From NCBI GenBank assembly GCA_031082315.1, contig JAVHLC010000001.1, forward strand, positions 221,224 through 285,223: a stretch of 64,000 nt of DNA, read 5' to 3'. The notes under the pieces were generated by a model. It made no database searches, was not told where the DNA came from, and was given only the letters and a program-made list of their open reading frames with translations. The stretch comes from Thermodesulfobacteriota bacterium (lineage in GTDB: Bacteria; Desulfobacterota; QYQD01). Made by a program: the position numbers and the translations under genes. Shown one piece after another: positions 1 through 64,000 of the stretch (positions within the stretch are counted from its first letter, which is position 1; every line of letters starts with the position of its first letter).

Positions 1-81
1 TGAAAGGTCAGCCTTTTTCTTGAAATCAGTATATATACTATCGGCAGTAATCGTCGGAGCACTTTTAGGGCCTTTCCCTAT

Positions 82-2247
82 TTATAGTAAAAAAGAAATA
101 TTCGATACCTTTCCTGTACGTCGGGCAACCAATCGGCAGCTATCCATCTTAACACCATACCGCGGACTATATAAGGCTGGTTCCACGACTACTTCACTAA
201 CACCATTGCACTGTAATTGGACGGAAATATCATCACGCAATAACATCCCACCTTTATAGGTAACCTCAGGATGAAGATTCAGCATGATCAGGCCGCCTGG
301 CTTTTCACTTGCATCATTTATTTGCACTTCCCGCTCTTTCACTAGGAATTCTCTCTGGCATACAAAGTTGAAGCCGCTGTGTTTACCTGCAAAACGGTCA
401 TTGTCGAAATGAATAATTGCAGCCCTGGCTCTATCAGACAGTCTGAAAAGGCTGTTTGCAGGAATATCATTTTGTTCCATATCCGGAAAACCCACAGTAT
501 TGTGAGCCGCTGTGGAGCGAAAGTAATTTCTTTCATTCGGATGTGAGGTGTAGAGATATGTGCCCGGGTCTACAATAAAATCCTTGCCGCATATGGCCAG
601 CTCAAAGGAAAGTTTATCGTTGTGTGCGTGGCCACCTTCGCCGTTTCCACCATTTCTCCCGCAGCTTATTATTAAATATATAGGCCCCTTACGGTAAACG
701 GCAATACCGAAGTCGGGATATAAAACAGCATCCTTCCAAATCTGTTTATCCTTTCTGCAGCCGTCATAAGACCCGGCGCCGAGGCCTTTTTTATTTTTTT
801 CAGTTCCCTTGACCAATATCCTGTCGGCAACCTTAATCAACTCTTCATGGGCATTCAGCTTCCAGTTTGCGACTCCGTTAATCAGTTCAAAAGGTACGGG
901 CAGCCAGAACACCCTCCCGCTGTCATTGTCTCCAATCTGAGGCAGTTCATCGTCCGGCCTTGAAATATCTCTGATAAAACCAATCATCAAACGCAGGCGT
1001 TCAACAAACCAATCAGGGAAGACTTCGAAATGGTCAAAAGAAAATTCATATTCAGGTTTTGACTTGAAAGTTCTTCCGGGCAAACCATGAAACAATAAAC
1101 GCTCGTTCAGCCTTTTCCTCCTCTTCTCAGGAAGGGAAACAATTATCATATAAGAGGCAAGGAACATTTCAGTGACAAGCCGGTGATAGCTGGTGGAGGC
1201 CTCAAAGTGTGTTCCGTCGGAATATACCTGTCGGCGCATCTCTTGTATCAGTTCTTGAATGCCAAAAAGGGTCCAGTCATCGCTGTCTGAAATCCATGGG
1301 GCGCTTGCACCGATAGCTATTAACCCGACCAGATTGCCAAGATAGTGATTGTTGGCCCCAAAGGAGTTCTTTTCAATGTTATGCAGTATAAAACTTGCGT
1401 GTTCGTACAGACTTTTTTGAAGCATCCAGATAAACTCCGGGGTCAGATCCCCTTTACCTCTAAAGAACCCCACGCCTAAAAGCCAGTTTGCCGCCCTAAG
1501 CCCGGCTTCCATGGCGTTCCTCCAGTTGACGCCGTAATATAACGGGTTTCCAACTATCCAGTCTATGATCTGAAGCTGAAACTCTTCAGCAAGGCCGGGT
1601 TTTCGGGTGTGCTGCCAGTAAAGTCCCATTGGGCCGGAATGATAACATCTCGAAAGCTCCCATGTCACCTTCACGTCGGCACCCGAAACGGCCCCCGGCT
1701 TGATATCTCGATACCAAATGTCCTCAGGCCATCGGTAACCCGACTTGAAATCCTTGTGCCATTCAATTGGATTGTACTCGGCCAGGTGCTCAAGCAAAGC
1801 GGCGCCGGGATTAATGCCAGATATTGACTTATGAATCATATCTTTCCTGCGTCTTCCATAGGATACCTGTATGCCGCTTACTGGATCATTATTTACACTT
1901 TCCATTGAAAGGTTGGCATTAAACCATCCCGTGCCGAGAATATCAAAGCAATGTTCCATCGCCTTTTCTACCAGGAAGTTAAGGGAGGTAGAGCATACAG
2001 CATCTTTGCCGTCCTGAAAAGCGACAGGAAACACAGCCATTTGATCTGAATAGAACTTGTCAGCGATATTTAAAGCATAATCCCGTGAGTCTCTCAGGCC
2101 GAACAACCTTACCCACTCGTCCCTCGATCTTTTTCTGTTTCTGTAGCTGTAATAGCGAGTTAGTCTATTGTGGAAGATGCCGGATGCACGGATATGCAAA
2201 ATTTTAACGATATCCTCGATTGATCTGCCACGCACTCTTTCTATCAA
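82..2247 (-). CDS. heparinase II/III-like family protein (polysaccharide lyase-like, commonly found in O-antigen/EPS loci)
   Basis: 721 aa ORF, last gene of the minus-strand locus visible in the window. Alpha/alpha-toroid-like region (NWRNAMEAGLRAANWLL...HYLGNLVGLIAIGA) typical of heparinase II/III-like proteins encoded next to glycosyltransferases. Confidence 0.45.
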   Translation of the reverse strand: MIERVRGRSIEDIVKILHIRASGIFHNRLTRYYSYRNRKRSRDEWVRLFGLRDSRDYALNIADKFYSDQMAVFPVAFQDGKDAVCSTSLNFLVEKAMEHCFDILGTGWFNANLSMESVNNDPVSGIQVSYGRRRKDMIHKSISGINPGAALLEHLAEYNPIEWHKDFKSGYRWPEDIWYRDIKPGAVSGADVKVTWELSRCYHSGPMGLYWQHTRKPGLAEEFQLQIIDWIVGNPLYYGVNWRNAMEAGLRAANWLLGVGFFRGKGDLTPEFIWMLQKSLYEHASFILHNIEKNSFGANNHYLGNLVGLIAIGASAPWISDSDDWTLFGIQELIQEMRRQVYSDGTHFEASTSYHRLVTEMFLASYMIIVSLPEKRRKRLNERLLFHGLPGRTFKSKPEYEFSFDHFEVFPDWFVERLRLMIGFIRDISRPDDELPQIGDNDSGRVFWLPVPFELINGVANWKLNAHEELIKVADRILVKGTEKNKKGLGAGSYDGCRKDKQIWKDAVLYPDFGIAVYRKGPIYLIISCGRNGGNGEGGHAHNDKLSFELAICGKDFIVDPGTYLYTSHPNERNYFRSTAAHNTVGFPDMEQNDIPANSLFRLSDRARAAIIHFDNDRFAGKHSGFNFVCQREFLVKEREVQINDASEKPGGLIMLNLHPEVTYKGGMLLRDDISVQLQCNGVSEVVVEPALYSPRYGVKMDSCRLVARRTGKVSNISFLL

Positions 2248-2274
2248 GCCAAGAAATCCATTCCTGTCATCATA

Positions 2275-2326
2275 TTGAAGCTCCCCGCAGCAAGCAGCGG
2301 GGAATGCGCTCGCTATGCATGTTCAA
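2275..2326 (-). repeat. conserved box (TTGAACATGCATAGCGAGCG, minus-strand sense) plus GC hairpin (CCCCGC-loop-GCGGGG), intra-operon intergenic element, copy 1
   Basis: Shares a 20-nt box, a 16-nt distal arm (CTGCGGGGAGCTTCAA, minus-strand sense) and hairpin architecture with 34889..34977. The stem sequences differ but both form perfect hairpins. Confidence 0.5.
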
Positions 2327-2358
2327 TGTCCTTAAGAGGAAGGCTATTAAGAATCCAA

Positions 2359-3597
2359 TCAGGCCAAAGCCTGATTTATCAATTGCAGCCATCTCTTTGC
2401 CTCTAATGCCTTATCAAACAGTTCTATTGCCCGCTGTCTCGCATTTTTGCCCATCTCTTCCATCAGTTGGGGATTATCCATAAGAGTACAGATCGCCTGT
2501 TCGATCTCAGCCGGCTCGATTCTATCGCGTCCATTCAGCGGTATAACAAGCCCTGTCTCTTTGTCCGATACCGCTTCCTTAATGCCCCCGGAGTCAGAAA
2601 CGATCGCCGGCTTCCCCCATGCCATGGAATCCTTTATCGAGATTCCCATGCATGCCCGCAGCGCCTTGGTGGGGGCAAGCAAAATGCTGCACCTCCGGTA
2701 ATACAACGGCAAAATATCATGAGGCACATCGTGGTGAATAAATACCCTGTCAGGATACTTCAATTGTAACGCCTTAGCCTGTTCGTCCAGTTCTCCTCTG
2801 GCTCCTGCCAAAAGGAAACAGACGTCTTTGTTTTTTTCCAGTACTGAAGGTATGCTCTCAAGAACAACATCCAATCCCATGTCTTTCAGAAAGCGTCCGA
2901 AAAAAAGGACAACCCTGTATTCAGACGGAATAACAACCGCATCCGGATGTTGTTTTTCAGCACCCTCCCTCGCATATTCATCAATATCTACTCCTACATA
3001 AATAACCTCAATCTGCCTGGGATCAAAACCTGTTTTCTCATACAGTCCCGCACAGTATTTACTTGAACTTATTACCCTGTCGGATGCCGATAAAACGGAT
3101 TTTAAAAAATCCCGATATCTGCTGCCTGTTCCCATACCTTGGAGGATCTCCCCGAAGACCATGGTAAACAGGGCTAGTTTTGGGTCAAACTTCTTTTTTA
3201 AATAAAATCCGTAAAGGCTGTCATATAAATTATATGTAACCGCCAGTTTAATATTATGCTCTTTAACGATTTTACAGACTATATGAAACCTTATAATTGT
3301 CGATGCAATATCTCTGATACAGACTCTCTGAACTAAGAGCGATAAAAAAACAGGAATGTTTCCTAAACTGGAAAAAAGAAACCTCCAGTTTTTTTTCTTG
3401 TTTATCCTGATCACCCGAAGTCCCTCTCTTGGAAATTCGGTCTTGTCTTCGCTCTCAAATGAGAGCACGGTTATCTTAAAATCTTCTTTTAATAAAAAAG
3501 CGGTTAGATTGTATATCTGGGTTGAATATCCCCCGTAAACTGGCGGATAGGGCCCCACAAAGAGGATCTGCGGCTTCGTGTTGTCCAGATTCTCCAC
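2359..3597 (-). CDS. glycosyltransferase family 4 (GT-B, retaining)
   Basis: 412 aa. N-terminal FVGPYPPVYGGYSTQ and a C-terminal E-X7-E-like region (GGIKEAVSDKETGLVIP) typical of GT4/GT1 enzymes. Confidence 0.7.
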   Translation of the reverse strand: MENLDNTKPQILFVGPYPPVYGGYSTQIYNLTAFLLKEDFKITVLSFESEDKTEFPREGLRVIRINKKKNWRFLFSSLGNIPVFLSLLVQRVCIRDIASTIIRFHIVCKIVKEHNIKLAVTYNLYDSLYGFYLKKKFDPKLALFTMVFGEILQGMGTGSRYRDFLKSVLSASDRVISSSKYCAGLYEKTGFDPRQIEVIYVGVDIDEYAREGAEKQHPDAVVIPSEYRVVLFFGRFLKDMGLDVVLESIPSVLEKNKDVCFLLAGARGELDEQAKALQLKYPDRVFIHHDVPHDILPLYYRRCSILLAPTKALRACMGISIKDSMAWGKPAIVSDSGGIKEAVSDKETGLVIPLNGRDRIEPAEIEQAICTLMDNPQLMEEMGKNARQRAIELFDKALEAKRWLQLINQALA

Positions 3598-3602
3598 AAG
3601 AT

Positions 3603-4310
3603 TTATCGTTTGGCCTTCAGGTGAATAATGTAGTAAGGATAGTCATATGTATAATACCGGTGATACTTCATAATCGGAAATTGCTTCTTGAAACAATTAT
3701 GTATACATTTTAAGTTTCTGGTAATGTGTTGACCCTTATTTCTGTCGCGAAGCAGATGTCTTTTTATTATGCTGGCGAAAGTCTTTAAATGCATCATGCA
3801 AAAAACAGAAGGGGAAGCGATCAAAATATCCACTATACCTATCGACCTAATATCCTCAGAAAAGTTCTTAAGTTCATTATCACTAAAACAGGACTCCATT
3901 TGAAAAAAAAACAGCGAGTCATGCTTACCTTTCAGTTCTTCGTAATTCCCAGTTACAAGGTCAAATTTGCCTATTTTAAGATTTGGTCTCAGCAGCGATT
4001 TCTGTGCGGTTTCTATAGCTCGATTATTATTGTCAAAAACTTCTATCTTCTTATCTGGAAATCTTTCAAGAATCATATAATCCTTAATGGCATCTACCCC
4101 AAATTCCAAAATGTTAGTAAAGCCTTGCTGTCTTGATAGGTAATCACTTATATATCTGCTTATAATAAAAGTATGTGGTTTTCTTATTGCAACCTCTTTA
4201 AAAATCTTTTCTTTTTGTCCGCTTAATAATGTAGCTTTCAGTATATTTTTTTGGTTCTCATCTTTTTCAATAACATTAAAATGAAATTTCAGAGGTATAG
4301 GAAAAAACAT
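3603..4310 (-). CDS. hypothetical protein, possibly a class I SAM-dependent methyltransferase
   Basis: 235 aa, AT-rich. Weak motif-I-like ILEFGVDAI. No firm family assignment. Confidence 0.3.
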   Translation of the reverse strand: MFFPIPLKFHFNVIEKDENQKNILKATLLSGQKEKIFKEVAIRKPHTFIISRYISDYLSRQQGFTNILEFGVDAIKDYMILERFPDKKIEVFDNNNRAIETAQKSLLRPNLKIGKFDLVTGNYEELKGKHDSLFFFQMESCFSDNELKNFSEDIRSIGIVDILIASPSVFCMMHLKTFASIIKRHLLRDRNKGQHITRNLKCIHNCFKKQFPIMKYHRYYTYDYPYYIIHLKAKR

Positions 4311-4361
4311 TTTCCCTCTTAATTACCGGTTGAATATTTCACGACAGAAATCTATGCGTGT

Positions 4362-5939
4362 TTACCACAGATAAAAAAAGCGGTCTATAGAATCTATAAT
4401 TTTTACATCCAGGGGATACTTAAAATAGCGGTGTTTCCAGCGATACCAGGCGATATGGCCCAGCATATCTCGAACAACACCCGGAATATTCAGCCTCTTA
4501 AGCCGCTGCCGGGCAGTTTTCCAACTAAACGGCACACCCCTATGGGAGCACACGGATACTGCCCAGAGATAATCAACCAGGGGGTGCCACTCCGTATGGG
4601 AACGATGCCCGATCCTGAATTGTCCCCAATCGTATAAGGTTTTCGGGGGATCGAATCCCGCCTCCACAACCTTCTTATGGAGAGGGGTTCCCGGACAAGG
4701 GGCATACAAAAATATCTTGCCCAGTTGTACTGTTTCGGGATAGCCGTTGCGTAATTTATCTATGATATCCATGCTGAGTTCTACATCTCTTTTTTCTTCC
4801 CCGGGAAAACCGCACATCAGGTTCGTCATGAACGTCAAACCGGCTTCGTTTATTTGCTCAACGCCGCTTTTTATATCCCCAATGGTGCAATCCTTTTTAA
4901 TATAATCCAATATCTTCTGCGACCCGGACTCAACACCCACATAAACCTCTACAAGCCCTGATTCCTTTGCTCTTTTCCAAAAATCTACAGTGGTTCTTCT
5001 AAAATATTGAGCACGGCAGGAGGCATGCCATTTCATATCAAGCTTCATCCCTATAAGGCCTTCTATCACCGCAGTTGCACGTTTAAAGTCGGCAAAAAAA
5101 CAATCATCTACCAGGATCAGCTTATCGGGCTTGTATTTATCATAAATGCCTTTCATATCCTTTAAAACCATTTCAGCGCTTTTCTTTCTGAATGTCCTTC
5201 TATGGACCACCAAGACATCGCAAAACTGACACCGGTGAGGGCATCCTCGTTCTGACTGGTACAAAAAGCGGCTGAGGTCGTAATTGTCCATATTGAGCAA
5301 ACTGTAATCGAACTCTAATTGATCATTGAAAGAGAAAAAGGGTCTGTCCTGGTTATGAATTATTTCCCCATCCTTTTTATATGAAACACCATCAACTTTG
5401 GACAGGTCTCCGCCGTCTGTCAGACACTTGGCGAGTTCAGCTGCTGTATGCTCGCCCTCTCCCCGAACTACTATGTCTACAAATTCCGATGTTCTTAATG
5501 ACTGCTCCGGAGTCAATGTGACGTGCACGCCTCCAAAAACTATGGGTATTTTTGGATTCACCTTCCTGACGTGCTGCGCACACTGGAGGCCAAAAAAAAC
5601 ACTGCTGCCGGTAAGGCAAGAAATGCCGACAAAAACCACTTTGTCGTCAAGCTCTTCATTAAGTCTCTTGATTGAATCTTCAACCCTTCCATCTATTATT
5701 ACAGGTTCAAATCCGGCCTTTTGCAAATAAGGAGCAAGCGCTAGAACTGATAATGGCAGGGTCACTTTTTTCTGTAAAAGCCGGGAAAAAATATCTCTTG
5801 TTGCCTTGTAAATTAAAGGAGGCAGCTTGTCCTTAAGGTAAAGACCTATCTCTCCAGGCATTATCAATATAATCTTTTGGGCTTTATTGGAACTCATTCT
5901 CTTATTGTCTCTTTCGTATTTTTCCTGATTTGACGGCAC
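4362..5939 (-). CDS. B12-binding domain-containing radical SAM protein
   Basis: 525 aa. N-terminal cobalamin-binding-like Rossmann region (VFVGISCLTGSS...IVFGGVHVT) followed by a CxxxCxxC radical-SAM cluster motif (GCPHRCQFCDV). Confidence 0.75.
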   Translation of the reverse strand: MPSNQEKYERDNKRMSSNKAQKIILIMPGEIGLYLKDKLPPLIYKATRDIFSRLLQKKVTLPLSVLALAPYLQKAGFEPVIIDGRVEDSIKRLNEELDDKVVFVGISCLTGSSVFFGLQCAQHVRKVNPKIPIVFGGVHVTLTPEQSLRTSEFVDIVVRGEGEHTAAELAKCLTDGGDLSKVDGVSYKKDGEIIHNQDRPFFSFNDQLEFDYSLLNMDNYDLSRFLYQSERGCPHRCQFCDVLVVHRRTFRKKSAEMVLKDMKGIYDKYKPDKLILVDDCFFADFKRATAVIEGLIGMKLDMKWHASCRAQYFRRTTVDFWKRAKESGLVEVYVGVESGSQKILDYIKKDCTIGDIKSGVEQINEAGLTFMTNLMCGFPGEEKRDVELSMDIIDKLRNGYPETVQLGKIFLYAPCPGTPLHKKVVEAGFDPPKTLYDWGQFRIGHRSHTEWHPLVDYLWAVSVCSHRGVPFSWKTARQRLKRLNIPGVVRDMLGHIAWYRWKHRYFKYPLDVKIIDSIDRFFYLW

Positions 5940-7564
5940 CTTTTTTGGGCAAGTTCATCCATTCCCCTTAAGGTTTCCTTAAATTTTTTGTTGCCGCTCA
6001 GGTTATCTAACTCACCCGGATCGCTCTCTAAATCATATAACTCACTTGCGCCAGGATTATTGCCCTCGCTCCATATATATTTATATCTTTCCGTCCTGAT
6101 CGCAATATTAATTTTTTTTCTTTTGAGGTCACATGGTCCTCTCCCATTGTTTTCGCTTATTATGAATTCCCTGTCTTTAGCCGTTGAGCTATATACCGGA
6201 ACACCTTTGAACTGGGTTACCGGTCCGATTCCCATCAGATCCAGTATGGTAGGAGCAAGATCCAGCTGACTGCACATATTGGTTATTTTCTCCGGTTTTA
6301 GCCTGGCATTATAGAATATCATTGGCACCCTTATAAACTCGTCATAAAAAAGTGTTGCTTTGTGGCCTGACCGCTTAATACTGTTATCCTCCATTCCGTG
6401 GTCCGATGTAATTACTAATAATGTCTTATCCAACAAATCTTTTTCTTTTAAAAACCGAATCACTTTGCCCAGTTGATCATCAACGTATTTTATAGCTCTT
6501 CTTGTCGCATATTCATTATAATGTCCCTTAATCTCGTCCCTTTTTAACGTGACTCGTTTTTTCAGAAAGCTTCCGGAAATTGGAGGAAGCTGAATTTTGC
6601 CTGATGTATAATTCCCCTCGTGAATATCCAGAAAATGAGCCCATAAAAAAAAGGGGCTCTCACCCCTTTTATCAATCCAATCTATTATGCACTCTCTAAG
6701 ATATTTAGCACTAACAAAATGATCGTATTTTTTCAAGATATAAGAGTAACCGAATCCAAGCTTATTTTGAAGTCTTACCATTATATCTTCGATCGTTGCA
6801 TTAATGTATGCCTCCATTACTCCAAATGGGCTCTCCCCATACCTAGCAATATTAATAATCCGGTCGTATTTCAACTGCATATCAAATTGCTTTGACAGAT
6901 ATTCCTGCGGATTATTTTCGTATAGATCCAGCTCTCTTAATATCAGTTTTCTAAGCCTTGAATAATCATACGCATGGATAATAGGATTGTATCCAAAAGT
7001 ATTTTCCTTTATCTCGCGATTTTTTTCTTCACAAAACAAAACCAGATATTTGTATGATGCCTTTACTGCTTTGCCTGTAACTTCGCAGAATTCCTCGAAA
7101 TTGATTAATCCCTCTTTCATTAACTGGACGTAATAAGAAAAAAAATTCTTACTCAAGGATTTCCAGAACCTTTTTATGTTGTATATCTCGTGAAATTCGT
7201 CAAATCCCCTATCGTAATAATAAAATCTTCCCAAGAAGTTTACCGTGGCAAAGCCAGCGGTATAAAAACCGTTTCTTTTCATTACCTCCGTAAGGGTTAT
7301 TTCCCTGTTCTTTATCCCCCTGTTATATCCGCCACAATCTAACGGCAAAGTGGATGTAAAAATAGATGGGAAAGCCATTTGCGTCGGCTGTCCGTTTGAA
7401 AATGCATTTGCGCAAGATATGCCTTTCTTTGACAAATCATCCAGGAAAGGCGTGAGGCTTTCGGATTCCGTTGAATTTCCCAGTCTTGTATATGAAAGCG
7501 CGTCAATCGACAGAAATATTATGTTTTGCATTGTTAACGATGTGTCCAATAGGTGCTTTTCCAT
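5894..7564 (-). CDS. alkaline-phosphatase superfamily protein (sulfatase-like fold; Thr-nucleophile phosphotransferase-type rather than a formylglycine sulfatase)
   Basis: 556 aa. N-terminal IFLSIDALSYTRLG and the metal-site motif ITSDHGME. At the position where sulfatases carry C/S-x-P-x-R, the sequence reads GQPTQMAF, with Thr as in LtaS/EptA-type enzymes. No obvious TM segments. Confidence 0.5.
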   Translation of the reverse strand: MEKHLLDTSLTMQNIIFLSIDALSYTRLGNSTESESLTPFLDDLSKKGISCANAFSNGQPTQMAFPSIFTSTLPLDCGGYNRGIKNREITLTEVMKRNGFYTAGFATVNFLGRFYYYDRGFDEFHEIYNIKRFWKSLSKNFFSYYVQLMKEGLINFEEFCEVTGKAVKASYKYLVLFCEEKNREIKENTFGYNPIIHAYDYSRLRKLILRELDLYENNPQEYLSKQFDMQLKYDRIINIARYGESPFGVMEAYINATIEDIMVRLQNKLGFGYSYILKKYDHFVSAKYLRECIIDWIDKRGESPFFLWAHFLDIHEGNYTSGKIQLPPISGSFLKKRVTLKRDEIKGHYNEYATRRAIKYVDDQLGKVIRFLKEKDLLDKTLLVITSDHGMEDNSIKRSGHKATLFYDEFIRVPMIFYNARLKPEKITNMCSQLDLAPTILDLMGIGPVTQFKGVPVYSSTAKDREFIISENNGRGPCDLKRKKINIAIRTERYKYIWSEGNNPGASELYDLESDPGELDNLSGNKKFKETLRGMDELAQKRCRQIRKNTKETIRE

Positions 7565-7659
7565 ATTTCACAGGGAATACTATCTAATAAAACAGCGGCC
7601 ATGCACAAAGATACCCTTTCTTTACCGTCTGCTCCATATATAAAAACTGCCCACTAAGG

Positions 7660-8211
7660 TTATCCTAATTCCTTCTTGAAAAGAAGGCGCTGTTCGATTA
7701 TTTTTTCTGCAAAAGTGGTAAAGTTGTTGGTTTCCTCGTTGTTTTCCAGTACCAAATCACTATTTATCGGTTCTTCAAAGGAAAGATCAACGCCCACAAC
7801 GTTTTTCTCATCCCCTTTCATTGCTTTGCTATATAGGCTTTTCTGATCTCTCTTCAGCAGAACTTCCATTGAAACCTTGACATATATCTGGAAATAATTG
7901 TCTATGTTATTGCGGTTCCAGCATTGCACCTCATGATACAGCGACATTGTCGCGCAAACAACATTGACCCCCTGATCCGCAAGAAAGCAGCACATCCTTG
8001 AGATCCTATATGCGTTTTTTATTCTGTCTTTAGTGTTGTGCTGCAAATCGTTTCCCATTATTTCTCGCATTGCATCGCCATCCAGAAAAACTGCTTTTTC
8101 ATTCCTTGCAACAAGCGCTTTGAATAAAGCCAGCGCAATGCTTGTTTTACCTGCGCCGGCAAGCCCGGTGATCCAGTAAACAGTGCCTGTCTTATCCAGC
8201 TTTATATGCAT
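7660..8211 (-). CDS. cysC: adenylyl-sulfate (APS) kinase
   Basis: 183 aa. P-loop VYWITGLAGAGKTSIA and overall APS-kinase layout. Overlaps the next gene by 10 nt (operonic). Confidence 0.75.
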   Translation of the reverse strand: MHIKLDKTGTVYWITGLAGAGKTSIALALFKALVARNEKAVFLDGDAMREIMGNDLQHNTKDRIKNAYRISRMCCFLADQGVNVVCATMSLYHEVQCWNRNNIDNYFQIYVKVSMEVLLKRDQKSLYSKAMKGDEKNVVGVDLSFEEPINSDLVLENNEETNNFTTFAEKIIEQRLLFKKELG

Positions 8212-9005
8212 TGTCTCCGGTCGATACTAAGGGAATCGCCCACAGCCCTGCAAAAAGATTCAGCTAGGCGAAGATCGCGGAGGCTGTCTATTTCCACCCA
8301 TTTTCCATTGATAGGGATCTCGTAAACAGGCATATCCTCATCAATCAGCTCCTGAAGCATATCCGTCATGTAAAGCGTGTCTATCCTCATTTTTTCTCCG
8401 CCTTCTTGAGAAGACAGAAGGGTTGCTTCCTCGCTGTATTTGCGCCGCAGGACAGACAACCCATTACCCTGAAACACCATCAGGCCTATGTACTGCCCCT
8501 GTATATTCTCCACCTTGTCAGGTTTCTGACCGATCTCAAGTATCCTTCCGTCGGAATCAAGTTTCAGACTTTCGGCATCATCCAGGACGCTTTCAAAGCG
8601 CTTTTCCCAGTAAGAACGCCAATCGTGATCAACAACAACGCCGATCTCATGCCGGCATGAGACGACTTTCTCAAGAACTTCAGGTTCATAAACAATATCT
8701 CCATAGGAAACAACGATGCCTGAATCGAAGAATTTTTCCGCGTACCACAAAGTCCGCAGCATGTTTGTCTGCGCATATCTGGGATTTATGGCTATTGTCC
8801 ACTTCCCGCCTGGAATCGTTTCCGCTTTATGCCCGGCAACGATAACTATATCTTTTTCATTAACCCCGACCTTTTGTGCTGATAGTATCTGCCATTCAAG
8901 CAAATTTCTGCCGGCAAGCGGTAGCATACACTTGGGAATTTCGGTGGTAAGAGGCTGCAATCGCTGCCCCATGCCTGCTGCAAGTATAATCAGTTTCTTG
9001 CTCAT
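8202..9005 (-). CDS. sugar-phosphate or alcohol-phosphate nucleotidyltransferase (MobA/LicC-like NTP-transferase fold)
   Basis: 267 aa. N-terminal LIILAAGMGQRLQPLTTEIPKCMLPLAGRNLLEW signature of nucleotidyltransferases. Confidence 0.6.
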   Translation of the reverse strand: MSKKLIILAAGMGQRLQPLTTEIPKCMLPLAGRNLLEWQILSAQKVGVNEKDIVIVAGHKAETIPGGKWTIAINPRYAQTNMLRTLWYAEKFFDSGIVVSYGDIVYEPEVLEKVVSCRHEIGVVVDHDWRSYWEKRFESVLDDAESLKLDSDGRILEIGQKPDKVENIQGQYIGLMVFQGNGLSVLRRKYSEEATLLSSQEGGEKMRIDTLYMTDMLQELIDEDMPVYEIPINGKWVEIDSLRDLRLAESFCRAVGDSLSIDRRQCI

Positions 9006-9664
9006 GCCTGTTTGAAAATGTCAAAAAGCCAGGTATCGACTCCCCTGGCCGGATTGTTTCTTTCCGGATGCCACTGTACACCCCAGAAAGGCAGCCGTTT
9101 ATGCTTAATCCCTTCCACTATTCCATTGTCATCAACCGCGAAAGGATACATGTCCGGAGCGAGTGTTTCCAGGCTGACCCCGTGGTTATGGTATGAATTG
9201 ACTTCAAATCGAGCCTCCCACTCATGGGGCAATTCAATATAGTCCCTCAATAGGGTTACAGCATGCATCTTGTTTACATGGGTCCCTTTTCCTTTATCCG
9301 CCAGAAAGGGAACTATGGAGCCGCCGTAATAGCAGTTAAGTACGTGTAACCCGCGGCATACACCGACAACCGGAATGTACTTCTCTTCAGCAAAACGAAT
9401 CAGGCTTTCCTCCAGCGAGTCTCTTTCAGCGGCGCTATCAGGAGATCCTTCTATTCCGTAATCATTCCCGCTTGTCAAAAGAACGCCGTCGATATTCCCA
9501 AGCGCACTAAGGAAAGACAACGGGGAAGAGATTGCATTGGGGATAAGAACGGGACAGATATTCCTCTTTTCCAAAAAACCTATCCAGTCGTGGCTTATTG
9601 CATCCCTTTTTTCAGAGTAATTCTGATTTTCTATTACCCTAAGAGTGACTGCTACTTTCACCAT
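9002..9664 (-). CDS. class I glutamine amidotransferase-like / gamma-glutamyl hydrolase (peptidase C26, PuuD-like)
   Basis: GVCRGLHVLN nucleophile elbow and GVQWHPE His motif. Start moved to the internal Met (MVKVAVTLRVIEN) to avoid an 88-nt overlap with the upstream gene; the ORF track gives 9002..9757. Confidence 0.6.
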   Translation of the reverse strand: MVKVAVTLRVIENQNYSEKRDAISHDWIGFLEKRNICPVLIPNAISSPLSFLSALGNIDGVLLTSGNDYGIEGSPDSAAERDSLEESLIRFAEEKYIPVVGVCRGLHVLNCYYGGSIVPFLADKGKGTHVNKMHAVTLLRDYIELPHEWEARFEVNSYHNHGVSLETLAPDMYPFAVDDNGIVEGIKHKRLPFWGVQWHPERNNPARGVDTWLFDIFKQA

Positions 9665-9669
9665 AATTT

Positions 9670-12600
9670 CTAATCTATGATATTTACTCTCTTGCTCGAA
9701 CAGTCCAGCGTTATGAACCGGGAGTTGGAGACACGCTTGAAAAGAATCTCGCCGCATCCAATAGCTGCCGGCAGACCAAACTCAGCGGCCCTTATGGCCA
9801 TGTGCGAGGCAACCCCGCCGTATTGCGTAATAAGTCCTGCTATACCATGTACGAATATCCAGTCGAAGCCCGGATCAGCATTTCTTATGGCAACTATCTT
9901 TCCTTTTATGTTTTTACCCCATGTTGCGTGTTCCTCAAGAAGGATCACCTCGCCGCTGACCGTTTTAGAAGTAACAAAATTTGGTTTGCATTCAAGCAGC
10001 TCGAAGCTGTCTGAATCACCCGGCGTGCGGATGAGGTGGGGAAGCTTTATCGACTGATTGAGTTCGTACCTCTTTTTCTCGAATGAAATAAGTCGCCTAA
10101 GCTTGCTGGATATGGCGCTATGCCGGCTGTTATTGGTCCAGTTCAATATATCGTGTATAGAAAGGTGGGATAACTGGTCTTTGTCCAGTCCCCAGTAGCT
10201 ATTAAGTTTGGTGATCCACTCCAATGCAAGATTTACATTCTTGGTAAATTCGAACTTCGCAAATTCTCTTCCGCTGACCGCAGCGAAAATAAATTCCCGA
10301 AGCTGCGAAGGAGTGCATTTCATCCCGTTTTCATTGAGCATGTCTTCTATTTGGGAGAATTTTGTTTCCAGCAATTCCCATGCAGAAGATACCGCCTTCA
10401 GGCAGTTTCCGGAAGAGCGTTTGCCTATAGCCGGATTCAAATAAACATGTGCGGCCTCACGGTAATTGGGTGAAAGGATGTCATATGTTCCCGGCCGCAG
10501 GTGTCCGTACTTTCCAAGAAATTCCTCCCTGGACATACTGCCATTCAGCGTTAATTCCAGTGCATCTGCTATCTCGGTGGCGATAGTGGGAATATGCAAA
10601 CAAGCTTCATATTCCTCCTCCGTAAGCACTTCCTTGTTCTTCAAAGAGCGGAGGATTGCAAGCGCAATAAATCCATACCTGGCCAGAATACTGAATGGCA
10701 GGGTCCCATACCGGGAGCAGTCGTCCAATAATTGTTTAATCCTTGCCGGCATGGCTACCCTGCTGTCAGATGCCCCGATAAGGAGCACCCGCCTTCTCTC
10801 CATTTCCTTCAGGGCGTCCAGTTGCCGGCCGATCGGCATTATTTCACCTTTTATTATCCTATCCGTCTGTATAAGCAATGCCCGTTTAAGCTCTTCAATC
10901 TCTGACGCCGCAAGTCCCATTGAAAACAGGCGCCTGGAGTGTTCATCGAAGTCAAATGTAAAGCAGGTAACAGCAACTTCAAATTCTATTTTGTCGTGAT
11001 ATTCCGGGTTTTCAGCCAGATAACCGAGGTAACCATTAACGCATTTCTCTGCCGTCGCCCCGCTCACTTCGGCGGGGATGAAAGAGTTAAAGCTGACCCT
11101 CAGATCTATATATGGCTGCCCTGAAACCACAATCATAAGAGGAGACGGATAGGTATCCCTGTAACCTATCAATTTTCTAGCCTCTCCCCACACCCTGTCC
11201 GTAATCAGGTAATGGTAAAGCGAGATCGCCAGCAACCGTGGATGGGTGCCGATCATCTCCGCCGGGTTCCAGTCTGACATGTTGCTCAGAAGAGATGATT
11301 TGCCAAGCAGGTTTGTACTTAATTGAAAGGCCTCGGCCACAATCCTCTTTGCTTCCGTTATTTCAAAATCAAAATCATCGTCCGTAGGAATAAAATGCCG
11401 GCGCTTGGCGGCAATAGGCCGCACTTGCAGTACATATATACGACCGCTTTCATGCATGGCAAACTCAATGTCCAGTGAGTCATAACCAACCAGTGTTTCC
11501 ACTTCCCTTGCCATTTCTATAACTGACAAAAGCCTTTCATCGAGAGCGGAGAGGTCTCCTTTCTTATAGGCTAAAACGGTTTTAAGACCGTCGCTTGTGC
11601 CCGCAGTAACGGTGTCTGTTCGTTCCGTAACATGATAATTGATCACGTAATAGGGAGCACGTGTTTCAATGTCCCTTGTAAAAAGAACCCCACACATCAC
11701 AGTAGAATCAACAAAAGGCTGTATCAGCACCTGGTTGCCATCCTCCTCGGCGCCGTTTTCTCTGTAACTTGCTATGACCTTCTCGACGGCCTGCTTAATG
11801 TGCCGGGTAGAACCCGCATCAACATCAAGCACGCTTTTAAAACGTCCGGCGTTGGATGCCAACCATGCATCTTCCACCAAAGCGGAGCTCCTTACGACCA
11901 GTCGTTCAGTCTTTAAATGTGATCCAATTTTTTCTAAGACGGGCCCTTGCGCCGTCTGCCATTCCCTGACAGTGAATCTTACCTGGTCGAGAATCACGGC
12001 TGTTTTTAATAAAGGCTGTAAACGCTCAAGAGTTTGCGCCTTGCTCCCCAGAACAAAGCGGGCCAGTTCTCCGGGCCGGGTTAAAGAGGACCAATAGCCG
12101 GTAAGATCGACAAGCTGTACATCCACACCAGCTTCCAGCAGTTCCCGGACGAGGTCATGCAATTCAAGTGTCAGGTCCTTTTTTGTCAGCTCTTTAGCCT
12201 TATCAATCAGCGCTCCTGCACCGACATATGAGCATTTAATTAGTCCGGCGAATCTTATCTTTTTTCCCGCCTTATTGGGATAAAACAATACATGTTCGGT
12301 TAACTCCCCCGTCCCTCCCTCTGTTACAGGCTCGATACCAAATACAAGATCGGCCCTTTCTTTCAACAATGCCTTGACCGCTTTTGGACGGAATACACTC
12401 CTGCCGTCAATTACCAACCCGCCTTTTCGTACAAGATATTCCGCATCAAGCAGAGCCTTGAGAGTCCCTTCCTTCTCCCAGTTAGAGTGAAAATGGTAAT
12501 GCAGGTCCGGATATTGCTGAACCACCTTTTCCATGTGGTAGCCGCCTATGTATGTTATGGAAGATATCCCTTCTTTCTTTAAGGCGGCAATGTTCCAATC

Positions 12601-12708
12601 CAGCGCCGATTCATTGCTGCGTATCTTTTTAAGCGAAGTTGGATAACTCTTTTTTGAGTCCAGGAAGCGTACGCCGTAAGAGGAGTCAATTATTATCGTA
12701 TTGATCAT
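9670..12708 (-). CDS. PEP-utilising enzyme family protein (PEP synthase / pyruvate-phosphate-dikinase-like phosphotransferase) with extra N-terminal domain
   Basis: 1012 aa. Central PPDK_N/ATP-grasp-like region (RSSALVEDAWLASNAGRFKSV) and C-terminal PEP-utiliser mobile His domain (GGVASHMAIRAAEFGLPAAIGCG). The N-terminal ~250 aa form an additional nucleotide-binding-like domain. Confidence 0.6.
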   Translation of the reverse strand: MINTIIIDSSYGVRFLDSKKSYPTSLKKIRSNESALDWNIAALKKEGISSITYIGGYHMEKVVQQYPDLHYHFHSNWEKEGTLKALLDAEYLVRKGGLVIDGRSVFRPKAVKALLKERADLVFGIEPVTEGGTGELTEHVLFYPNKAGKKIRFAGLIKCSYVGAGALIDKAKELTKKDLTLELHDLVRELLEAGVDVQLVDLTGYWSSLTRPGELARFVLGSKAQTLERLQPLLKTAVILDQVRFTVREWQTAQGPVLEKIGSHLKTERLVVRSSALVEDAWLASNAGRFKSVLDVDAGSTRHIKQAVEKVIASYRENGAEEDGNQVLIQPFVDSTVMCGVLFTRDIETRAPYYVINYHVTERTDTVTAGTSDGLKTVLAYKKGDLSALDERLLSVIEMAREVETLVGYDSLDIEFAMHESGRIYVLQVRPIAAKRRHFIPTDDDFDFEITEAKRIVAEAFQLSTNLLGKSSLLSNMSDWNPAEMIGTHPRLLAISLYHYLITDRVWGEARKLIGYRDTYPSPLMIVVSGQPYIDLRVSFNSFIPAEVSGATAEKCVNGYLGYLAENPEYHDKIEFEVAVTCFTFDFDEHSRRLFSMGLAASEIEELKRALLIQTDRIIKGEIMPIGRQLDALKEMERRRVLLIGASDSRVAMPARIKQLLDDCSRYGTLPFSILARYGFIALAILRSLKNKEVLTEEEYEACLHIPTIATEIADALELTLNGSMSREEFLGKYGHLRPGTYDILSPNYREAAHVYLNPAIGKRSSGNCLKAVSSAWELLETKFSQIEDMLNENGMKCTPSQLREFIFAAVSGREFAKFEFTKNVNLALEWITKLNSYWGLDKDQLSHLSIHDILNWTNNSRHSAISSKLRRLISFEKKRYELNQSIKLPHLIRTPGDSDSFELLECKPNFVTSKTVSGEVILLEEHATWGKNIKGKIVAIRNADPGFDWIFVHGIAGLITQYGGVASHMAIRAAEFGLPAAIGCGEILFKRVSNSRFITLDCSSKRVNIID

Positions 12709-12747
12709 TGCTGCATCAGGGGCAAACGATAGCGGGTTGCCAACAGT

Positions 12748-13776
12748 CTAACCATTTACAAGACTTTTTGATGTCCGATAGATGCCCTGCATGGTTTTGA
12801 AAACGTTTAACCTTATAAATATTAACAGCAAAAATTCCCGCATGGGGAGATGCTTTAAGGTGTGGATATTCGCTTTTGGATATTTCCAGTAAAAGAATGG
12901 TCGAAATTGCGAAAGCGCATAGCTAAGGCAATCGATTTCCTTCTTATCCAGACTATCTTTATGTGATCCTATAGGCTCTCTGGAGATACCGTTAAATTTA
13001 ATGTTTTGCTGTGAATTTCCTGACCACGGTATGCCATAGCTTGTTGGTGTTTTTAAAGAATCGTGGAAAGATATTTTTAGAAAGTCACATATCTTTTTAA
13101 TATTTTCTTCCTGGCCTTCCAGCAAGTCTTCAAACCGAATGATCATTATCCTTTGGGGATTTCTTTTCTTCAACCATACAATTTTTCTACTTGATTCAAG
13201 CCACTCGTTACAGAACGAAACGGCCGTAACGACACCGCCTTTCTTCTTCATTTTTTTCCGGTACGAGGCGAAATTATCATAAGGGTCCCGCACTAAGTGT
13301 ATAGCTTTTGCATTGGGATACCATTTGAAAAAAAGATCCAGATAAAGCTCGTTGCCATGGGTCTTTTCAATCCACATCTTCGGTTTTGTGCCTTTAAACC
13401 GGGACTTCTCATAAAAGCTCTTTAATAAACTCAATTGCAGGCTTTTTGCCGATTCTCCATCCCAATTCTCCTTAATACTATGACTAAACGCTTCAAAATC
13501 AAAATCGTTATAGTCACGATCCCCGCCTGCTAGAGATGCTCTTTTATGATGAAGACTGTAGATACCTGTTTCCGGCCCGGATGTTAAAAATTTTTCTATA
13601 TTGAAATCATTTACAAACAAACCGTCACGTCTTATTATAGCCCGAAGGTTTGTTTCAACAGGCATAACAAGAAGTTCAGGATGGCCATCTAAAATGTTCC
13701 TCAAAAGAGTTGTTCCGGATGTAGCATGGCCGGTAATAAAAACAGGGTGGTCTAAAAATCCATACTCTGACATCAT
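12748..13776 (-). CDS. PAPS-dependent sulfotransferase
   Basis: 342 aa. 5'-PSB-like FITGHATSGTTLL and classic 3'-PB motif HLVRDPYDNFAS. Confidence 0.7.
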   Translation of the reverse strand: MMSEYGFLDHPVFITGHATSGTTLLRNILDGHPELLVMPVETNLRAIIRRDGLFVNDFNIEKFLTSGPETGIYSLHHKRASLAGGDRDYNDFDFEAFSHSIKENWDGESAKSLQLSLLKSFYEKSRFKGTKPKMWIEKTHGNELYLDLFFKWYPNAKAIHLVRDPYDNFASYRKKMKKKGGVVTAVSFCNEWLESSRKIVWLKKRNPQRIMIIRFEDLLEGQEENIKKICDFLKISFHDSLKTPTSYGIPWSGNSQQNIKFNGISREPIGSHKDSLDKKEIDCLSYALSQFRPFFYWKYPKANIHTLKHLPMREFLLLIFIRLNVFKTMQGIYRTSKSLVNG

Positions 13777-13779
13777 GCT

Positions 13780-15213
13780 TCAATTCAGCCCTGCTGATTT
13801 TCCATCGGCAACGCTTTCTATTAACTTTGCAACCCGCAAACCTGCCTTCCCATCGTTAAACGGGTTGTACTTCAGTTGCAATTCGTTTCTCTGTTTTGAT
13901 TTTTCCTTTGGATGTTTCAGCGCATTTTTTATAAGCTCAACGAGATTTGACGGGGATGAAGCTATATCGGGCGCTCCTGTGGCCATCATCGGCTGATAGC
14001 AGGGATATTCAAGCTCATGCCTTCCAAACTCATCCTGCTCGCTGCCTTTCAGACCTGTCCACTCGTATATAGGCCAGATGATCGGCTTATCAAAATATAC
14101 GGAGTCAAGTGTAATTGTTGATGCGTAGTTGATTATCACGTCGCTGTGCTTCAAAAGGTTTCCAAGGTGGTAAAGAGAGGACGGATCGTTCTTCCATCTG
14201 TGATCCGGCCTTATACTTGGAAAGCACGAGCTATCGGGCACATCGTATATAACATCGGGTATCGGCCCAAGAGTATGACAGTACTGAAGCCTTGTAAGAC
14301 CATGTATTTCACGGATAATCAATTGTGCTTTTTCCGCAAATCCTCCGTTCTGAATAGTCTCAATAATTGATCTGATGTTTTCGCTTTCCTTGTAGTTTGA
14401 ATATTTGCCGCCCCTCGATATATACGTGATGACTTTTTTTGAAGGATCCGCCCCGATGCTTTTTAAAAACGCCGAACGTTCCATAAGCCAGTCATCGTTA
14501 AGGAGGTAATCATGTTGTGGAATGCCTACCGTAAGCACGCTTTCCTCTTTTAACTGAGGATAAAGATAGAGCATCTCGCTTCTCATGATTTCATTCCAGA
14601 CAGTAATATAATCGGCGGGTTCCAGTATTCTCCCTTTCGCTGTAAGGTTATCCCAGCTATGTATCATGCTTATGGTCGGAATGCGGCGATGTTTTGCGTT
14701 AATGACCAACTGCACATCGCCGTCAACGAAGGGGTGTGATGAAAACAAGGCTGAGGGCTTATATTCGTCTATCATATTTTGGTAGTAGGGGCTGATGTAA
14801 ATCTTGCGGACGTAATCAACAGCCCGGCGGTTTAAGAAGGGAAACAGGATAAATATTTTTCCGAAAATGCGATTGAAAAGTTCATCACGTTTGTTAAACT
14901 TGTCTTTCAAAATCAGGTTCAGGGGAACTCCGTGAAAAGACTTCCCGTTGTAAAAGTAGTAGCGGTCTCCATAACGATAAATTCTGAAAATCAGCTTATT
15001 AAGCAAGCTTTTTTTAATTTCAAACACCGATGGTTTAATAACAACGTTTTCTCTTTTAAACTCTTTGTTAAACTCAGGATCATCTGCCATGCTTGAGAAA
15101 ATAACAGTCCTGAACCTGGATGCAAGGTAGTCATAGAAGGGATTGCGGAGGAAGTTCCGGGCAGACATAGGATACGGTAACGAAAGAAATATAGTTTTCT
15201 GCCCGGACATCAC
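13780..15213 (-). CDS. hypothetical protein, possibly TagB/TagF-like CDP-alcohol glycerophosphotransferase family
   Basis: 477 aa, soluble. Weak resemblance to TagF C-terminal motifs (KKVITYISRGG...; YASTITLDSVYFDKPII). Confidence 0.3.
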   Translation of the reverse strand: MMSGQKTIFLSLPYPMSARNFLRNPFYDYLASRFRTVIFSSMADDPEFNKEFKRENVVIKPSVFEIKKSLLNKLIFRIYRYGDRYYFYNGKSFHGVPLNLILKDKFNKRDELFNRIFGKIFILFPFLNRRAVDYVRKIYISPYYQNMIDEYKPSALFSSHPFVDGDVQLVINAKHRRIPTISMIHSWDNLTAKGRILEPADYITVWNEIMRSEMLYLYPQLKEESVLTVGIPQHDYLLNDDWLMERSAFLKSIGADPSKKVITYISRGGKYSNYKESENIRSIIETIQNGGFAEKAQLIIREIHGLTRLQYCHTLGPIPDVIYDVPDSSCFPSIRPDHRWKNDPSSLYHLGNLLKHSDVIINYASTITLDSVYFDKPIIWPIYEWTGLKGSEQDEFGRHELEYPCYQPMMATGAPDIASSPSNLVELIKNALKHPKEKSKQRNELQLKYNPFNDGKAGLRVAKLIESVADGKSAGLN

Positions 15214-15286
15214 CGTCGCCCTTTTGTGTCAATGGTCTGCGCCTTTACGCGACAGTCAAACCTGTTGTCCGCACATCTCATTCCGC

Positions 15287-16438
15287 TCACCCCTTATTTC
15301 CTCGCACGAAATCCATGAACCTTTCTTTCACTTGCACAGGGCTCAGGTTTGGTCTGCCAAGGTCGGAAGCCGCTCCGCTTTTGACTTTCACATGGACGAT
15401 GTGAGGCCCGGGTGACGCGCACGCCCTTTTGATCTCTTTCTCCAGTTCCTCTCTCTCATAAACTGTTACCGCCGATGCAAAACCGCATGCTATCGCTATT
15501 TCAGGAAAATTTACGGAGCCGGACAAGGTCTGCTGGCCACCGGTAGATTCGTATGCCTCATTATCCAGCAAGAAGTGAATGTAATTGGAGGGAGCAAAAT
15601 GACCTATTGAAACCCACGACTCCAGGCGCATAAGCGCCGCTCCATCACCGTCAAGAACGGCGACTCTTTTTCCCGGCTGATACATGGCAAGCCCGAGTCC
15701 GATGCTGGACGCGCATCCCATTGAGCCCACAATGTACATCTGGTTAGGGAGGTCATGCATCGCAAATAGCTCTCTTGATATCTTTCCCGTGGTAGAAACA
15801 ACCATGGTCTGCATCCCCAGAAGCCCCGTGATTATCTCAATCGCTCCCGCACGGCGCAATCTGAGATCACCTCTTTTAGCACACGGGATCAGTTTCCCCC
15901 TGTAAAGGCGCTTGCCCTCATTTTTTGCAGTCTCTACTTTTTCAACCGAGTCCTTACGCATTATGAAAGAGTAGGGGAGACCGCTTTTTTCCATTGTATC
16001 CAGCGCGGCATCTATGCCCTTTTCAATGTTTTCTTCCTTGTCTGGAAAGAAATCGTTTTTCACTTTCATTATGTCCAGCATATCAACCGTTATTTTTCCC
16101 ATTAGCTCATGTTGTGGTTCATCCTTTATCCCGGTTTCTCCACGCAGGGTTATAATCATCAAAATAGGAATCCGATAAACGTAATTCAGAGAGGTTAACG
16201 GGCTCACACAATTCCCCAGCCCGGAGTTCTGCATCATTACAACCGGGCGCTTTCCGGCAAGATAGGCGCCGGTTGCCACGGCAACCGCTTCTCCCTCATT
16301 GTTTACCGGGAGATATTCCAACTTTTCCGATTTAATAGCATAATTGATCAACGGTTTTATAAAGGAGCAGGGAACACCAATAAACGGATTTTGCCCTTTT
16401 GAATTAAGGAGTTCTAAAAAATTACCAGCCCTAATCAA
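15287..16438 (-). CDS. phosphonopyruvate decarboxylase (TPP-dependent, fused alpha/beta)
   Basis: 383 aa two-domain TPP enzyme with the GDG(X)n-N motif (LDGDGAALMRLESW). The size and context, next to a PEP mutase and an AEP transaminase, fit Ppd/AepY. Confidence 0.7.
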   Translation of the reverse strand: MIRAGNFLELLNSKGQNPFIGVPCSFIKPLINYAIKSEKLEYLPVNNEGEAVAVATGAYLAGKRPVVMMQNSGLGNCVSPLTSLNYVYRIPILMIITLRGETGIKDEPQHELMGKITVDMLDIMKVKNDFFPDKEENIEKGIDAALDTMEKSGLPYSFIMRKDSVEKVETAKNEGKRLYRGKLIPCAKRGDLRLRRAGAIEIITGLLGMQTMVVSTTGKISRELFAMHDLPNQMYIVGSMGCASSIGLGLAMYQPGKRVAVLDGDGAALMRLESWVSIGHFAPSNYIHFLLDNEAYESTGGQQTLSGSVNFPEIAIACGFASAVTVYEREELEKEIKRACASPGPHIVHVKVKSGAASDLGRPNLSPVQVKERFMDFVRGNKG

Positions 16439-17601
16439 TGTAAGGCCTCCATAGGCATCGTTATCCCCATCTGTCCAAGAGTCTCCTCAAGTGCATTCAA
16501 AAAATTAATCACATCACCTTTATCTATTGCGCCCATGTTTGCAATTCTGAATGTATCCATTTTGCTTATTTTCCCGGGATAAATCGTAAAGCCACGTTGA
16601 TAGAGCATATCGTGGAGTTTTTCAAAACTAAAATAAGGGCTTGCAGGGAAATAGACAGTGGTCAGTATCCGCGACTGCAGGCCTTCAGGCAACAAAAACC
16701 TGAAGCCTAACTTACGCAAGCCGTCTGTAAGGGTATGCCAGTTTTCCGAATATCGTCTATGGCGAAAAATTCCCCCCCCTTCTTCGAAATACTCTTTTAA
16801 TGCCTGTCTGAGTGCATATACCAACTGTACGGGGGGTGTAAAGGTCATCTCTCTTTTTTCTTCCCAGTAGCGGTACTGCCGGTAAAGATTCAGGTAAAAA
16901 GAACGCGGCGGTATCTCTGAGAGTTTATCCAGCGGTTCTTTTCTGGCGATCACGAAAGAAAGGCCCGCCATTCCTTGAATACACTTGTTTGATGTTGACA
17001 TTATGTAGTCAATTTCATGCCTTTTGACATCAATCGGGATCCCTGCATAAGAGCTTATGGCGTCAATGATAACCTCGCGTCCCAGCCTTTTTGCGATAGC
17101 GCAGACGTCTTCCAGCGGGTTGAGCATCCCGGTAGAGGTCTCATGGTGAACCATCGCTACGTGCGTAACATCTTTGTTTTCAATCAATACTTTTTCCAGC
17201 AAAAGCAGGTCCGGCGGGTCAGTCCACCTGAAAGACAGCTCAAGAAAACCTATGCCATACGCTTCGGCTATTTTCACCATCCGCTCGCCGTATGCTCCGT
17301 TGTTGATAATCAATACTCTCTTCCCCGGTTTTATTGTGGAGTTGATCGTCGCGTCCATGACGGCAGTACCCGAGCCCGAGAAAAGCACGCAAGCGTATCT
17401 TTCGTCAGCGCCTACAACTTCCAAAAGGCCACGCCGAACTTCCTCCATAATTATGGAAAAATCTTTTTCGCGGGGGCAGATATCCGGCACAACCAATGAC
17501 AGCTTCACGCTGTCTGTGGTAGTGGCAGGTCCGGGATTAAGAAGTATGTTCCGTTTTATGTTTAACCCCATGGGATGATGCTCCTTTTTTTTCTGCGGCA
17601 A
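16435..17601 (-). CDS. 2-aminoethylphosphonate:pyruvate aminotransferase-like (class V PLP aminotransferase)
   Basis: 388 aa. NILLNPGPATT start and the PLP-lysine region MSTSNKCIQG of class V aminotransferases. Context is a phosphonate cluster. The start may be the internal Met (MGLNIK). Confidence 0.65.
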   Translation of the reverse strand: MPQKKKEHHPMGLNIKRNILLNPGPATTTDSVKLSLVVPDICPREKDFSIIMEEVRRGLLEVVGADERYACVLFSGSGTAVMDATINSTIKPGKRVLIINNGAYGERMVKIAEAYGIGFLELSFRWTDPPDLLLLEKVLIENKDVTHVAMVHHETSTGMLNPLEDVCAIAKRLGREVIIDAISSYAGIPIDVKRHEIDYIMSTSNKCIQGMAGLSFVIARKEPLDKLSEIPPRSFYLNLYRQYRYWEEKREMTFTPPVQLVYALRQALKEYFEEGGGIFRHRRYSENWHTLTDGLRKLGFRFLLPEGLQSRILTTVYFPASPYFSFEKLHDMLYQRGFTIYPGKISKMDTFRIANMGAIDKGDVINFLNALEETLGQMGITMPMEALH

Positions 17602-18298
17602 GGCCTTGCGCCGTTAGTACATCTTCGGGAAAATCTATCTCTACCCACTTAAGACCATCAACTGCTACATATGATATCGGGCACACATCAAACATCTCTG
17701 AAAACAAGAATTCATAACCGATATTCCTTTCTCCCTCTTCCACTTTCCGTTCCAAAAGGGAAGACATTTTGTCGGCAACTGCTGCAGAGAGCCGGGTGAA
17801 TCCGACCATTTCGCCTAGGACGGTAAAATTTCCTTTTAGACCCCTTGCCTGTGCCACCGCCCTGTCTCCGTCAAAACCTACCATCACCGCTTCGCCATCG
17901 TTTATTGAAGTGGTATCAAGCAGAAAGAAATCCTTCTTAGGTGAAGAAAATATCATGTCTAATATCTCCTCCACAAAATACACATCGGCATCCATTATCA
18001 ACACATCATCGTTTAGCTCTTTTCTTGCGTGCCAAAGGGAGAGTATGCTTCCTTCCTCAAAATCAGGATTTACCACTATCTTGACCCTATCCCCAAAACC
18101 TGACTCTTTAACCTCCGTTTCCAATTTTTCATGCTTATATCCCGCCACGAGAATTATATCCCTTACATTAAAGGCATCAAGAACCCTCATATAGCGTCTA
18201 AGCAAGGTCTCTCCATCGATTTGTAAAAGACATTTAGGCTCGTTTGTATATTGCCCTAACCGCTTTCCTACACCGGCAGCCAGAATAATTGCTTTCAT
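17537..18298 (-). CDS. LicC-like cytidylyltransferase (phosphocholine / phosphonate cytidylyltransferase family)
   Basis: 253 aa. MKAIILAAGVGKRLGQYTNEPKCLLQIDGETLL nucleotidyltransferase signature. Confidence 0.6.
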   Translation of the reverse strand: MKAIILAAGVGKRLGQYTNEPKCLLQIDGETLLRRYMRVLDAFNVRDIILVAGYKHEKLETEVKESGFGDRVKIVVNPDFEEGSILSLWHARKELNDDVLIMDADVYFVEEILDMIFSSPKKDFFLLDTTSINDGEAVMVGFDGDRAVAQARGLKGNFTVLGEMVGFTRLSAAVADKMSSLLERKVEEGERNIGYEFLFSEMFDVCPISYVAVDGLKWVEIDFPEDVLTAQGLAAEKKGASSHGVKHKTEHTS

Positions 18299-18324
18299 AT
18301 CCCGCCTATAACCTTCGTAAAATT

Positions 18325-19050
18325 CTATCTAACCCAAACTGATACATGGAATCTGAACCTGGCGTTGCCGTATTTTTCCTCTGGCCATTCAAGGATCGCG
18401 GCCCTCAAACCATACGATTTGAAGAAATCCGTAAAAAATCCCTTCGTGAAATAGAGATGGCTAAAATCCCCTTCAGATCCTGTCCGGTAGTTCTTCCCAT
18501 CGCTCTCCGCCAGGGACTTGCGCCTTCCCTCGCTCTCTTCTTTTTTTTCCATGTCCGGCACATCGGATATCAGAAGCCCTCCTCCCTTTTTAAGAACACG
18601 CAGCATCTCTGCCATAACTTCCTTTGCGTAATCTTCGTGAGGAAAGTAGTGAAAAACCCCGTGCGATAATACCCTTGAAAAAGAGCCGTCGGGAAATGGT
18701 ATTGAAGAGGCTTCTGAAACTTTTATCTCGGCATCCGGTACGGCTTTTTGGGCAATGCTGACAAGCGGAGCGGAGTAATCTATTCCCGCCAGATTCAGGT
18801 TCATGGCAGAAAGAGGCAACAGCATTGCGCCGGAACCACAGCCAACTTCAAGCAGTGAATCGGCTTCATAGAGTTTCAAGCTGGCCTTAATATTCTCAAC
18901 TCGTTCCGTCCACATCTTCTCATCCATCTTTCCTGCCCCACCATCAAAGCCGTCAGCAGTGATCAGCTCGGAAAGGGTGATGCCTTTAGCTTCCCGCCCC
19001 TTTCTTTCCCAGACGTTTTTCCAGCTTTCAAACCTTTTTTCCCTTTTCAT
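18325..19050 (-). CDS. class I SAM-dependent methyltransferase
   Basis: 241 aa. Motif I LLEVGCGSGAML. Confidence 0.6.
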   Translation of the reverse strand: MKREKRFESWKNVWERKGREAKGITLSELITADGFDGGAGKMDEKMWTERVENIKASLKLYEADSLLEVGCGSGAMLLPLSAMNLNLAGIDYSAPLVSIAQKAVPDAEIKVSEASSIPFPDGSFSRVLSHGVFHYFPHEDYAKEVMAEMLRVLKKGGGLLISDVPDMEKKEESEGRRKSLAESDGKNYRTGSEGDFSHLYFTKGFFTDFFKSYGLRAAILEWPEEKYGNARFRFHVSVWVR

Positions 19051-19081
19051 CTCTCCTTATCCTTTTACAGAATTCCTGATT

Positions 19082-19855
19082 TTATATAACCGTGCCGGGC
19101 AAAAATGCCTTTTTGTTTCTGAGGATAAATACGATTTTTTCTACTAATAGTTTCTCCAAAATAAAAAATGTTCCTATAAGCAGAAAAATATTTACCAGTC
19201 CGAAAAAAGGACCTACAACAAAAAACAGTATCGCGATATCTGCCATGTCCAAAGTAAGGTATGAGACTTTATACTTATTTGTAATCGCCTTGAATTTACC
19301 GGCGAATATCTCGAGAAAGCCCACAAGTTTCTCACCCCGAGCTGATTTATCCACTGCGACCTCTTTATTACTGTTAACCATAGCCTCTCTAAATAATATG
19401 CTCTCGTAGCTTACAAACAGGTATAAAAAGGGAAGCAACATCCCTACAACCAGCCATAATTCACGATTAACAATCACATACTGGCTGTAAATCAAGGCCG
19501 CAAGGCACAAGAAATCACCCGCAGCATCAGCAAGATAATCATAATATTTTCCCATCGGAGATTCTTCTCCCCTGACACGCGCAACCTTTCCATCCACATC
19601 ATCAAGCGTAATGCTTATAAGGTAGGCAAGGGCGCCAAGAATCAGGTAATTCCTTAGCCCAAAATAGAAAAAGAGCGAGGCGCACAATTTAAGAATGAAA
19701 TGTATTAAAGTTATTTTGTTGGGGGTTAATCTTGTGTAATTAACCACAAACCATGCAATCCTTACGGCCAGGAAATCAACTAAGATAAGTCCGCCGATGT
19801 AGTTATAATTTCCCCTTCGGCATCTTTTGATATCTTCAATTGTATATGACGCCAT
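19082..19855 (-). CDS. CDP-alcohol phosphatidyltransferase family membrane protein
   Basis: 257 aa, multi-TM. Signature D-x2-D-G-x2-A-R-x8-G-x3-D-x3-D (LDDVDGKVARVRGEESPMGKYYDYLADAAGD). Confidence 0.7.
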   Translation of the reverse strand: MASYTIEDIKRCRRGNYNYIGGLILVDFLAVRIAWFVVNYTRLTPNKITLIHFILKLCASLFFYFGLRNYLILGALAYLISITLDDVDGKVARVRGEESPMGKYYDYLADAAGDFLCLAALIYSQYVIVNRELWLVVGMLLPFLYLFVSYESILFREAMVNSNKEVAVDKSARGEKLVGFLEIFAGKFKAITNKYKVSYLTLDMADIAILFFVVGPFFGLVNIFLLIGTFFILEKLLVEKIVFILRNKKAFLPGTVI

Positions 19856-19881
19856 AAGTTATCGCAGTATTTTGTATTCTA

Positions 19882-20790
19882 TCATATCTGTTTAGAAACC
19901 GGTTTTTTCGCCAAGACATAAAACAATCTATCCCCAATATAATTTAGTTTGTACTGGGGAATCCTTTTTTTCTTTTCAATGCGAAAGAGGTGCGTGATTG
20001 ACTCAATCATTCTAATAAAATTAGGATCTTTTGATTCGGGTGTATGGCTTTCAAACATGAGATACCCGTCTTCCTTTAATATTCCATGAATCCTTTCCAT
20101 GTGCTCTATAAAGGAAAGATTCAGGTTCTTATCCCCGGTCTGATGGTTGGCGAGCGAAAAAACTAAATCGTATTTTTTATCAAGCTTCATTTTGCTGAAA
20201 TCATCGATTACAAAATTTACATTTTTAATGCCAAGAACCCTCTGCACTTCCCTTCCCATATTCACAATAAACGGGTTAAAATCCACGGCATCCACATGCC
20301 TTACCTTCAGAGCGATTTTCAGCGCTAAAAAACCGCTGTTACATCCTATGTCCAGGGCATATTTCCCCGGCGACAGGTAGTTATCTATTTCGTACTCTTT
20401 TAGCCGCTTATTCGTTTCCCGGAATCCCCGGATGCCTATATCACTCCATCCCTGATAGTAATACCCTCCGGCATAAATGTGACTTCCCCAACCCCTTCCT
20501 TGAGACTCCAGATGCCCTTTGAGTTTTTGGTGCAACGGAATCATTTTCCGCTTAAACAAAGATACGTCCAAGGAATCTCTTGTCCTTAGAAGGGGTATCA
20601 GTATCTTGTTGCGGTGTCTTTTCATAAAAAGAGTGTATCTATTGTTAATTGCCCTATGAATTCTTCGCAATAAAACTTCCTTATCTGCCTGAAGCAAGCA
20701 TAAAAGGAATTTCAAAAATCCCAGTTCACGGATTAATTTACCCGCCGGCTTTTCGCCATTTAAAAACGCATTGAATTCAGACACAGCCAT
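19882..20790 (-). CDS. class I SAM-dependent methyltransferase
   Basis: 302 aa. Motif I YALDIGCNSGFLALK and a downstream acidic motif (VDAVDFNP). Confidence 0.55.
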   Translation of the reverse strand: MAVSEFNAFLNGEKPAGKLIRELGFLKFLLCLLQADKEVLLRRIHRAINNRYTLFMKRHRNKILIPLLRTRDSLDVSLFKRKMIPLHQKLKGHLESQGRGWGSHIYAGGYYYQGWSDIGIRGFRETNKRLKEYEIDNYLSPGKYALDIGCNSGFLALKIALKVRHVDAVDFNPFIVNMGREVQRVLGIKNVNFVIDDFSKMKLDKKYDLVFSLANHQTGDKNLNLSFIEHMERIHGILKEDGYLMFESHTPESKDPNFIRMIESITHLFRIEKKKRIPQYKLNYIGDRLFYVLAKKPVSKQI

Positions 20791-20794
20791 TTAT

Positions 20795-22456
20795 CTATTT
20801 AATCAGCAAACATGCAAGCTTGTAGTTTTCAAATGAGTGTAGTTCCATCCACCCGGAATTCACTTCAATACACGCCACAGGATGGCCCAGGTCAATAATC
20901 TCCTGCAGCAGGTCCGCCAGGCCTGCCCTCTCAAATACAGGGGCCTCATGGAAAGGTTTTCCCGCATATTTTTTAGCAGAGACATCGTAAATTCCCCTGA
21001 ATATTTTGGCTCCCTTTTTTGAAAGCACCAGCAGACCGGGAAATTCAAAATGTGCCTGATCCCTGTCAATCTTCATGCCTATTTGCTTCACCCTTTTTAC
21101 GGAGGCTTCGTGTAATTTACGTTTAGCCTTTACCGGTGCGCTATCGGTGATTACAAGATCCAGAAGCTTGTCTTGTGCATAATCCTTGGAGTCGTAGCCG
21201 GAATCCGCAAGAATTGTAATATCCTCCGGGCTTTTTAAAAGGAGTTCCAGTATCACGTTCTCAAAGTAGATGTCGCCGTAGGAAATTACCGCTTTTGAGT
21301 CCATGTGTTTTCCTGCCTGCATGACGGAATGAAGAATGCCCGTATTTTTATAGTCTGTGTTCTCAAGAAGCCTTACGCCATCCACATCTATTAGTTCTCT
21401 TTTGTAACCGGTTACCACAAATATCTCGGAGATTTCTGATTTGTGCAGTGTTTCAGCCTGCCTTTGTAAAAGCGGCTTGCCATTTATGTCGAGCATGGAG
21501 ATCGGTATTTCGGAAGCAATCTTGTTCATGGAATGTTCTTCCAGATGATCTCCCGCCGCCGCTATAACCGCAATTGTCTTTTCCCTGTCACCATGGAGAA
21601 ACTGTTTTTCATCCTCCTTCATTTTCGGCATGCCTTGAAGCTCGAATATGTACTTCATTGTAGTAATCTTTCCCTCAACGCTCTTTGTAGAACCCGTTCT
21701 CAGAATCTCGCCATATATGGACTCGATTGCCTTCACGGAGGCCCTTATGCCATGGTTTGCATAGACCACGACACTTATCCCGGAATCTGCAAGCTCTTCG
21801 GCGCTTACTTCATAATAGGATGTCGGAACAACTACCAGCGGCAACCGATTTCCCCAGCGGCGTGCGAATTCTAATACCTCATCCGGCGTTTTTTTCTTGG
21901 AATGTATCAATATTGCATCCGCGCCTGCTTCATGGTATGCCTTTGCCCTCATGAGCGCCTCGTCCATTCCGTAGCCTGCTATTAATGCCTCCACCCTGGC
22001 AACTACCATAAAGTCCGGGTCTGTCTGCGCACTCTTGGCAGCCATTATTTTTCCAACAAATTCCGCAACAGACGCGAGTTCCTGCTTTCCTGGGATAAAA
22101 CTGTTTGTTTTCGGAAATTTCTTATCCTCTATACATATTGCAGCGATACCTGCCGCCTCATATTTCTTAACCATATAGATAACATTGTTGGAATTTCCAT
22201 ATCCCGTATCACAGTCCGCCATAACAGGTATGGCAACTGCATCATTTATCTCGCAGGTCCTCTCCAGGTATTGACTCATTGTCAATATGTTTGCATCCGG
22301 CACACAATATGAGGTAGAAATTTCCAGTCCCGATGCCCATATCCCATCAAAGCCCTGGTTTTCACCGAGCTTGGCGGTCAATCCATCATGCGCCCCGATA
22401 AGGCGGACAATTCTTTTTTGTAATATCAGATCGCGTAAAAGTTTTGTTTTTTTCAT
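20795..22456 (-). CDS. phosphoenolpyruvate mutase (PepM) fused to a C-terminal nucleotidyltransferase domain
   Basis: 553 aa. The N-terminal ~290 aa match PEP mutase / isocitrate-lyase superfamily hallmarks (LIGAHDGLTAKLGENQGFDGIWASGLEISTS...ICIEDKKFPKTNS). The C-terminal ~250 aa are NTP-transferase-like (IAVIAAAGDHLEE...). Confidence 0.75.
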   Translation of the reverse strand: MKKTKLLRDLILQKRIVRLIGAHDGLTAKLGENQGFDGIWASGLEISTSYCVPDANILTMSQYLERTCEINDAVAIPVMADCDTGYGNSNNVIYMVKKYEAAGIAAICIEDKKFPKTNSFIPGKQELASVAEFVGKIMAAKSAQTDPDFMVVARVEALIAGYGMDEALMRAKAYHEAGADAILIHSKKKTPDEVLEFARRWGNRLPLVVVPTSYYEVSAEELADSGISVVVYANHGIRASVKAIESIYGEILRTGSTKSVEGKITTMKYIFELQGMPKMKEDEKQFLHGDREKTIAVIAAAGDHLEEHSMNKIASEIPISMLDINGKPLLQRQAETLHKSEISEIFVVTGYKRELIDVDGVRLLENTDYKNTGILHSVMQAGKHMDSKAVISYGDIYFENVILELLLKSPEDITILADSGYDSKDYAQDKLLDLVITDSAPVKAKRKLHEASVKRVKQIGMKIDRDQAHFEFPGLLVLSKKGAKIFRGIYDVSAKKYAGKPFHEAPVFERAGLADLLQEIIDLGHPVACIEVNSGWMELHSFENYKLACLLIK

Positions 22457-22576
22457 ATCTTGTGTTTCTCTATAAAGTTCTATGGTTTTATTAAAATCAG
22501 ATTTCTTTACTGATCTCTAAGGTAGTGTTACATTTCAGAATTACCGTAACGGTCAGTCTGGCAACCAACGCTTTTG

Positions 22577-23911
22577 TTATAATTGCAAGCTCTCCTTGAT
22601 CCTGAACTTCTTACTTACGTCAGAGAAAAATCTTTTGTAATGCAGATAATCAGACCCATCAAGTAACACCAGTTTTTTAAGATTTATATCAGATTCTTTC
22701 GCAAAGATTAAAGCCAAAATAAGTGTAGAAGCGGTGTATGTTATTGTTGAAGATATGGCCGCCCCCCGGATCCCCAAACGGGGAATCAGTAGCAGGTTAA
22801 GAGCAACATTCAGGACAACACTTGATGCGTAAATGTAATTGATCATCCCTACCCTGGCCTTGCCAATAAAATAGTGGTTCAATGATATGCCTGCCCCCAT
22901 TGCCACGATCCCGGGTAAAAGAATCTTAAGCGAAGAAAGCAAGGGCAGAAAATCCTTCCCGTAGAAAATTTCCACGGCGACTGGAGCCAAAAAGTAGACA
23001 AACAATCCTACCACCGCCATAAGCCAAAGTGTATTACGAAAAGCTGTAGCTGTTAGGCCTTTCCCATATTTGTCTTCTCCTGAGGCGACCCTTGGCAGGA
23101 CCAGGATATCAGTTGCATTCAGTAACCATATCTTCTGACCAAAACCTGCTGCCAGACTGTAAAAGGCAACCTGAGGCGGAGTTAAAAAATAAGCAATTAT
23201 CCACAAGTCTATTCTGTAGTGAAGGGAGCTGATAACATTTCTGAGATATACTTTACACCCATAGCTCAGAAGAGAGCGGAAATGAACAACCTTTGATGAT
23301 ACAGAGGGAAATCTTCCCGTTGTAAGCCTGAATTTCCATAATGTGTATAAGGCTGCAAATATATTTATTAAAGAGTGCCCTAAAATGACCGCTCCTATGT
23401 CCAGAGAAGTGGTCAAGAATAAGATAATTCCTGTAATGCCCGGAAGAACACCGTTAATAAACCTTATTCTGTTTATTGTATGAATATCTTCTTTTGCTAC
23501 AAAAATATAGGTAAAGTAATTAATTATGAAACGCGGGGGGAGGGTCACAAGTATGGCAAGAAAATACCAGGTGGCCACCCCATGCTCTTTTATAAAAGTG
23601 GTTATAAAAAGGTCACTATACGCATAAAATAGCAGTGTCGGGATGCTTCCGATTATAAATGATGCAATCAATAAGACAGCGGCGGCATCCCTTATATCCA
23701 TCTCCTTCTTTGATATCTTATAGACCGAGGCTACCCCCATGCCTAAGCGTCCGAACGTCTCAAAGAATTGCGGAATGAGCATAATAATGGCTATGATTCC
23801 GAGCTTGGTAGGCCCCAAAAGCCTTGCAAGCATGATATTTGCCAGCATCCCTATCAGAAGTACAAATATCCTGTTAGAAACGATGGAAACGTATTTATTT
23901 GCGGAAGTCAT
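22577..23911 (-). CDS. oligosaccharide flippase (Wzx / MOP superfamily polysaccharide biosynthesis protein)
   Basis: 444 aa, about 12 predicted TM helices, with a typical Wzx N-terminus. Confidence 0.7.
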   Translation of the reverse strand: MTSANKYVSIVSNRIFVLLIGMLANIMLARLLGPTKLGIIAIIMLIPQFFETFGRLGMGVASVYKISKKEMDIRDAAAVLLIASFIIGSIPTLLFYAYSDLFITTFIKEHGVATWYFLAILVTLPPRFIINYFTYIFVAKEDIHTINRIRFINGVLPGITGIILFLTTSLDIGAVILGHSLINIFAALYTLWKFRLTTGRFPSVSSKVVHFRSLLSYGCKVYLRNVISSLHYRIDLWIIAYFLTPPQVAFYSLAAGFGQKIWLLNATDILVLPRVASGEDKYGKGLTATAFRNTLWLMAVVGLFVYFLAPVAVEIFYGKDFLPLLSSLKILLPGIVAMGAGISLNHYFIGKARVGMINYIYASSVVLNVALNLLLIPRLGIRGAAISSTITYTASTLILALIFAKESDINLKKLVLLDGSDYLHYKRFFSDVSKKFRIKESLQL

Positions 23912-24016
23912 CAGTTTTTAGATATCTTGCGAAGCGGCTCTATAGAGCCAGGCCTGATACGCCGGGGGCAATCGCCAATGGCAAAGTACCTTAATGTCCC
24001 TTGCCGGAGGCCGGGA

Positions 24017-24772
24017 TTACCCTGCTGTCCTTTCCTTATATTTCTTTTGTATATATCCGGCGTCAAAATCAATTTCCCCTTTTTCCAGAAGATATTCTGC
24101 AAATCTGAAATCGACAGGATGGTCTATATTAATCTGGAAATCTTCATCCATTATGAAAGGGAGGCACTTTTCGCCATACAGATCCCCTGTTTTAAACAGG
24201 ACCTCTTTTCTTACAGCATAGACCTGACCGTTCCGCCAATATACCTCCGGCAAGTCCTGTCTCCGCGTAAAATCCTTAACATTCAGGTATGGCCTTAAAA
24301 ACCCGTCCTCAATCTTCCTTACCCAATGGGGATTTACATAATGAGGGGCTTTCATCACCGAGACAACGGAATCAACGCCCTTTTCAAGAAGAAGCTCTAT
24401 GCATGCATCTATTGTCTTATACGTCCTGAACGGCGTTGTCGGTTGCAGTAGTACCACTACATCCGTTTTAAAACCGCTACATTTTTCGATCGCCTCAACC
24501 GCATGAATAAGACATGGCGGCGATGCAGCACTGTCGGATGCGAGTTCGGAAGGCCGCAGGATTATTTCACATTCCAGACTTGATGACAATTCAAGTATTT
24601 CCCTGTCTTCTGAAGAGAGTATCAGCCTTGTTAATCTGCGCGAACGTTGCGCCTCTATAATCGTATATGCTACAAGGGGTACGTTCGCAAGCGGTTTCAT
24701 ATTCTTTCTTTTCACGCCCTTAGACCCGCCCCTCGCAAGGATAACACCCAAAACGTTCATTTCTTTTCCCAT
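24017..24772 (-). CDS. CMP-nonulosonic acid synthetase (acylneuraminate cytidylyltransferase family; NeuA/PseF/LegF-like)
   Basis: 251 aa. ILARGGSKGVKRKNMKPLANVPLV signature of CMP-Kdo/CMP-NeuAc synthetase family. Confidence 0.7.
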   Translation of the reverse strand: MGKEMNVLGVILARGGSKGVKRKNMKPLANVPLVAYTIIEAQRSRRLTRLILSSEDREILELSSSLECEIILRPSELASDSAASPPCLIHAVEAIEKCSGFKTDVVVLLQPTTPFRTYKTIDACIELLLEKGVDSVVSVMKAPHYVNPHWVRKIEDGFLRPYLNVKDFTRRQDLPEVYWRNGQVYAVRKEVLFKTGDLYGEKCLPFIMDEDFQINIDHPVDFRFAEYLLEKGEIDFDAGYIQKKYKERTAG

Positions 24773-25947
24773 GCCCTGCAGATCAAAAAAATCCCTTCCT
24801 TGACCGGTTCATCGTAAATAGGATGGAAAGAAATATTCTTAAAGTATGTCTTCAAAAAATACTCCACGCTTTTAGCAGTGTAATGAGTGACGTGGTTGAA
24901 CCAGTCCCAGCGGTGTCTTCCCTCTTCCACATACTTTTTTGCCGGATACCGGTTTGGAACCGAAAAGACCACGCTTCCATTTCTTTTAAGAAATGCCAGG
25001 ATCTTTTCTATAAGATTCTTATGTATGGAGTGGGGAATGTGTTCAAAGGTTTCGGTCATGTAGACGGCATCAAAGGATTCGGGTTCGAATTCGCATTCTT
25101 CTATCGGTGAGTTAATAAAACTGATGTTCTTTTGTATTTCGGCGGGCAGGTAATTTCTTAATTGTTCAGCTTCCTCGAATAGGTGTGGTACAATTTCCAC
25201 ACCAGTTATTATCTTTCCGTTTTCCGCCAGCTTTGTGGTAATAATGCCGCAACTGCATCCCACATCAAGACACCGCTTGCCCGTCGGTATCGAAAGCAGG
25301 GTTTCTATTCTTTGAGGAACATCTCTCGACGACCGGGATAGAATGGGATCGTGTGTTACATCCTTGCCCCAGTAGTCGCCGAGGTTGTCCTTGTACTTTA
25401 TTGCCTGCTTCATTTGTTCTTCGGTTGAATAATAGAAAGATTCCTTGTCTAAGTACTCATAATATTTGGGTAAATCATCCGCAGAAGAAAGACGCACCGC
25501 CTCTTTCTCGGTTATCATAAAGGGGAAGCAGTCATGCTTGGCAAGCTCGAAATCATCAAACCCCTCAGTTATAATCAGTGCAGGGACCGCAGCTCCCGAT
25601 GGCGCGTGCGTCACCAGATATGTAGCCTCTGTTTCTCTGAACCGCCGCAACCCTTCAGGAATCGTTTTCAGATTGAAAAAGGGGTAGCTCAAATCAACTG
25701 CCGCTTTTAATATGCCTCTGGAATCGCGTAAAAAGCCAAGATTGCCATCGGGGCTCTCCCACTCTACGCCGCGGTCAATGACATTGACAACCGCAGCCGG
25801 AAGCGCATCGCGTATTTCTCTGATACGCTTTTCATGGAAACCGTCAATGCCGAGAATCTCATCAACAGTCCTTTGATGGTAAATATCAACTATAATATTT
25901 TGCATGGATACCTTCAAATTCCTTCGCCCAGCAGGCCACGGTAACAC
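24757..25947 (-). CDS. two-domain protein with C-terminal class I SAM methyltransferase domain
   Basis: 396 aa. Motif I CLDVGCSCGIITTKLAENG in the C-terminal half. The N-terminal half is unassigned. Confidence 0.45.
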   Translation of the reverse strand: MLPWPAGRRNLKVSMQNIIVDIYHQRTVDEILGIDGFHEKRIREIRDALPAAVVNVIDRGVEWESPDGNLGFLRDSRGILKAAVDLSYPFFNLKTIPEGLRRFRETEATYLVTHAPSGAAVPALIITEGFDDFELAKHDCFPFMITEKEAVRLSSADDLPKYYEYLDKESFYYSTEEQMKQAIKYKDNLGDYWGKDVTHDPILSRSSRDVPQRIETLLSIPTGKRCLDVGCSCGIITTKLAENGKIITGVEIVPHLFEEAEQLRNYLPAEIQKNISFINSPIEECEFEPESFDAVYMTETFEHIPHSIHKNLIEKILAFLKRNGSVVFSVPNRYPAKKYVEEGRHRWDWFNHVTHYTAKSVEYFLKTYFKNISFHPIYDEPVKEGIFLICRAWEKK

Positions 25948-26753
25948 TCGTATGTATTCAGCTCTTCTTTCGAGAAAGATTCCGGGTCTTCCCCTTTGAT
26001 TTTTTCAAAAAACACCGCGTAATCCGCTAGTTCCCTCAGTTCCACCGGATCACATGCAAGGTGATGGCTTCTGCCCTTCATTTTCTTGTCCAGTGTAAAA
26101 TGTTTTTCGATCATTACCGCTCCCATCGCAATGGCAGCCTTGGGCACATCGACCCCAAGAGTATGGTCGCTGAATCCCACATTGGGTGTTAATGTCCTAA
26201 GCCAATTCATCCGCATAAGCCTGACTTTTTCAGGCGGCGTGGGGTAAAGGGTGGTGCAGTGCAATAGAGTGAATCTGCATCCGTTTTTGGTCTTGAGCAT
26301 GTCTACCGTTTTTTTGATCTCGTCCCGCGGAACACTGCCGGTTGAGAGGATCAGGTGACTGAAATTATCCGCAAGTTTGCCGACCATCTGCCTGCTTACC
26401 ATGTCATAACTGGCCACTTTTATATTTTTCAGGCCGAGGGACCGCAGAAAATCTATCCGCCCGATGTCGAAGCATGTCGTATAAAATGTTATTCCAGCCT
26501 TCCTGCACTCTTCCATCAATTCAAAATGCGCTTCGTCTGAAAGGTTGACACTCATGAACCTTTCCTTATCCGGATGGTTATCCCGCACATTTGAACCCAG
26601 ATACGACTGAAACTTTATCACGTCCGCACCTGCCTCTTTTGCAGCATGGATCATTTCTCTGGCAATACCGATATCCCCATTATGGTTCGAAGCCGCTTCA
26701 GCAACTATCACCGCTTTCATTTTTCCTCCAGCATATATCCGCTTCTTTTGCAA
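25914..26753 (-). CDS. N-acetylneuraminate / pseudaminate synthase family protein (NeuB/PseI-like, TIM-barrel part only)
   Basis: 279 aa. N-terminal VIVAEAASNHNGDIGIAREMIHAAKEAGADVIKFQ typical of NeuB. It seems to lack the C-terminal SAF domain. Confidence 0.65.
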   Translation of the reverse strand: MQKKRIYAGGKMKAVIVAEAASNHNGDIGIAREMIHAAKEAGADVIKFQSYLGSNVRDNHPDKERFMSVNLSDEAHFELMEECRKAGITFYTTCFDIGRIDFLRSLGLKNIKVASYDMVSRQMVGKLADNFSHLILSTGSVPRDEIKKTVDMLKTKNGCRFTLLHCTTLYPTPPEKVRLMRMNWLRTLTPNVGFSDHTLGVDVPKAAIAMGAVMIEKHFTLDKKMKGRSHHLACDPVELRELADYAVFFEKIKGEDPESFSKEELNTYECYRGLLGEGI

Positions 26754-27520
26754 CCGCCTAAAATAGACCTTATGTTGTGGAAGGCCGTCATCGCATGCTC
26801 GGTCATATTTTTCTCATCGAAAAGGAAATCCTGTGCATTCGCGGAACATAACTTGACCTGACGCCCAAGGTTTCGACCGTTATGGTCTTTTTCACCGTCC
26901 TCAAACCGGAATTCAGACAGGTCCACATCCGTATATACGGGGATAACAGCGTTAATCTCAAACCGTGAGCCTATACTCACCCATCCTTCAAACCGGCTCT
27001 CTTTTTCTTCCCAGCATATTGTGAGGGTGTCCAGGCACTCTCTGCCGAATTCCTCCTTAAATTTTTCCGGGTTAAAGAGCTGCCAACCCGGCACGATCTT
27101 ATCACATTTGTAAACCACTACTTCTTCCCAGAGTTCGCGAACCATGAGGTCGGGTTCCAGTATCTCTTCCGTCGAGTCAAAGCGCCCGGTCGGGATGGTA
27201 AATTTACCAGGGTTTGTCGGCGCACTACCGGAACGCTTTATTAGAGGGAACTGACCGTATCGGTCGAACAAAACCCCCCCGCCGCCTGCAAAAAAAACAG
27301 GTATAAACTCCTTGCAGCCCTGTTTTGAATCCTTATTGAATACGGTCCATCTTTCCAGATCATTGAGATACGATGATATCTCCCAATATTTACCAAACTC
27401 CGCGATAGCTAAACGGTAGTGTCTGTCCGTTATCTTCTCCAGATACCCCTTTGCAGCCCACCATTCACCTATAAACAGTCCTCCCAAGGCGTCCACAGGA
27501 GAAGACTCCTCCCCCAACAA
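26717..27520 (-). CDS. hypothetical protein
   Basis: 267 aa ORF, co-oriented and overlapping its neighbours by about 35 nt. No recognisable motif. Confidence 0.3.
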   Translation of the reverse strand: MLGEESSPVDALGGLFIGEWWAAKGYLEKITDRHYRLAIAEFGKYWEISSYLNDLERWTVFNKDSKQGCKEFIPVFFAGGGGVLFDRYGQFPLIKRSGSAPTNPGKFTIPTGRFDSTEEILEPDLMVRELWEEVVVYKCDKIVPGWQLFNPEKFKEEFGRECLDTLTICWEEKESRFEGWVSIGSRFEINAVIPVYTDVDLSEFRFEDGEKDHNGRNLGRQVKLCSANAQDFLFDEKNMTEHAMTAFHNIRSILGGCKRSGYMLEEK

Positions 27521-27659
27521 TATTTTCCTCTTTAATTCCTGTTTTTTGTATATAGCAACTTAACTAATTGCGCATAGTTTTCTCAGAGCGCTGTTGCCGG
27601 AAGATCATTCCTCGAATTTGGTTTCGATGGCCGTAGCGATGCTATTCAGCGATGGAAAA

Positions 27660-27993
27660 TATTCGCTATGAGTGCAGCGCCTATGTATCAACTTCCAGAC
27701 CCGTTCGATAGGATTGAAGGCCGGACTATAGGGCGACCCGGGCGGTCGGCGCGGATTCAGGGCAGGTTACACCTTGTGCGGCCAGAAGGACGGCATGGAG
27801 CCGATGGTCGTAGCGCGTCTCTTGAGATCGATGAATTTCGTCTTGAAGCGCAAGTATCATAGTTTCCGGATCTGAGATGGCCGGTGTTTTCATGAAAACA
27901 TAGTAATACAAACCAGCATGATACGTAATTACTTATGACATTATTAGTGAACAGCTTGGGGAAACGGAAATGAATTTTATCCACATAGTTCAC
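27660..27993 (-). pseudogene. possible transposase N-terminal (HTH_23-like) remnant in a GC-rich island
   Basis: Two overlapping short minus-strand ORFs. One reads ...ETRYDHRLHAVLLAAQGVTCPESAPTARVAL, resembling the RxxRaxaLLaxxGxS...A HTH of IS630-like transposases. No DDE domain follows. Local GC content is far above the flanks. Confidence 0.25.
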
Positions 27994-29083
27994 GTATCTT
28001 TTTTCCTATGTACCGTATCTTCTCCGGTTCAAGCATTGTATAAAAGGGCAATAGAATACCGGATCGGGCGAAAAGCTCCGAATTCGGCATTCCACCGCCT
28101 CTGGGAAAATTCCTGTAAGGAGGCATTTTGTGCAACGGGTAGAAAAGCGGACGCGTATCAATATTTCTCTTTTTCAGTTCCACTATCAGCTCATCACGGC
28201 TAATATCCAGTATATTTTCATCTATAAATACTGGGAAAAGCCAGTCGGCAATCTCGCCGGGGCTTTCATACCGGAATTCCAATCCGGATATTCCCTGAAG
28301 TTCTTCATAGTATACAAAGCGCAGCGATTTTCTTTTTTCAAGGATCTCATCTAATCTTTCAAGCTGGGCCACTCCAATGGCAGCGCTCAAATTTGTCAGA
28401 CGGTAATTATATCCTATCATGTCGTGCCAATACGTTTTTAGAGGGTTCATCCCATGATCCCGCAAAATCCTCATCTTTTCATAAAGTCGCTGGTCATCGG
28501 TCACGCATATTCCACCTTCGCCCATCGTTATTATTTTGTTCCCGTAAAAGCTGAAACATCCGATCTCGCCTATTGATCCTACCCTCTTGCCGTTTATTGA
28601 GGCCCCATGCGCCTCCGCGCAATCTTCAACTACAAAACATGAATACTCTCCGGCTATTTCGAGGATATCACCCATTAAACATGGATACCCCAGGAGGTGT
28701 ACGGGCATGATAGCCTTCGTTCTGTGAGAAATGACTTTTCTCACTTCCTTCGGATCAATGTTCCAATGGGATTCCATCGAATCCACGAAGACCGGCGTGG
28801 CTCCGGCGTGAATTACGGCGTTTGCACTGGCGGCAAACGTGAGGTTCGGAACAACAACCTCATCACCCTCTCCTATTCCAAGGGCGACAAGCGCCAGGTG
28901 CAGAGCCGTCGTACCGCTTGAGACCGCTACTGCGTATTTTGCGCCTAAAAACCCCGCAAACCCTTTTTCAAACAGCTCAATATATTTTCCCTTTGAGGAT
29001 ATCCAGCCGCTTTGAAGAGCATCCATGAGGTAACGCTCTTCATTCCCCTCAAAGGACGGCTCCATAACCGGAATCATTTTCAT
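27977..29083 (-). CDS. DegT/DnrJ/EryC1/StrS-family PLP-dependent sugar aminotransferase
   Basis: 368 aa. DALQSGWISSKGKYIELFEKGFAGFLGAKYAVAVSSGTTALHLAL and the PLP-lysine region FSFYGNKIITMGEGG. Confidence 0.8.
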   Translation of the reverse strand: MKMIPVMEPSFEGNEERYLMDALQSGWISSKGKYIELFEKGFAGFLGAKYAVAVSSGTTALHLALVALGIGEGDEVVVPNLTFAASANAVIHAGATPVFVDSMESHWNIDPKEVRKVISHRTKAIMPVHLLGYPCLMGDILEIAGEYSCFVVEDCAEAHGASINGKRVGSIGEIGCFSFYGNKIITMGEGGICVTDDQRLYEKMRILRDHGMNPLKTYWHDMIGYNYRLTNLSAAIGVAQLERLDEILEKRKSLRFVYYEELQGISGLEFRYESPGEIADWLFPVFIDENILDISRDELIVELKKRNIDTRPLFYPLHKMPPYRNFPRGGGMPNSELFARSGILLPFYTMLEPEKIRYIGKKIRELCG

Positions 29084-29159
29084 GGCAATATTCCTTGATT
29101 ACTTATGAATTCTTCATACCCATTAATGCTGCGGATATCCTCCGTCTACAATAACAACG

Positions 29160-29828
29160 TTAAAGAACGGTCAAAATCTCCCTTAATTGAGACAAATCAC
29201 TGATTACATAATCTGCAAACTCTCTATCCAAAGCGCTGTCCGGGTTGCCGTTCACTATACCCACACAAATAACGCCCAGCCTGCCCACAAGTCTCATATC
29301 CGCCTTCTCGTCACCTACGAACATGATCTGATCCGTCTTGAGTCCATATTTATTCTTAATATAGCTCATATGGGCTTTCCCCTTTATGAAATCACCGGAA
29401 GCGCCGAGCATTTCCTTAAAATATTTTTTTATATCAAGAAATACAGCTAACTCACATATCTCTTCCTTTACCGCCGAGCTCGAAACGAATAATTCAAAAC
29501 CCCTTGCCGCAAGCCACTGCAGAAGTTCCCTATTCTTTTCATCGAACACCCTGTTTTCCTTATAAGAAGTGGTATTCCTCAAAGTAAATTCTGAACTGAG
29601 CCTGTTAAACTCCAGAAGACTCAACTCTCTGCCCATATTTTCTATTGCAATGAGATTGAAAAGTTCCTTTCTTGAAACACCTGAATATTTCCTGTAGCTC
29701 AATGAGACATTTTCTGCATCCGCATTGTATATTTCTTCGAACATTGATGCGGCATTATTTATCTTCAACGGCATAGTATTGACAATCGTCCCGTCCCAGT
29801 CAAATACTACAGCCTTAATTCTTGCCAC
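29160..29828 (-). CDS. HAD-superfamily phosphatase
   Basis: 222 aa. Motif I VVFDWDGTIVNT and a C-terminal DE-motif region. Confidence 0.6.
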   Translation of the reverse strand: MARIKAVVFDWDGTIVNTMPLKINNAASMFEEIYNADAENVSLSYRKYSGVSRKELFNLIAIENMGRELSLLEFNRLSSEFTLRNTTSYKENRVFDEKNRELLQWLAARGFELFVSSSAVKEEICELAVFLDIKKYFKEMLGASGDFIKGKAHMSYIKNKYGLKTDQIMFVGDEKADMRLVGRLGVICVGIVNGNPDSALDREFADYVISDLSQLREILTVL

Positions 29829-31539
29829 TTAATCCCTCGTAAACAATACCTTCTACTCTTTCTATTTCCGCACAGGGAAATAAATGCCAGCAATCAAAAA
29901 GCAAGGCCGGTTTACTCATGAGATTAGTGAGGCCGAGAATATCCATGTCCAGATATGAACGGTGGTTGTTCATTATTAAAACGCAATCAGCTCCTTTAAA
30001 ACCTTCCCTCAGACTGGCTCCCACAACTCCATTACTTTCTATAACCTCTTTACCGACTACCGGATCATAGCCGGTTAATCGCCATGTTGTCTTGTCCTTA
30101 ATCAGATTTACAAGGTCTATAGCTGTTGAACCCCTTGTATCGGAGGTTTCAGGTTCCCCTTTGAAGGCAAATCCGATAATAAACACCTTTACGTCGTTAG
30201 CGTTATTTTTATACCTTTTCATGAAGGACTCCACCTTCCGAACAATGAACATAGGCATATATTCATTAATTTTTCTACTCATCAATGAGATCTCAGCCTT
30301 ATGTTCGACCTTTTCTGCCGAGTGTGCATACAAGTAAGGGTCTTTCTTTAAACATACTCCCCCAACTCCCGGGCTTGGTACTGGAATAGGATTCCTCGGA
30401 TAACCTTCGTTAGCCGCTTTAACTATATTCACCGCGTCAAGACCCCAGCGGTCACATATGAGGGCTAATTCATTAGCAAAGCCAAAAGAGAGATCTCTGA
30501 ATGAATTATTAATCAGTTTTACCATCTCGGCAGCTTCCAATGAGGGCACCCTTACAACCGTATTATTGAAGTAAGAAAAAAAGTTTACCGACTCATCCAG
30601 ACTTCTCTTATTCAGTCCCCCCATAACCTGAGGAATAGACCTCAGCTCTTCCAATGCGTTACCCTCTACTGTTCTTTCAGGGGCAAATGAAAGGTAAAAA
30701 TCTTCATCGGCCTTTAATCCCGATGCTTCCTCAAGAATGGGAAGGACTAAATTACGGGTTGTTCCGACAGGAACGGTAGATCTCAATATCACAGTATCTC
30801 TTTTCTTCAACACCTTACCCACTTTCCTCGTCGCTTTTCTAAGCAAATCCAGATTCGGCTTCCGATTCTTACCTATTGGTGTGCTGACACTTAAAATATA
30901 AATATCCGCCTTCCCTTCCGTCAGGTCAGAGTCGGCTCTTAAATTCCCTCTAGCCACATGAAATTTCAGGAGCGACGGGAGGCCTTTTTCATAGAAGTGA
31001 GGTCTCCCTGTATTTATATGGTTAACGACCTCTTTATTTATATCATAACCGATTACCTTAAATCCGGCATCGGCCAAAACAATGGACAAGGTAAGACCCA
31101 CAAAACCCAAACCGATAACACAAACCGTCTTATTTTTTACATCAGAGCCTTTCCACAACTCAAAAAAGTTTAAAACATCATCTACCCTTCCGTCCTTATC
31201 CACTATAATTACCTGATCAACCTTTACATCTCTGATCCTTCCGCTCGTTTCCACTTTCTTCGTCACCAATTCAATCATTTTCGTTTCGGAAAGATCTTTT
31301 GGCACTGTTATCGGGTCGTTAATCATAATATTTTCAACAGCAGAATCGATATCAACATCGTTTACCAGTGCCCGTCTTATATCCCCATCGGTTACTATAC
31401 CCAAAAGTTTCTTGTTATTGTTAACCACTAGCGCAATGCCGGTTGGGGCTCCTCTTGATGCAGCTCCGGTAATTATCTTCATAGTCTCACGAATCGTATA
31501 TTTAGATGAAATCATTATGGATTCTATCTTTTTATTCAT
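29815..31539 (-). CDS. CBS-pair domain fused to UDP-glucose/GDP-mannose dehydrogenase-family nucleotide-sugar dehydrogenase
   Basis: 574 aa. N-terminal tandem CBS domains, then the NAD-binding motif KTVCVIGLGFVGLTLSIVLADAG and the catalytic region of TviB/WecC-like dehydrogenases. Confidence 0.7.
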   Translation of the reverse strand: MNKKIESIMISSKYTIRETMKIITGAASRGAPTGIALVVNNNKKLLGIVTDGDIRRALVNDVDIDSAVENIMINDPITVPKDLSETKMIELVTKKVETSGRIRDVKVDQVIIVDKDGRVDDVLNFFELWKGSDVKNKTVCVIGLGFVGLTLSIVLADAGFKVIGYDINKEVVNHINTGRPHFYEKGLPSLLKFHVARGNLRADSDLTEGKADIYILSVSTPIGKNRKPNLDLLRKATRKVGKVLKKRDTVILRSTVPVGTTRNLVLPILEEASGLKADEDFYLSFAPERTVEGNALEELRSIPQVMGGLNKRSLDESVNFFSYFNNTVVRVPSLEAAEMVKLINNSFRDLSFGFANELALICDRWGLDAVNIVKAANEGYPRNPIPVPSPGVGGVCLKKDPYLYAHSAEKVEHKAEISLMSRKINEYMPMFIVRKVESFMKRYKNNANDVKVFIIGFAFKGEPETSDTRGSTAIDLVNLIKDKTTWRLTGYDPVVGKEVIESNGVVGASLREGFKGADCVLIMNNHRSYLDMDILGLTNLMSKPALLFDCWHLFPCAEIERVEGIVYEGLSGKN

Positions 31540-31634
31540 CAGTCACCCTTAATCCTAATTATATTTTTATATTTGCTTCAGTTTCCTGTACATTCCTGAC
31601 TTTTTTAAATGATAAACTAAGCGGCTTCGGTGTG

Positions 31635-33833
31635 TTATCTCCTTTGGATGATTTCTTCCACCTGGAGAGCTATTTCGGTCGCCTGGATCTGTTCCCATAA
31701 CTCAATAGGCCAGTGTCCACCACTTATAAGGGCGTCACAAAAAACATGCATCTCGTCAAATAAGCCCTTGTCCTGATTCTTTTTTTTAAACCCTGAAAGC
31801 TTTGAGCCATGAATATCAACAGATTTATAATCGTTAAGTTCAATTATCATTCCGTCCACATATATCTCCATTCGTTCCTTAGGCAGGTCCCGTGAGCCCA
31901 TGGCCGTATATACCAGGTTAGCAACGGACCCATCTTCGAAAGTGATAGTAGCTATAAAATTATCATTTTCAAGGTAGTAGCCGTTGGCTTTAGAGATTGC
32001 AGCAGCCTGAACAGAAGTGAATTTAGAACCTACAATGTAGGTAAATAGGTCATATATGTGACACGCCTCGCCGATGTTCCGCCCCCCACCCTCAGGACCA
32101 TGTACCCAACTATCGGATGGAATATATCCGGCGTTCATGCGGTAATTTATGATTAATGGATTGGTCCTCTTTTCAACTACTTCTTTTATTCTCCTTATAA
32201 AAGGAGCGAATCTCCTGTTAAAGCCTGCCATAAGGATTTGGCCGCTATTCTCTTTAGCGTTAAAGTAAGCGCATATCTCTTCCATCTCCTTACGCTTTAC
32301 CGCCAGGGGTTTCTCTACAAAGACATGTTTGCCTGCCCTGAGGGCAAGCAGCGCGTACTCGGCATGAAGGTTATGCCGAGTACATATGATAACAGCATCG
32401 GTTTCCCTGTCATCAAGTATCTCATTAATATCCGTTGTCGCATAAGCCGCATCATAGCGCTTCGACACCGTGAGAACTTTGTGCCCGCTACGGCTCATAA
32501 CCCCTCTCAAAATGCATCTATCCGAAAGCCTTTTGATATTCGGGAGATGATTCGATAGGGCAAAATTCCCTGCACCTATTAAAGATATGCCTATTTTTGA
32601 CTTCTTAACAACCTCAGCTGTTGAATTTTTAATGACCAGAGATTCCGCGCCGTTCTTCTTCTCCGGATATTCCAAAAGCACCATCATGGCTCCGGAGCTT
32701 AATTGGGCATAAGCCTGAGGGGCTTCATCTATTATTTTACGGTCGCTTATCAAAGATGCCACGTCTATACTCTTGTTCGCCAGAAGATCAAGGTATGCCG
32801 ACATATTGCGGTTTTCGGTCCATCGAACGTAACCGATCGGATAATCCATCCCATTTTCCTCATATGCCGTATCGTATCTTCCTGGCCCGTAGGATGTTGA
32901 GATAAAAAAATCCAGTTCCTTACTGTAAAAATCGCTTCGATTTAAATTTAATCCGATATCCCCGATCAAAACCACTCTTCCTTTTTTTCTGCACATATTA
33001 AAAGCTGTAGATATAACCTCATCCGAGGGAGTAGATGCACAAATCACCACGCCGTCTGCGCCATGGCCCATTGTCAATCTGTAGGTATGCTGAACGGGAT
33101 CCAAAAGTTTCGAATTGAACGCCCACCGCATTCCCAACGACGCAGCAATGTTCACTCTATCATCATCAGTGTCAATACCAAGCGCTTTACACCCATTCGC
33201 TTTTAGCAGTTGTCCTACAATCTGCCCGATGGCTCCAAGCCCTATTACCACAAAAGTTTCCCCTAATGTGGGCTGCAATCTGCGTATACCCTGAAGCGCA
33301 ATGGCCCCAATCGTTACTGTAGATGCAAGGTCAGCGGCCAGATTGTCCGGCACCTTAACCACAAGGTTCTTGGGGACGCAAACCAACTCGGCATGATTGG
33401 CAAACTGGCCACCAACCGCAACCAAGCCCCCTTCCGGGAATCCCTTTGCGCCTTTTGAGCCCACCACTCTACCCGCTGCAGAGTACCCCATCGGGAATTC
33501 AGCCTCGAGGGTACTACGAGCAATACTAAGCGAATTAGAAAGCCCGCGATCTTTAATGCTATGAATCACTCTGTGGGGTTGTTCGACCACGCGTTTCCAA
33601 AGCGGTTTCGCAGAATTCTTGATTCCAGCCAACTCGGTGCCGCTGGATATGCACGAGTACAGGAGCCGCACCAGCACACGTCCATCAGACAACATTGCGG
33701 CCGGCACATCTTTAACCAAAATCTGTCCTTTTTTGAGTAATACCTGTTTCATTTGTCCACAGTTTTGCCCGCCACACCGAAAATCATTATTAAAGTGCCG
33801 GGAGTCTGTCGGAGTTAGATTTCGGCCCGGCAA
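31635..33833 (-). CDS. bifunctional oxidoreductase: MDR zinc-type alcohol-dehydrogenase-like domain fused to Gfo/Idh/MocA domain
   Basis: 732 aa. N-terminal GroES-like/MDR domain (VIGLGAIGQIVGQLL), C-terminal Gfo/Idh/MocA (IGISLIGAGNFALSNHLPNIKR...EKP). Confidence 0.65.
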   Translation of the reverse strand: MPGRNLTPTDSRHFNNDFRCGGQNCGQMKQVLLKKGQILVKDVPAAMLSDGRVLVRLLYSCISSGTELAGIKNSAKPLWKRVVEQPHRVIHSIKDRGLSNSLSIARSTLEAEFPMGYSAAGRVVGSKGAKGFPEGGLVAVGGQFANHAELVCVPKNLVVKVPDNLAADLASTVTIGAIALQGIRRLQPTLGETFVVIGLGAIGQIVGQLLKANGCKALGIDTDDDRVNIAASLGMRWAFNSKLLDPVQHTYRLTMGHGADGVVICASTPSDEVISTAFNMCRKKGRVVLIGDIGLNLNRSDFYSKELDFFISTSYGPGRYDTAYEENGMDYPIGYVRWTENRNMSAYLDLLANKSIDVASLISDRKIIDEAPQAYAQLSSGAMMVLLEYPEKKNGAESLVIKNSTAEVVKKSKIGISLIGAGNFALSNHLPNIKRLSDRCILRGVMSRSGHKVLTVSKRYDAAYATTDINEILDDRETDAVIICTRHNLHAEYALLALRAGKHVFVEKPLAVKRKEMEEICAYFNAKENSGQILMAGFNRRFAPFIRRIKEVVEKRTNPLIINYRMNAGYIPSDSWVHGPEGGGRNIGEACHIYDLFTYIVGSKFTSVQAAAISKANGYYLENDNFIATITFEDGSVANLVYTAMGSRDLPKERMEIYVDGMIIELNDYKSVDIHGSKLSGFKKKNQDKGLFDEMHVFCDALISGGHWPIELWEQIQATEIALQVEEIIQRR

Positions 33834-33860
33834 GCGGATTCAAGCCCACGCCTCCGATTT

Positions 33861-34691
33861 TTACTCATTAGCTTTTTTTCTACGGGCAAATGATTCCTGT
33901 ATAAAGGCACCAAATACACCAATCATAAAACCTGAAAACGTACCTAATGATACAACGCGAAACGTTTTGGGTCTGGCAGACCCTTCGGGCAATATGGCGG
34001 GGTCTACAACCCTGGTATTTTCTGAGCGCAGTGGGCTGTTGGCTAACCGAACTTCTCCAAGCCTTTGTTTTAAGGTACCCAGGTTGTTTCCCCTATCGTT
34101 TAAGTTTGCGGTAAATAGGATTACCGCCGGGACGTCAATTTTTGGATTCCTCTGGATTTTCGCCAGGTTTTCCCTCAACACCCTGATTTCTGCTTCGGAA
34201 GCAGCTATCCGGACGTTTAAATCTGCTTCAATGTCCCTGGCTACTCTCATGGCCTCATCAAACCTTACTTTATGCCTTTCTACTACCTCGTTAGCTACGG
34301 CATTTACAATCGCCACGGCCTGTTCGGGAGATTCAGCCTCGGTCTGAACATTGATTAAGTTGGTGTTTCGCTCTACAGAGGCATTTATATTTAGATGCTT
34401 CGGTTTAAGACCATTTTTCTGTATAACCGTGGCCAGAAAAGGCCTGCTTTTAATTTGGGCTGCAACATTATTCACATCATCGATACTGCCCATATTCCCT
34501 ATACATCCTACGCTCAAAATTAGCTCAGAGCGGTAACTCTTGGGGAGCAGAAGGCTTATGACGGCAGCCGATATAGCGCAGAGGAGGGTAATAGACAAAA
34601 TAAGCACTTTTCTTTTCCACAGAACTCCAAGATAAGCCCACAGGTCTATTTCGTCTTCGCAGATATCGGGAAGTCTTTCGTTGGTATTCAT
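33861..34691 (-). CDS. Wzz-like polysaccharide chain-length determinant (PCP family)
   Basis: 276 aa. N-terminal DEIDLWAYLGVLWKRKVLILSITLLCAI TM segment plus a second C-terminal TM segment and a coiled middle region. Confidence 0.6.
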   Translation of the reverse strand: MNTNERLPDICEDEIDLWAYLGVLWKRKVLILSITLLCAISAAVISLLLPKSYRSELILSVGCIGNMGSIDDVNNVAAQIKSRPFLATVIQKNGLKPKHLNINASVERNTNLINVQTEAESPEQAVAIVNAVANEVVERHKVRFDEAMRVARDIEADLNVRIAASEAEIRVLRENLAKIQRNPKIDVPAVILFTANLNDRGNNLGTLKQRLGEVRLANSPLRSENTRVVDPAILPEGSARPKTFRVVSLGTFSGFMIGVFGAFIQESFARRKKANE

Positions 34692-34888
34692 GAAGTCTCC
34701 TTAAAAAGATGGCGGGCTGGAATGTTCTGGAGGGGGATTAAACCACCAGTCGAGAAATTTCCTTGCTACTTTAACCGCCTTTTCGCATCTCTCCTTGATT
34801 TCAAAGACAGAAGCCAGTTTGTATTTGTTAGTTCTTTCTCATTTCAAGTGGGTAATCCAAACATCCCCGATCGTTTCTTTCACAAGTT

Positions 34889-34977
34889 TTGAAGCTCCCC
34901 GCAGTCCGCCTTGGGCGGACGGGGAATCTCCGTATGCAAGGTAAAATGCATCGTATTCGCTCGCTATGCATGTTCAA
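34889..34977 (-). repeat. conserved box plus hairpin intra-operon element, copy 2 (longer hairpin with a 34-nt insertion)
   Basis: Same flanks as 2275..2326 (TTGAAGCTCCCCGCAG ... CGCTCGCTATGCATGTTCAA). Hairpin CCCCGCAGTCCGCC-TTG-GGCGGACGGGG. The box overlaps the last 4 codons of the uxs-like gene. Confidence 0.5.
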
Positions 34978-35902
34978 AATATATAATTGTCTGTTTTAAG
35001 CCCTCTTCCAGGCCGATCTTCGGTTCCCAGCCGAGTGTCTCTCTGGCCAGTGTGATATCCGGTTGTCTCTGGATCGGGTCGTCCTGGGGGAGCGGTTTGA
35101 ATACGATCCTGGACTTTGAGTTGGTCAGGCCGATGATTTTTTGAGCCAGCTCCAGGATAGTAAACTCTCCTGGGTTGCCCAGATTGACCGGCCCGGTAAG
35201 GTCGTCCGGGGAGTCCATGAGGCGGATAAAGGCCTCGATCATGTCATCCACATAGCAAAAAGACCGGCTCTGAGAGCCAGCGCCAAAGACAGTGATGTCC
35301 TTTCCAGAAAGGGCCTGCACTATAAAGTTGCTTACCACCCGGCCGTCGTTGGGATGCATGCGCGGGCCGTAGGTATTGAATATCCTGGCCACCTTGATGC
35401 GCAGTCTGTGCTGACGGTGGTAATCAAAAAATAAGGTCTCGGCACAGCGCTTACCCTCATCGTAGCAGGAGCGGAACCCAATGGGATTGACGTTTCCCCA
35501 GTAGCTTTCTGGTTGTGGATGAACCTTCGGGTCTCCATAAACCTCGCTGGTCGAGGCCTGAAGTATCTTGGCCTTGAGCCGTTTGGCCAGCCCCAGCATA
35601 TTGATAGCGCCATGTACGCTGGTCTTGGTAGTTTGGACCGGATCATGCTGGTAGTGAATGGGGCTGGCCGGGCAGGCCAGGTTGTAGATTTCATCCACCT
35701 CGACATATAGAGGAAAGGTGATATCGTGGCGCAACACCTCAAGGCAGGAATGGTCCAGGAGAGGCTGAATATTCGCCTTTGTACCGGTAAAAAAGTTATC
35801 GACGCATATCACCTCATGGCCGTCTTTAAGCAGTCTCTCGCAGAGATGGGAACCAAGAAATCCGGCTCCGCCGGTAACCAGAATTCGCTTACGTAGGTGC
35901 AT
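34964..35902 (-). CDS. UDP-glucuronate decarboxylase (UXS-type SDR; NAD-dependent epimerase/dehydratase family)
   Basis: 312 aa. [34 protein letters not shown] and the YxxxK region. First biosynthetic gene downstream of the terminator. Confidence 0.8.
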
Positions 35903-35947
35903 ATAGATAACCTCGCTTTCTTTATTATTCAGAAAATCCTTTTAAAT

Positions 35948-35984
35948 CCCCCCAGCCCCCCTTTGCAAAAGGGGGGCTGGGGGG
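35948..35984 (-). terminator. strong intrinsic-terminator-like hairpin (C6-AG-C6 / G6-CT-G6 perfect stem) between the regulator gene and the biosynthetic operon
   Basis: 37-nt perfect palindrome CCCCCCAGCCCCCCTTTGCAAAAGGGGGGCTGGGGGG. On the minus strand it is followed by ATTTAAAAGGATTTT. It lies 40 nt downstream of the 36027 stop and only about 45 nt upstream of the uxs start. Confidence 0.6.
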
Positions 35985-36026
35985 ATTTTCATGGTTCGCA
36001 GGTGGTGCCTCCACAACGAGCAATTG

Positions 36027-36641
36027 TTAGGGATTAGACGTAATTTGGTGCGGCGCCAATGAGAGTAAATCAAAAACCATCCGCTCAGAGCCGCCGTTTT
36101 CTCTTATGTCTCTTATTTTTTCATCACAGTCTTCTATAGTGGTTATAAATATCGCGGCCTCGGGTAGCGTGGAAAGGTCCTCCGGCGAACAGATCGGATG
36201 ACCGAAGAAGGTACCCCCTTCGTTTTTTCTGTCAATTATACCCACCAGGGTTATGGAGCTTCCGTACAAACAGTGGTACAACAATTCCGCTGTCTCTCCG
36301 GCGCCGTAAAAAATGATTGCCCGGATGCGGTCATTCTCAAGTTCCCGGAGTCTTTTCTGAATAGCTTTTCTTATATCCCGGTAAAACCTGAAACAATAGT
36401 CGAAGTACTCTGCAACCAGGCGTGATTTTGCATCCCGGCCTTTTGGCGTCAATACGTATGTTGAATGTTTAGGCGGCAGGACACAAACCTCGAAATATCC
36501 GTCTCTGACGGCGCGTTTTATAAAGAGGTTGATGAGGCCGAGGGATATATTGAGCCTTTTTGACAACTCCCGTTGGGTCACATGGCCGTTTTGTTCAACG
36601 GCATCAAGTAGGCGCAAAAAATGACGTTTTTCTCTTTCCAT
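36027..36641 (-). CDS. winged-HTH transcriptional regulator fused to a Rossmann-like domain resembling the N-terminal domain of PglD/NeuD/WbaP-type sugar-modifying enzymes
   Basis: 204 aa. N-terminal HTH (VTQRELSKRLNISLGLINLFIKRAV). C-terminal IIFYGAGETAELLYHCLYGSSITLVGIIDRKNEGGTFFGHPICSPEDLSTLPEAAIFITTIED. Confidence 0.5.
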   Translation of the reverse strand: MEREKRHFLRLLDAVEQNGHVTQRELSKRLNISLGLINLFIKRAVRDGYFEVCVLPPKHSTYVLTPKGRDAKSRLVAEYFDYCFRFYRDIRKAIQKRLRELENDRIRAIIFYGAGETAELLYHCLYGSSITLVGIIDRKNEGGTFFGHPICSPEDLSTLPEAAIFITTIEDCDEKIRDIRENGGSERMVFDLLSLAPHQITSNP

Positions 36642-36761
36642 TATTCAAGAGATGCGTAATGGGTCATGAGTGATTAGCAAGAAAAGGACATAGCTCCGCT
36701 TTGTCGGTTACATACGTATTACCTGGTAACCGATTAAGGGGTGATTGATGGGTAGGTTAAA

Positions 36762-37364
36762 TCACAGCGGCGTTACATCCGCCGCATCCAGTTCTACAGA
36801 AACAGATCGTTGCAAAAGTTCAAGAGAGATAACCAGCCGGTCTTTCCCTGTATTCATACGAACCAGTAAACCCTCACACCCTTCAAATGGCCCTTTGCGG
36901 ACACGCACCCTCTGGCCGACCCGGAGATAGGCAAACGGCAAGATCTGCTCACCGGATGCGATAACAGTCTTTAGTGATTCAATCTGGATATCGGGTATGT
37001 CCACCGGGCGTTGGTTGTTTTCTCCGAGAAAGCGAACCACGCCATTTATTTTTAAGACCTCAAGGGCGTGATAAGGGGTAAAATTGATTCTTATGAAGAT
37101 ATAGCCAGGGAATAGCGGCACCTGGATTTTTAGCTTCCGGTCTTTTCTACGACTCCACCGGGTAACACAGGGGAAGAAATTTTCAATGGATTTTTTTTGT
37201 AATTGAGACCAGATGGTAAACTCGTGATGGCATCGGGTATAGATAGCATACCAACCGGCTGAAGGCGCCAGACAGGTTTGATCCGGAACGCCTCCAAGGC
37301 ATGCCGGATTCTGTCCTGAGATATCTTCGTCCCTGAAGAATGGTTGAGAGTTTGACATATCCAC
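36762..37364 (-). CDS. NusG-family paralog (RfaH/UpxY/LoaP-like operon-specific transcription antiterminator)
   Basis: 200 aa. NGN-like N-terminus (WYAIYTRCHHEF...) and a C-terminal KOW motif (VGQRVRVRKGPFEGCEGLLVRMNTGKDRLVISLELL). First gene of the 37-kb minus-strand locus. Confidence 0.7.
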   Translation of the reverse strand: MDMSNSQPFFRDEDISGQNPACLGGVPDQTCLAPSAGWYAIYTRCHHEFTIWSQLQKKSIENFFPCVTRWSRRKDRKLKIQVPLFPGYIFIRINFTPYHALEVLKINGVVRFLGENNQRPVDIPDIQIESLKTVIASGEQILPFAYLRVGQRVRVRKGPFEGCEGLLVRMNTGKDRLVISLELLQRSVSVELDAADVTPL

Positions 37365-37537
37365 GCTCGATTTTCGGCGCCCAAGGCGTTCAGTTTGTGA
37401 ACACTATAGGAACACGAAGAACTTGTCAAGCAAAAACGCTAACAGTTGGGATAAATCAGGGCGTGGCTAAGGCGTTACAATGGCCATATATCTGGGTGGC
37501 TACTTGGTTATGGCCTGAGAACAGGATTGGGTAAGAA

Positions 37538-37741
37538 TTAGAATATAGTGAATTTTTCTTTAGCCACCCAGATGTCATCCCCGGCCTTTACCGAAATTTG
37601 GGCCTGGCTTTTAAGCACCCTGACCAAGAGGTCGTTTTGGCGCTCCATGATGATGCCGGCGAATACCTTATTTTCCCGGTCGGCCCAGCAGGGCTCAACC
37701 TCGGCCGGTATGAAAAATCCATATTTTTTGTAGTACGGCAT
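37538..37741 (-). CDS. small hypothetical protein (67 aa) upstream of the NusG paralog
   Basis: ORF only, no motif. Could instead be untranslated leader. Confidence 0.2.
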   Translation of the reverse strand: MPYYKKYGFFIPAEVEPCWADRENKVFAGIIMERQNDLLVRVLKSQAQISVKAGDDIWVAKEKFTIF

Positions 37742-38052
37742 GGTGTCACCTCTTGATTGAGTAATGTTTCACAATTAGATACCGCAAGGAAAAATCTTTG
37801 TCAAGTACATTTTGTGAAAAAAAGAACAACATAAATTTTGGCAAATTCGTGAAAAAGCCTTTTCACCACTGAGTACGCAGAGCCCCCAGAGAAAAATATA
37901 AACTATTCAATGCGTTATCTCAGCATTCTCCGCGATCTCTGCGGTAATTTTTTACTTTTTACGAGGCTATCAATTTTGGATGCCTCCATTATTATTTGAC
38001 CATTTCCTGCAAAAAGATATAAAGTCCAACGTTAGGAAAAGAGGATCTGCCT
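37742..38052. promoter_or_regulatory. divergent promoter region between the minus-strand glycan locus and radA
   Basis: 310-nt AT-rich non-coding gap between divergent genes. The plus strand has a TTGACC-17 nt-ATAAAG candidate for radA. radA appears to start with TTG, preceded by AAAAGAGGA. Confidence 0.35.
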
Positions 38053-39423
38053 TTGAAGACAAAGAGTGTACGAACTACATTTAATTGCCAGGTCTGTGGT
38101 TACCAGAGCATCAAGTGGCTGGGCCGTTGTCCGGACTGCGGCGAGTGGAATACCATGGTAGAGGAAAAGGTAGTGAAGGACGCCGGGCCTGGCGCCGTAG
38201 CCATGGGTCTCAGTTCAGAAGATAAGCCGACGGCGATAAACGAGATAGCCCTGACTGAAGAAAAACGTCTGTCCAGCGGCAGTACAGAACTGGATCGCGT
38301 CCTGGGAGGTGGACTGGTTTCAGGTTCCATCGTACTCATTGGCGGTGACCCGGGCATCGGGAAATCCACCCTTCTCCTTCAGACGCTCTATCATGTAGGC
38401 CGGGTAGGGGCCAGGATCTTGTACGTCTCAGGCGAGGAGTCCGTCAAACAAATCCGGTTACGTAGCGAACGGATCGGGGCCGTCCATCCGAACATGTACA
38501 TTGTGACGGAAAGTTCTGTAGAAAAAATCATGGGCCTGTTTCAGGATATAAAGCCTGATCTTCTAGCCGTTGATTCCATTCAAACCCTCTATACGTCTGA
38601 AATAGGGTCTGCCCCGGGAAGTGTCAGTCAGGTACGGGAATCCGCCGCCAAACTTATGGTGCTGGCCAAGGAGACCGGCGTACCGGTCATCCTGGTCGGG
38701 CATGTGACTAAGGACGGTACCTTAGCCGGGCCGCGTGTTCTTGAACACATGGTGGATGCCGTCCTCTATTTTGAGGGAGACCGGGGGCACGCCTTTCGCA
38801 TCCTGCGCACGGTTAAAAACCGATACGGCTCAACCAATGAAATCGGTGTCTTCGAGATGAAAGATCGGGGGCTGATGGAAGTAGCTAACCCCTCCGAGAT
38901 CTTTCTGGCGGAACGCCCGGTGGAGGCCTCGGGATCGGTGGTCGTACCCTGTTTAGAAGGGACGCGCCCTATCCTGGTAGAGGTGCAGGCCCTGGTAAGC
39001 CCCGCCGGATTTGGTATGCCCCGCCGTACCGCCATCGGTGTCGATCCTCAGCGGGTATCACTGCTTGTGGCCGTCCTGGAGAAAAAAGTCGGCCTTATGC
39101 TGCACGACCGGGATATCTATGTGAATGTGGCGGGCGGAATCCGGATCGATGAGCCGGCGCTGGATCTGGGGGCGGTGGTGGCTATTGCCTCGAGCTTTTT
39201 GGACCGGCCGGTTGATCATAAGATGGTGGTCTTTGGTGAGGTAGGTCTGGCCGGAGAGGTGCGCGGGGTAAGCCAGGTGGATATACGACTGACAGAGGCC
39301 GCCAGATTGGGTTTTACACGTTGCCTGCTTTCCCGAAACAATCTCGATCAGGCCAGGGAAGGGCAGGCCATCAGCCTGACCGGCGTTTCCAATCTCCAGG
39401 AAGTCATGGAGAATATATTCTAG
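38053..39423 (+). CDS. radA: DNA repair protein RadA (Sms)
   Basis: 456 aa. N-terminal C4 zinc ribbon (CQVCGYQSIKWLGRCPDCGEW), Walker A GGDPGIGKSTLLLQ, KNRFG motif (VKNRYGSTNE), Lon-like C-terminus. Confidence 0.9.
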   Translation: MKTKSVRTTFNCQVCGYQSIKWLGRCPDCGEWNTMVEEKVVKDAGPGAVAMGLSSEDKPTAINEIALTEEKRLSSGSTELDRVLGGGLVSGSIVLIGGDPGIGKSTLLLQTLYHVGRVGARILYVSGEESVKQIRLRSERIGAVHPNMYIVTESSVEKIMGLFQDIKPDLLAVDSIQTLYTSEIGSAPGSVSQVRESAAKLMVLAKETGVPVILVGHVTKDGTLAGPRVLEHMVDAVLYFEGDRGHAFRILRTVKNRYGSTNEIGVFEMKDRGLMEVANPSEIFLAERPVEASGSVVVPCLEGTRPILVEVQALVSPAGFGMPRRTAIGVDPQRVSLLVAVLEKKVGLMLHDRDIYVNVAGGIRIDEPALDLGAVVAIASSFLDRPVDHKMVVFGEVGLAGEVRGVSQVDIRLTEAARLGFTRCLLSRNNLDQAREGQAISLTGVSNLQEVMENIF

Positions 39424-39512
39424 CTATCAGCCATCAGCTATCAGACGTCAGCAAAATATAAGGTAAACAACATAAGGCTGAATGCTGAGAGCTGAACGCT
39501 GACTGCTCATTG
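39424..39512. repeat. heptamer-based palindromic intergenic repeat (GCYATCA x4 ... GCTGANN x4), convergent-gene spacer
   Basis: AGCTATCAGCCATCAGCTATCAGACGTCAGC ... GCTGAATGCTGAGAGCTGAACGCTGACTGCT. The two halves are near reverse complements. Confidence 0.6.
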
Positions 39513-40934
39513 TTAAGGGGCCTGCAAAAATGCCCGGAGGGCCTTGTAAGTCATATAGAGATCACCCTTATGAGCAACCTCAAAAGGCGAGTGCATGGAG
39601 AGAAGCGGCGCGCCCATATCCACGATCTCCATACCATAAATAGCCAGGAACTTAGCCACGGTGCCTCCGCCTCCCTCATCAACCTTTCCCATCCCGGCGG
39701 CCTGCCAGACGACCTTATTTTCATTGAGAATTTTTCGGATCCAGCTCATATATTCGGCATTGGCATCGCTGGCCCCGTATTTGCCTCCGGATCCGGTGTA
39801 CTTGGTCAGACACACGCCATAACCCATTTTGGCATCATTTCTCTTTTCATGGACATCCTGAAAGTCCGGATCTATGGCCGCATTAACATCGGCCGATATG
39901 GCCTTGGAGCGCATTAAACAGGCATCGATGGTGTCTGACTCGATGGGAAGTTTGGCTAACCTGGCCAGGTCAAAGACAAAGCTTTCCAGGAACCTGGACT
40001 TGGCCCCGGTACTACCGTCACTACCGATCTCTTCTTTATCCAGAAACAGGGCGATGCAGGTATAGGTCGGGTCTTTTATGGACAACATGGCCGCCAGGCT
40101 GGCATAGGCTGAGGAGCGATCGTCCTGCCCGTAAGCGCCGACCATGCTGCGATCCAAACCTATCTCCCTTGCCCGGCCGGCCGGGACCACCTCCAGCTCT
40201 GCGCTGATGAAGTCTTCTTCTACGATGCCCAAATTTTCTTTTAGATAAGCCAAAATCTGTAATTTAAAACGCTCCTTGGCCTCCTTCTCTGGAAAAGGAA
40301 GGCTTCCGATCAGGACGTTTAGTTTTTCACCGACGATTATTTCGGGTAGTTTTTTCTCATATTGCGTACGCCGGGCCAAGTGGGGCAAGAGGTCGGTTAT
40401 GGTGAAGACGGGATCGCCCTCTTCTTCACCGATCACTACCTTCACCCTGGATCCATCCGTCTTGATAATGACGCCGTGCAGGGATAGCGGGCGGGTTACC
40501 CACTGGTATTTTTTAATGCCCCCATAATAGTGGGTCTTCAGAAAAACCAGGTCTACATCCTCATAGAGTGGTTTTTGTTTTAGATCGAGGCGCGGGGCAT
40601 CCAGGTGCGAGGTTACGATACGCAATCCATCCGAGAGAGGACGTTGACCAATAACCGCAAGGGCCATGCATTTGCCTTTATATATCCGATATACCTTAGT
40701 CCCTTTTGCGGCCGCCTCTACCGGCATACACCCTTGGCCAGAGACCTTTTCTACTATGGTTTCTACGGCCTCCCGTTCGGTCTTGGCGGCGTCCAGAAAG
40801 GCCATGTATTCCCTGGCAAAGGAGAAGACCTCCTTTTTGTCCTCATCATCGACTGTATCCCAGACCAGCCGGGCGGAAATGGTCAGTTCTTCCTGTAGCC
40901 GCTTTATATCTTTTGCCGTCTTTTTTCGCGCCAT
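39513..40934 (-). CDS. M18-family aminopeptidase (aspartyl/aminopeptidase-1-like)
   Basis: 473 aa. Metal-ligand region LFLDKEEIGSDGSTGAKS and overall M18/M42-like layout. Confidence 0.55.
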   Translation of the reverse strand: MARKKTAKDIKRLQEELTISARLVWDTVDDEDKKEVFSFAREYMAFLDAAKTEREAVETIVEKVSGQGCMPVEAAAKGTKVYRIYKGKCMALAVIGQRPLSDGLRIVTSHLDAPRLDLKQKPLYEDVDLVFLKTHYYGGIKKYQWVTRPLSLHGVIIKTDGSRVKVVIGEEEGDPVFTITDLLPHLARRTQYEKKLPEIIVGEKLNVLIGSLPFPEKEAKERFKLQILAYLKENLGIVEEDFISAELEVVPAGRAREIGLDRSMVGAYGQDDRSSAYASLAAMLSIKDPTYTCIALFLDKEEIGSDGSTGAKSRFLESFVFDLARLAKLPIESDTIDACLMRSKAISADVNAAIDPDFQDVHEKRNDAKMGYGVCLTKYTGSGGKYGASDANAEYMSWIRKILNENKVVWQAAGMGKVDEGGGGTVAKFLAIYGMEIVDMGAPLLSMHSPFEVAHKGDLYMTYKALRAFLQAP

Positions 40935-41120
40935 GGTAGGTTACCTCTCCCATCCTTTCCCGTTTTCCTAACATAATCACAGGTAGGGGTCAAGATGGAA
41001 AGAGAAGTCCTGTTTCTAAAAAATCCTTGACAAGGCTGGCTTACATGGTTATTACAGGCGTACATTGCTCCTTGCCCCTGCATTAAGGCAGTGGCCAAAA
41101 GTCCATAAGGAGGTTCTAAG

Positions 41121-41513
41121 ATGGGAGTCCCAAGGAGATACGAAACTATTTTTATTGCCAAGCCAAATCTGTCCCCTGATGATCTCAAAAATCTGGCCGA
41201 CAAGATGAGAGATATCATGGTTCAGGGTGGCGGCCAGATCGTTAAGTTTGATGAGTGGGGTGTAAAGCGCCTGGCCTATGCGGTCAAGAGGCATAATCAA
41301 GGCTTTTATTTTTTCACTGACTACGCCGGCACCCCGGCTCTGGTCAAAGAACTGGAAAGAAATCTCAAGATCGACGACCGGGTGATAAAGTACCTAACGG
41401 TCAAAATAGAAGATGCCCTCCATGCGGAGTCGCTCCAGGTAGAAGCCGAAGAAGAAAAAGCGAAAGAAGAACCGGCTTCGGTGGATAACCCACCTGCGAA
41501 AGCGGCTGAGTAA
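41121..41513 (+). CDS. rpsF: 30S ribosomal protein S6
   Basis: RYETIFIAKPNLSPDD...FDEWGVKRLAYAVKRHNQGFYFF plus an acidic C-terminal tail. Confidence 0.9.
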   Translation: MGVPRRYETIFIAKPNLSPDDLKNLADKMRDIMVQGGGQIVKFDEWGVKRLAYAVKRHNQGFYFFTDYAGTPALVKELERNLKIDDRVIKYLTVKIEDALHAESLQVEAEEEKAKEEPASVDNPPAKAAE

Positions 41514-41552
41514 TCCCGTAGAGTAAAAGAATGGCATTGACGAGGAGGCATC

Positions 41553-41801
41553 ATGGCTAATTATAATCCAAGAAAGAGAACATTTATCCGTCGTAAAATA
41601 TGTCGTTTCTGCGCCGACCGTAGCTTGAAAATCGACTATAAAGATTCCCGCACCCTTAGATTCTTTATTACCGAAAGAGGCAAAATTTTACCGAAGCGTA
41701 TCTCCGGTAATTGCGCCGTACACCAGCGCCAACTTACCCTGGCCATTAAGCGCGCCCGTAATATTGCCCTGTTACCATACACGATTACTATCACTAAATA
41801 G
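41553..41801 (+). CDS. rpsR: 30S ribosomal protein S18
   Basis: [59 protein letters not shown]. Confidence 0.9.
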
Positions 41802-41812
41802 GAATACGTGGC

Positions 41813-42766
41813 TTGGAAGAGAGAACTGGCGGAATCCCCTGGAAAGGTATCCTCCGGGGGACAATGGTGGTTTCTTTCTTTTGTTTATCCCCGGGTACCA
41901 TACCAATTTTAGGTAGTATCATTGGTATTTTTACGCCCATAGCTACCCTTTTTTATCTGGTCAAGCTAGGGTGGGGCTATGGCCTGGCAGTCCTGGGTAT
42001 CGCCCTTGTCTTTTCCATCTTTTTGTGGCCCTTGTTTGGAAGTGGCTCTGAGTACTTTTTTGTAGAAATTCTCATATTGGGGCCGGTCCTCTTTAGCTTC
42101 CTCAAGAGGGGTTTTTCCATCACTAAAACAGTAGGTTACGCTACCGGCCTCTTGCTTTTATTGCTATCCGCATACCTGATCTTATGGGGCATTAAGACCG
42201 GATATAATCCTTATCAGGCAGTGGTTTCTGAAATTAACCGGGGCATGGAATCCTCCCTTCGTTTTTATGAGCCGCTAAACCTTCCAAAAACCACAGTGGG
42301 GGCTATGCGAGATGCCTTACAGGATATTAAAATACTGGTGGCCAGGCTTTGGCCGGGTTTTGCCGCAGCCTCTTTATTAGTATTGGTATGGATGAATGTC
42401 TGGCTTGGTGACCGCATCCTGGAGCGCTATGGTCTGGTGAATTTTCAATTTGGCGACCTGTCGCAATGGAGCCTTCCGGACGTTCTCGTCTGGTTGGTCA
42501 TCTTGGGCGCCGGGTTGGCCCTCCTACCCTACCCTGGTCCACAGACTGTGGGCACAAATCTTCTGATTTTTTTTGCTATGGCCTATCTTTTCCAGGGCCT
42601 GGCTATAGTAAGTTTTTATCTCAAAAAATATGGATTTTCCCGTTTTAAAAGGATATTATTATACAGCTTAATATGGATTCAGACCTACATGATAATAATT
42701 GTAGCGCTGGTGGGGCTGTTTGACATCTGGGCGGACTTCCGGAGATTAAAGAAAGCAGCGGATTAA
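41813..42766 (+). CDS. DUF2232/YybS-like integral membrane protein
   Basis: 317 aa, polytopic. Sits between rpsR and rplI, as yybS does in Firmicutes. Confidence 0.55.
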   Translation: MEERTGGIPWKGILRGTMVVSFFCLSPGTIPILGSIIGIFTPIATLFYLVKLGWGYGLAVLGIALVFSIFLWPLFGSGSEYFFVEILILGPVLFSFLKRGFSITKTVGYATGLLLLLLSAYLILWGIKTGYNPYQAVVSEINRGMESSLRFYEPLNLPKTTVGAMRDALQDIKILVARLWPGFAAASLLVLVWMNVWLGDRILERYGLVNFQFGDLSQWSLPDVLVWLVILGAGLALLPYPGPQTVGTNLLIFFAMAYLFQGLAIVSFYLKKYGFSRFKRILLYSLIWIQTYMIIIVALVGLFDIWADFRRLKKAAD

Positions 42767-42789
42767 CCTATTCACCGCAGAGACACAGA

Positions 42790-42960
42790 GGGCACAGAGA
42801 AAGAATTAAACGGCAGACAGCTATCAGCAGTCCGCTTAACGTGTTGTTTGTCTTAGTTTTTTGAGGAATTCGGGTTCCCCCTTTCACAAAGGGGGATAAG
42901 GTAGTCAATGGTCAGAAGTAAAAGCTGAAAGCTGATGGCTGAAGGCTGACAGCTAAACAA
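42790..42960. repeat. heptamer-based palindromic intergenic repeat with central TCCCCCTT-TCAC-AAGGGGGA hairpin
   Basis: CAGCTATCAGCAGTC...GTGTTGTTTGTCTTAG...GCTGAAAGCTGATGGCTGAAGGCTGACAGCT. Shares the TGTTGTTTGTCTTAG module with the 53762 and 59950 copies. Confidence 0.55.
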
Positions 42961-42981
42961 AGTGGTAAAGGGGGGTATCTT

Positions 42982-43428
42982 ATGCAGGTCATACTAATAG
43001 AAGATATAAAGGCCATGGGCAAAGAAGGGCAAATAATAAAGGTTACCGATGGCTATGCCCGGAACTTTCTTTTGCCTCAAAGCAAGGCATTAGAGGCCAC
43101 ACCTAAAAATATAGCCCTCTGGGAAAAAAAGAAGGCCGAGATACGAGCCAGACTGGAGAGGGAAAAGGCTAAGGCCGTTGAACTATCTAAAAAAATAGAG
43201 TCCGGCTTATGTATCATTAAACATAAAGTAGGTAAAAATGACAAACTCTATGGCTCGGTAACTACATCCGATATAGCCGATTGTCTTGCGGCGCAGGGTA
43301 TTAACATAGATCGTAAGAAGATACAGATGGCCGAACCCATAAAGAGTCTGGGGGAGTTTTCCGTATCTATAAGGCTCTATCCAGAGATTACGGCTACTGC
43401 CAGGGTACAGATTGTAAAGAATGAATGA
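42982..43428 (+). CDS. rplI: 50S ribosomal protein L9
   Basis: MQVILIEDIKAMGKEGQIIKVTDGYARNFLLPQSKA. Confidence 0.9.
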   Translation: MQVILIEDIKAMGKEGQIIKVTDGYARNFLLPQSKALEATPKNIALWEKKKAEIRARLEREKAKAVELSKKIESGLCIIKHKVGKNDKLYGSVTTSDIADCLAAQGINIDRKKIQMAEPIKSLGEFSVSIRLYPEITATARVQIVKNE

Positions 43429-43439
43429 CAAATTCAAAG

Positions 43440-43545
43440 CTCAAAGTTCAAAAAAAGCCTAAATGACTAAATGACGAAAACTTCACGGTCTGGGTTTTGC
43501 CATTTGTCATTTATTTGAACTTTGGATTTTGGCCTTTAGATTTTC
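43440..43545 (+). terminator. long imperfect palindrome (CAAAGTTCAAA...AATGACTAAATGAC / GTCATTTGTCATTTATTTGAACTTTG) downstream of rplI
   Basis: Inverted repeat seen directly. Function as terminator or attenuator ahead of dnaB is inferred. Confidence 0.35.
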
Positions 43546-43572
43546 CGGCTGTTTGGCCGGAACAGGTAGTTT

Positions 43573-44931
43573 ATGGCTAGAAAGACAAGAGAAACTATAA
43601 CCCCTCCGGCCAGGGTCCCGCCGCAGAATATCGAGGCTGAGCAGTGGGTCCTAGGCGGCATCTTAATCGAAAACGGGGCGCTCTTCCGGGTCTTAGAAGT
43701 AATCTTGGGAGAAGAGTTTTACCGGGAGGCACACCGCAAGATATTTGCCGCCATGCTGGGTCTCTATGAAAAAAATGAGCCCCAGGACATCGTCACGGTA
43801 TCGGATTTTCTCCGCAATAGAAATGAGCTGGAAGACGTAGGGGGTATGTCCTATTTAGCCACGTTAGCGGATACTGTACCCACTGCTGCAAACATCGTCC
43901 ATTATGCAAAGATCATAAGGGAAAAAGCCATCTTACGCGCCCTGATCCAGAAAACCTCAGAGATCAGCTACCGCTGCTATGAAAAGCACGACGATGTGGA
44001 TAATATCCTCGATGAGGCCGAGCAGGCCATCTTTGAAATTTCGCAGGCCAAGGTCAAGCAATCTTTTTATCCAATAAAACATATTATAAAAGATAGCTTT
44101 AAAAAAATCGAACAGCTTTATGAGCGCAAGGAGCTTATAACCGGTGTCCCCACTGGATTTGATGATATAAATAAGCTCACGGCCGGGTTTCAACCTTCAG
44201 ATCTTATAATTATCGCCGGCCGTCCCAGTATGGGCAAGACCTCCCTGGCCCTGAATATTGCGCAACATGCCGCCATCAAGGCAAACATTCCAGTGGCTAT
44301 CTTTTCCCTGGAGATGTCTAATGAACAATTGGCAATGCGCATGCTCTGTGCCGAGGCCACGGTTGATGCCAGAAGTGTGCGCACCGGATTTTTGACTGAA
44401 AAAGATTGGCAGAAGTTGACGCAGGCGGCCAGTCACCTTTCGACCGCGCCTATCTTCATTGATGATACCCCGGCGATTTCCATACTGGAGATGCGTGCCA
44501 AGGCCCGGAGGCTGAAATCGGAGCATGGCCTGGGATTGGTTATAATCGACTACCTGCAACTGATGCGTAGCAGAGGGCCTGTTGAACGGCGGGAACAAGA
44601 AATATCCGAGATCTCCCGCTCACTAAAAGCCATGGCCAAAGAACTCCACGTGCCCGTGGTTGCCCTTTCCCAGCTCAACCGGCGGGTGGAGGAAAGGCCG
44701 AACAAGCGGCCTCAACTGTCGGATTTGAGGGAGTCCGGCGCCATCGAACAGGACGCTGATGTCATCATGTTCATTTACCGGGACAAGGTCTATAACAAGA
44801 ATAGCGATGATATGACTGCCGAAGTCATTATCGGTAAGCAGCGCAATGGGCCTACCGGCCTGGCCAAGCTGACCTTCCTCGAACAATATTCATGCTTTAA
44901 GGATCAGTCCCCTACTGATCTCGTTGTATAA
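43573..44931 (+). CDS. dnaB: replicative DNA helicase DnaB
   Basis: 452 aa. Walker A GRPSMGKTSLALNIAQ and DnaB C-terminal RecA-like domain motifs. Confidence 0.9.
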   Translation: MARKTRETITPPARVPPQNIEAEQWVLGGILIENGALFRVLEVILGEEFYREAHRKIFAAMLGLYEKNEPQDIVTVSDFLRNRNELEDVGGMSYLATLADTVPTAANIVHYAKIIREKAILRALIQKTSEISYRCYEKHDDVDNILDEAEQAIFEISQAKVKQSFYPIKHIIKDSFKKIEQLYERKELITGVPTGFDDINKLTAGFQPSDLIIIAGRPSMGKTSLALNIAQHAAIKANIPVAIFSLEMSNEQLAMRMLCAEATVDARSVRTGFLTEKDWQKLTQAASHLSTAPIFIDDTPAISILEMRAKARRLKSEHGLGLVIIDYLQLMRSRGPVERREQEISEISRSLKAMAKELHVPVVALSQLNRRVEERPNKRPQLSDLRESGAIEQDADVIMFIYRDKVYNKNSDDMTAEVIIGKQRNGPTGLAKLTFLEQYSCFKDQSPTDLVV

Positions 44932-44947
44932 ACTTGAACACAGGCTT

Positions 44948-47158
44948 CTAGCGGGCCGCCGCGAATGCCAGCGGGCCAAAATCACCCACCCCATAAAGAG
45001 AAAAGAGGACAAAGAAGCGGCGATCTTCTCGTGTCTTGCTAAACTGGACACTGACCCCCCAGCACTGGGCCTGGTAATTAAGGCCGGCCTTTGATTCCAA
45101 ATTCTTATCTAAATCCAAAGACCGTCTGTTTTCATAACTAACGGTAACGGCCGGAGTCACAACCACCGAGAGGCCTGTATTGAGTTCATGCAGACTGCCT
45201 TTTGTGTAACGATAATCAACAGAAAGGCTGTCTCTGCGCTTATCTGAAAGCCTCAACAATCCGTTATAACTCTCACAGGTGCTATCATATGTATTATAAG
45301 ATGTATCATACCGGGCATATATCCTATCTGTGGGGGCAAGCTCGGCCTCCAAAGACACATTGGAAAATGGCCGCCGCCTTTCTTCGGCAGCCAATAGCCG
45401 GCGTTCCTCTCTGATATTGTAGCTCTGACTCAGTTTAAGACGGAAAATATCTTTATATACTGACCCGCCATCTTTCCTGACCTGCTTGGTGGTCAGGTAG
45501 TTCGTCAGCGAATAGGTAACGATATTTTGAGAGCTTATACGATCAACGTCATCCAGATTGGGTAGATCGTTCTGGTCCTTGACCGGCAGGTAATCATAAA
45601 CCACCGATGGTTTAATGGTATGCTTGATCTTGGTTATTGATTTCCCGGCCAGCTTAAAGACCCGGCCTACTTCGGTGGAAAGGTCGGCCTGGAAGTTATG
45701 GAGGGTGCGTGTGGGCAGGTCTTTTTTTATCTGCGCGGCATAAGAGTCATCGCCATAGTTTTCCACATCATAGACCGTCTCCCTGACGCCAAAAAGACCC
45801 TGAAGATCGAGATAGGGACCGATCCTCAGCGGCCAGGAAATCTTGGGATAGATATCAAGGCGATGCATACCGATGCCCTGTTTACGCCAGTAGTGGATAT
45901 AGTCGATATTTCCTTCATAATAGAGCGGCGTATCGGGTAGGGCCTGCCTGGAGGCCTGAAAATTGAGCGAAGGCAGGACTTGCAGGGTAGTCTCACGCTC
46001 GGCACGGTTAAGGTTATCATAGTACTTACACTGCCCGGATAAGTAAAAATTCGTCCACCGTCTGTTTATCTGGGCGGTCGATTCTCTGACTAGAGCGGTC
46101 TTATCCGCCAGGCTCCGGCCGAAATTATCGAGAATCGCCTGATTGGTCTTGGTAAAACCGGTGAGGCCGTCATCAAACTCATGGAGATAGTCACGATCGC
46201 TTACCAGGTCCAAATCCAGGATGGTCATAATATCCAGCGGGAGGTATTGATCTATCTTGCCCCGTATCCACCAACGGTTTCTGCTGCTGCGAAAGACCCC
46301 GTCCTTGTCGTAGTCGTCGTCTTCCAGGCGGTCATGGAGATAGTTGGCCAGCAGGATGCCCTTAGAATTTTGATCGCCGGCATAGCGATATTCCACCCCT
46401 TCCATCCACCCCCGTTTAGACAGGTAATGCTGGTAAAACGTGGCATCAGAACAGGGGTCTATGGCCCAATAAAAAGGTAGATTCAAACTCAGCCCATCCC
46501 TTTCACCGTAAGAAAGCTCCGGGAATAATAACCCGGACTGCCTCTTCGTTTTCGCCGGTAATACAAGATACGGGCTGTATATGACAGGGAGAGACCTGAC
46601 CCAGAAGGCCGAATGTCGAGCCTTTGCATAACCCTCCACGGTTACGTCCAGATGACTGCAGGAAAACCTCCAGGCGGGATGTTCTCCGTCACAGGTAGTA
46701 ATGACGGCCTCCTCAAGACTATATTGATCCTCAGCTACGCGCACTATCTCTGCCGCCTTCAGGTGTACATTGTTTTTCTTCAAGAACAATCCTCCGGGCT
46801 TAACCGTACCGGTTTGTCTATCCAGATTTATCTCGCCTTCTTCCCCGGTGAGGATGTCTTCTCCCATAGTGATATTCAGATGTCCCTTGGCCCAGGCCAG
46901 GCTATCCACCCGGCGATAGCGTATGTAATCGGCCCTTACCTCCATATCGCCACGGCTGAGGATAACATTACCTTCAGCTATAATTATCTTTCCGTCTTCT
47001 AACGTGGTCACCTTGTCGGCGTACATAAGCCACGGCTGGTTATCAGGGCTTGCGCCTCCTTCAATGGCAATAGCATTTGTCGGCAGGACGGTAACATAAA
47101 GCAGGCATAGGGATAAAATAATCGGGATTAAGAGAAACCTGATGGGCAATTGTGACAA
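44948..47158 (-). CDS. lptD: LPS-assembly outer-membrane protein LptD (OstA family)
   Basis: 736 aa. Signal peptide, N-terminal OstA-like beta-jellyroll (MYADKVTTLEDGKIIIAEGNVILSRGDMEVRADYIRY), large C-terminal beta-barrel region ending in an aromatic residue. Confidence 0.7.
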   Translation of the reverse strand: MSQLPIRFLLIPIILSLCLLYVTVLPTNAIAIEGGASPDNQPWLMYADKVTTLEDGKIIIAEGNVILSRGDMEVRADYIRYRRVDSLAWAKGHLNITMGEDILTGEEGEINLDRQTGTVKPGGLFLKKNNVHLKAAEIVRVAEDQYSLEEAVITTCDGEHPAWRFSCSHLDVTVEGYAKARHSAFWVRSLPVIYSPYLVLPAKTKRQSGLLFPELSYGERDGLSLNLPFYWAIDPCSDATFYQHYLSKRGWMEGVEYRYAGDQNSKGILLANYLHDRLEDDDYDKDGVFRSSRNRWWIRGKIDQYLPLDIMTILDLDLVSDRDYLHEFDDGLTGFTKTNQAILDNFGRSLADKTALVRESTAQINRRWTNFYLSGQCKYYDNLNRAERETTLQVLPSLNFQASRQALPDTPLYYEGNIDYIHYWRKQGIGMHRLDIYPKISWPLRIGPYLDLQGLFGVRETVYDVENYGDDSYAAQIKKDLPTRTLHNFQADLSTEVGRVFKLAGKSITKIKHTIKPSVVYDYLPVKDQNDLPNLDDVDRISSQNIVTYSLTNYLTTKQVRKDGGSVYKDIFRLKLSQSYNIREERRLLAAEERRRPFSNVSLEAELAPTDRIYARYDTSYNTYDSTCESYNGLLRLSDKRRDSLSVDYRYTKGSLHELNTGLSVVVTPAVTVSYENRRSLDLDKNLESKAGLNYQAQCWGVSVQFSKTREDRRFFVLFSLYGVGDFGPLAFAAAR

Positions 47159-47207
47159 ACCTCTGCACCTAATAGTGAGAGGTTACTATCATATCAGAAG
47201 CTTTCTT

Positions 47208-48485
47208 TCAATGAAGAAATGAGGGTTGTATTATCTCGCGGGCCTCGCCGACCAGATATAGAGAACCCGCGATGCAGATGAGGTCGTTTTCTTCGGCCAG
47301 TATTTTGGCTTTGTTAATGGCCTCAGAGACCTGACTAGTCAGATAAACTGCTCCGCCAAGGAGTCCCAGTTGGGCTGAAAGCATGTCTGGATCCGCAGCC
47401 CTTCTATTCCGGGGCTTTGTAAAGATGATGGCCTGGGCCATCGGCGCAAGTTGCTTTAACATGGCCCGGTGATCTTTATCCGCCATCCCTCCCCAGATCA
47501 GGATTAACCGATTATAGACAAAATCCCTGGACAGGGCCCGGCAAAGGGTCTTTACCCCGGAAGGATTATGGGCCCCATCAATCAATATGGTAGGGCTCCC
47601 ATCAAATACCTCTTGCCGTCCGGGCCAGTTAACCTTCTTTAAGCCTTCACCTATCACTTTTTCATCCACAGACAACCCTTTGCTGCCCATGAGTTCTATG
47701 ACAGCCATGGCTAAAGCAGCGTTGCCAAGCTGGTGCTGCCCCTGTAATCCGACCTCGAGACCGGTCAGTTTGCGCCACATTCCTTGATAGGAGAATCCGT
47801 TCATCCCAACCCGGCGGATGCGAAAATGCTGCCCGAAGACATAAATGGAGTTATCAAAGGCCCGGCAGCTTTCTTGGATAGCGCCAAGCAATTTAGGCTG
47901 GTGAACGCCGGTAACCAGGCTAAGTCCTGGTTTGATGATCCCGGCCTTCTCTCTGGTTATAGAGAACAGAGACCTGCCCAGATGGGCCTCATGGTCACGG
48001 CCAATATTGGTGATGACCGCTAACTCCGGAGTGAGAACATTGGTGGCATCCAGCCGCCCCCCCATGCCCGTCTCCACAATAGCTAAATCCACCTTTTCCC
48101 GGGCAAAGAGTAAAAAGGCCGTGGCCGTGGTAAATTCAAAATAGGTTACCGGGATGTCCGCGGCCAGAGCGGCCTTGACCTCCGTAGTCAGCCGGTAAAA
48201 ACGCTCTTCCGAAATGATACGCTCATTAATACGAAATCTTTCCCGAATACTGACCAAGTGGGGTGAGGTATAAAGACCGACTTTATATCCTGCTTCGGTA
48301 AAAATGGCCGAAAGCATGGCGCTTACAGAACCCTTGCCATTGGTTCCGGCAATATGTACAGATTTAAACTGACGGTGGGGGTTCCCCATGGCAGCAAGCA
48401 GGGTGGTGATATTCTTCAGTCCTAGCTTGATGCCGAAGAATTCCAGACTGGTTACGTAATCAACGGCTTCCTGATAATTATTCAT
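47208..48485 (-). CDS. folC: bifunctional folylpolyglutamate synthase / dihydrofolate synthase
   Basis: 425 aa. P-loop VHIAGTNGKGSVSAM and Mur-ligase-family layout. Confidence 0.85.
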   Translation of the reverse strand: MNNYQEAVDYVTSLEFFGIKLGLKNITTLLAAMGNPHRQFKSVHIAGTNGKGSVSAMLSAIFTEAGYKVGLYTSPHLVSIRERFRINERIISEERFYRLTTEVKAALAADIPVTYFEFTTATAFLLFAREKVDLAIVETGMGGRLDATNVLTPELAVITNIGRDHEAHLGRSLFSITREKAGIIKPGLSLVTGVHQPKLLGAIQESCRAFDNSIYVFGQHFRIRRVGMNGFSYQGMWRKLTGLEVGLQGQHQLGNAALAMAVIELMGSKGLSVDEKVIGEGLKKVNWPGRQEVFDGSPTILIDGAHNPSGVKTLCRALSRDFVYNRLILIWGGMADKDHRAMLKQLAPMAQAIIFTKPRNRRAADPDMLSAQLGLLGGAVYLTSQVSEAINKAKILAEENDLICIAGSLYLVGEAREIIQPSFLH

Positions 48486-48499
48486 AATAGAACCACAGG

Positions 48500-49261
48500 T
48501 TATATAATGATAAGGTCACCCTGTGTCAAGGGCTTTACCAGGAAGGGGGGAAGATATTTTAGCTCCTCTTGAATACGTTCCAGGTGCATGGGTTTCATAT
48601 GAAAGACATAGACGGGCACATCCGGGCGATTCATTTTAGATAGTTCCTTATGCAGCAAGGCCGGGGTAAGGTGACCGCTTAGCGCCGCCAACTCACGCAA
48701 CTCGTCAGGGAATGATACCTCCACGATAACCGCACGGAGGTCTTTGAGGGTTCGCGCCAGATCCCAGATGCGCTGCGTGGCGCCGGTGTCTCCGGTATAA
48801 ATTATGGCGCCATTACAGTCTCTAACTATATAGCCTACCGCTTCTACCGTGTGGTCCACCTTAATTGCCTTACAGGTAATTTCATTTAGCTGAATGTCCT
48901 TTTCCTCATCCAGGTGGAGATAAATTAAAACCGGGCCTCTCTCCGGTATAACCGTAAAGTCAGGCCAGATTGAATTATTGAGTATATGTACCTTAATCTG
49001 TTCAATAATCGCGGGCAAGCTGACAATACATATAGGGTGATAATTTTGCTCGATAATGTTGTCAGCCAGGAAGAGGATGTCTTTAATGTGATCTAAATGG
49101 GAATGGGTGATGAGGATATGGGTTATCTGCAATTGCTCTTCGAGACTAAGTACGGAAGTTATAGCCCCGGCATCCAGCAGTAAGCTCTTATTGATCAAAA
49201 AAGAAGTAGGCCGAAAACCGGGCATTTCAGAGCCATAGCACCCCAGGACTCTTATTTCCAT
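48500..49261 (-). CDS. MBL-fold metallo-hydrolase
   Basis: 253 aa. HxHxDH motif ITHSHLDHIKD. Confidence 0.6.
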   Translation of the reverse strand: MEIRVLGCYGSEMPGFRPTSFLINKSLLLDAGAITSVLSLEEQLQITHILITHSHLDHIKDILFLADNIIEQNYHPICIVSLPAIIEQIKVHILNNSIWPDFTVIPERGPVLIYLHLDEEKDIQLNEITCKAIKVDHTVEAVGYIVRDCNGAIIYTGDTGATQRIWDLARTLKDLRAVIVEVSFPDELRELAALSGHLTPALLHKELSKMNRPDVPVYVFHMKPMHLERIQEELKYLPPFLVKPLTQGDLIII

Positions 49262-49267
49262 CGCTCA

Positions 49268-49404
49268 CCGCGCTACAACTGGATTTTTACGAAAGCATTA
49301 TCCCTGCCTTAGTAACCGTTCACCGTTATCAGTTCACCGTTGTCCGTGAAAAGCACGAAAAGCTTCTTTTTTGGTGAACGTTGAACGGTAAACGGTGAAC
49401 ATAT
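49268..49404. repeat. palindromic GTTCACCGTT-motif region between the UvrD-like helicase and MBL hydrolase genes
   Basis: CAGTTCACCGTTGTCCGTG ... GGTGAACGTTGAACGGTAAACGGTGAAC inverted repeats around an A/T-rich centre. Confidence 0.4.
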
Positions 49405-49406
49405 CC

Positions 49407-51644
49407 CTACCTTATTATAGATAAGGTCGTATAACCAAGATGGAGGGTTTTGAGTCCGGTCCCGTCAAAGTGTACAACCACCTTCTGTCCACCCAGGACC
49501 TGTCTTACCTGGCCTGTTCCAAATATAGTATGATGTACATGCGCCCCTGCCTGTAGCATTCCATCCCTTGTCTTTAATCCGGCCTCGTCGTCTGCATCTC
49601 TTATTTTGTCTGTTGTCCGTTGTCCGTTATCAGTAGCCTGAGGCATGAAGTCTCTGGTCTCAGGTCTGCGGTCTGTAGTCTCAAACATAGATCGCGGGAT
49701 ATCATTTATAAAGCGGGATGGCCGGGCCATAATATGACCGTCTTTCGGGGTATAGGTAGAAATCGGATAGGAAAGGAAGAGGTTTTCTTTGGCCCTGGTC
49801 ACGGCTACATACATTAATCTTCTTTCTTCTTCTATAGCCTCATCGGACTCACAGGCATAACTGGAAGGGAACCGCCCCTCGGCGAGGGATATAATAAAAA
49901 CAGTGTGCCATTCCAGCCCCTTGGCCGAATGTATGGTGGATAGGGTCAATCTCTCTGTATCTCTGTCACTCATAGCGGCATCGGCCGCGCCGGCCTCCGG
50001 GGGTTCCAGGACCATATCGGTCAATAAGGTCTCCAACGATTCATAATTATTTGTAATAACGGCCAATTGTTCTAAATCCTTTAACCTTTTAGGGTAGTCG
50101 TCATAATATATGCGCCTTAAAATCGGTTCGTAGTAAGCCATTAATCGCTCCAGGCGCGCCTGGGGTTTCAATCCCGGTGTGCTGATAGCTTCCAGCGCCT
50201 TGCAAAGATCCGCAAGACCTTCTTCAATCCGGGGGCCGATGGGATATTCTCCAAGGCGGGAAATGGAAAACTCCGTATCCCTTAACCAATCCATTATGCG
50301 CTGGCAGGTTTTATGGCCGATGTTATTTATTAAAAGCAGAATACGATGCCAGCTTAAAAGATCACAGGGATTCACCACCACGCGGAGGTGCGCCAGCACG
50401 TCTTTGATATGAGCGGCTTCCATAAGCTTAAGGCCGCCATATTTAACAAAGGAAATCCCCGCCCTGGTAAGTTCAAGCTCTAAATTAAAAGAATGAAAGC
50501 CTGCCCTGAAAAGAACCGCTATCCCGGATAGAGGGACGCCGCTTCTTCTTAGGGATAGTATTCTTTCGCATATAAAACGTGATTGGGCATTTTCATCCGG
50601 GACCGGTACCAGACGGGCGCTGACTCCACTTGGCCGGCGTGTGAAAAGGCATTTAGTATATTTTTCCCTGGCCTTGGCAATAAGGGAATTGGCCAGGGAC
50701 AATATCTGTTGGGTGCTACGATAGTTTTCTTCTAATTTTATGATGCGCGTCCCGGGGAAGTGGTTTGGGAACTCCATGATATTCTTAAAATTAGCCCCCC
50801 GGAAGGAATAGATAGACTGAGAGTCATCGCCTACCACCATGACATTATTGTGGGTGGCCGCCATAAGCCGGACAATATCGGCCTGGAGCCTGTTGGTGTC
50901 CTGATATTCGTCCACCATGATATACTGGAAACGCCGGGAAACCAGGTCACGGATTTCGGGCCGCTCTTCCAGGAGATTTTTCCATTTAACCAGAAGGTCG
51001 TCATAATCCATGAGTTGATGGCTATTTTTATATTCTGTATAAAGAAAATATAATTTTTTCAGGGCCTCGCTATGTTCCATGAAATGGAGAAATTCTTCCT
51101 CCAGGGCCTGTTCTATAGTTATAGCCTTATTGACTGCCTTGCTGAATATCTCGGCAATGGTATCCTTTTTGGGGAAACGCCTGGCCTTTTCATCCAGGCC
51201 AAGGCTTAAACGGAGCAAATTGATGGCGTCTGCGCTGTCGGAACGATCCAGGATGGTGAAAGAAGGGGAAAAGCCGATATGATGGCTGAATTTTCGGAGC
51301 ATCTGGTTGGCCAGGGAATGAAACGTACCGCCCCTCACCTGCTGACAGGTGTCTGAAAGTATGAGGCTGGCCCGCTGCAGCATCTCCCGCGCCGCCCTGC
51401 AGGTAAAGGTCAGCAGCAAGATAGACTGGGGCGGGATGCCTTTTTCAACCAACCTGGCTACCCGATAGACCAAGGTGCGTGTCTTGCCGCTGCCCGCACC
51501 GGCTATAACCAGAGCAGGACCGGTAAGCATGCATACAGCTTCCAGCTGTTGAGGATTCAGGGCTTTTTCGTAGTCAATCCCCCCTAACCCCTCTTTCCCC
51601 AAGGGTGGAATTGCTTCTATATTCCTTTGAAACTCATAGGGCAT
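49407..51644 (-). CDS. UvrD/Rep/PcrA-family ATP-dependent DNA helicase
   Basis: 745 aa. Walker A AGAGSGKTRTLVYR, DEYQDTN, and a C-terminal UvrD_C-like tail. Confidence 0.8.
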   Translation of the reverse strand: MPYEFQRNIEAIPPLGKEGLGGIDYEKALNPQQLEAVCMLTGPALVIAGAGSGKTRTLVYRVARLVEKGIPPQSILLLTFTCRAAREMLQRASLILSDTCQQVRGGTFHSLANQMLRKFSHHIGFSPSFTILDRSDSADAINLLRLSLGLDEKARRFPKKDTIAEIFSKAVNKAITIEQALEEEFLHFMEHSEALKKLYFLYTEYKNSHQLMDYDDLLVKWKNLLEERPEIRDLVSRRFQYIMVDEYQDTNRLQADIVRLMAATHNNVMVVGDDSQSIYSFRGANFKNIMEFPNHFPGTRIIKLEENYRSTQQILSLANSLIAKAREKYTKCLFTRRPSGVSARLVPVPDENAQSRFICERILSLRRSGVPLSGIAVLFRAGFHSFNLELELTRAGISFVKYGGLKLMEAAHIKDVLAHLRVVVNPCDLLSWHRILLLINNIGHKTCQRIMDWLRDTEFSISRLGEYPIGPRIEEGLADLCKALEAISTPGLKPQARLERLMAYYEPILRRIYYDDYPKRLKDLEQLAVITNNYESLETLLTDMVLEPPEAGAADAAMSDRDTERLTLSTIHSAKGLEWHTVFIISLAEGRFPSSYACESDEAIEEERRLMYVAVTRAKENLFLSYPISTYTPKDGHIMARPSRFINDIPRSMFETTDRRPETRDFMPQATDNGQRTTDKIRDADDEAGLKTRDGMLQAGAHVHHTIFGTGQVRQVLGGQKVVVHFDGTGLKTLHLGYTTLSIIR

Positions 51645-51658
51645 AAGTATTCTTAAAG

Positions 51659-52333
51659 TTACCGGTAACGTTTCTTAAAAATCCAGATCAGGCCTGCACC
51701 GGTGATAAAGCCTCCTATGTGCGCGAACCAGGCTACGCCTCCCGCCAACGCGCGGGTGGTTATAGCCAAACTGCCACTGAAGAATTGCATAATAAACCAA
51801 AAGGCGAGAAAAAAGAAGGCGGGAATCTCTATTATCTGAAAAAAGAAAAAGATGGGAATCAATGTCAAAATACGGGCATGGGGATATAGGAAGAAGTAAG
51901 CGCCCATGACACCGGCGATGGCGCCACTGGCCCCCACCATCGGCACTCTTGCGTAGGGATTGACCCAGAATTGAGTCAGTGCCGCGGCTATCCCACAGGC
52001 CAGATAGAAGAGGATGTAACGCAGATGTCCCATGCGGTCTTCGACATTATCTCCAAATATCCACAAGATCCACATATTGGAGATAAGATGTACCCAACCG
52101 CCGTGCATGAACATGGAAGTAAAAATGGGATAGCTCCGCAGGGGAATATTTGCCGGAGCCACCTCAGAAAGGTATTGATATACCGCCGGCGTAAATCCAT
52201 AATGCAAAATGAATTTTTCTATATATGGCCCCAGGGAAAGTTCATAAATGAAGACCAGGGTGTTGAGAATAATTATAGAGACATTGACCAGAGGCCAGCT
52301 ACGGGAAGGGATGTTATCTCTTAGGGGGATCAT
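51659..52333 (-). CDS. rhomboid-family intramembrane serine protease
   Basis: 224 aa. FMHGGWVHLISNMWILWIFG and the catalytic GASGAIAG plus a distal His. Confidence 0.75.
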   Translation of the reverse strand: MIPLRDNIPSRSWPLVNVSIIILNTLVFIYELSLGPYIEKFILHYGFTPAVYQYLSEVAPANIPLRSYPIFTSMFMHGGWVHLISNMWILWIFGDNVEDRMGHLRYILFYLACGIAAALTQFWVNPYARVPMVGASGAIAGVMGAYFFLYPHARILTLIPIFFFFQIIEIPAFFFLAFWFIMQFFSGSLAITTRALAGGVAWFAHIGGFITGAGLIWIFKKRYR

Positions 52334-53760
52334 TAATTATTGGAGCAGGGAAGGATGAAATAGAAATTGTTTCCCTCCGGAACCGGTTCATAGCCCACCA
52401 CGCCGCCGTGTACCTCGATGACGCTCTTTATAAAGTGCAGGCCGTGTCCGGTGCCTGATTGATTTGTGGCATTAGCGCCACGGTAGCCTTCATCGAAAAT
52501 ACGGGCCGCCTCTTCCGGTGCAAGGTGGAGGCCGGTTGTAAATACGTTGAATTTAATCCCGCACTTACCATGGCCGAAACAATCACTGATCCGCTCCCGG
52601 CCAAAGGCCAGGCGCTTCACACGCCGGCCGTCAGCGGCTATTACGCCCTGCGTGTACTTGACGGCATTAGAGAACAGATTGGCATAGACCTGTGCTATTA
52701 AACCGGCATCGACGGTAAGTTCGATATCCTCTTCCGGTATCCCTCCCATACGGTTATCAATCTCAACTCCCCTGTCCTCTAGTTGTTTTTGATAACGTTC
52801 CAACTGGGGGGTGATAATATCCCGGTTAAAGTTGATATGACTTTTTCGCAGGGTCCATTGCCCGCGCTCGAAATGCCCGCGACGGAATAAGGTCTCCAAA
52901 AACAGGCTGGTGTTTCTGTAATGCTGATAGACCTGCTCATAGTCCTGCTTCATTTTATTTGTCAATTCATCCAGTTGATCTAAGATGCCGTCCGGGTAAT
53001 CTCTATTTTCAACTAAAACCCGGGAGAGAGTCTCTCTCAATTTATTTTCAACTACCTGACATTGCGCTATCTTTTTCTGGAGGTTTTTAAAAAACACCTG
53101 GTAGTAAATGTTGGGCGTAATTACATTGTGTTCAATATCAGCCACCAGGCTGTTTATAAACTTGATGTGGTCGATATTTTGTTGCCAGACGATCTTGGCA
53201 TTGATGTTATATCCGATACGGTTTGCGTATTTTTGGAAGAAAAATTTATCCTGATCGGCAAAACCTCTTGCCGGAAACACTTCAAGCATGCCGATAAGCT
53301 GGTCTTTGGCATAGAACGGTAGTCTTTCCGTCAGGAGGCGGTTGCCTTTGATAGGAAAGACGTAAGATTCATCGGCCAGGTAGGCCTGATTTTCTATACG
53401 TACGGCCGCATTGGTATCCGATTCTTCAAGATAGAGGTCTTTGGCGCTGGAACAGACCAGCCTCAAGTTATTTACAGGACTGACCAGGTAGAGCCTGCTC
53501 TCCAGGTTAAAATATTCCTTCGGGACTATAACGCAGACCCGGTAGAGATTCTGCAGGGTATCGTATTCCTGGGCCAGGTCAAAAAAAGTCTTTAAGGCAT
53601 TGCTTTGTATCTCTGAAAAATTATACCGCGCGTAATCTCCCCTTTTTTCCTGGACGCGTCTTCTAACCAGGTCCATATCCGCTGAGATGGCCACTTCTCT
53701 GTCCCTACCCCTGTTAGTATTCATCCGGAACCCCAAAAATTCCGGATGAGCTGTCAGCAC
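52333..53760 (-). CDS. cytoplasmic GAF-like sensor histidine kinase (HATPase_c family)
   Basis: 475 aa. C-terminal G-boxes (GTGHGLHFIKSVIEVHGG). No TM segments. Confidence 0.5.
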   Translation of the reverse strand: MLTAHPEFLGFRMNTNRGRDREVAISADMDLVRRRVQEKRGDYARYNFSEIQSNALKTFFDLAQEYDTLQNLYRVCVIVPKEYFNLESRLYLVSPVNNLRLVCSSAKDLYLEESDTNAAVRIENQAYLADESYVFPIKGNRLLTERLPFYAKDQLIGMLEVFPARGFADQDKFFFQKYANRIGYNINAKIVWQQNIDHIKFINSLVADIEHNVITPNIYYQVFFKNLQKKIAQCQVVENKLRETLSRVLVENRDYPDGILDQLDELTNKMKQDYEQVYQHYRNTSLFLETLFRRGHFERGQWTLRKSHINFNRDIITPQLERYQKQLEDRGVEIDNRMGGIPEEDIELTVDAGLIAQVYANLFSNAVKYTQGVIAADGRRVKRLAFGRERISDCFGHGKCGIKFNVFTTGLHLAPEEAARIFDEGYRGANATNQSGTGHGLHFIKSVIEVHGGVVGYEPVPEGNNFYFILPCSNN

Positions 53761-53761
53761 T

Positions 53762-53865
53762 CAGCTATCAGCGTTCAGTTTAATGTGTTATTTGTCTTAG
53801 GTTTTTGCTGACAGCTAATCGCTGATCGCTGAAAGCGTGAAGCCGGAAACAGTAGTTTCCGAATG
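53762..53865. repeat. inverted copy of the composite intergenic repeat (heptamer arms + GGAAAC-N4-GTTTCC hairpin + CTTCACGCTTTCAGC module)
   Basis: The reverse complement reads CATTCGGAAACTACTGTTTCCGGCTTCACGCTTTCAGC..., matching the elements beside both tRNA-Ser genes. Confidence 0.55.
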
Positions 53866-53900
53866 AATACTGCTTATTTTTCATAATAGCATCTGTGTCC

Positions 53901-53936
53901 AAAAAAAGAAAGGCGCAGGTTGAGCCTGCGCCTTTC
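53901..53936 (-). terminator. rho-independent terminator of the por operon
   Basis: 12-bp stem GAAAGGCGCAGG/CCTGCGCCTTTC with loop TTGAG, followed on the minus strand by a run of seven T. Lies 25 nt downstream of the porB stop. Confidence 0.7.
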
Positions 53937-53960
53937 GAAATATTACTAAATCCAGGACAG

Positions 53961-54902
53961 TTATGCGGTCTCACCGGCCAGCTTTAGCAGCTTGTCATAT
54001 TCTTCGTCCACCTGTCTCTGGATCTGGGCAATAAGGTCATCGGTCAAATGACGGAACCGGCCCTGCTTCTTCAGATACTCGGCTACGGGTTTTGGTTTTG
54101 TAATCTTACGGTTAATTATGTACTTACCTTCTATGACCTCATAAAGCGGGAAGACATTGGTCTCTACAGCTAATTTACTTATCTCAATGGCCAGGTCGCC
54201 GCCGTGTCTCCAGCCGGTGGGACAGGATGAGTAAATATGCAGATAAGCGGGCCCCTTGACCAAGGCGGCCTTTTTGGCCTTGTTCATTAAGTCCAGGAAA
54301 TAGGCCGGCGAAGCCGTCGCTACGTAAGGAATATTATGAGCCACGGCAATGGCCGGAACGTTCTTTTTCTTCGTCGCCTGCCCAAAACTCTTTTTCCCCG
54401 GCGGAGAAGTGGTGGTCATGGCGCCATAGGGCGTAGAGCTTGAACGCTGTACGCCGGTGTTCATGTAGGCCTCGTTATCCAGGCAGATATAGACAAAGTC
54501 GTGGCCCCTCTCCATGGCGCCGGATAAGGACTGGAGACCGATATCGGCGGTTGCCCCATCTCCGCCTATGGCTACGATATCGATATGTTTCTGGGGAATT
54601 TTGCCCTTGCGCATAAGCACCTTCAGGGCCGCTTCCGTGCCCGAGGCCACAGCAGCCGCATTTTCAAAGGCGACATGCAGCCAGGGTACATTCCAGGCCG
54701 TTTGCGGGAAGGTGGAGGTGATAATCTCCATACAGCCCGTGGCGCTGACGACGATACTGTTCATACCGATAGCCTTCATAGCCAGTTTAAGCGCCAGGAC
54801 CTCGCCACAGCCCTGACAGGCCCGGTGCCCGGAGGCCAGAGGATCTGCGAGAGGCAGCTTCTTTGCCGAAAATCCCTTGAAGTTTTCAAGCTCTTTGATC
54901 AT
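53961..54902 (-). CDS. porB: 2-oxoacid:ferredoxin oxidoreductase beta subunit (pyruvate/ketoisovalerate type, TPP-binding)
   Basis: 313 aa. Cys cluster ligands (CQGCGE...C) and the TPP motif [16 protein letters not shown]. Confidence 0.8.
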
Positions 54903-56077
54903 ATCTCCCTCACTCCGATCATTTCGTAAAGTTGCTTCGGTCTCTTTTTGGCATAAGTAAATGCCTTTGAAACTATCTCTTCAAAATTTTCTACCGTAAC
55001 ATCACGACCACCCAGGCCGGCAATAAAGTTATAGACCTTCGGCCGGCCACGTTCTGCATAGAGGGCGGCCTTGATCTCTTCGGCCACCGGGCCGCAGGCC
55101 CCACCCGGAGATAAAGCCCGATCTACTACGGCCAGTGTCTGGGCGCCGGCGATAGCCTTTTTGAACTCCGGAGCCGGGAAAGGCTTCCAAAGGCGGAAAC
55201 GTACCAGACCTACCTGCATCCCTTTTTCGCGCATCTTATCAATGGCGGTCATGGCGGTCTCGGAGATGCTCCCCATCGTAATGAGAATAACTTCGGCTCC
55301 TTCGGTCTTATATGACTCCACGGGGTTGTAATAACGCCCGAAGAGGTCGCCGAATTCCTTCCAGGCCTTGAGAACGACCCTTTTAGAGTTAATCAGGGCC
55401 TCATTCGTGGCCTTTTTAGCCTCCGTATATATCTCTGGTATCCCTACCAGACCCATAGACACCGGCTTTCTCGGATCCAGGCGCACCTTCGGCTTGTATG
55501 GGGGGAGATACTTATCCACCTCGGCCTTATCCAGTATCTCAATGGGTTCAATGACGTGGCTCAAGGTAAAACCATCCAGGTTGACAATGACCGGCAACAA
55601 GACCTTAGAATCTTCGGCCACCCGGAAGGCATGCAGGACCAGGTCAAAGACCTCCTGCCCGTTCTCCGCAAAGGTCTGTATCCAGGCGATATCCTGCTCG
55701 GCCATGATGTCGCTATGATCATTCCATATACTAATTGGGCCGGAAAGCGCGCGATTGGCTACTACCATGACGATAGGCAGTCTCATGGCAGGGGCGATAA
55801 AGAGAATCTCGTGCATAAGGGCGAGGCCCTGTGAGCTTGTAGCCGTAAAGGTCCGGGCGCCTGCGGCTGAAGAGCCGATACAACAGCTCATAGCGGAATG
55901 CTCGGATTCTACCGGAACAAAAGCGGCGTCCAGTTCCCCATCTGCCACTACCTCCGAGAGGTGTTCAACAATATGTGTCTGTGGAGTGATCGGATAAGCC
56001 GCAATAAGATCGACATCCGCCAATTTGACGGCCTCACTGGCGGCTATGGAAACCTCCATCCCAATGCGTTTTGCCAT
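54899..56077 (-). CDS. porA: 2-oxoacid:ferredoxin oxidoreductase alpha subunit
   Basis: 392 aa. Typical alpha-subunit size and sequence. Overlaps porB by 4 nt. Confidence 0.8.
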
Positions 56078-56082
56078 ATTAA

Positions 56083-56376
56083 CTAATCCTCCTCTAAAAC
56101 CATGGTAATGGCGTCTTTAGGACATTCTTTGGCACAGATGCCGCAACCCTTGCAGTAATCCAGATTGACCTTGTAATACCCCTCCTCTGCCGGGACCATA
56201 GCCAGATCAGGGCAATAAACCCAACATAACCCACACTTAATACATTTGTCCCTATCCACAACCGGCCGTTGCGACCGCCAATCTCCTGTTTTGAAGGCGC
56301 GGGAACTGCCCGGCTGCCGTATGACACAGCCCAAATCGAGTTCTTTCCAACCCATTACGGCGTCTATCTTTGCCAT
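56083..56376 (-). CDS. porD: 2-oxoacid:ferredoxin oxidoreductase delta subunit (2x[4Fe-4S] ferredoxin-like)
   Basis: 97 aa with two CxxCxxCxxxCP motifs (CIKCGLCWVYCPD; CKGCGICAKECP). Confidence 0.8.
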   Translation of the reverse strand: MAKIDAVMGWKELDLGCVIRQPGSSRAFKTGDWRSQRPVVDRDKCIKCGLCWVYCPDLAMVPAEEGYYKVNLDYCKGCGICAKECPKDAITMVLEED

Positions 56377-56377
56377 A

Positions 56378-56947
56378 TTACGACTCCCTTATGATAGTTT
56401 CAGTCATGGCCCGGTTGAAGGCTGTCTTGTTCTTCTCCGCAATGCGCCCGAAGCGTTTATCAATGGCCTTTCCTAACGCATCGCTACTTACTATACCGGT
56501 AGATTTAACTAAGGCCCCAAGCATGGTCGTATTGGTTATGGGGACCCCCATGCTCTCCATGGCGATCTTGGTAGCATCCACCGTAGCAATCTTTGCCTTG
56601 ACATTTAATAACCCGGCCATCTCTTCCGGTGTCTTGGAGGTATTTATAATTACCGTCCCTCCGTCTTTCAGTCCGGCAGTCACGTTGATGATTTTAAGAA
56701 TGCTCGGATCGAGGACCATGACTACATTTGGTCCATAAACCTTTTCCCGCGTCCTGATGGGCTTATCGCTTACCCTTATAAAGGCCGCTACAGGCGCCCC
56801 CCGCCGTTCCGGGCCGAAACTCGGAAAGGCCTGCGCATACTTCCCGTCATCAATGGCCGCAATGGCCACCAGTTCGGCTGAAGTAACCGCTCCCTGGCCA
56901 CCCCTGCCATGGATTCTGATCTCGATCATGGTTTGATTCTCCTCCAC
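56378..56947 (-). CDS. porG: 2-oxoacid:ferredoxin oxidoreductase gamma subunit
   Basis: 189 aa. MIEIRIHGRGGQGAVTSAELVA N-terminus characteristic of gamma subunits. Gene order porG-D-A-B. Confidence 0.8.
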   Translation of the reverse strand: MEENQTMIEIRIHGRGGQGAVTSAELVAIAAIDDGKYAQAFPSFGPERRGAPVAAFIRVSDKPIRTREKVYGPNVVMVLDPSILKIINVTAGLKDGGTVIINTSKTPEEMAGLLNVKAKIATVDATKIAMESMGVPITNTTMLGALVKSTGIVSSDALGKAIDKRFGRIAEKNKTAFNRAMTETIIRES

Positions 56948-57077
56948 CCAGTCTGCTTCTTCTGTAAATTGGTAACCGATTTATTGCTAACAGTGAGGCC
57001 TTTGCGTAGCACGCAGCATTTTTTTTGTCAAGTCTTTTGGCTTGTTATTAATTTAACAAAGACTATTGCCTGTAGCT

Positions 57078-57677
57078 TTATGCCCCGGTCCTGGCTTCTA
57101 ACGCCCGCCTGAGGGTCATTTCATCATTATATTTAAGGTCTGTACCCATGGGAACTCCGCAGGCAATACGGGTCACAGTTACATCTTCATTTTGAAGCAA
57201 TCCGGCCAGGTAGGCAGCGGTGGCTTCTCCAGCCACAGTTGGGCTGGTCGCCAAGATTACCTCTTTCACCTGGCCGCTTTTTATACGTAAAAGAAGCTCT
57301 TTTATCTTAAGCTCGTCCGGGCCAATCCCATCCATAGGCGAAAGCACACCATGCAAGACGTGATAACGCCCCTTAAAGCCGCCGGATTTTTCTATAGCCA
57401 TCATATCCCCCGGGTCTTCGACTACGCAAATCGCATCAGTGGTTCGTTTGGGGTCTGCACAGATGGCACAGGGATCAGTTTCCGTAAAACTGAAACAGGT
57501 AGAACAAAACCGTATCTTTTCCTTGACTTCATCAATACTTTGGGCCAGTTCTTTGGCCCTCACATCGGGCCAACGGAGTATAGCCAAGGCAAGACGTGTC
57601 GCCGTCTTTTCTCCAATACCAGGTAAGTTGCCCAGATTTCGGATAAGTCGTAAAAGCGCCGGTGGGAAAACGGACAT
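57078..57677 (-). CDS. recR: recombination protein RecR
   Basis: 199 aa. HhH N-terminus, C4 zinc finger (CSTCFSFTETDPCAICAD) and Toprim domain. Confidence 0.9.
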   Translation of the reverse strand: MSVFPPALLRLIRNLGNLPGIGEKTATRLALAILRWPDVRAKELAQSIDEVKEKIRFCSTCFSFTETDPCAICADPKRTTDAICVVEDPGDMMAIEKSGGFKGRYHVLHGVLSPMDGIGPDELKIKELLLRIKSGQVKEVILATSPTVAGEATAAYLAGLLQNEDVTVTRIACGVPMGTDLKYNDEMTLRRALEARTGA

Positions 57678-57685
57678 GGCTATGA

Positions 57686-58000
57686 TTACAAGAGCCCCGG
57701 GATCTTAAAGCCACCGGCGACCTGGGCCATCTCTTCCTGCATCATCTGCTGAGATTTCTTCAGGGCATCATTTACCGCAGCCAAGATCAGGTCCTGTAAC
57801 ATATCAAGGTCGTTAGGGTCTACGACTTCTCGTTCTATCTTTATAGATACTATTTCCTGCCGGCCATTGGCTACGACCGTTACCATCCCGCCACCCGCAG
57901 AGCTTTCCACGGTCTTGTCGGCCAGTTCCTCCTGTATCTTGGCCATCTTAGCCTGTATTTTTTGTGCCTGTTTAACTAATCCTCCCAGATCTTTCACCAT
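57686..58000 (-). CDS. ybaB: nucleoid-associated protein YbaB/EbfC
   Basis: 104 aa. [37 protein letters not shown]. Confidence 0.85.
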
Positions 58001-58052
58001 ATACTCCTTATACTCCTTAGAAACGTTTTTACGGGCGTTCGGCTATCAGCAG

Positions 58053-59690
58053 TCAGCGATCGGCTCTTTTTTCTATCTTGATCTCCTCAATATGTCCGCC
58101 TAAGATGCTTAACGCCTCTTGAACCAGGGGATGTTTTACTATCTCCTCCCGGGCGGTGCGTTCCCGGCCGGTCTCCTCTGCTGTTTCACGACCAGGGGTT
58201 GCCACTGATTCTGAAAGTATGTCTATTCTTATGTCTCGCTGGTAATATTCCCGACAAATCTCGCGCAGCCGTGCGTTATAAAAAGGATCTTTTAAGAGAT
58301 CGGAGAGGGAATGATCGGCAAACACAATAACCAGTGTATCATTTTTTACCGTCAACCTCTGACATTGCTGTAGAATCGAGGCCAGAGGGAGGCTCTTGAT
58401 TTTAACGAAACCTAAAAAGTCCTCCGGTCTGCCAGATACAAAGGGGGCTTCTGGTTCTTTCCCTTCGTGCCTGCAGCTATCCAGGCCTGACCCCGGAGGA
58501 TAGGCCGTGGGTTGATCCTGGATGGGTAACGGACCCTCATTCTCTTTAATGCCAGAGGCCAGAATGGAAATCTTTTCCAGTATCTTTTCCACTGGAATAA
58601 CATCCTGTAACAGGCTCGCTCGCATCAGTATCATCTCAAGGGTCAATCTGGGCTGTGAAGATCTTCTCAATTCCTCCCACCCCTGGATCAGCAGCTGGAG
58701 ATACAGGTAAATGGTCTCGGTACTTTTTGCCTGCCCCAGTCTATCCAGTTCTTCTTTTTCATCGTCTGCAACATTTATTAACGGACCTGGTTTCCGGCAG
58801 GTCTTAATAATGACCAGATTTCGAAGGGCCTCTACCAGGTCGGCATAAAACCGCTTTAGGTCCTGACCATGGGTATAAATCTGATCTATCAGGTCGATAC
58901 TTCGCTCAAGGTTATGTTCAAATATGGCCACTATCATCTCTATAACCAGCCTCTGGTCAACAAGGCCAAAGACAGCGGCTATCTCTTCGTCCCCAATTTC
59001 ATCCCCACCATAGGAGATAATCCGATCCAGGAGGCTCAGGGCATCACGCATACTCCCCTCGGCCTCCCGGACAATAAAGCGCAGTCCTCCTGCGCTCAGC
59101 TTTATACCTTCCTGATCGATGATGGCCTTAAGGTGGCCTGTAATCACTGACGCGGGAAGCCGTTTAAAGTCATAGCGCTGGCAGCGCGAAAGGATGGTAA
59201 TGGGAATCTTGTGCGGTTCTGTAGTAGCAAAAATAAAGATGACATGTGCCGGCGGCTCCTCTAAGGTCTTGAGAAGGGCATTAAAGGCTGGTTCGGTGAG
59301 CATGTGCACTTCATCGATAATGTATATCTTATACCGGCATTTGGCGGGAAGGTACCTGGCGTTTTCTCTTAACTCGCGGATCTCGTCAATACCGCGGTTA
59401 GAAGCCCCGTCTATCTCATAGATATCTACAGATGAACTATTTGTGATCTCCCGGCAGACAGGACATTGATTGCAAGGTGTTTCCGTAGGACCGCTTTCGC
59501 ATTCTAAAGCCTTGGCCAGGATGCGCGCCACTGAGGTCTTCCCGACACCACGGGCTCCCGCAAAGAGGTAGGCATGGGCCACCCGTCCCTGCCGGATGGC
59601 ATTTCGCAGGGCCTGGACCACATGACTCTGACCCATGACTTCAGAAAAATTTTGCGGCCGCCACTTTCTGGCCAGGACGAGGTAGGCCAT
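58053..59690 (-). CDS. dnaX: DNA polymerase III subunit gamma/tau
   Basis: AAA+ Walker A GARGVGKTSVARILAKAL, zinc module CNQCPVCREI, SRC motif. Start set at MAYLVLARKWRP, which is preceded by GAGGA. The ORF track's 42-aa N-terminal extension to 59816 runs into the intergenic repeat. Confidence 0.85.
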   Translation of the reverse strand: MAYLVLARKWRPQNFSEVMGQSHVVQALRNAIRQGRVAHAYLFAGARGVGKTSVARILAKALECESGPTETPCNQCPVCREITNSSSVDIYEIDGASNRGIDEIRELRENARYLPAKCRYKIYIIDEVHMLTEPAFNALLKTLEEPPAHVIFIFATTEPHKIPITILSRCQRYDFKRLPASVITGHLKAIIDQEGIKLSAGGLRFIVREAEGSMRDALSLLDRIISYGGDEIGDEEIAAVFGLVDQRLVIEMIVAIFEHNLERSIDLIDQIYTHGQDLKRFYADLVEALRNLVIIKTCRKPGPLINVADDEKEELDRLGQAKSTETIYLYLQLLIQGWEELRRSSQPRLTLEMILMRASLLQDVIPVEKILEKISILASGIKENEGPLPIQDQPTAYPPGSGLDSCRHEGKEPEAPFVSGRPEDFLGFVKIKSLPLASILQQCQRLTVKNDTLVIVFADHSLSDLLKDPFYNARLREICREYYQRDIRIDILSESVATPGRETAEETGRERTAREEIVKHPLVQEALSILGGHIEEIKIEKRADR

Positions 59691-59694
59691 TTTC

Positions 59695-59790
59695 TTTGAT
59701 CCTCGTTTCGTAAGCGCTCCGGTATCAGCGTTCAGACCCTCTGTAGGCAGACTGATTACTGAACGCTGATAGCCAATAGCTAAAATTAAT
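59695..59790. repeat. palindromic repeat unit (TATCAGCGTTCAG - 23 nt - CTGAACGCTGATA) in the dnaX leader
   Basis: Perfect 13-bp inverted repeat seen directly. Same heptamer vocabulary as the other intergenic copies. Confidence 0.5.
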
Positions 59791-59897
59791 GATAGCCAGG
59801 CGCCCCTGCGGCACACGAAAGTTCTTGCTGCCGTTGCTTCCTTCCGGACCTAGCGGGGTTCGCAAGTTTCCGTTGCGCAGGACCCGGCTATCAAATT

Positions 59898-60024
59898 GTT
59901 TAGTGTTCACCCGGAAACTACCGTTTCCGACTTCACGCTTTCAGCCATCAGCTATTAGCTATAAACAAGACAAACGACATCTGAGCTGAAAGCTGATAGC
60001 TGACCGCTGATTGCTATTTAAAAC
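59898..60024. repeat. composite intergenic repeat copy A (hairpin CGGAAACTACCGTTTCCG + CTTCACGCTTTCAGCC + GCTGANN heptamer array), abutting tRNA-Ser(GGA)
   Basis: About 95% identical to 60129..60262 over about 125 nt. Confidence 0.7.
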
Positions 60025-60117
60025 TGGCGGAGAGAGTGGGATTTGAACCCACGGTCCCGCTTTTGGCGGAACACACGATTTCCAGTCGTGCTCCTTCGGC
60101 CGCTCGGACATCTCTCC
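60025..60117 (-). tRNA. tRNA-Ser (anticodon GGA), 93 nt including the encoded CCA
   Basis: Minus-strand sequence GGAGAGATGTCCGAGCGG...CACGA-CTGGAAA-TCGTG...long variable arm...GTGGGTTCAAATCCCAC-TCTCTCC-GCCA. The 7-bp acceptor stem and 5-bp anticodon stem were checked by eye. Confidence 0.8.
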
Positions 60118-60128
60118 GCGGGTTACCT

Positions 60129-60262
60129 AATAAGTGTTCATCAGGAAACTACCGTTTCCGACTTCACGCTTTCAGCCATCAGCTATTAGCTATAAGCAAG
60201 ACAAACGACATCTGAGCTGAAAGCTGATAGCTGATAGCTGACTGCTGATTGCTATTTAAAAC
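60129..60262. repeat. composite intergenic repeat copy B, abutting tRNA-Ser(CGA)
   Basis: AGGAAACTACCGTTTCCGACTTCACGCTTTCAGCCATCAGCTATTAGCTATAAGCAAGACAAACGACATCTGAGCTGAAAGCTGATAGCTGATAGCTGACTGCTGATTGCT. Confidence 0.7.
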
Positions 60263-60356
60263 TGGCGGAGAGGGTGGGATTCGAACCCACGTAGGGGTGA
60301 TTAGCCCCTAAGTCGATTTCGAGTCGACCCCGTTACGGCCACTTCGGTACCTCTCC
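60263..60356 (-). tRNA. tRNA-Ser (anticodon CGA), 94 nt including the encoded CCA
   Basis: Minus-strand GGAGAGGTACCGAAGTGG...GTCGA-CTCGAAA-TCGAC...long variable arm...GTGGGTTCGAATCCCAC-CCTCTCC-GCCA. Confidence 0.8.
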
Positions 60357-60925
60357 CCCGATCGTTTATGCCGGAAAAAGGCCTGCATTATGGACTGGGC
60401 TTCACCAGCCAGAATACCTGAAATGACCTCGATGCGATGGTTTAGCCTGTGGTCTTGAGCCAGATTATACAGCGAACCGAACACCCCTCCCTTAGGATCA
60501 TACGCACCAAAGACCAATTTCTTGACTCGGGCCTGCAAGATAGCGCCGGCACACATCAAACAAGGCTCGATAGTGACGTAAAGAGTTGTTCCCGGTAATC
60601 TGTAGTTAACATGAGTTTTCGCTGCCTGGCGGAGAGCCAGTATCTCCGCATGGGCCGTGGGATCACTCAGTGCGATGACCTGGTTGTAGCCCACCCCTAA
60701 AATCTGGTCATCTTCTCCCACAAGAACCGCCCCCACCGGAACCTCCCCTGTCTTTTGGGCCTGGCTGGCGGCCTCGAGGGCCTTACGCATAAAGCTTTCG
60801 TGATACCCCGGGCTTTCGTCTTCTTTTAACATTTCAAACAGCAATTTTGATTCTATAAAGGCTCTTGCAAAACTCCGTTTTTTGTCATTTCCGCAACGCT
60901 TGAGCGGGAATCTGGTTTTATTCAA
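60308..60925 (-). CDS. tadA: tRNA-specific adenosine deaminase TadA
   Basis: CDA zinc motifs HAEILALRQA and PCLMCAGAI. The true start is probably an internal Met (MLKEDE at 60832 or FMRKAL). The last 49 nt of the ORF, up to its stop, overlap the 5' half of tRNA-Ser(CGA) on the same strand. Confidence 0.8.
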   Translation of the reverse strand: MNKTRFPLKRCGNDKKRSFARAFIESKLLFEMLKEDESPGYHESFMRKALEAASQAQKTGEVPVGAVLVGEDDQILGVGYNQVIALSDPTAHAEILALRQAAKTHVNYRLPGTTLYVTIEPCLMCAGAILQARVKKLVFGAYDPKGGVFGSLYNLAQDHRLNHRIEVISGILAGEAQSIMQAFFRHKRSGERYRSGRNGVDSKST

Positions 60926-61152
60926 GTAAAAACAATATCCCTGATAGAATCATTCGGGGATGACAGACAATTTTGCAAGAGGCTCTGTTAAAGTTAGAAT
61001 CCTTATATTACCGAGTGAGGCCGACTTGTCAAGGTGAATCAGAAAAGCACGCTTATACCTAATCTAGGCGGCAGTATAACTGATTGACTTTGCTTGCGCA
61101 ACTGTGGTAACCATTAACAAATGGGCACATACTCCATTAGCGGGAGGACGCT

Positions 61153-61419
61153 ATGCCTGGATTTTTGGAAGAAAAAGAAAAACTTACTAAGGATCGGGTT
61201 AAAGAAATTATTATAAATAAGGAATACTCATATCTTGAGGAGAAGGTCTCTCTGGAGGGCATAGAAGGCGACAACTTGATATTTAAGATATCCCTCCTGC
61301 TTGACTATAAGAAGCAAATGATATTCATTGAAGAAAAAGATAAGATCGTTATCCCATATAAAGAATTCAAGGTAGAAAACTGGGGGGAAGGCATTCGTAA
61401 GATCGAGGATATTGCCTGA
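61153..61419 (+). CDS. small hypothetical protein (88 aa), AT-rich
   Basis: Strong SD (GGGAGGA) 5 nt upstream of the ATG. Lys/Glu/Ile-rich. No motif. Confidence 0.4.
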   Translation: MPGFLEEKEKLTKDRVKEIIINKEYSYLEEKVSLEGIEGDNLIFKISLLLDYKKQMIFIEEKDKIVIPYKEFKVENWGEGIRKIEDIA

Positions 61420-61424
61420 GGGCC

Positions 61425-62417
61425 TCAGCCCCCAATTTGCGACATCTGACGGCGGCACTGATGTATTAACCGGCCATATCCCGCATGCTCAAGGGGTTTT
61501 TGTTTAACCGCTTTTAGTATTAATCCTGCCAATTCTGCATCCTGCATGCCAGAGCGTAGATATTTTTTTACATCCAGTTCGTCATCTGAAAAAAGGCACA
61601 TCCTCAGTTGTCCATCCGGTGTGATACGCATCCTGTTACAGAAAGCACAAAAACTCTGACTAATAGAGTTTATAAAGCCTATTTCACCTGCCGCCCCGGC
61701 AAACGTGTAAACTACGGCCGGCCCTGCATCCTCTTTATGCCTCAGAGGCAACAGGTCCCCCACTTTCCTTACCCGCTCCATGCACTCAGCCCCGGGCATA
61801 TAGACATCACCACTCCATCGGCTTCCACAGCCAACCGGCATAAACTCTATGAACCGCACCTGCAAGGGATATTTATAGGCCAGACGGGCAAAGGCCTCTA
61901 TTTCGTCATCGTTTATGCCCTTCATAACTACCACATTAAGCTTAACCTCGACATCACCGAATGACAGGGCCTTTTCAATAGCTTCCCAGACCTTATGCCA
62001 GAAAGGGCGGGTGGTTATCACATGATATTTCTGCGCGTCTAAGGTGTCCAGGCTTATGTTTATCCTATTAATACCGGCCGCATACAGTTCATCAATTTTT
62101 TCCCCCAGAAGGGTACCGTTCGTAGTGAGACAGACTGCCCGGAGCCCATCGATGCGCCTGAGTGACCGGATAAATTCGGTAATGCCGCGGCGAACCAAGG
62201 GTTCTCCTCCCGTCAGCCGAACCTTCTTTATGCCCAATGGGATTAAAACCCGCACCAGGCGTAAAAATTCCTCATAGCGCAATATCTCTTCACGGGCAAT
62301 CTTCCGGACACCACCGGGGGGCATGCAGTATTGACAACGCAGGTTGCAATGATCTGTAACCGATAAGCGAAGGTAGGTAATGGTCCGGTTATAATTATCG
62401 ACGAGCATCTCTGTCAA
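61425..62417 (-). CDS. moaA: GTP 3',8-cyclase (molybdenum cofactor biosynthesis protein A)
   Basis: 330 aa. Radical-SAM CNLRCQYCMP motif and C-terminal Cys cluster (CAFCNRMRITPDGQLRMC). Confidence 0.85.
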   Translation of the reverse strand: MTEMLVDNYNRTITYLRLSVTDHCNLRCQYCMPPGGVRKIAREEILRYEEFLRLVRVLIPLGIKKVRLTGGEPLVRRGITEFIRSLRRIDGLRAVCLTTNGTLLGEKIDELYAAGINRINISLDTLDAQKYHVITTRPFWHKVWEAIEKALSFGDVEVKLNVVVMKGINDDEIEAFARLAYKYPLQVRFIEFMPVGCGSRWSGDVYMPGAECMERVRKVGDLLPLRHKEDAGPAVVYTFAGAAGEIGFINSISQSFCAFCNRMRITPDGQLRMCLFSDDELDVKKYLRSGMQDAELAGLILKAVKQKPLEHAGYGRLIHQCRRQMSQIGG

Positions 62418-63994
62418 GACCTGTCCTCTGCGCTGCGCGGCAAGGTGATATAAACACGTACCCCGGCATCTAACCCGCTGGAAATATCCATTTTGCCTTT
62501 GTGCGCCCTGACAATCTGTTCCGCTATATTCAATCCCAGACCAACGCCGTAAGTTTTGGTTGTAAAAAAGGGTTGTCGGGCCCTATCCAGCATCTCTCCG
62601 TGCATGCCCGTTCCAGTATCACTAATCTCAACCTCTATATTCTGGGGGATAACTCGGGTGTTGACCCTGAGCCTGCCACCTGAAGGCATAGCCTCGACAG
62701 AATTTTTGCATATATTAATAATAGCCTGTCTCATCTGATTACCATCAAGCTCTGAATCAGGCATATCCGGGGCAAAAGCTGTTTCCACCTCGATGTGAAA
62801 TTTCTCAAACGAAGGGCTGAGGGCGCCAAGGGAAGAAGACACTATATCGTTCAAATTTTGCCGGCTCAGCGTCAATTGCGGAGATTGAATGAATTTAAAT
62901 ACCTGGGCCAGAATCTCTTCCATTTTCTCCGTCTCTTTCACGATACTATCCAGATGTTTTTGGTGCTTATCCTCCTTCGTATGCCTCTGTATAAACCGGG
63001 CCAGGCCTCCGATCGAGGCCAACGGATTCCTCATCTCATGGGCTATCTGGGCAGCCATCTCGCCTATGGCCGAAAGCCGCTCGGCCCGGATCAACATATC
63101 CCGGCTTTCCTGTAAGTCCTTATTAGCAGTCTCCAGCATAGCCAGTTTGCCAGCCAATTCCGAGTAAAGTCTGCTCTTTTCTATGGCCATACTGGCCTGG
63201 TTGGCAAAGAGTTCAATGGCGGCAATATCCTCTTCCTTGATCGGCTTGCCGGTGATAAAGTTATCGGCAATAATAATGCCCTGTACCCGATACGGGGAAC
63301 AGAGTGGAACAACCGCAAACTCGTCAACACCAAAGAGATTTACAATATCGTCTCTCACCGGCCGGCCGTCAATACGTCTCCCCAGCACATGAAATGCACG
63401 CCGTTCCTGTGCCGCCCGTATAAAAACATGATCCGTGTCCGTGCCGGGCACCATTATCCCGCGGACAATCCGGTTAACCCTTGCGTCCTGAGGCTGACAG
63501 GCCCGACCGCATTTCTCAAGTGCCTCGGCCAGTGTATATTTCGTCTCCTGCAATGCCGACCATATCCTTCCGGCCTCTTCCGGGCTGTCCGGCCCAACGG
63601 CCATTTTCCCCCGCAACACGCCGCCATCATCATCAAATAATGCCAAAAAGGCACGGTTAAACCCTAATCCCACGCCTGCAGTGATACCAACCAGTATGGT
63701 CCTGAAGATGTCTTCCAGTTCGACTGTGCTTAAAAGGTAATAAGCCACCTTTACGGAGAGGTCATGCAATATCTCCAGCCTAAGGTTCTTTTCTTCTATG
63801 CTTCGCTGGTACTCTTTATTTTCAATCTCTAAACGTCTCTTATTAAGGGCCCTCGCTACCACAACATGCAGCTCGTCCACTGTGAACGGCTTGATAATGT
63901 AATCAAAGGCCCCGCTCCGGATGGCAGAGACTGCGGTTCGAATATCCACTACACCGGTCATCATAACTGCACAGATATCTTCATCTCGTTCCAT
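62414..63994 (-). CDS. hybrid sensor histidine kinase (REC-GAF-HisKA-HATPase), 5' end outside the window
   Basis: H-box AAQIAHEMRNPLASIGG, G-boxes ISDTGTGM/GVGLGLNIAEQIV, a GAF-like middle region, and an N-terminal receiver-domain tail (AVSAIRSGAFDYIIKPF). The receiver domain's start lies beyond position 64000. Confidence 0.7.
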   Translation of the reverse strand: MERDEDICAVMMTGVVDIRTAVSAIRSGAFDYIIKPFTVDELHVVVARALNKRRLEIENKEYQRSIEEKNLRLEILHDLSVKVAYYLLSTVELEDIFRTILVGITAGVGLGFNRAFLALFDDDGGVLRGKMAVGPDSPEEAGRIWSALQETKYTLAEALEKCGRACQPQDARVNRIVRGIMVPGTDTDHVFIRAAQERRAFHVLGRRIDGRPVRDDIVNLFGVDEFAVVPLCSPYRVQGIIIADNFITGKPIKEEDIAAIELFANQASMAIEKSRLYSELAGKLAMLETANKDLQESRDMLIRAERLSAIGEMAAQIAHEMRNPLASIGGLARFIQRHTKEDKHQKHLDSIVKETEKMEEILAQVFKFIQSPQLTLSRQNLNDIVSSSLGALSPSFEKFHIEVETAFAPDMPDSELDGNQMRQAIINICKNSVEAMPSGGRLRVNTRVIPQNIEVEISDTGTGMHGEMLDRARQPFFTTKTYGVGLGLNIAEQIVRAHKGKMDISSGLDAGVRVYITLPRSAEDRS

Positions 63995-64000
63995 TATCTG

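What the first reader, a model, noticed from the sequence alone, without database searches (positions are those of the whole stretch)
15287..22456. Complete 2-aminoethylphosphonate pathway embedded in a surface-glycan locus, with PepM fused to a nucleotidyltransferase
Three genes encode the canonical C-P bond pathway within 7 kb of each other on one strand:
- PEP mutase (20795..22456).
- TPP-dependent phosphonopyruvate decarboxylase (15287..16438).
- A class-V aminotransferase of the AEP-transaminase type (16435..17601).

The PepM polypeptide carries a C-terminal ~250-aa nucleotidyltransferase domain. That is the architecture expected for direct activation of the phosphonate product to a CMP-conjugate before transfer onto a glycan or lipid. 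Together with the flanking transferases, this indicates a phosphonate-decorated cell-surface polymer rather than a small-molecule antibiotic.
Basis: partly seen in the sequence, partly recalled or inferred. Interest (0 to 1): 0.75.

Follow-up and report, generated by a model that had tools for sequence, protein, structure and literature searches.

The report
Aminoethylphosphonate pathway in surface-glycan locus
This is a real but ordinary gene set for making 2-aminoethylphosphonate and attaching it to the cell surface, of a kind described in 2019; it is unusual mainly because, in this bacterial lineage, it is interleaved with genes for a second rare phosphorus decoration (a phosphoramidate).

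Summary
On the minus strand, three intact ORFs pass NCBI's curated equivalog cut-offs: PEP mutase (20795-22456), phosphonopyruvate decarboxylase (15287-16438) and AEP transaminase (16435-17601). PepM has the EDK(X)5NS motif and all catalytic residues. Its C-terminal 263 aa form a LicC-like nucleotidyltransferase (NT) domain. The genes lie in a ~35 kb Wzz/Wzx polysaccharide locus of a Thermodesulfobacteriota MAG.

The architecture is not new. About a third of all PepMs carry this fusion, usually with a second NT nearby (Rice 2019; Li & Horsman 2022).

- **A canonical NT gene.** A stand-alone NT (17537-18298) sits next to the transaminase. Its best solved relative is the characterised AEP cytidylyltransferase Tde1415, so it is the better candidate for making CMP-AEP.
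- **A remodelled fused domain.** The fused NT lacks the signature Arg and Lys and has His in place of a metal-binding Asp. These changes co-vary across 77 relatives.
- **A phosphoramidate module.** The pathway is interleaved with a Campylobacter MeOPN-type module (7660-12708). This gene set is kept in two related loci despite gene shuffling. It is absent from 80 other PepM-NT loci.

Verdict: new member of a known kind, with modest interest.

The parts
20795..22456 (-). PepM (aa 1-290) fused to a non-canonical LicC-like nucleotidyltransferase domain (aa 291-553; DNA 20798-21586)
   Evidence: TIGR02320 340.5 bits > 319.55 cut-off. EDKKFPKTNS motif present. Pfam PF13714 + PF12804. Model TM 0.92 to 5UNC. 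The NT domain has AAGDHLEEHSMNK...IPI and WMELH in place of GxGxR...PK and WxEID.
19882..20790 (-). SAM methyltransferase (302 aa); probably part of the phosphoramidate module (O-methylation) rather than an AEP N-methylase
   Evidence: Pfam Methyltransf_31/25. Homologues of 30-36% identity (112-140 bits) lie in 11 Gln-kinase loci that lack PepM, several directly beside the kinase gene. None is found in 80 PepM-NT metagenome loci.
19082..19855 (-). CDP-alcohol phosphotransferase-family membrane enzyme; candidate transferase of AEP from CMP-AEP to an alcohol acceptor
   Evidence: PF01066, E 3.6e-15. The best NCBIfam match is the DIPP-synthase half of IPCT/DIPPS. The signature DDVDGKVARVRGEESPMGKYYDYLAD, i.e. 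D(x)2DG(x)2AR(x)8G(x)3D(x)3D, is intact (read). The gene is kept in L001-L003.
18325..19050 (-). SAM methyltransferase (241 aa); target unknown (phosphoramidate/phosphonate ester O-methylation or AEP N-methylation)
   Evidence: Methyltransf_11/25. Weak homologues (27-31% identity, 58-68 bits) lie directly after the Cj1416-like NT gene in PepM-less loci L017, L022, L027 and L028. It also hits PmtA weakly at 1.4e-6.
17537..18298 (-). Stand-alone canonical nucleotidyltransferase; best candidate for the AEP cytidylyltransferase (PntC)
   Evidence: PF12804, E 1.2e-15. The best PDB sequence match is 6PD1 (Tde1415 PntC-AEPT), E 1.6e-11, aligned over aa 2-225. The GVGKRLGQYTNEPK signature is present. 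Orthologues lie in the minimal operons of L084 (46% identity) and L165.
16435..17601 (-). AEP:pyruvate transaminase (AEPT); the true start is probably downstream of 17601
   Evidence: TIGR03301 446.9 bits > 360.8 cut-off. PF00266.
15287..16438 (-). Phosphonopyruvate decarboxylase (Ppd), TPP-dependent; 4-nt start/stop overlap with AEPT
   Evidence: TIGR03297 418 bits > 312.5 cut-off. TPP_enzyme_N and TPP_enzyme_C.
13780..15213 (-). TagF-like CDP-X:acceptor phosphotransferase homologue; candidate transferase for a CMP/CDP-linked P-donor
   Evidence: PF04464, E 1.4e-11. The Ppd-TagF-sulfotransferase-GlnK block is conserved in L001 and L002.
12748..13776 (-). Sulfotransferase-fold enzyme; uses a 3'-phosphonucleotide donor (PAPS, or by inference 3'-phospho-CDP-amidate)
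   Evidence: Sulfotransfer_3, E 4.6e-26. Conserved in L001 and L002.
9670..12708 (-). Degenerate NT-like domain (aa 1-212) fused to an L-glutamine-kinase-like PPDK-type enzyme (Cj1418 family)
   Evidence: NF004508/PRK05849 869 bits > 501 cut-off over aa 215-1011. PPDK_N + PEP-utilizers. JGI names homologues 'glutamine kinase'.
9002..9757 (-). Class-I glutamine-amidotransferase/C26 hydrolase (Cj1417-like gamma-glutamyl-CDP-amidate hydrolase)
   Evidence: PF07722, E 1e-26. The top NCBIfam match is NF045546 at 102 bits, below its 250 cut-off. It lies next to the kinase in 74 of 80 genome loci.
8202..9005 (-). Canonical nucleotidyltransferase (Cj1416-like CTP:phosphoglutamine cytidylyltransferase)
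   Evidence: PF12804/PF00483. ILAAGMGQRLQPLTTEIPK signature present. Present in 77 of 80 Gln-kinase loci.
7660..8211 (-). APS-kinase-fold kinase (Cj1415-like cytidine diphosphoramidate 3'-kinase; alternatively a true APS kinase)
   Evidence: NF004041/PRK05541 195.9 bits > 127 cut-off. TIGR00455 apsK scores 130.1, below its 138.7 cut-off. Homologues of 34-52% identity lie in 28 of 80 Gln-kinase loci, in several of them directly after the NT gene.
4362..7564 (-). Sulfatase/alkaline-phosphatase-family protein (5894-7564) and B12-binding radical SAM enzyme (4362-5939); conserved accessory pair of unknown role
   Evidence: Pfam. NCBIfam hits to HpnJ and PhpK-type rSAM models are all below cut-off. 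The pair is kept in L001. B12-rSAM homologues occur in 7 of 35 PepM-NT loci.
22577..23911 (-). Wzx-type polysaccharide flippase immediately upstream of PepM
   Evidence: Polysacc_synt/Polysacc_synt_3. The Wzx-PepM adjacency is kept in L001-L003.

Best explanation
The region encodes a biosynthetic 'phosphonyl tailoring' pathway within one long, same-strand polysaccharide operon of a Gram-negative Thermodesulfobacteriota bacterium.

**Steps shown at family level**
- PepM converts PEP to phosphonopyruvate.
- Ppd pulls that unfavourable equilibrium forward by decarboxylating phosphonopyruvate to phosphonoacetaldehyde.
- AEPT transaminates phosphonoacetaldehyde to 2-aminoethylphosphonate (AEP).

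**Steps inferred**
- The stand-alone canonical nucleotidyltransferase (17537-18298) condenses AEP with CTP to give CMP-AEP.
- A CDP-alcohol-phosphotransferase-family membrane enzyme (19082-19855) and/or the TagF-like enzyme (13780-15213) transfers the aminoethylphosphonyl group to a hydroxyl of the lipid-linked glycan. Wzx then flips the glycan.
- The NT-like domain fused to PepM belongs to a conserved but remodelled subtype. It probably does something other than canonical AEP cytidylylation; a regulatory or product-sensing role is one possibility.
- In this lineage the AEP genes are co-inherited and interleaved with a Cj1418-Cj1415-type module, which by homology makes 3'-phospho-CDP-amidate. 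The same glycan is therefore probably decorated with both a phosphonate and a (methyl) phosphoramidate.
For: - Three equivalog-level matches lie above curated cut-offs, and the PepM motif and catalytic residues are present.
- The glycan context is clear: Wzz, Wzx, NeuB, CMP-NulO synthetase, DegT, UDP-sugar dehydrogenase and GT1 are all on the same strand with gaps of <=120 nt or overlaps in the AEP-phosphoramidate stretch. LptD in the same window indicates an outer membrane.
- The stand-alone NT matches the PntC structure 6PD1 best and keeps the signature. NT plus CDP-alcohol PT together resemble a split IPCT/DIPPS.
- The minimal conserved operon PepM-NT/Ppd/AEPT/PntC is seen in L084 and L165.
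- A second NT gene lies outside the fused gene in 25 of 35 PepM-NT loci of >=12 kb. This matches the published description of Pnt clusters.
- The phosphoramidate module is supported by PRK05849 at 869 bits, the top C26 hit being gamma-glutamyl-CDP-amidate hydrolase, and PRK05541 above its cut-off. The order kinase-C26-NT-APSK-like recurs across phyla.
- L001 (72% PepM identity) has a shuffled gene order but keeps the gene set. L002 (68%) keeps the PepM-to-kinase stretch, up to its locus end, in the window's order.
Against: - No enzyme here has been assayed, and the organism is an uncultured MAG, so no 31P-NMR or glycan structure exists.
- Which NT acts on AEP is inferred only from sequence. 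The scores of the stand-alone NT against PntC, IPCT and LicC are close (47.5, 42.2 and 40.6 bits). At one of the two amine-contacting positions it has Asp, as in LicC, rather than Glu.
- The acceptor could be a lipid rather than a glycan.
- The C26 protein scores below the equivalog cut-off.
- The APS-kinase-like gene plus the sulfotransferase could simply be a sulfation module.
- The co-location of the phosphonate and phosphoramidate modules could reflect two independent decorations, or merely a shared polysaccharide-locus 'parking place'.
Confidence: 0.75

Rival explanations
1. The PepM-fused NT domain is itself the AEP (or phosphonate) cytidylyltransferase, and the stand-alone NT activates something else, for example a phospho-alcohol or a sugar phosphate for the same glycan.
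For: The fused domain has the LicC-like fold family (PF12804; LicC at E 6e-6). It is strongly conserved. Fom1 is a precedent for an active CyTase fused to PepM, and the literature calls these fused domains PntC. The YGD motif and the Glu of W-x-E are retained.
Against: The domain lacks the Arg and Lys of GXG(T/S)RX4-8PK. Their Ala substitutions cut Tde-PntC activity to <10%, and the Lys-to-Ala change abolishes FrbH and YgbP activity. An Asp->His change co-varies with loss of the Lys: 26 notK+H, 38 K+D and 0 mixed. A canonical NT lies next to AEPT, is always in the minimal operon, and is closer to the assayed PntC. No fused PF12804 domain was assayed in the papers read.
Confidence: 0.25
2. The AEP ends up in a phosphonolipid rather than on a polysaccharide. 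The CDP-alcohol phosphotransferase would act like a choline/ethanolamine phosphotransferase (CMP-AEP + diacylglycerol), possibly followed by N-methylation.
For: An intact CDP-alcohol phosphotransferase gene is present. The large 'Burkholderiales_CDP-OH' group of AEP clusters, which has two PntCs and phospholipid genes, is read as phosphonolipid-producing. MT_241 shows weak similarity to the phospholipid N-methyltransferase PmtA.
Against: The gene sits inside a Wzz/Wzx/GT/NulO locus, and Wzx is adjacent to PepM in all related loci. No acyltransferase or other lipid-synthesis genes are present. The methyltransferases have better links to the phosphoramidate module.
Confidence: 0.2
3. The APS-kinase-like gene (7660-8211) and the sulfotransferase (12748-13776) form an ordinary PAPS-dependent sulfation module, and the sulfatase-family gene is related to it. 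There would then be no PAPS-like phosphoramidate donor or transferase here.
For: Pfam finds APS_kinase, Sulfotransfer_3 and Sulfatase. The host is from a sulfate-reducer phylum, where APS is abundant. TIGR00455 misses its cut-off only narrowly (130 vs 138.7).
Against: The kinase overlaps the Cj1416-like NT gene by 10 nt. Homologues of 34-52% identity lie in 28 of 80 Gln-kinase loci from many phyla, in several directly after the NT gene. It passes the PRK05541 subfamily model rather than apsK. In C. jejuni the homologous kinase makes 3'-phospho-CDP-amidate.
Confidence: 0.25
4. The cluster is catabolic, or it makes a small-molecule phosphonate. In the catabolic case the PepM homologue would be a phosphonopyruvate hydrolase and the transaminase a PhnW used for AEP degradation.
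For: Phosphonopyruvate hydrolase is the second-best model and structure match. The PhnW models also score highly.
Against: The hydrolase model is below its cut-off, and the NS of EDK(X)5NS is present where the hydrolase has TS. Ppd is a biosynthetic enzyme. There is no PhnX, PhnA, PhnY or C-P lyase, no transporter, and no NRPS or ATP-grasp tailoring.
Confidence: 0.03

Closest known systems
Phosphonyl-tailoring (Pnt) clusters with a Ppm-PF12804 fusion plus a second PntC (Treponema denticola, Atopobium rimae, Olsenella uli; Rice et al. 2019, PMC6697681)
   Same: The core is the same: Ppm with EDK(X)5NS fused to a MobA/LicC-like NT, plus Ppd, AEPT, a second NT one to a few genes away, and a cell-wall glycan context. 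CMP-AEP is the activated donor.
   Different: Here the transferase candidates are a CDP-alcohol PT and a TagF-like enzyme rather than LicD-like enzymes. PntC is not fused to AEPT. The fused NT is of the remodelled 'notK/His' subtype. A phosphoramidate module is interleaved.
'Burkholderiales_CDP-OH' group of AEP gene neighbourhoods (Li & Horsman 2022, PMC8942020)
   Same: Both have Ppm-fused NT, a second PntC, Ppd, AEPT and a CDP-alcohol-phosphotransferase-type gene.
   Different: That group has an alpha-KG/Fe(II) oxygenase (for 1-hydroxy-AEP) and phospholipid genes, and is read as lipid-directed. The present locus has no oxygenase and lies in a Wzx/Wzz polysaccharide operon.
Campylobacter jejuni O-methyl phosphoramidate pathway Cj1418-Cj1417-Cj1416-Cj1415 (Taylor & Raushel, summarised in PMC11800397 and PMC6429109)
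   Same: The same four enzyme families are present in the same transcription order: PPDK-like Gln kinase, C26 hydrolase, NT and APS-kinase-like kinase. SAM methyltransferases accompany them. (The C. jejuni gene order is from my memory, not a tool.)
   Different: The kinase carries an extra N-terminal degenerate NT-like domain, which most environmental homologues have but the model PRK05849 does not cover. The C26 protein is below the equivalog cut-off. The phylum is different, and the module is interleaved with AEP genes.
Cobalt Borg genes 308-320 (bioRxiv 10.1101/2024.11.05.622173)
   Same: A PEP-mutase/NT fusion lies next to a Gln kinase, hydrolase and NT. A PntC-AEPT and a CDP-alcohol phosphotransferase lie in the same glycoconjugate region. 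This is the same phosphonate-plus-phosphoramidate combination.
   Different: That example is an archaeal extrachromosomal element. It was described only by structure-based annotation, and its fused NT was read as a phosphoglutamine cytidylyltransferase.
Fom1 (CyTase-PepM) of fosfomycin biosynthesis
   Same: PepM is fused to a cytidylyltransferase that acts on a later phosphonate intermediate.
   Different: Fom1's CyTase is N-terminal and belongs to a different family (PF01467). It serves a small-molecule antibiotic pathway. That type is seen in L009 but not in the window.

Membership tests
PEP mutase (PepM/Ppm) | Score above the curated equivalog cut-off, and above sister families of the ICL/PEP-mutase superfamily | tested here: met
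   TIGR02320 scores 340.5 against a cut-off of 319.55. The phosphonopyruvate hydrolase, methylisocitrate lyase and carboxy-PEP mutase models are all below their cut-offs.
PEP mutase (PepM/Ppm) | EDK(X)5NS motif and catalytic/Mg residues (mussel D58, D85, D87, E114, K120, N122, S123, R159, H190) | tested here: met
   IEDKKFPKTNS is present. D54, D81, D83, E110, K116, N118, S119, R154 and H185 are invariant in A1.
PEP mutase (PepM/Ppm) | TIM-barrel PepM fold | tested here: met
   AlphaFold model, mean pLDDT 82.9. Foldseek to 5UNC gives E 1.5e-34, TM(target) 0.92 and 56% identity.
PEP mutase (PepM/Ppm) | Catalyses PEP <-> phosphonopyruvate | not testable with these tools
   Needs an enzyme assay.
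Phosphonopyruvate decarboxylase (Ppd) | Equivalog score above cut-off and above sulfopyruvate decarboxylase; TPP_N + TPP_C domains | tested here: met
   TIGR03297 scores 418 against 312.5. ComDE models score 151 and 104, below their cut-offs. PF02776 + PF02775 are present.
AEP transaminase (AEPT/PhnW-AepZ) | Equivalog score above cut-off; class-V aminotransferase fold | tested here: met
   TIGR03301 scores 446.9 against 360.8. PF00266, E 5.7e-23.
PntC (phosphonate-specific cytidylyltransferase) - stand-alone gene 17537-18298 | LicC-like PF12804 fold with the GXG(T/S)RX4-8PK signature | tested here: met
   PF12804, E 1.2e-15. AAGVGKRLGQYTNEPK is present, with Lys in place of the T/S. The best PDB match is 6PD1 at E 1.6e-11.
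PntC - stand-alone gene 17537-18298 | Acidic residues contacting the AEP amine (Tde E104, E196) | tested here: inconclusive
   The alignment gives D103 (Asp, as in LicC) and E196 (Glu, as in Tde-PntC).
PntC - stand-alone gene 17537-18298 | Prefers AEP over phosphocholine in CTP-dependent assay | not testable with these tools
   Needs an enzyme assay.
PntC - PepM-fused domain (aa 291-553) | GXG(T/S)RX4-8PK signature (Arg15, Lys25 of Tde-PntC) and C-terminal metal-binding acidic motif | tested here: not met
   The domain has AAGDHLEEHSMNKIASEIPI, with no Arg and Ile in place of Lys, and WMELH with His in place of Asp. This is conserved in its clade and co-varies: 26 notK+H, 38 K+D, 0 mixed.
CDP-alcohol phosphotransferase | D(x)2DG(x)2AR(x)8G(x)3D(x)3D motif in a polytopic membrane protein | tested here: met
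   DDVDGKVARVRGEESPMGKYYDYLAD. PF01066, E 3.6e-15. The donor and acceptor were not testable.
MeOPN-type phosphoramidate module (Cj1415-Cj1418) | PPDK-like L-glutamine kinase family member | tested here: met
   NF004508/PRK05849 scores 869 against 501. JGI names homologues 'glutamine kinase'. That PRK05849 represents Cj1418 is from memory.
MeOPN-type phosphoramidate module (Cj1415-Cj1418) | gamma-glutamyl-CDP-amidate hydrolase equivalog | tested here: inconclusive
   NF045546 is the top hit but scores 102 bits against a cut-off of 250. Synteny with the kinase holds in 74 of 80 loci.
MeOPN-type phosphoramidate module (Cj1415-Cj1418) | Adjacent canonical NT and APS-kinase-fold kinase in the order kinase-hydrolase-NT-kinase | tested here: met
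   The four genes span 12708->7660 on the minus strand with overlaps. The same order is visible in loci from several phyla.
MeOPN-type phosphoramidate module (Cj1415-Cj1418) | Cj1421/Cj1422-type phosphoramidate transferase; P-N bond on the glycan | not tested
   No Campylobacter sequences were available in the collections used. Chemistry is not testable here.

The most novel reading that the evidence does not exclude
The phosphonate and phosphoramidate genes are not two independent decorations but one integrated system with two features.

(i) The APS-kinase-like enzyme 3'-phosphorylates both CDP-amidate and CMP-AEP. This would give PAPS-like donors used by the sulfotransferase-fold enzyme.

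(ii) Non-canonical NT-like domains are fused to the first enzyme of each branch (PepM and the Gln kinase). These would be non-catalytic product sensors or scaffolds, analogous to GMPPA or the AGPase large subunit, that gate entry of PEP and glutamine into the two pathways. A canonical free NT would do the chemistry in each branch.
Probability: 0.15. Interest if true: 0.65.

Novelty: new member of a known kind. Interest (0 to 1): 0.3.

Why it matters
As reported, the finding adds one more uncultured lineage (Thermodesulfobacteriota) to the many bacteria that put AEP on their surface. It does not change the picture drawn by Rice et al. 2019 and Li & Horsman 2022.

Three by-products may be more useful.

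- **The role of the fused domain.** The commonest PepM architecture carries an NT domain whose role has never been assayed. Here it falls into two sharply separated subtypes. One has lost residues shown to be needed for cytidylyl transfer, yet it is highly conserved. That makes 'what does the fused domain do?' a concrete, testable question.
- **Distribution of the phosphoramidate genes.** Chemically, the MeOPN modification is known only from Campylobacter. Its biosynthetic genes occur in more than 580 species-representative genomes of bacteria and archaea.
- **Co-occurrence of the two modifications.** P-C and P-N modification genes have come together at least twice, in this lineage and in a Kiritimatiellae MAG, with a Borg reported elsewhere. 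This hints that the two modifications are used together on surface glycans.

Tried and rejected
- **Alternative PepM identities.** I tested phosphonopyruvate hydrolase, methylisocitrate lyase and carboxy-PEP mutase. All fail their curated cut-offs, and the NS motif is present.
- **Sulfopyruvate decarboxylase for Ppd.** Rejected.
- **The two methyltransferases as AEP N-methylases** (making N-methyl- or trimethyl-AEP, a 'phosphonocholine'). I downgraded this. MT_302 homologues sit in Gln-kinase loci that lack PepM and are absent from 80 PepM-NT loci. It is not excluded for MT_241.
- **The PepM-NT/phosphoramidate association as general.** It is not. None of 80 PepM-NT metagenome loci has the kinase or the C26 gene. 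Only 1-2 of 80 Gln-kinase genome loci have PepM.
- **Fold search of the whole fusion model.** It returned only PepM-superfamily hits in the top 50, so it said nothing about the NT domain. I did not make a domain-only model.
- **Protein search with the NT domain alone.** It returned mainly short sequences that look like fragments of PepM fusions. No other fusion partner turned up; the only full-length non-PepM matches were two weak NT proteins.
- **PDB sequence searches for solved Cj1416/Cj1417/Cj1418 homologues.** These gave only generic relatives such as LicC, PuuD and PEP synthase.
- **Raushel papers.** PMC5938747 and PMC5629633 are not held.
- **Promoter/terminator scan.** Results were at or near shuffle level and uninformative.

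Full report
**1. Observation**

Every ORF of at least 150 aa between 82 and 34691 that matches a protein family lies on the minus strand. In the stretch from 4362 to 23911, neighbouring genes are separated by gaps of at most about 120 nt or by short overlaps.

- 20795-22456: TIGR02320 PEP mutase, 340.5 bits against a cut-off of 319.55.
- 15287-16438: TIGR03297 phosphonopyruvate decarboxylase, 418 against 312.5.
- 16435-17601: TIGR03301 AEP aminotransferase, 446.9 against 360.8.

The sister families proposed as refutations all fall below their cut-offs. These are phosphonopyruvate hydrolase (313.9 vs 374.4), methylisocitrate lyase (180 vs 354), carboxy-PEP mutase (100.7 vs 420) and the sulfopyruvate decarboxylase subunits.

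The PepM domain carries IEDKKFPKTNS, which matches EDK(X)5NS. The solved hydrolase 2DUA has ...DTS at the same place. The counterparts of the mussel PepM catalytic residues are D54, D81, D83, E110, K116, N118, S119, R154 and H185. All are invariant in an alignment of 20 homologues. An AlphaFold model (mean pLDDT 82.9) superposes on the Streptomyces PepM 5UNC with TM 0.92 and 56% identity.

Pfam places PEP_mutase at aa 7-251 and NTP_transf_3 at aa 321-419.

**2. Source and context**

The PepM protein is 100% identical to an NCBI entry named 'MAG: phosphoenolpyruvate mutase [Thermodesulfobacteriota bacterium]' on a 404 kb contig. The other half of the window holds housekeeping genes (RadA, DnaB, LptD, UvrD, DnaX). 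This is therefore a chromosome of a diderm bacterium.

The AEP genes lie inside a polysaccharide locus of about 35 kb. Read in transcription order it contains:
- Wzz, oxidoreductases, a UDP-sugar dehydrogenase, HAD and a DegT aminotransferase.
- A NeuB-type synthase, a methyltransferase and a CMP-nonulosonate synthetase.
- Wzx, followed by PepM-NT, a 302-aa methyltransferase, a CDP-alcohol phosphotransferase and a 241-aa methyltransferase.
- A stand-alone NT, AEPT, Ppd, a TagF-like enzyme and a sulfotransferase.
- Four further genes discussed in section 5, a sulfatase-family protein, a B12-radical-SAM enzyme, an unknown 235-aa protein, a GT1 and a heparinase II/III-like protein.

There is nothing resembling small-molecule tailoring (NRPS, ATP-grasp) and nothing catabolic (PhnX, PhnA, C-P lyase).

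**3. The fusion is a known architecture**

Rice et al. (2019) found that 59.5% of EDK(X)5NS-bearing Ppm proteins are fused to another domain. About 33% are fused to PF12804 specifically. They also noted that clusters often hold both a Ppm-fused NT and a second NT one or two genes away. [quoted passage not shown]

My own searches agree:
- 5318 proteins match at E <= 1e-30. The best 120 are nearly all ~550 aa with the same two domains, and come from Omnitrophota, Scalindua and others.
- More than 590 metagenome stretches encode relatives.
- In 25 of 35 loci of >=12 kb, a second NT gene lies outside the fused gene.
- Two relatives show the minimal operon PepM-NT, Ppd, AEPT, PntC (L084, L165).

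**4. Which NT activates AEP**

The window has four NT-like domains. The stand-alone gene 17537-18298 has a near-canonical signature (AAGVGKRLGQYTNEPK). Its best solved relative is 6PD1, the Treponema denticola PntC-AEPT protein that was shown to make CMP-AEP (E 1.6e-11, aligned over aa 2-225). At the two positions that contact the AEP amine it has Asp and Glu, where Tde has Glu and Glu and LicC has Asp and Asp. Specificity is therefore not settled.

The PepM-fused domain's only significant solved match (E < 0.001) is LicC, at E 6e-6. Within the window it is closer to the Cj1416-like NT (29% over 260 aa, E 8e-29) than to the stand-alone PntC (28% over 135 aa, E 1e-12).

Its signature reads AAGDHLEEHSMNKIASEIPI. 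There is a three-residue insertion, no Arg, and Ile where the Lys should be. Its C-terminal motif is WMELH instead of W-x-E-I-D. Rice et al. report that Ala substitution of Arg15, Lys25 or Lys153 leaves <10% of Tde-PntC activity. They also report that the equivalent Lys-to-Ala change abolishes FrbH and YgbP activity.

These changes are not decay, because they are invariant or nearly so across homologues sharing only 50-70% identity. Across 77 metagenomic PepM-fused NT domains the two changes co-vary perfectly:
- 38 keep both the Lys and the Asp.
- 26 have neither, carrying non-Lys plus His.
- None is mixed.

I therefore assign AEP cytidylylation to the stand-alone gene by inference. The fused domain I treat as a remodelled NT of unknown role. 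The enzymes assayed by Rice et al. (Ari1348, Tde1415) were not Ppm-fused.

**5. The adjacent phosphoramidate module**

Genes 12708->7660 encode four proteins:
- A 1012-aa protein whose aa 215-1011 match NF004508/PRK05849 at 869 bits (cut-off 501). It has PPDK_N and PEP-utilizer domains.
- A C26/GATase protein whose best NCBIfam match is gamma-glutamyl-CDP-amidate hydrolase (102 bits, below the 250 cut-off).
- A canonical NT.
- An APS-kinase-fold protein that passes PRK05541 (196 vs 127) but not apsK (130 vs 138.7).

JGI names homologues of the large protein 'glutamine kinase'. In C. jejuni, Cj1418, Cj1417, Cj1416 and Cj1415 make CDP-phosphoramidate 3'-phosphate from glutamine, ATP and CTP. This is the donor for the O-methyl phosphoramidate (MeOPN) capsule decoration.

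A scan of species-representative genomes found more than 580 loci encoding this kinase family, in many bacterial and archaeal phyla. In the best 80 loci, the C26 gene is present in 74, the NT in 77 and the kinase-like gene in 28. Where coordinates were inspected, the order was kinase-C26-NT-(APS-kinase-like).

The 302-aa methyltransferase that follows PepM in the window has homologues of 30-36% identity in 11 of these PepM-less loci, several directly beside the kinase gene. It has none in 80 PepM-NT loci. It therefore probably belongs to the phosphoramidate branch, not to AEP modification. The 241-aa methyltransferase shows a weaker version of the same pattern.

**6. Are the two modules linked?**

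Two related contigs carry the same gene set.
- L002 (68% PepM identity) has the window's order for PepM through the kinase, where the locus ends. Its CDP-alcohol transferase gene lies upstream of Wzx.
- L001 (72% identity) is shuffled, yet every component seen in the window except the stand-alone NT and the 241-aa methyltransferase is retained. The retained genes are AEPT-Ppd-TagF-sulfotransferase-kinase, then Wzx-PepM-NT-MT-CDP-alcohol PT, then C26-NT-APS-kinase-like, then the sulfatase-family and B12-rSAM genes. Its window begins inside AEPT, so the NT may lie just upstream.

Retention through rearrangement argues for co-selection. The association is nevertheless lineage-specific. None of 80 PepM-NT metagenome loci has the kinase or the C26 gene. 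Only L009, and doubtfully L079, among 80 kinase loci has a PepM.

L009, from a Kiritimatiellae MAG, is an independent case with a different chemistry. It has a Fom1-type CyTase-PepM fusion, Ppd and an iron alcohol dehydrogenase (the hydroxyethylphosphonate route). These sit beside Wzm/Wzt and the kinase-C26 genes.

A 2024 preprint on Borgs describes the same combination in an archaeal element: a PEP-mutase/NT fusion, Gln kinase, hydrolase, NT, PntC-AEPT and a CDP-alcohol phosphotransferase. Li & Horsman note Campylobacter ppm-ppd cores flanked by radical-SAM and adenylylsulfate-kinase genes. The co-occurrence is therefore rare but not unprecedented.

**7. Mechanism**

Shown at family level: PEP -> phosphonopyruvate (PepM) -> phosphonoacetaldehyde (Ppd) -> AEP (AEPT).

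Inferred:
- AEP + CTP -> CMP-AEP, by the stand-alone NT.
- Transfer of the aminoethylphosphonyl group to an alcohol. The candidates are the CDP-alcohol phosphotransferase and/or the TagF-like enzyme.
  - The CDP-alcohol phosphotransferase has an intact signature, D(x)2DG(x)2AR(x)8G(x)3D(x)3D.
  - Together with the NT, it resembles a split IPCT/DIPPS.
- The acceptor is most likely the lipid-linked glycan, given the adjacent Wzx. A phosphonolipid is the main alternative.
- In parallel, the glutamine-kinase module would supply 3'-phospho-CDP-amidate.
- The sulfotransferase-fold enzyme is a logical user of such a PAPS-like donor, but it could equally be an ordinary sulfotransferase fed by a true APS kinase.

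**8. Verdict**

It is overstated about the novelty of the fusion and about its catalytic role.

The thing itself is a new member of a known kind. The features of some interest are the remodelled fused NT subtype and the lineage-specific interleaving of P-C and P-N modification genes. I score interest at 0.3.

Noticed in passing
window 7660-12708 (-): A complete Cj1418/Cj1417/Cj1416/Cj1415-type phosphoramidate (MeOPN-donor) module lies directly downstream of the AEP genes. The kinase carries an extra degenerate N-terminal NT-like domain.
   Followed up: yes
L004-L083 (genome scan): The glutamine-kinase-like family is very widespread: more than 580 loci in species-representative genomes of many bacterial and archaeal phyla, usually with the C26 and NT genes. 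A 2019 review states that MeOPN sugars are known only from Campylobacter.
   Followed up: partly
window 20798-21586 (-); L084-L163: PepM-fused NT domains split into two subtypes with perfectly co-varying changes. Subtype A keeps the signature Lys and the C-terminal Asp (38 loci). Subtype B, which includes the window, has a hydrophobic residue and His instead (26 loci). No locus is mixed.
   Followed up: partly
L009:3525-14012: A Kiritimatiellae MAG has a Fom1-like CTP_transf_like-PepM fusion, Ppd and an Fe-alcohol dehydrogenase (the hydroxyethylphosphonate route). These sit next to Wzm/Wzt and an NT-Gln-kinase plus C26 gene. This is an independent phosphonate-plus-phosphoramidate co-location.
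   Followed up: partly
L088:15602-17029; L113:14027-14461: Some PepM-NT loci carry an extra NT and/or an APS-kinase-like gene (28-29% identity) without any Gln kinase or C26 gene. This hints that CMP-phosphonates may be 3'-phosphorylated in some pathways. Li & Horsman note a comparable Campylobacter group (GCF 385).
   Followed up: no
window 4362-7564 (-): A sulfatase/alkaline-phosphatase-family protein with no obvious N-terminal membrane domain is paired with a B12-binding radical SAM enzyme. The pair is conserved in L001. B12-rSAM homologues occur in 7 of 35 PepM-NT loci, so this may be a Fom3/PhpK-like methylation of a phosphonate.
   Followed up: partly
window 24017-29083 (-): A nonulosonic-acid gene set is present: a NeuB-type synthase and a PseF-like CMP-sugar synthetase (both below equivalog cut-offs), a DegT aminotransferase and a 396-aa methyltransferase with an unassigned N-terminal half. 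Similar NeuB, CMP-sugar-synthetase and DegT genes accompany PepM-NT in L084; NeuB is also near it in L088 and, with DegT, in L103.
   Followed up: no
window 3603-4310 (-) and 26717-27520 (-): The 235-aa ORF has no Pfam or NCBIfam match. The 267-aa ORF has only a marginal NUDIX hit (E 1.7e-4). The latter is conserved in L002 at 40% identity.
   Followed up: no
window 1-34000 vs 34000-64000: The polysaccharide locus has a lower G+C content (0.39-0.48) and a strongly negative GC skew. The housekeeping half of the window has G+C of 0.46-0.54. This is typical of horizontally exchanged glycan loci.
   Followed up: no
window 60025-60356 (-): Two tRNA-Ser genes (anticodons GGA and CGA) lie about 150 nt apart.
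   Followed up: no

What the first reader, a model, noticed from the sequence alone, without database searches (positions are those of the whole stretch)
24017..29828. Nonulosonic-acid (sialic/pseudaminic/legionaminic-like) biosynthesis module
Five contiguous genes give the core of a CMP-nonulosonate pathway:
- A NeuB-family condensing synthase (25914..26753).
- A CMP-NeuAc-synthetase-family cytidylyltransferase (24017..24772).
- A DegT-family sugar aminotransferase (27977..29083).
- A HAD phosphatase (29160..29828).
- A methyltransferase-domain protein (24757..25947).

The NeuB homologue appears to lack the C-terminal SAF/antifreeze-like domain (279 aa). The methyltransferase-domain protein and the unassigned 267-aa ORF suggest a modified, possibly N- or O-methylated, nonulosonate.
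Basis: partly seen in the sequence, partly recalled or inferred. Interest (0 to 1): 0.5.

Follow-up and report, generated by a model that had tools for sequence, protein, structure and literature searches.

The report
Unusual CMP-ulosonic acid sugar gene cassette
The genes are real and probably make a CMP-activated sialic-acid-like sugar, but through an undescribed route in which a sugar dehydrogenase, a novel Nudix hydrolase and a phosphatase replace the usual first enzyme, so the product may be a new kind of acidic sugar.

Summary
All ORFs and domain calls in the finding are correct. NeuB (PF03102, 9e-61) lacks SAF, and CTP_transf_3, DegT, HAD and a methyltransferase are present. It is not a sialic, pseudaminic or legionaminic acid cluster. 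Every NCBIfam equivalog score is far below cut-off, and no NeuC/LegG/PseG-type epimerase/hydrolase, PseB-type (Polysacc_synt_2) dehydratase or sugar N-acetyltransferase domain was found in the 64 kb.

The "unassigned 267-aa ORF" is a rare, divergent Nudix hydrolase (88 representatives among 1.84 billion proteins). In nine independent loci from several phyla it lies between a ~570-aa NDP-sugar dehydrogenase (with a CBS domain in most; window 29815-31539, outside the finding) and a SAF-less NeuB followed by CTP_transf_3, with a HAD phosphatase in the cassette. In three representative clusters the dehydrogenase and Nudix are fused. In two loci the cassette sits beside a second, longer NeuB.

Most likely route: NDP-sugar to NDP-uronate, then Nudix and HAD release the free sugar acid, NeuB condenses it with PEP, and the product is methylated and CMP-activated. 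The nine-carbon dicarboxylic product is inferred only. DegT and the methyltransferase fusion are clade-specific. I found no description of this cassette. The locus also carries aminoethylphosphonate and MeOPN-like phosphoramidate modules.

The parts
29815..31539 (-). CBS pair + NDP-sugar 6-dehydrogenase (574 aa).
   Evidence: Pfam CBS, UDPG_MGDP_dh_N, central and C domains. NCBIfam NDP-sugar dehydrogenase subfamily 354 bits, above the 189.8 cut-off. Best solved relatives are UDP-ManNAcA dehydrogenase 4R16, CalS8 and Cap5O. The catalytic Cys motif GGVCLKKD and the Rossmann motif GLGFVG are present here and in all 9 cassette dehydrogenases checked. It is adjacent to the Nudix-like gene in 8 other loci and fused to it in P0136, P0160 and P0206 (P0215 is a member of the P0160 cluster).
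29160..29828 (-). HAD_2 phosphatase (222 aa). Core member, with a 14-nt overlap with the dehydrogenase stop.
   Evidence: Pfam HAD_2 3.4e-16. Motif I DWDGT is conserved in all 8 cassette HADs checked. It is present in every locus whose contig reaches far enough. Distant PDB relatives include the phosphorylated-carbohydrate phosphatase TM_1254.
27977..29083 (-). DegT-family sugar aminotransferase (368 aa). Clade-specific accessory.
   Evidence: Pfam 2.8e-120. Best solved relatives are GDP-perosamine synthases 3BN1/3DR4 at 331 bits, against 149 for WbpE and 143 for PseC. Orthologues (51-54% identity) occur only next to the cassettes of L007 and L009.
27521..27976 (-). Gap containing a decayed IS630-type transposase (N- and C-terminal fragments only).
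   Evidence: ORF 27726-27911 reads '...ETRYDHRLHAVLLAAQG...'. A further frame reads '...NPIERVWKLIHRRCTH...' in the sequence. Assignment to IS630 rests on my own knowledge of those motifs and was not tested with a tool.
26717..27520 (-). Core member.
25914..26720 (-). SAF-less NeuB-family PEP-condensing synthase (268 aa from the ATG at 26720). Core member.
   Evidence: PF03102 9.1e-61. 100% identical to P0001 from a Thermodesulfobacteriota MAG. Closest solved structure is 6NCS, a 290-aa chain also lacking SAF. Motifs AEA..NH, KFQ, KVASYD, STG, YPT, GFSDHT and EKHFT are intact. The sugar-site motif GxDH is replaced by G[RNK]SH in this clade.
24757..25947 (-). Two-part protein: an unassigned N-terminal domain (~190 aa) plus a class-I SAM methyltransferase. 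Specific to the close clade.
   Evidence: Methyltransferase domains occupy residues 209-361 only. Both halves are conserved in L001, L007, L008, L009 and L012: N-domain 38-43%, C-domain 64-72% identity. The N-domain has no Pfam or PDB homologue. Plain methyltransferases occupy similar positions in the distant cassettes L013 and L016.
24017..24772 (-). CTP_transf_3 cytidylyltransferase (251 aa). Core member, with a 16-nt overlap with the methyltransferase gene.
   Evidence: Pfam 6.7e-18. P-loop-like motif ARGGSKGVKRKN is conserved across cassettes. 67-69% identical in the close clade and ~40% in the distant cassettes.
31635..33833 (-). ADH_zinc_N + GFO_IDH_MocA fusion oxidoreductase (732 aa). 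Probable accessory tailoring enzyme.
   Evidence: Pfam. A 720-aa orthologue (38% identity) lies in L007 beside the same cassette.

Best explanation
The region is one copy of a recurrent gene cassette, undescribed as far as I could search, for a CMP-activated ulosonic acid. The cassette bypasses the usual NeuC/LegG/PseG step.

Proposed route:
1. The CBS-fused NDP-sugar 6-dehydrogenase oxidises an NDP-hexose or NDP-N-acetylhexosamine to the NDP-uronic acid. Its CBS pair may be the feedback site.
2. In this clade only, the ADH/GFO oxidoreductase and the DegT aminotransferase may add an amino group at the nucleotide-sugar stage.
3. The Nudix hydrolase cleaves the nucleotide off, giving NMP plus sugar-1-phosphate.
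4. The HAD phosphatase removes the 1-phosphate and frees the reducing sugar acid.
5. The SAF-less NeuB condenses it with PEP to give a 3-deoxy-2-ulosonic acid that still carries the distal carboxylate, i.e. a nine-carbon 'ulosaric' diacid.
6. The methyltransferase fusion methylates it.
7. CTP_transf_3 makes the CMP-sugar for a glycosyltransferase of the surrounding Wzx-type locus.

Shown: the families, the intact catalytic motifs, the conserved gene order and the dehydrogenase-Nudix fusions.

Inferred: the order of reactions, the substrate, the uronate nature of the NeuB substrate and the site of methylation.

I put about 0.55 on the general claim, a distinct NeuC-independent CMP-ulosonate pathway fed by dehydrogenase, Nudix and HAD. 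I put about 0.3 on the specific dicarboxylic product.
For: **Conserved order.** The order dehydrogenase, Nudix, NeuB (no SAF), CTP_transf_3 holds in nine independent loci: the window, L001/2/12, L008, L009, L013, L014/15, L016, L017 and L018. It holds even where the Nudix proteins are only ~25% identical.

**HAD.** It is present in every locus that extends far enough.

**Fusions.** Dehydrogenase-Nudix fusions of 829-854 aa occur in three representative clusters, followed directly by NeuB in L013 and L016.

**Active sites intact.**
- Dehydrogenase: GG-x-C-x-x-KD (the catalytic Cys needed for oxidation through to the acid).
- Nudix: R-E-x-x-E-E.
- HAD: DxDGT.
- NeuB motifs.
- CTP motif.

**Translational coupling in the window.** Overlaps of -14, -4 (ATGA) and -16 nt.

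**Missing canonical enzymes.** No Epimerase_2 or N-acetyltransferase domain was found in the 64 kb.

**Coexistence with a second NeuB.** The cassette sits beside a second, longer NeuB in L014 (338 aa, with NeuC-type, DegT and acetyltransferase genes) and in L017 (346 aa, NeuB+SAF), so it is not a substitute for that pathway.

**Structure.** The closest structural relatives of the Nudix model include NDP-sugar and ADP-ribose pyrophosphatases.

**Altered sugar site.** The sugar-contacting GxDH motif of NeuB is changed to G[RNK]SH in this clade.
Against: - No biochemical data exist for any member, and all members come from uncultured MAGs.
- No nine-carbon ulosaric acid was found in the searchable literature. 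The 'ulosaric' search (78 papers, 25 listed) returned plant/algal cell-wall and pectin work, where the term refers to Dha.
- The Nudix substrate class cannot be read from the model. TM-scores are low and many Nudix subtypes score alike.
- L007 has the cassette with a ManC-like nucleotidyltransferase in the Nudix position, so Nudix is not strictly indispensable or may be encoded elsewhere.
- The HAD could instead be a 9-phosphate phosphatase, as in the animal and Bacteroides routes.
- The dehydrogenase could serve a separate uronic-acid residue of the same glycan, although the fusions argue against that.
- An IS remnant separates DegT from the Nudix gene in this window, so expression of the downstream half is not assured.
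Confidence: 0.55

Rival explanations
1. A divergent but ordinary legionaminic/pseudaminic/sialic acid pathway. DegT acts as LegC/PseC, NeuB as LegI/PseI/NeuB, CTP_transf_3 as LegF/PseF/NeuA, and the missing steps are encoded elsewhere in the genome.
For: The best NCBIfam hits are to these families: LegC-family 346 bits, NeuB_NnaB 228 and PseF 119.5. DegT resembles GDP-sugar C4 aminotransferases. A 312-aa SDR at 34964-35902 has a weak LegB-like hit of 122.5 bits. More distant SAF-less NeuBs do sit with NeuC-type Epimerase_2 genes.
Against: All scores are far below the curated equivalog cut-offs. No Epimerase_2, PseG, PseH/LegH-type acetyltransferase or Polysacc_synt_2 dehydratase was found in the 64 kb. 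DegT is absent from most cassettes. The conserved partners are a 6-dehydrogenase and a Nudix hydrolase, which have no role in those pathways. The cassette sits beside a second, longer NeuB in L014 (with NeuC-type, DegT and acetyltransferase genes) and in L017 (NeuB+SAF).
Confidence: 0.12
2. A 9-phosphate route like that of animals or Bacteroides Kdn. NeuB condenses PEP with a sugar 6-phosphate, the HAD enzyme removes the 9-phosphate, and the dehydrogenase and Nudix proteins act on a different component of the glycan or on the finished nucleotide sugar.
For: A HAD_2 phosphatase is a constant member of the cassette. By motif alignment the NeuB has Asp at the position where PMC8208679 reports the E134D change typical of archaeal and eukaryotic synthases. 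The animal pathway uses a phosphatase after the synthase (PMC8208679).
Against: It leaves the dehydrogenase-Nudix fusions and their fixed position directly upstream of NeuB unexplained. No sugar kinase or phosphosugar-forming enzyme was seen in the cassette. A Nudix product, sugar-1-phosphate, supplies a natural substrate for the HAD enzyme.
Confidence: 0.15
3. Two unrelated pathways lie side by side. The dehydrogenase, ADH/GFO and DegT make a 2,3-diamino-uronic acid (WbpA/B/E-type) for the repeat unit. NeuB and CTP_transf_3 make a simple ulosonic acid such as Kdn from a free sugar, and Nudix and HAD are housekeeping-like helpers.
For: The window has the trio of NDP-HexNAc dehydrogenase-like, GFO_IDH_MocA and DegT genes in a row. 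L007 has the same three genes plus an Asn-synthase-like amidotransferase.
Against: DegT is much closer to perosamine synthase/LegC than to WbpE, 331 against 149 bits. No WbpD-type acetyltransferase or WbpI-type epimerase is present. GFO and DegT are missing from most cassettes, while dehydrogenase, Nudix and NeuB remain linked and are sometimes fused.
Confidence: 0.13

Closest known systems
Bacterial NeuC-NeuB-NeuA pathway for CMP-Neu5Ac, and the related Leg and Pse pathways
   Same: PEP-dependent NeuB-family aldol-type condensation with intact metal and PEP-binding motifs, followed by CTP_transf_3 activation to a CMP-sugar. The genes are embedded in a surface-polysaccharide locus, with optional DegT-type amination and methylation.
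   Different: No hydrolysing 2-epimerase or nucleotidase (Epimerase_2), no PseB-type 4,6-dehydratase and no N-acetyltransferase. NeuB lacks the SAF domain and has an altered sugar-site motif. All equivalog models fail. The sugar appears to be supplied by a 6-dehydrogenase, a Nudix hydrolase and a HAD phosphatase.
SAF-less NeuB proteins (PDB 6NCS; 'environmental' NeuB branches described in PMC8208679)
   Same: Same short architecture of ~265-330 aa, a TIM-barrel part only. 6NCS is the best solved relative at 134 bits.
   Different: As far as I could find, those proteins have no assigned substrate or pathway. The window's clade is marked by the G[RNK]SH motif, the tail Y-x-GLLGEGI and the dehydrogenase/Nudix neighbourhood. 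Other short NeuBs (L003, L005, L010) sit with NeuC-type genes instead.
Nudix NDP-sugar hydrolases (Bdellovibrio NudF 5C7Q, human NUDT22, E. coli GDP-mannose mannosyl hydrolase 1RYA/2I8T)
   Same: Nudix fold and conserved R-E-x-x-E-E catalytic helix. These are precedents for Nudix enzymes that release a sugar or a sugar-1-phosphate from a nucleotide sugar.
   Different: Only 11-19% identity in the structural alignments. There is a 2-residue insertion in the Nudix box, extra conserved GGG and D208/E210 motifs, and ~70 N-terminal residues of unknown structure. No known Nudix enzyme is dedicated to feeding a NeuB-type synthase (my knowledge).
Animal NANS/NANP and Bacteroides Kdn-9-P synthase/phosphatase route
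   Same: A NeuB-family synthase working together with a HAD-superfamily phosphatase.
   Different: Those routes start from a sugar 6-phosphate and need neither a dehydrogenase nor a Nudix enzyme. Their synthases carry the SAF domain.
WbpA/WbpB/WbpE route to UDP-2,3-diacetamido-uronic acids
   Same: The window has an NDP-HexNAc-type 6-dehydrogenase, a GFO_IDH_MocA oxidoreductase and a DegT aminotransferase side by side.
   Different: DegT is closer to C4 aminotransferases of GDP-sugars. There is no WbpD or WbpI. The dehydrogenase carries a CBS pair and is genetically tied to Nudix and NeuB.

Membership tests
NeuB family (PF03102) PEP-condensing synthases | Pfam NeuB domain above the gathering score | tested here: met
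   205.8 bits against a 22.1 cut-off, E 9.1e-61.
NeuB family (PF03102) PEP-condensing synthases | Catalytic, metal and PEP-binding motifs (AEA..NH, KFQ, K-x-AS-x-D/E, STG, YP, SDH, E-x-H) | tested here: met
   All are present in the alignment and the PDB alignments. The third acidic residue is Asp, not Glu.
N-acetylneuraminate synthase NeuB (TIGR03569 equivalog) | Score at or above the curated cut-off | tested here: not met
   228.2 bits against 399.65.
N-acetylneuraminate synthase NeuB (TIGR03569 equivalog) | C-terminal SAF/antifreeze-like domain supplying the Arg that binds the N-acetyl group | tested here: not met
   No SAF hit. The protein ends at residue 268.
Canonical Neu5Ac pathway (NeuC-NeuB-NeuA) | Hydrolysing UDP-GlcNAc 2-epimerase (Epimerase_2) in the cluster | tested here: not met
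   No Epimerase_2 hit in any ORF of 150 aa or more in the window. A copy elsewhere in the genome cannot be excluded.
Pseudaminic acid pathway (PseB, C, H, G, I, F) | PseI, PseF and PseC equivalog scores; PseB, PseG and PseH present | tested here: not met
   PseI 176.1 < 340.25, PseF 119.5 < 205.7 and PseC 287.6 < 423.5. No significant Polysacc_synt_2 (PseB-type) match, only a sub-threshold stretchless 22.6-bit hit in the 312-aa SDR. No PseG or acetyltransferase domains.
Legionaminic acid pathway (LegB, C, H, G, I, F) | LegC-family and LegB models above cut-off; LegG (Epimerase_2) and LegH present | tested here: not met
   LegC-family 345.8 < 420. LegB 122.5 < 475 for the 312-aa SDR at 34964-35902. 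No Epimerase_2 or acetyltransferase.
   Only NeuB-family hits in Pfam, NCBIfam and PDB.
CMP-ulosonate cytidylyltransferases (CTP_transf_3) | Pfam domain and N-terminal G-G-S-K-G-x-x-x-K-N nucleotide-binding motif | tested here: met
   65.7 bits against 22.6. Motif ARGGSKGVKRKN. Specificity is not resolved, because all equivalogs are below cut-off.
Nudix hydrolase superfamily | Nudix box G-x5-E-x7-R-E-U-x-E-E-x-G-U | tested here: inconclusive
   G112-x5-E118-E119...R128-E129-x-x-E132-E133 is conserved family-wide. It has a 2-residue insertion, and Val replaces the final Gly. Pfam is only just above cut-off, 22.1 against 21.1.
Nudix hydrolase superfamily | Nudix alpha/beta/alpha fold | tested here: met
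NDP-sugar 6-dehydrogenases (UDPG_MGDP_dh) | Three-domain architecture, subfamily model above cut-off, catalytic Cys | tested here: met
   TIGR03026 354.1 > 189.8. GGVCLKKD motif. Substrate-specific equivalogs are all below cut-off.
WbpA/B/E-type diamino-uronic acid pathway | WbpE-like C3 aminotransferase, WbpD acetyltransferase and WbpI 2-epimerase | tested here: not met
   DegT scores 149 bits to WbpE against 331 to perosamine synthase. No acetyltransferase or Epimerase_2 in the window.
Proposed dehydrogenase-Nudix-HAD-NeuB-CTP cassette (defined here) | Co-linear ~570-aa NDP-sugar dehydrogenase, ~260-aa Nudix-family member, SAF-less NeuB and CTP_transf_3, with HAD_2 nearby | tested here: met
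   The window has all five. The same set occurs in 8 other independent loci.
Proposed dehydrogenase-Nudix-HAD-NeuB-CTP cassette (defined here) | Enzymatic activities and identity of the product | not testable with these tools
   Needs biochemistry or mass spectrometry.

The most novel reading that the evidence does not exclude
The cassette makes a class of bacterial sugar not yet described: a CMP-activated nine-carbon 3-deoxy-2-ulosaric acid, carrying a carboxylate at both ends. It would be built by condensing PEP with a free hexuronic or N-acetylhexosaminuronic acid released by a dedicated Nudix/HAD pair. In this organism the sugar would be further aminated and methylated, possibly as a methyl ester. 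It would be displayed on a surface polymer that also carries aminoethylphosphonate and phosphoramidate groups.
Probability: 0.3. Interest if true: 0.8.

Novelty: new variant of a known kind. Interest (0 to 1): 0.62.

Why it matters
Nonulosonic acids are key surface determinants. Their biosynthesis is thought to begin with a small set of NeuC/LegG/PseG-type enzymes, or with sugar-6-phosphates. A conserved alternative entry (oxidise, cut off the nucleotide with a dedicated Nudix enzyme, dephosphorylate, then condense) would have four consequences:

1. It would add a new biosynthetic logic and probably a new sugar to the ulosonic acid family.
2. It would assign a function to a rare, unannotated Nudix family and to part of the large, unexplained group of SAF-less NeuB proteins.
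3. It would explain why homology-based 'sialic acid' annotations in environmental genomes are unreliable.
4. It would give a defined five-gene set that can be expressed and assayed directly.

The surrounding locus combines C-P (phosphonate) and N-P (phosphoramidate) modification modules, so it is also an attractive target for glycan structure work.

Tried and rejected
1. **Word-indexed search with the 267-aa ORF.** It found only the protein itself. The exhaustive HMMER search was needed.
3. **Profile searches of the N-domain against PDB and Pfam.** Only noise, with E of 0.04 or worse.
4. **Structure prediction with alignment A2.** The single-sequence AF2 model of the methyltransferase fusion was unusable at pLDDT 33, so the N-domain remains unassigned.
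5. **The search for related loci with the broad alignment A4.** With A5 it returned one locus each from genomes and metagenomes. The genome hit L011 (Rickettsiales MAG) is a weak partial match (HMM score 21.5) in a housekeeping context, so I did not count it as a family member.
6. **afdb50 fold library.** Unavailable.
7. **Promoter and terminator scan of 23800-29200.** Not above the shuffled expectation, so no conclusion on transcription across the IS remnant.
8. **Literature searches.** I searched for SAF-less NeuB function, for a NulO-phosphonate link, for 'ulosaric' acids and for Nudix with sialic acid synthase. They gave only the general statement that SAF-less NeuBs exist, and nothing on this cassette.
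9. **DegT as WbpE.** Considered and rejected on the scores.
10. **A decarboxylated 8-carbon product.** Considered. There is no conserved decarboxylase in the cassette, so it is not favoured, but it is not excluded.

Full report
**1. Observation**

The window carries one long minus-strand polysaccharide locus. It runs from a NusG paralogue and an HTH regulator (36027-37364) down to the left edge of the window. The rest of the window is housekeeping: RadA, DnaB, LptD, a Mur ligase, UvrD, PFOR, RecR, DnaX and MoaA.

All ORFs named in the finding are present, and their family assignments hold:

| Coordinates | Assignment | Score |
|---|---|---|
| 24017-24772 | CTP_transf_3 | 6.7e-18 |
| 24757-25947 | methyltransferase domains, residues 209-361 only | |
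| 25914-26753 | NeuB PF03102, no SAF | 9.1e-61 |
| 27977-29083 | DegT | 2.8e-120 |
| 29160-29828 | HAD_2 | 3.4e-16 |

The NeuB protein is 100% identical, from the ATG at 26720, to a 268-aa protein of a Thermodesulfobacteriota MAG.

**2. It is not a Neu/Leg/Pse cluster**

Every curated equivalog model fails by a wide margin:

| Model | Score (bits) | Cut-off |
|---|---|---|
| NeuB | 228 | 399.65 |
| PseI | 176 | 340 |
| PseF | 119.5 | 205.7 |
| PseC | 288 | 423.5 |
| LegC-family | 346 | 420 |
| LegB (nearby 312-aa SDR) | 122.5 | 475 |

No Epimerase_2 (NeuC/LegG/PseG type), PseB-type (Polysacc_synt_2) dehydratase or sugar N-acetyltransferase domain was detected anywhere in the 64 kb.

Lack of SAF is not peculiar to this gene. 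The search returned thousands of NeuB-family relatives, and all 120 listed are 247-293 aa, SAF-less in size. The best solved relative, 6NCS, is a 290-residue SAF-less chain. PMC8208679 reports that about 30% of NeuB-family sequences, mostly environmental, lack SAF.

**3. What travels with this NeuB**

Gene contexts of the closest homologues (64-69% identical NeuB) show the same block: a HAD_2 phosphatase, a ~575-aa CBS + NDP-sugar dehydrogenase, a ~245-aa unassigned protein, the short NeuB, a ~385-aa methyltransferase fusion and CTP_transf_3.

The window's dehydrogenase (29815-31539) lies just outside the reported interval and overlaps the HAD start by 14 nt. The Nudix-like stop and the NeuB start form an ATGA overlap. 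The methyltransferase and CTP genes overlap by 16 nt.

More distant short NeuBs (about 50% identity; Methanocella, Omnitrophota and others) sit instead with NeuC-type Epimerase_2 and CTP_transf_3 genes. So the short NeuB family as a whole does serve ulosonic acid pathways, and this clade has a different sugar supply.

**4. The 'unassigned 267-aa ORF' is a Nudix hydrolase of a rare family**

- Pfam gives only a borderline NUDIX hit.
- A profile of four orthologues matches Nudix proteins in the PDB as its best five hits (best E 2.7e-6; the others have E > 0.1). Two weak peroxiredoxin matches also appear.
- An exhaustive HMMER search of 1.84 billion representatives finds only 88 relatives, nearly all 250-300 aa.
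- In a 79-sequence alignment the residues G80, R96, G112, E119, P123, R128, E129, E132, E210 and R220 are invariant. G79, G81, N103, E133, N190 and D208 are nearly so. This is a Nudix box with a 2-residue insertion but a complete R-E-x-x-E-E catalytic helix.
- The AlphaFold model built on that alignment is confident over residues ~70-260.
- The members looked up all come from MAGs and are annotated as hypothetical, as NUDIX-domain proteins, or (the fusion) as a nucleotide sugar dehydrogenase.

**5. Dehydrogenase and Nudix belong together**

In three representative clusters, proteins of 829-854 aa are CBS-dehydrogenase-Nudix fusions. In L013 and L016 the fusion gene is followed directly by a SAF-less NeuB, with methyltransferase(s) and CTP_transf_3, and by a HAD gene in L016.

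Three further loci carry Nudix proteins only ~25% identical to the window's. They have dehydrogenase, Nudix, NeuB (319-330 aa), CTP_transf_3, 2-Hacid_dh and HAD in that order.

Counting the window, nine independent loci show the same core. A family HMM confirms the Nudix gene in each. In L014 and L017 the cassette lies beside a second, longer NeuB. In L017 that one carries the SAF domain. In L014 it is accompanied by NeuC-type, DegT and acetyltransferase genes. This shows the cassette is a separate pathway.

Catalytic motifs are conserved in all members checked: the dehydrogenase GG-x-C-x-x-KD, HAD DxDGT and the CTP nucleotide-binding motif.

One close locus, L007, has a ManC-like nucleotidyltransferase where the Nudix gene would be. 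This is an unexplained exception.

**6. Clade-specific parts**

- *Methyltransferase fusion.* Both halves are restricted to the close clade. Its N-terminal ~190 residues have no detectable homologue and could not be modelled.
- *DegT.* Orthologues accompany the cassette only in the window, L007 and L009. DegT is nearest to GDP-perosamine synthase and LegC-type C4 aminotransferases, not to WbpE or PseC.
- *ADH_zinc_N-GFO fusion.* The 732-aa protein recurs in L007.
- *NeuB sugar site.* In the NeuB of this clade the sugar-contacting GxDH motif reads G[RNK]SH, while all catalytic motifs are intact.
- *IS remnant.* A decayed IS630-type element occupies the 456-bp gap between DegT and the Nudix gene.

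**7. Mechanism proposed**

The simplest reading of the conserved set is as follows:

1. The dehydrogenase converts an NDP-hexose or NDP-HexNAc to the NDP-uronate. It retains the Cys needed for the second oxidation. Its closest relatives are UDP-ManNAc/HexNAc dehydrogenases.
2. The Nudix enzyme cleaves the diphosphate, giving NMP and sugar-1-phosphate.
3. The HAD phosphatase frees the reducing sugar. Together, steps 2 and 3 do what NeuC, LegG or PseG do in the known pathways, but without epimerisation.
4. NeuB condenses the aldehyde with PEP.
5. The product is methylated.
6. CTP_transf_3 forms the CMP-sugar.

If the substrate is indeed a uronate, the product is a nine-carbon 2-ulosaric diacid. 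I found no such sugar in the searchable literature. This last step is inference from gene content only.

Three alternatives are scored as rivals: a divergent ordinary Leg/Pse pathway, a 9-phosphate route using the HAD enzyme, and two independent pathways lying side by side.

**8. Comparison with the known, and novelty**

The chemistry of NeuB plus CTP_transf_3 is well known. SAF-less NeuBs are documented but not functionally assigned. Nudix NDP-sugar hydrolases are known as such.

The fixed association, and occasional fusion, of a dedicated Nudix family with an NDP-sugar dehydrogenase (CBS-bearing in most loci), a HAD phosphatase and a SAF-less NeuB is not described in the papers I could search. 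I therefore rate it a new variant of a known kind, with an appreciable chance that the product is a new sugar class.

**9. Context**

The same locus encodes three further modules:

- *A complete 2-aminoethylphosphonate module.* It has a PEP mutase-nucleotidyltransferase fusion (340 > 319.55), phosphonopyruvate decarboxylase (418 > 312.5) and AEP transaminase (447 > 360.8). It also has two methyltransferases, a CDP-alcohol phosphatidyltransferase-family protein, a LicC-like nucleotidyltransferase and a TagF-like transferase. L009 repeats the link between the cassette and the PEP mutase fusion.
- *A four-gene set resembling Campylobacter Cj1418-Cj1415.* Those genes make CDP-phosphoramidate 3'-phosphate (PMC11800397). 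The scores here are PRK05849 869 > 501, gamma-glutamyl-CDP-amidate hydrolase 102 < 250, a nucleotidyltransferase, and an APS-kinase-type kinase 196 > 127.
- *Other genes.* Sulfotransferase-like, sulfatase-superfamily, B12-radical-SAM, GT4 and heparinase II/III-like genes.

Noticed in passing
window 7660-12708 (minus strand): Four adjacent genes resemble the Campylobacter jejuni Cj1418-Cj1415 set, which makes the O-methyl-phosphoramidate donor CDP-phosphoramidate 3'-phosphate. They are a 1012-aa PPDK_N/PEP-utilizer kinase (PRK05849 869 bits > 501), a Peptidase_C26/GATase (gamma-glutamyl-CDP-amidate hydrolase model 102 bits, below the 250 cut-off), a nucleotidyltransferase and an APS-kinase-type kinase (196 > 127). 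A phosphoramidate module outside Campylobacter, in a Thermodesulfobacteriota MAG, deserves its own look.
   Followed up: partly
window 13780-22456 (minus strand): A complete 2-aminoethylphosphonate module lies directly downstream of the flippase gene. It has a PEP mutase fused to a nucleotidyltransferase, phosphonopyruvate decarboxylase and AEP transaminase, all above the NCBIfam equivalog cut-offs. It also has two methyltransferases (possibly N-methylation of AEP), a CDP-OH_P_transf protein, a LicC-like nucleotidyltransferase and a Glyphos_transf (TagF-like) protein. L009 also links the cassette to a 67%-identical PEP mutase fusion.
   Followed up: partly
window 27521-27976: A decayed IS630-type transposase (short N- and C-terminal fragments, internal part deleted) lies between DegT and the Nudix gene. 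It splits the cassette and may affect its transcription.
   Followed up: partly
window 12748-13776 and 5894-7564: A sulfotransferase-family protein and a sulfatase/alkaline-phosphatase-superfamily protein flank the phosphoramidate-donor genes. The donor is a 3'-phospho-nucleotide resembling PAPS, so the sulfotransferase-like protein could be the phosphoramidate transferase. This is pure speculation and was not tested.
   Followed up: no
window 36027-37364: A NusG paralogue (200 aa) and an HTH_24/MarR-like protein (204 aa) sit at the head of the ~37-kb polysaccharide locus. This suggests operon-specific antitermination, as with RfaH/UpxY-type factors.
   Followed up: no
L014 12442-13990; L017 10464-12012; L018 10424-11988: In the more distant cassettes a D-2-hydroxyacid dehydrogenase gene is always inserted between CTP_transf_3 and HAD. 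The distal end of a putative ulosaric acid is itself a 2-hydroxy acid, so this enzyme might tailor that end. This is unexplained.
   Followed up: no
L007 8927-9958: In an otherwise orthologous cassette (dehydrogenase 73%, HAD 58%, NeuB 67% identical) the Nudix position is occupied by a 343-aa ManC-like nucleotidyltransferase with a beta-helix. This hints at a GDP-linked precursor and is an exception to the Nudix rule.
   Followed up: partly
window 82-2247 and 4362-5939; L007, L018, L001, L008: Heparinase II/III-like proteins (59% identical between the window and L007), Asn-synthase-like amidotransferases and B12-binding radical-SAM enzymes recur around the cassette in several loci. This points to a shared, more extensive glycan type containing modified uronic acids.
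   Followed up: no
window 25333-25905 (query): The word-indexed protein search returned no hit at all for the methyltransferase N-domain, not even the protein itself. The neighbouring NeuB and Nudix proteins of the same MAG are in the database. This is either an index gap or this MAG's protein is missing from the collection.
   Followed up: no

What the first reader, a model, noticed from the sequence alone, without database searches (positions are those of the whole stretch)
35948..37364. NusG-paralog antiterminator plus unusual wHTH-Rossmann regulator, separated from the 35-kb operon by a perfect 37-nt terminator hairpin
The locus is headed by a RfaH/UpxY-like NusG paralog (NGN + KOW) and a 204-aa protein that combines a winged HTH with a domain resembling the N-terminal Rossmann-like module of PglD/NeuD/WbaP sugar enzymes, which could be a nucleotide-sugar-sensing regulator. 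Immediately downstream lies a perfect C6-AG-C6/G6-CT-G6 hairpin, only about 45 nt before the first biosynthetic gene (uxs). That leaves no room for an independent promoter. The simplest reading is a conditional terminator that the NusG paralog helps RNA polymerase read through, i.e. processive antitermination control of the whole 35-kb operon.
Basis: partly seen in the sequence, partly recalled or inferred. Interest (0 to 1): 0.65.

Follow-up and report, generated by a model that had tools for sequence, protein, structure and literature searches.

The report
Antiterminator operon head with mobile hairpin
A long sugar-polymer gene cluster in an uncultured sulfate-reducer relative appears to be switched on by a conserved kit (a sensor-like repressor with its DNA site, plus an anti-stop factor with its loading site), while the eye-catching hairpin is a mobile repeat that differs between near-identical strains.

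Summary
There is a UpxY-family NusG paralog (36762..37358, minus strand), a 204-aa winged-helix plus small Rossmann-like protein (36027..36641), and a perfect hairpin (35944..35988) 45 nt before a UXS-like gene.

The hairpin is not a conserved control element. Contigs with an identical 204-aa protein carry a different palindromic insert at the same junction, a 61%-identical ortholog has only a 20-nt gap, and a ~95-nt copy of the element sits in an unrelated locus. Its U-tract is poor.

The conserved elements lie elsewhere:
- **Operator.** A palindrome GTTCA-N5-TGAAC abuts the -10 of the promoter upstream of the NusG paralog (37388..37402). There are 117 exact copies in 416 kb of related loci against 0.4 expected, almost all at that position.
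- **ops-like element.** A hairpin plus GCGGAGC-TATG lies between the NusG paralog and the winged-helix gene (36689..36733). It is present in 37 of 41 evaluable loci, and its core matches the GCG-N-AGC of Bacteroides opsX.

Most likely this is a Rex-like autorepressor plus processive antitermination that lets RNA polymerase cross inserted hairpins. All mechanism is inferred, not measured. I rate it a new variant of a known kind, of moderate interest.

The parts
37403..37429 (-). Sigma-70-type promoter upstream of the NusG paralog. The -35 is TTGACA (37424..37429). The -10 is TATAGT (37403..37408, 15-nt spacer) or TAGTGT (37401..37406, 17-nt spacer).
   Evidence: Read directly from the sequence. 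The 82 nt up to the ATG are about 97% identical to L009, although everything further upstream is unrelated. CTTGACAA is the commonest 8-mer upstream of the first regulatory gene, present in 42 of 59 non-redundant related loci. No transcription start was mapped.
37388..37402 (-). Palindromic operator GTTCACAAACTGAAC (GTTCA-N5-TGAAC), directly abutting the -10. It is the inferred binding site of the winged-helix/Rossmann protein.
   Evidence: It is the only exact match in the window. Related loci hold 117 exact matches in 416 kb against about 0.4 expected. 66 of 75 loci have at least one copy, and 34 have two or more, within -260..+60 of the first regulatory gene. The consensus is cGTTCAAtTatTGAACa, usually two copies 24 nt apart, starting 3-15 nt after TTGACA. 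Binding is inferred, not shown.
36762..37358 (-). UpxY-family NusG paralog (198 aa, NGN + KOW, about 35-aa N-terminal extension).
   Evidence: Pfam NusG 4.6e-19. NCBIfam UpxY 133.6 bits (cut-off 100), while RfaH and LoaP are below their cut-offs. It aligns to solved NusG/RfaH chains through the KOW domain.
36689..36733 (-). ops-like element. A hairpin TCGGTTAC/GTAACCGA (36726..36733 and 36704..36711) is followed by GCGGAGC (36693..36699) and TATG (36689..36692).
   Evidence: GCGGAGC is in 24 of 24 NusG-to-SDR gaps and in 37 of 41 loci with at least 300 nt after the NusG paralog. The extended motif never occurs on the opposite strand. Support for the upstream hairpin: self duplex energy -8.35 versus -4.73 shuffled, p = 6.7e-7. 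The element is conserved in L008 and L009. The core matches the GCG-N-AGC non-template hairpin of Bacteroides opsX (PMC11685472).
36027..36641 (-). Winged-helix (PadR/MarR-like, residues 1-64), long helix (66-103) and small Rossmann-like domain (108-195; GAGETA at 113-118, invariant D137).
   Evidence: Family size: 440 50%-identity cluster representatives at E <= 1e-30.
35925..36025 (-). Variable intergenic cassette, a ~95-nt repeat element whose core is the perfect hairpin 35944..35988.
   Evidence: Homology to L001 stops at 36026 and resumes at 35924. The same element is in L004. A decayed copy is in L043 and a copy in an unrelated locus is in L024. The core palindrome occurs in 29 genome stretches from many phyla.
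34964..35902 (-). First biosynthetic gene, a UXS-like SDR (312 aa).
   Evidence: Pfam Epimerase 5.3e-50 and GDP_Man_Dehyd 1.4e-48. An SDR of this type follows the module in most related loci.
34889..34966 (-). Second mobile hairpin element (CCCCGTCCGCC/GGCGGACTGCGGGG), overlapping the uxs stop codon.
   Evidence: The same element is inserted between the ops-like site and the regulator start codon in L002 (identical regulator protein) and L008.

Best explanation
This is the control head of a long polysaccharide operon, built from four conserved parts.

1. One sigma-70-type promoter (-35 at 37424..37429) is overlapped at its -10/start region by the palindrome GTTCA-N5-TGAAC (37388..37402).
2. 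The 204-aa winged-helix/Rossmann-like protein most likely binds that palindrome as a dimer. It would repress the promoter until a small nucleotide-type ligand (NAD(H), a nucleotide sugar or a CoA-type compound, identity unknown) releases it, as in Rex.
3. Transcription first makes the UpxY-family NusG paralog.
4. RNA polymerase then reaches an ops-like pause element (hairpin + GCGGAGC + TATG, 36689..36733). There the paralog loads and makes the polymerase resistant to pausing and termination.

The modified polymerase then transcribes the regulator gene, crosses the C6AGC6/G6CTG6 hairpin and a second repeat hairpin after uxs, and continues into the roughly 35-kb cluster.

The hairpin itself is a polymorphic, dispersed palindromic repeat element inserted downstream of the loading site. 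It is tolerated, and perhaps made harmless, by antitermination rather than being part of the switch.

**Shown:** the sequence features, their conservation and linkage, the predicted folds, and the polymorphism.
**Inferred:** protein binding to the operator, the ligand, pausing and loading at the ops-like site, and read-through.
For: - **Linkage.** The NusG paralog is immediately adjacent to the regulator gene in 61 of 72 evaluable loci. All paralogs tested pass the UpxY cut-off.
- **Operator.** There are 117 exact palindromes against 0.4 expected, essentially only at the promoter of the first regulatory gene. Residues G35, L36, N38 and R43, which lie in the predicted third helix (34-46), are invariant, matching the invariant half-site.
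- **ops-like element.**
  - Occurrence: 24 of 24 gaps and 37 of 41 loci.
  - It is strand-specific.
  - The published Bacteroides opsX is a pause hairpin plus YGCGNAGCR, and E. coli ops is GCGGTAGC (PMC11685472).
- **Co-transcription.** L009 has a 20-nt gap between the regulator and uxs. No promoter was called between the hairpin and uxs.
- **Hairpin as a mobile insert.**
- **Hairpins downstream of the motif.** At least 12 of 23 related loci hold strong, non-homologous hairpins between the ops-like motif and the first gene.
Against: - There are no expression data, and no start site or pause site has been mapped.
- The hairpin upstream of GCGGAGC is individually significant in only 19 of 33 non-redundant loci. 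Its register varies, so a column-wise covariation test failed.
- In most related loci the gene order is regulator then NusG paralog, and the ops-like site has its own -10-like box. The single-promoter layout proposed here applies only to the window's clade.
- The promoter spacer is 15 nt if TATAGT is the -10.
- Sequence similarity of the C-terminal domain to Rex or PglD-type domains is below significance (E 0.1-1).
- Eleven loci have the regulator without an adjacent NusG paralog.
Confidence: 0.6

Rival explanations
1. The hairpin is a conditional intrinsic terminator that forms the designed control point, and the NusG paralog exists to read through it.
For: - The stem is very stable.
- It lies downstream of the ops-like site, so a modified polymerase would meet it.
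- The alternative allele also folds into a long hairpin.
- Many related loci have some strong hairpin between the ops-like motif and the first gene, so an any-hairpin barrier could be selected.
- A TransTermHP-style tail score that I worked out by hand is about -2.7, marginally passing the usual -2.5 limit if the tail is counted from the G/C stem.
Against: - The hairpin is not conserved. Near-identical strains have a different cassette, L009 has none, and L043 has uncompensated arm mutations.
- The same element occurs in an unrelated locus, and the palindrome is dispersed across phyla.
- The U-tract is poor, and the terminator scan did not call the site.
Confidence: 0.2
2. The hairpin ends a separate two-gene regulatory transcript, and the uxs operon starts from its own promoter.
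For: In most related loci the regulatory pair is separated from the first biosynthetic gene by 134-972 nt, with an AT-rich -10-like box about 45 nt before the ops-like motif.
Against: - In the window's clade the ops-like motif lies upstream of the regulator gene, not after it.
- Only 45 nt separate the hairpin from uxs, and no promoter was called there.
- L009 has a 20-nt gap.
Confidence: 0.07
3. The hairpin + GCGGAGC motif is not a NusG-paralog loading site. It could be a second operator for the regulator (note the flanking GGTTA...TAACC repeat) or a leader RNA element with another function.
For: - GTTA and TGTAAC are conserved about 17 nt apart around the motif without clear covariation.
- The motif also occurs upstream of regulator genes that lack an adjacent NusG paralog.
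Against: - The motif is strictly strand-specific and non-palindromic.
- Its core equals the GCG-N-AGC of known ops sites, with a Y-G step after it and a G ten positions upstream of that step (and the sequence).
- It follows the NusG paralog gene in 37 of 41 loci.
- No Rfam family matches it.
Confidence: 0.15
4. The GTTCA-N5-TGAAC palindrome is bound by some other regulator, and the 204-aa protein acts elsewhere, for example on the NusG paralog itself in the manner of UpxZ.
For: - Binding was not tested.
- The protein occupies the gene position that UpxZ holds next to UpxY in Bacteroides (PMC11685472).
Against: - The palindrome tracks the regulator gene in 66 of 75 loci, including loci without a NusG paralog.
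- The protein has a canonical DNA-binding winged helix with invariant residues in the predicted third helix.
- There is no Pfam UpxZ match.
Confidence: 0.12

Closest known systems
Bacteroides UpxY/UpxZ with opsX sites (capsular polysaccharide operons; PMC11685472)
   Same: - A locus-encoded UpxY-family NusG paralog sits at the head of a polysaccharide operon.
- The candidate loading site is built as an upstream hairpin plus a GCG-N-AGC core in the early transcribed region.
   Different: - The partner gene is a DNA-binding winged-helix/Rossmann protein with a palindromic operator, not UpxZ.
- No invertible promoter was seen.
- In the window the ops-like site lies after the paralog gene, not before it.
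- The phylum is Thermodesulfobacteriota, not Bacteroidota.
RfaH with ops/JUMPstart in Proteobacteria
   Same: A NusG paralog is recruited at a short non-template-strand motif. E. coli GCGGTAGC compares with GCGGAGC here. Both control long envelope polysaccharide operons.
   Different: - The RfaH models score below their cut-offs.
- The 12-mer GGCGGTAGnnTG is not enriched in the window, and no minus-strand match lies in the leader.
- The loop is one base shorter.
- The paralog is encoded in cis.
LoaP (Firmicutes)
   Same: A NusG paralog encoded with its target cluster, described as acting on termination sites (PMC12691694, abstract listed).
   Different: The LoaP model scores below its cut-off (79.5 against 125). 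The recruitment element proposed for LoaP is a nascent RNA hairpin.
Rex redox-sensing repressor
   Same: - The operator is palindromic. From my own knowledge the Rex box is TTGTGAA-N4-TTCACAA, a similar geometry.
   Different: - There is no significant sequence match (E 0.1).
- The domain is shorter (about 95 aa).
- The half-site GTTCA differs.
- The wHTH is PadR/MarR-like with a long linking helix.
- The ligand is unknown.
REP/BIME- or MITE-like intergenic palindromic repeats
   Same: - It is a short hairpin-forming intergenic element.
- It shows presence/absence and replacement polymorphism between near-identical strains.
- Copies lie in unrelated loci, and several such families are in this window.
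   Different: The copy number in the source genome is unknown. No transposase or target-site duplication could be assigned. The G6/C6 core recurs across many phyla.
TIGR04176, MarR-family EPS-associated regulator
   Same: A winged-helix regulator associated with exopolysaccharide loci. It is the best NCBIfam hit to residues 6-102.
   Different: The score is 47.5 bits against a cut-off of 88. That family is about 105 aa and lacks the Rossmann-like domain.

Membership tests
UpxY family NusG paralog | Scores above the NCBIfam NF033644 cut-off and has an NGN domain plus a KOW domain | tested here: met
   133.6 bits against 100. Pfam NusG 4.6e-19 and KOW E = 0.09. It aligns to NusG through residue 195.
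UpxY family NusG paralog | Encoded at the head of the polysaccharide operon it controls | tested here: met
   Position in the window and in related loci.
UpxY family NusG paralog | Cognate leader site with a pause hairpin plus a GCG-N-AGC non-template hairpin | tested here: met
   Sequence and comparative evidence only, set against the published definition. Function was not tested.
UpxY family NusG paralog | Adjacent UpxZ inhibitor gene | tested here: not met
   The adjacent gene is HTH_24 plus a Rossmann-like domain, with no UpxZ match in Pfam at E <= 0.1.
UpxY family NusG paralog | Enhances elongation or suppresses termination in its operon | not testable with these tools
   Needs transcription assays or genetics.
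RfaH | Scores above TIGR01955/NF006534, and the target has the 12-nt ops GGCGGTAGnnTG | tested here: not met
   81.2 bits against 144.5, and 61.8 against 124. The ops pattern with up to 2 mismatches gave 47 hits against 38.9 expected, and no minus-strand match lies in the leader.
LoaP | Scores above NF033641 | tested here: not met
   79.5 bits against 125.
Rex family repressor | Winged helix plus Rossmann NAD(H)-binding domain | tested here: inconclusive
   [not shown]
Rex family repressor | Binds NADH/NAD+ and a Rex box | not testable with these tools
   The operator found here is GTTCA-N5-TGAAC. Ligand binding needs biochemistry.
Intrinsic (rho-independent) terminator | G+C-rich stem-loop immediately followed by a U-tract | tested here: not met
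   The stem is present, but the tail AUUUAAAAGG has fewer than 5 U in 8 and the site was not called.
Conserved regulatory terminator/attenuator of this operon | Present at the same place in orthologous loci | tested here: not met
   It is replaced in L001, L002, L003, L005 and L008, absent in L009 and decayed in L043.
Dispersed palindromic repeat (REP/MITE-like) | Homologous copies in unrelated genomic contexts, and insertion polymorphism | tested here: met
   The L024 copy lies between NlpC/P60-like and HD-domain-like genes (my reading of the translated ORFs, no domain scan run) and shares about 95 nt. There are 29 genome stretches with the core, up to 4 per genome. Allelic replacement is shown.
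Dispersed palindromic repeat (REP/MITE-like) | Many copies within the source genome | not tested
   Only one copy lies in the 64-kb window. The rest of the genome was not available.
TIGR04176 MarR_EPS | Scores above the family cut-off | tested here: not met
   47.5 bits against 88.

The most novel reading that the evidence does not exclude
A widespread, undescribed two-tier switch for envelope polysaccharide operons in Thermodesulfobacteriota. A Rex-like metabolite-sensing repressor would gate synthesis of a UpxY-type antiterminator, which then loads at its own class of ops site. Interchangeable mobile hairpins downstream of that site would serve as the termination barriers that make the operon strictly dependent on the paralog.
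Probability: 0.3. Interest if true: 0.7.

Novelty: new variant of a known kind. Interest (0 to 1): 0.55.

Why it matters
Specialised NusG paralogs are understood in detail mainly for RfaH and, since 2024, for Bacteroides UpxY. This locus suggests the UpxY/ops logic, including a GCG-N-AGC core behind a hairpin, also operates in an unrelated environmental phylum.

Here the partner differs. It is a DNA-binding, probably ligand-sensing repressor with a sharply defined operator, rather than the protein inhibitor UpxZ. That yields three directly testable sequence elements (operator, ops-like site, hairpin inserts) and a protein family of at least 440 50%-identity cluster representatives (E <= 1e-30) that no curated family model captures above its cut-off.

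It also offers a natural experiment. Near-identical strains carry different hairpins, or none, in the same transcribed spacer. This could show whether processive antitermination buffers operons against invasion by repeat elements.

Tried and rejected
- **E. coli ops consensus.** Searching the window for GGCGGTAGnnTG gave no enrichment and no minus-strand match in the leader.
- **Rfam.** The gathering scan on the window and seven loci, and the E-value scan on 35900..38052, found nothing for the ops-like motif. The hairpin gave only sub-threshold hits, mostly miRNA-precursor families.
- **RNAalifold.** Run on a MAFFT alignment of 36 motif instances, it did not recover the upstream hairpin because its register and loop length vary. 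I replaced it with per-sequence duplex energies against shuffled and cross-locus controls.
- **Fuzzy-regex motif search.** It timed out and was replaced by blastn-short.
- **Literature.** A search for the hairpin sequence found only an unrelated paper. A search for NusG plus Deltaproteobacteria, exopolysaccharide and winged helix found none.
- **Gene context of the 29 genome copies.** Mechanical ORFs were too noisy for a conclusion.
- **Internal terminators.** Terminator-like sites are not clearly enriched within 16001..36000 (25 against 19.7 +/- 4.8), so I make no claim about internal terminators.
- **G-quadruplex.** I rejected a G-quadruplex reading of the G6 runs, because there are only two runs per strand.
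Full report
**1. What is in the sequence**

All relevant genes are on the minus strand. Reading in the direction of transcription:
- a conserved 67-aa ORF (37538..37741)
- a NusG paralog (36762..37358 from the ATG; the mechanical ORF starts at a GTG at 37364)
- a 204-aa protein (36027..36641)
- a 125-nt spacer holding the hairpin
- a 312-aa SDR epimerase/dehydratase of UXS type (34964..35902)
- about 30 further co-directional ORFs down to position 82

The further ORFs include Wzz, a UDP-sugar dehydrogenase, a DegT aminotransferase, a flippase, PEP mutase, a glycerophosphotransferase and a heparinase-like protein.

RadA is divergent at 38053. A 96%-identical regulator on an NCBI MAG labelled Thermodesulfobacteriota (GCA_049323255.1) has the same synteny.

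**2.

The two 14-nt arms are exact and unique in the window. The perfect inverted repeat is 21 nt per arm, 35944..35988. The fold is far more stable than shuffles, z = -6.5.

The NusG paralog passes the curated UpxY cut-off (133.6 against 100 bits) but not those of RfaH, LoaP or NusG.

The 204-aa protein has three parts:
- A long helix.

The domain carries GAGETA (GxGxxA) after strand 1 and an invariant Asp after strand 2.

**3. The hairpin is a mobile, polymorphic insert**

Seven metagenome contigs encode exactly the same 204-aa protein. Five of them reach the junction and were aligned:
- L004 has the poly-C hairpin.
- L001, L002, L003 and L005 carry a completely different ~128-nt palindromic cassette (CACGAAG-type), placed exactly between the stop codon and the uxs ribosome-binding region.
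- That cassette also folds into a long hairpin.

The remaining two contigs, L006 and L007, end inside the same CACGAAG-type cassette.

Other comparisons agree:
- Window-to-L001 identity is 98% up to 36026 and resumes at 35924.
- The 96% relative L008 has the CACGAAG-type cassette.
- The 61% ortholog L009 has only 20 nt between the regulator and uxs.
- L043 has the element with uncompensated changes in the left arm.
- A ~95-nt copy, including the asymmetric left flank GAGGCACCACCYGCGAACCATGAAAAT, lies in a different MAG between what read from the translations as an NlpC/P60-like gene and an HD-domain gene.
- The 28-base core with any 3-15-nt loop occurs in 29 genome stretches from cyanobacteria, Planctomycetota, Nitrospinota, Syntrophaceae, methanotrophs and others, up to four per genome. 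By my own arithmetic, fewer than 0.001 are expected by chance.

A second hairpin element (34889..34966, overlapping the uxs stop codon) is found in L002 and L008 at another site. There it lies between the ops-like element and the regulator start codon.

The window holds several further palindromic repeat families. The tail after the hairpin is U-poor, and the terminator scan did not call it.

**4. What is conserved instead**

*(a) Gene pair.* A scan of metagenome contigs found at least 437 relatives of the regulator, and 80 loci were fetched. In 61 of 72 evaluable loci a UpxY-type NusG paralog lies immediately downstream of the regulator gene. In the window's clade the order is reversed.

*(b) Operator.* Upstream of the first regulatory gene there is CTTGACAA followed by one or two copies of GTTCA-N5-TGAAC.
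- There are 117 exact copies in 416 kb, against about 0.4 expected.
- 66 of 75 loci have at least one copy at that position, and no copy lies in a NusG-to-SDR gap.
- The consensus is cGTTCAAtTatTGAACa, with the usual spacing between copies 24 nt.
- The window has one exact copy at 37388..37402, abutting the -10.
- It sits inside an 82-nt block that is about 97% identical to L009, although sequence further upstream is unrelated.

*(c) ops-like element.* Every one of 24 gaps between the NusG paralog and the first SDR gene contains GTAAyCGAAGGGGCGGAGCT(G/A)TG.
- 37 of 41 loci with enough sequence have GCGGAGC within 450 nt after the paralog.
- The extended motif occurs 32 times in position, 5 times elsewhere on the same strand, and never on the opposite strand.
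- Six of the eleven loci that lack an adjacent paralog carry a variant of the motif directly upstream of the regulator gene.
- The 11 nt before GCGGAGC pair with an upstream segment more strongly than shuffled controls (-8.35 against -4.73 kcal/mol, p = 6.7e-7). They also pair more strongly than cross-locus controls (p = 0.0085). Visible compensatory changes occur in L068, L070 and L090.
- In the window the element is TCGGTTAC...GTAACCGA-CAAA-GCGGAGC-TATG at 36689..36733, between the paralog and the regulator gene. It is conserved in L008 and L009 while the flanks differ.

Saba et al. 2024 (PMC11685472) define Bacteroides opsX as a ~40-bp element. It has a pause hairpin followed by a non-template-strand hairpin YGCGNAGCR. 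They give GCGGTAGC for E. coli ops. GCGGAGC is GCG-N-AGC. Counting back from the T-G step of the downstream TATG, a G sits at -10, which fits the elemental pause pattern as I know it.

**5. Mechanism proposed**

The regulator represses the single promoter through the palindrome and is released by a nucleotide-type ligand. The paralog is then made, loads at the ops-like pause site, and carries RNA polymerase through the regulator gene, the inserted hairpins and the long operon.

In the commoner gene order the same parts form a cascade. The regulator controls the paralog, and the paralog acts on a separate leader that has its own -10-like box about 45 nt before the motif.

At least 12 of 23 related loci have strong but unrelated hairpins between the motif and the first gene. 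This fits either tolerance of insertions or selection for any barrier. I cannot separate the two readings.

**6. Limits**

Nothing here measures transcription, binding or ligand. The copy number of the repeat in the source genome is unknown. The operon's extent of 35 kb rests on co-orientation only, and what I read as an IS630-like remnant interrupts it at 27520..27977.

**7. Verdict**

The features are real. The terminator-centred interpretation is largely replaced by a conserved promoter/operator plus ops-like module. I rate it a new variant of the UpxY/RfaH kind of control, of moderate interest.

Noticed in passing
window 37538..37741 (-): A 67-aa ORF with no Pfam or NCBIfam match and a TTGACA-containing promoter-like sequence that I read upstream of it. 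It is conserved upstream of the module in L001, L003, L004 and L008 but absent in L009. A perfect 13-nt inverted repeat (37490..37502 and 37561..37573) spans its 3' end.
   Followed up: partly
window 37860..37960 (-): Another palindromic repeat of the CGCAGAGA / TCTCTGCG type lies between the 67-aa ORF and divergent radA. It includes a terminator-like site on the plus strand at 37930..37944.
   Followed up: no
window 43435..43531, 49318..49400, 59941..60248: Three more families of intergenic tandem-heptamer palindromes (for example TCAGCCATCAGCTA.../...AGCTGATAGCTGA). The last group flanks two tRNA genes and lies next to the SRP RNA (59791..59889). The genome appears rich in such elements.
   Followed up: no
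window 27520..27977 (-): A 457-nt gap inside the operon that reads like a remnant of an IS630-type transposase C-terminus (…IERVWKLIHRRCTHSEYFPSLNS…). This rests on my own reading only.
   Followed up: no
window 20795..22456, 9670..12708 and 13780..15213 (-): The operon encodes PEP mutase fused to a nucleotidyltransferase, a PEP-utilising enzyme and a glycerophosphotransferase. This suggests a phosphonate- or phosphoglycerol-decorated glycan.
   Followed up: no
window 36027..36641 compared with L009 4354..4962: The regulator gene has diverged much more (70% nt, 61% aa) than its neighbours: the NusG paralog is 92% nt identical and uxs 86% nt. L001, with an identical regulator, has different genes after uxs (APS kinase instead of Wzz). 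The operon head is a recombination mosaic.
   Followed up: partly
L112 4798..8744: Here a MNT/HEPN toxin-antitoxin pair is inserted between the operator/ops-like region and the regulator gene. The regulator is followed directly by Wzm/Wzt ABC-transporter genes, with no adjacent NusG paralog.
   Followed up: partly
L043 2436..2828: Only residues 82-204 of the regulator are encoded, downstream of two epimerase-like genes. This looks like a truncated or rearranged copy, and it carries the decayed hairpin element.
   Followed up: no
L115 1998 and L116 6702: A second copy of the ops-like motif variant (GTAAACCACC(A/G)(G/A)GCGGAGCT) lies downstream of the regulator gene as well as upstream. Some loci therefore have two candidate loading sites.
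   Followed up: no
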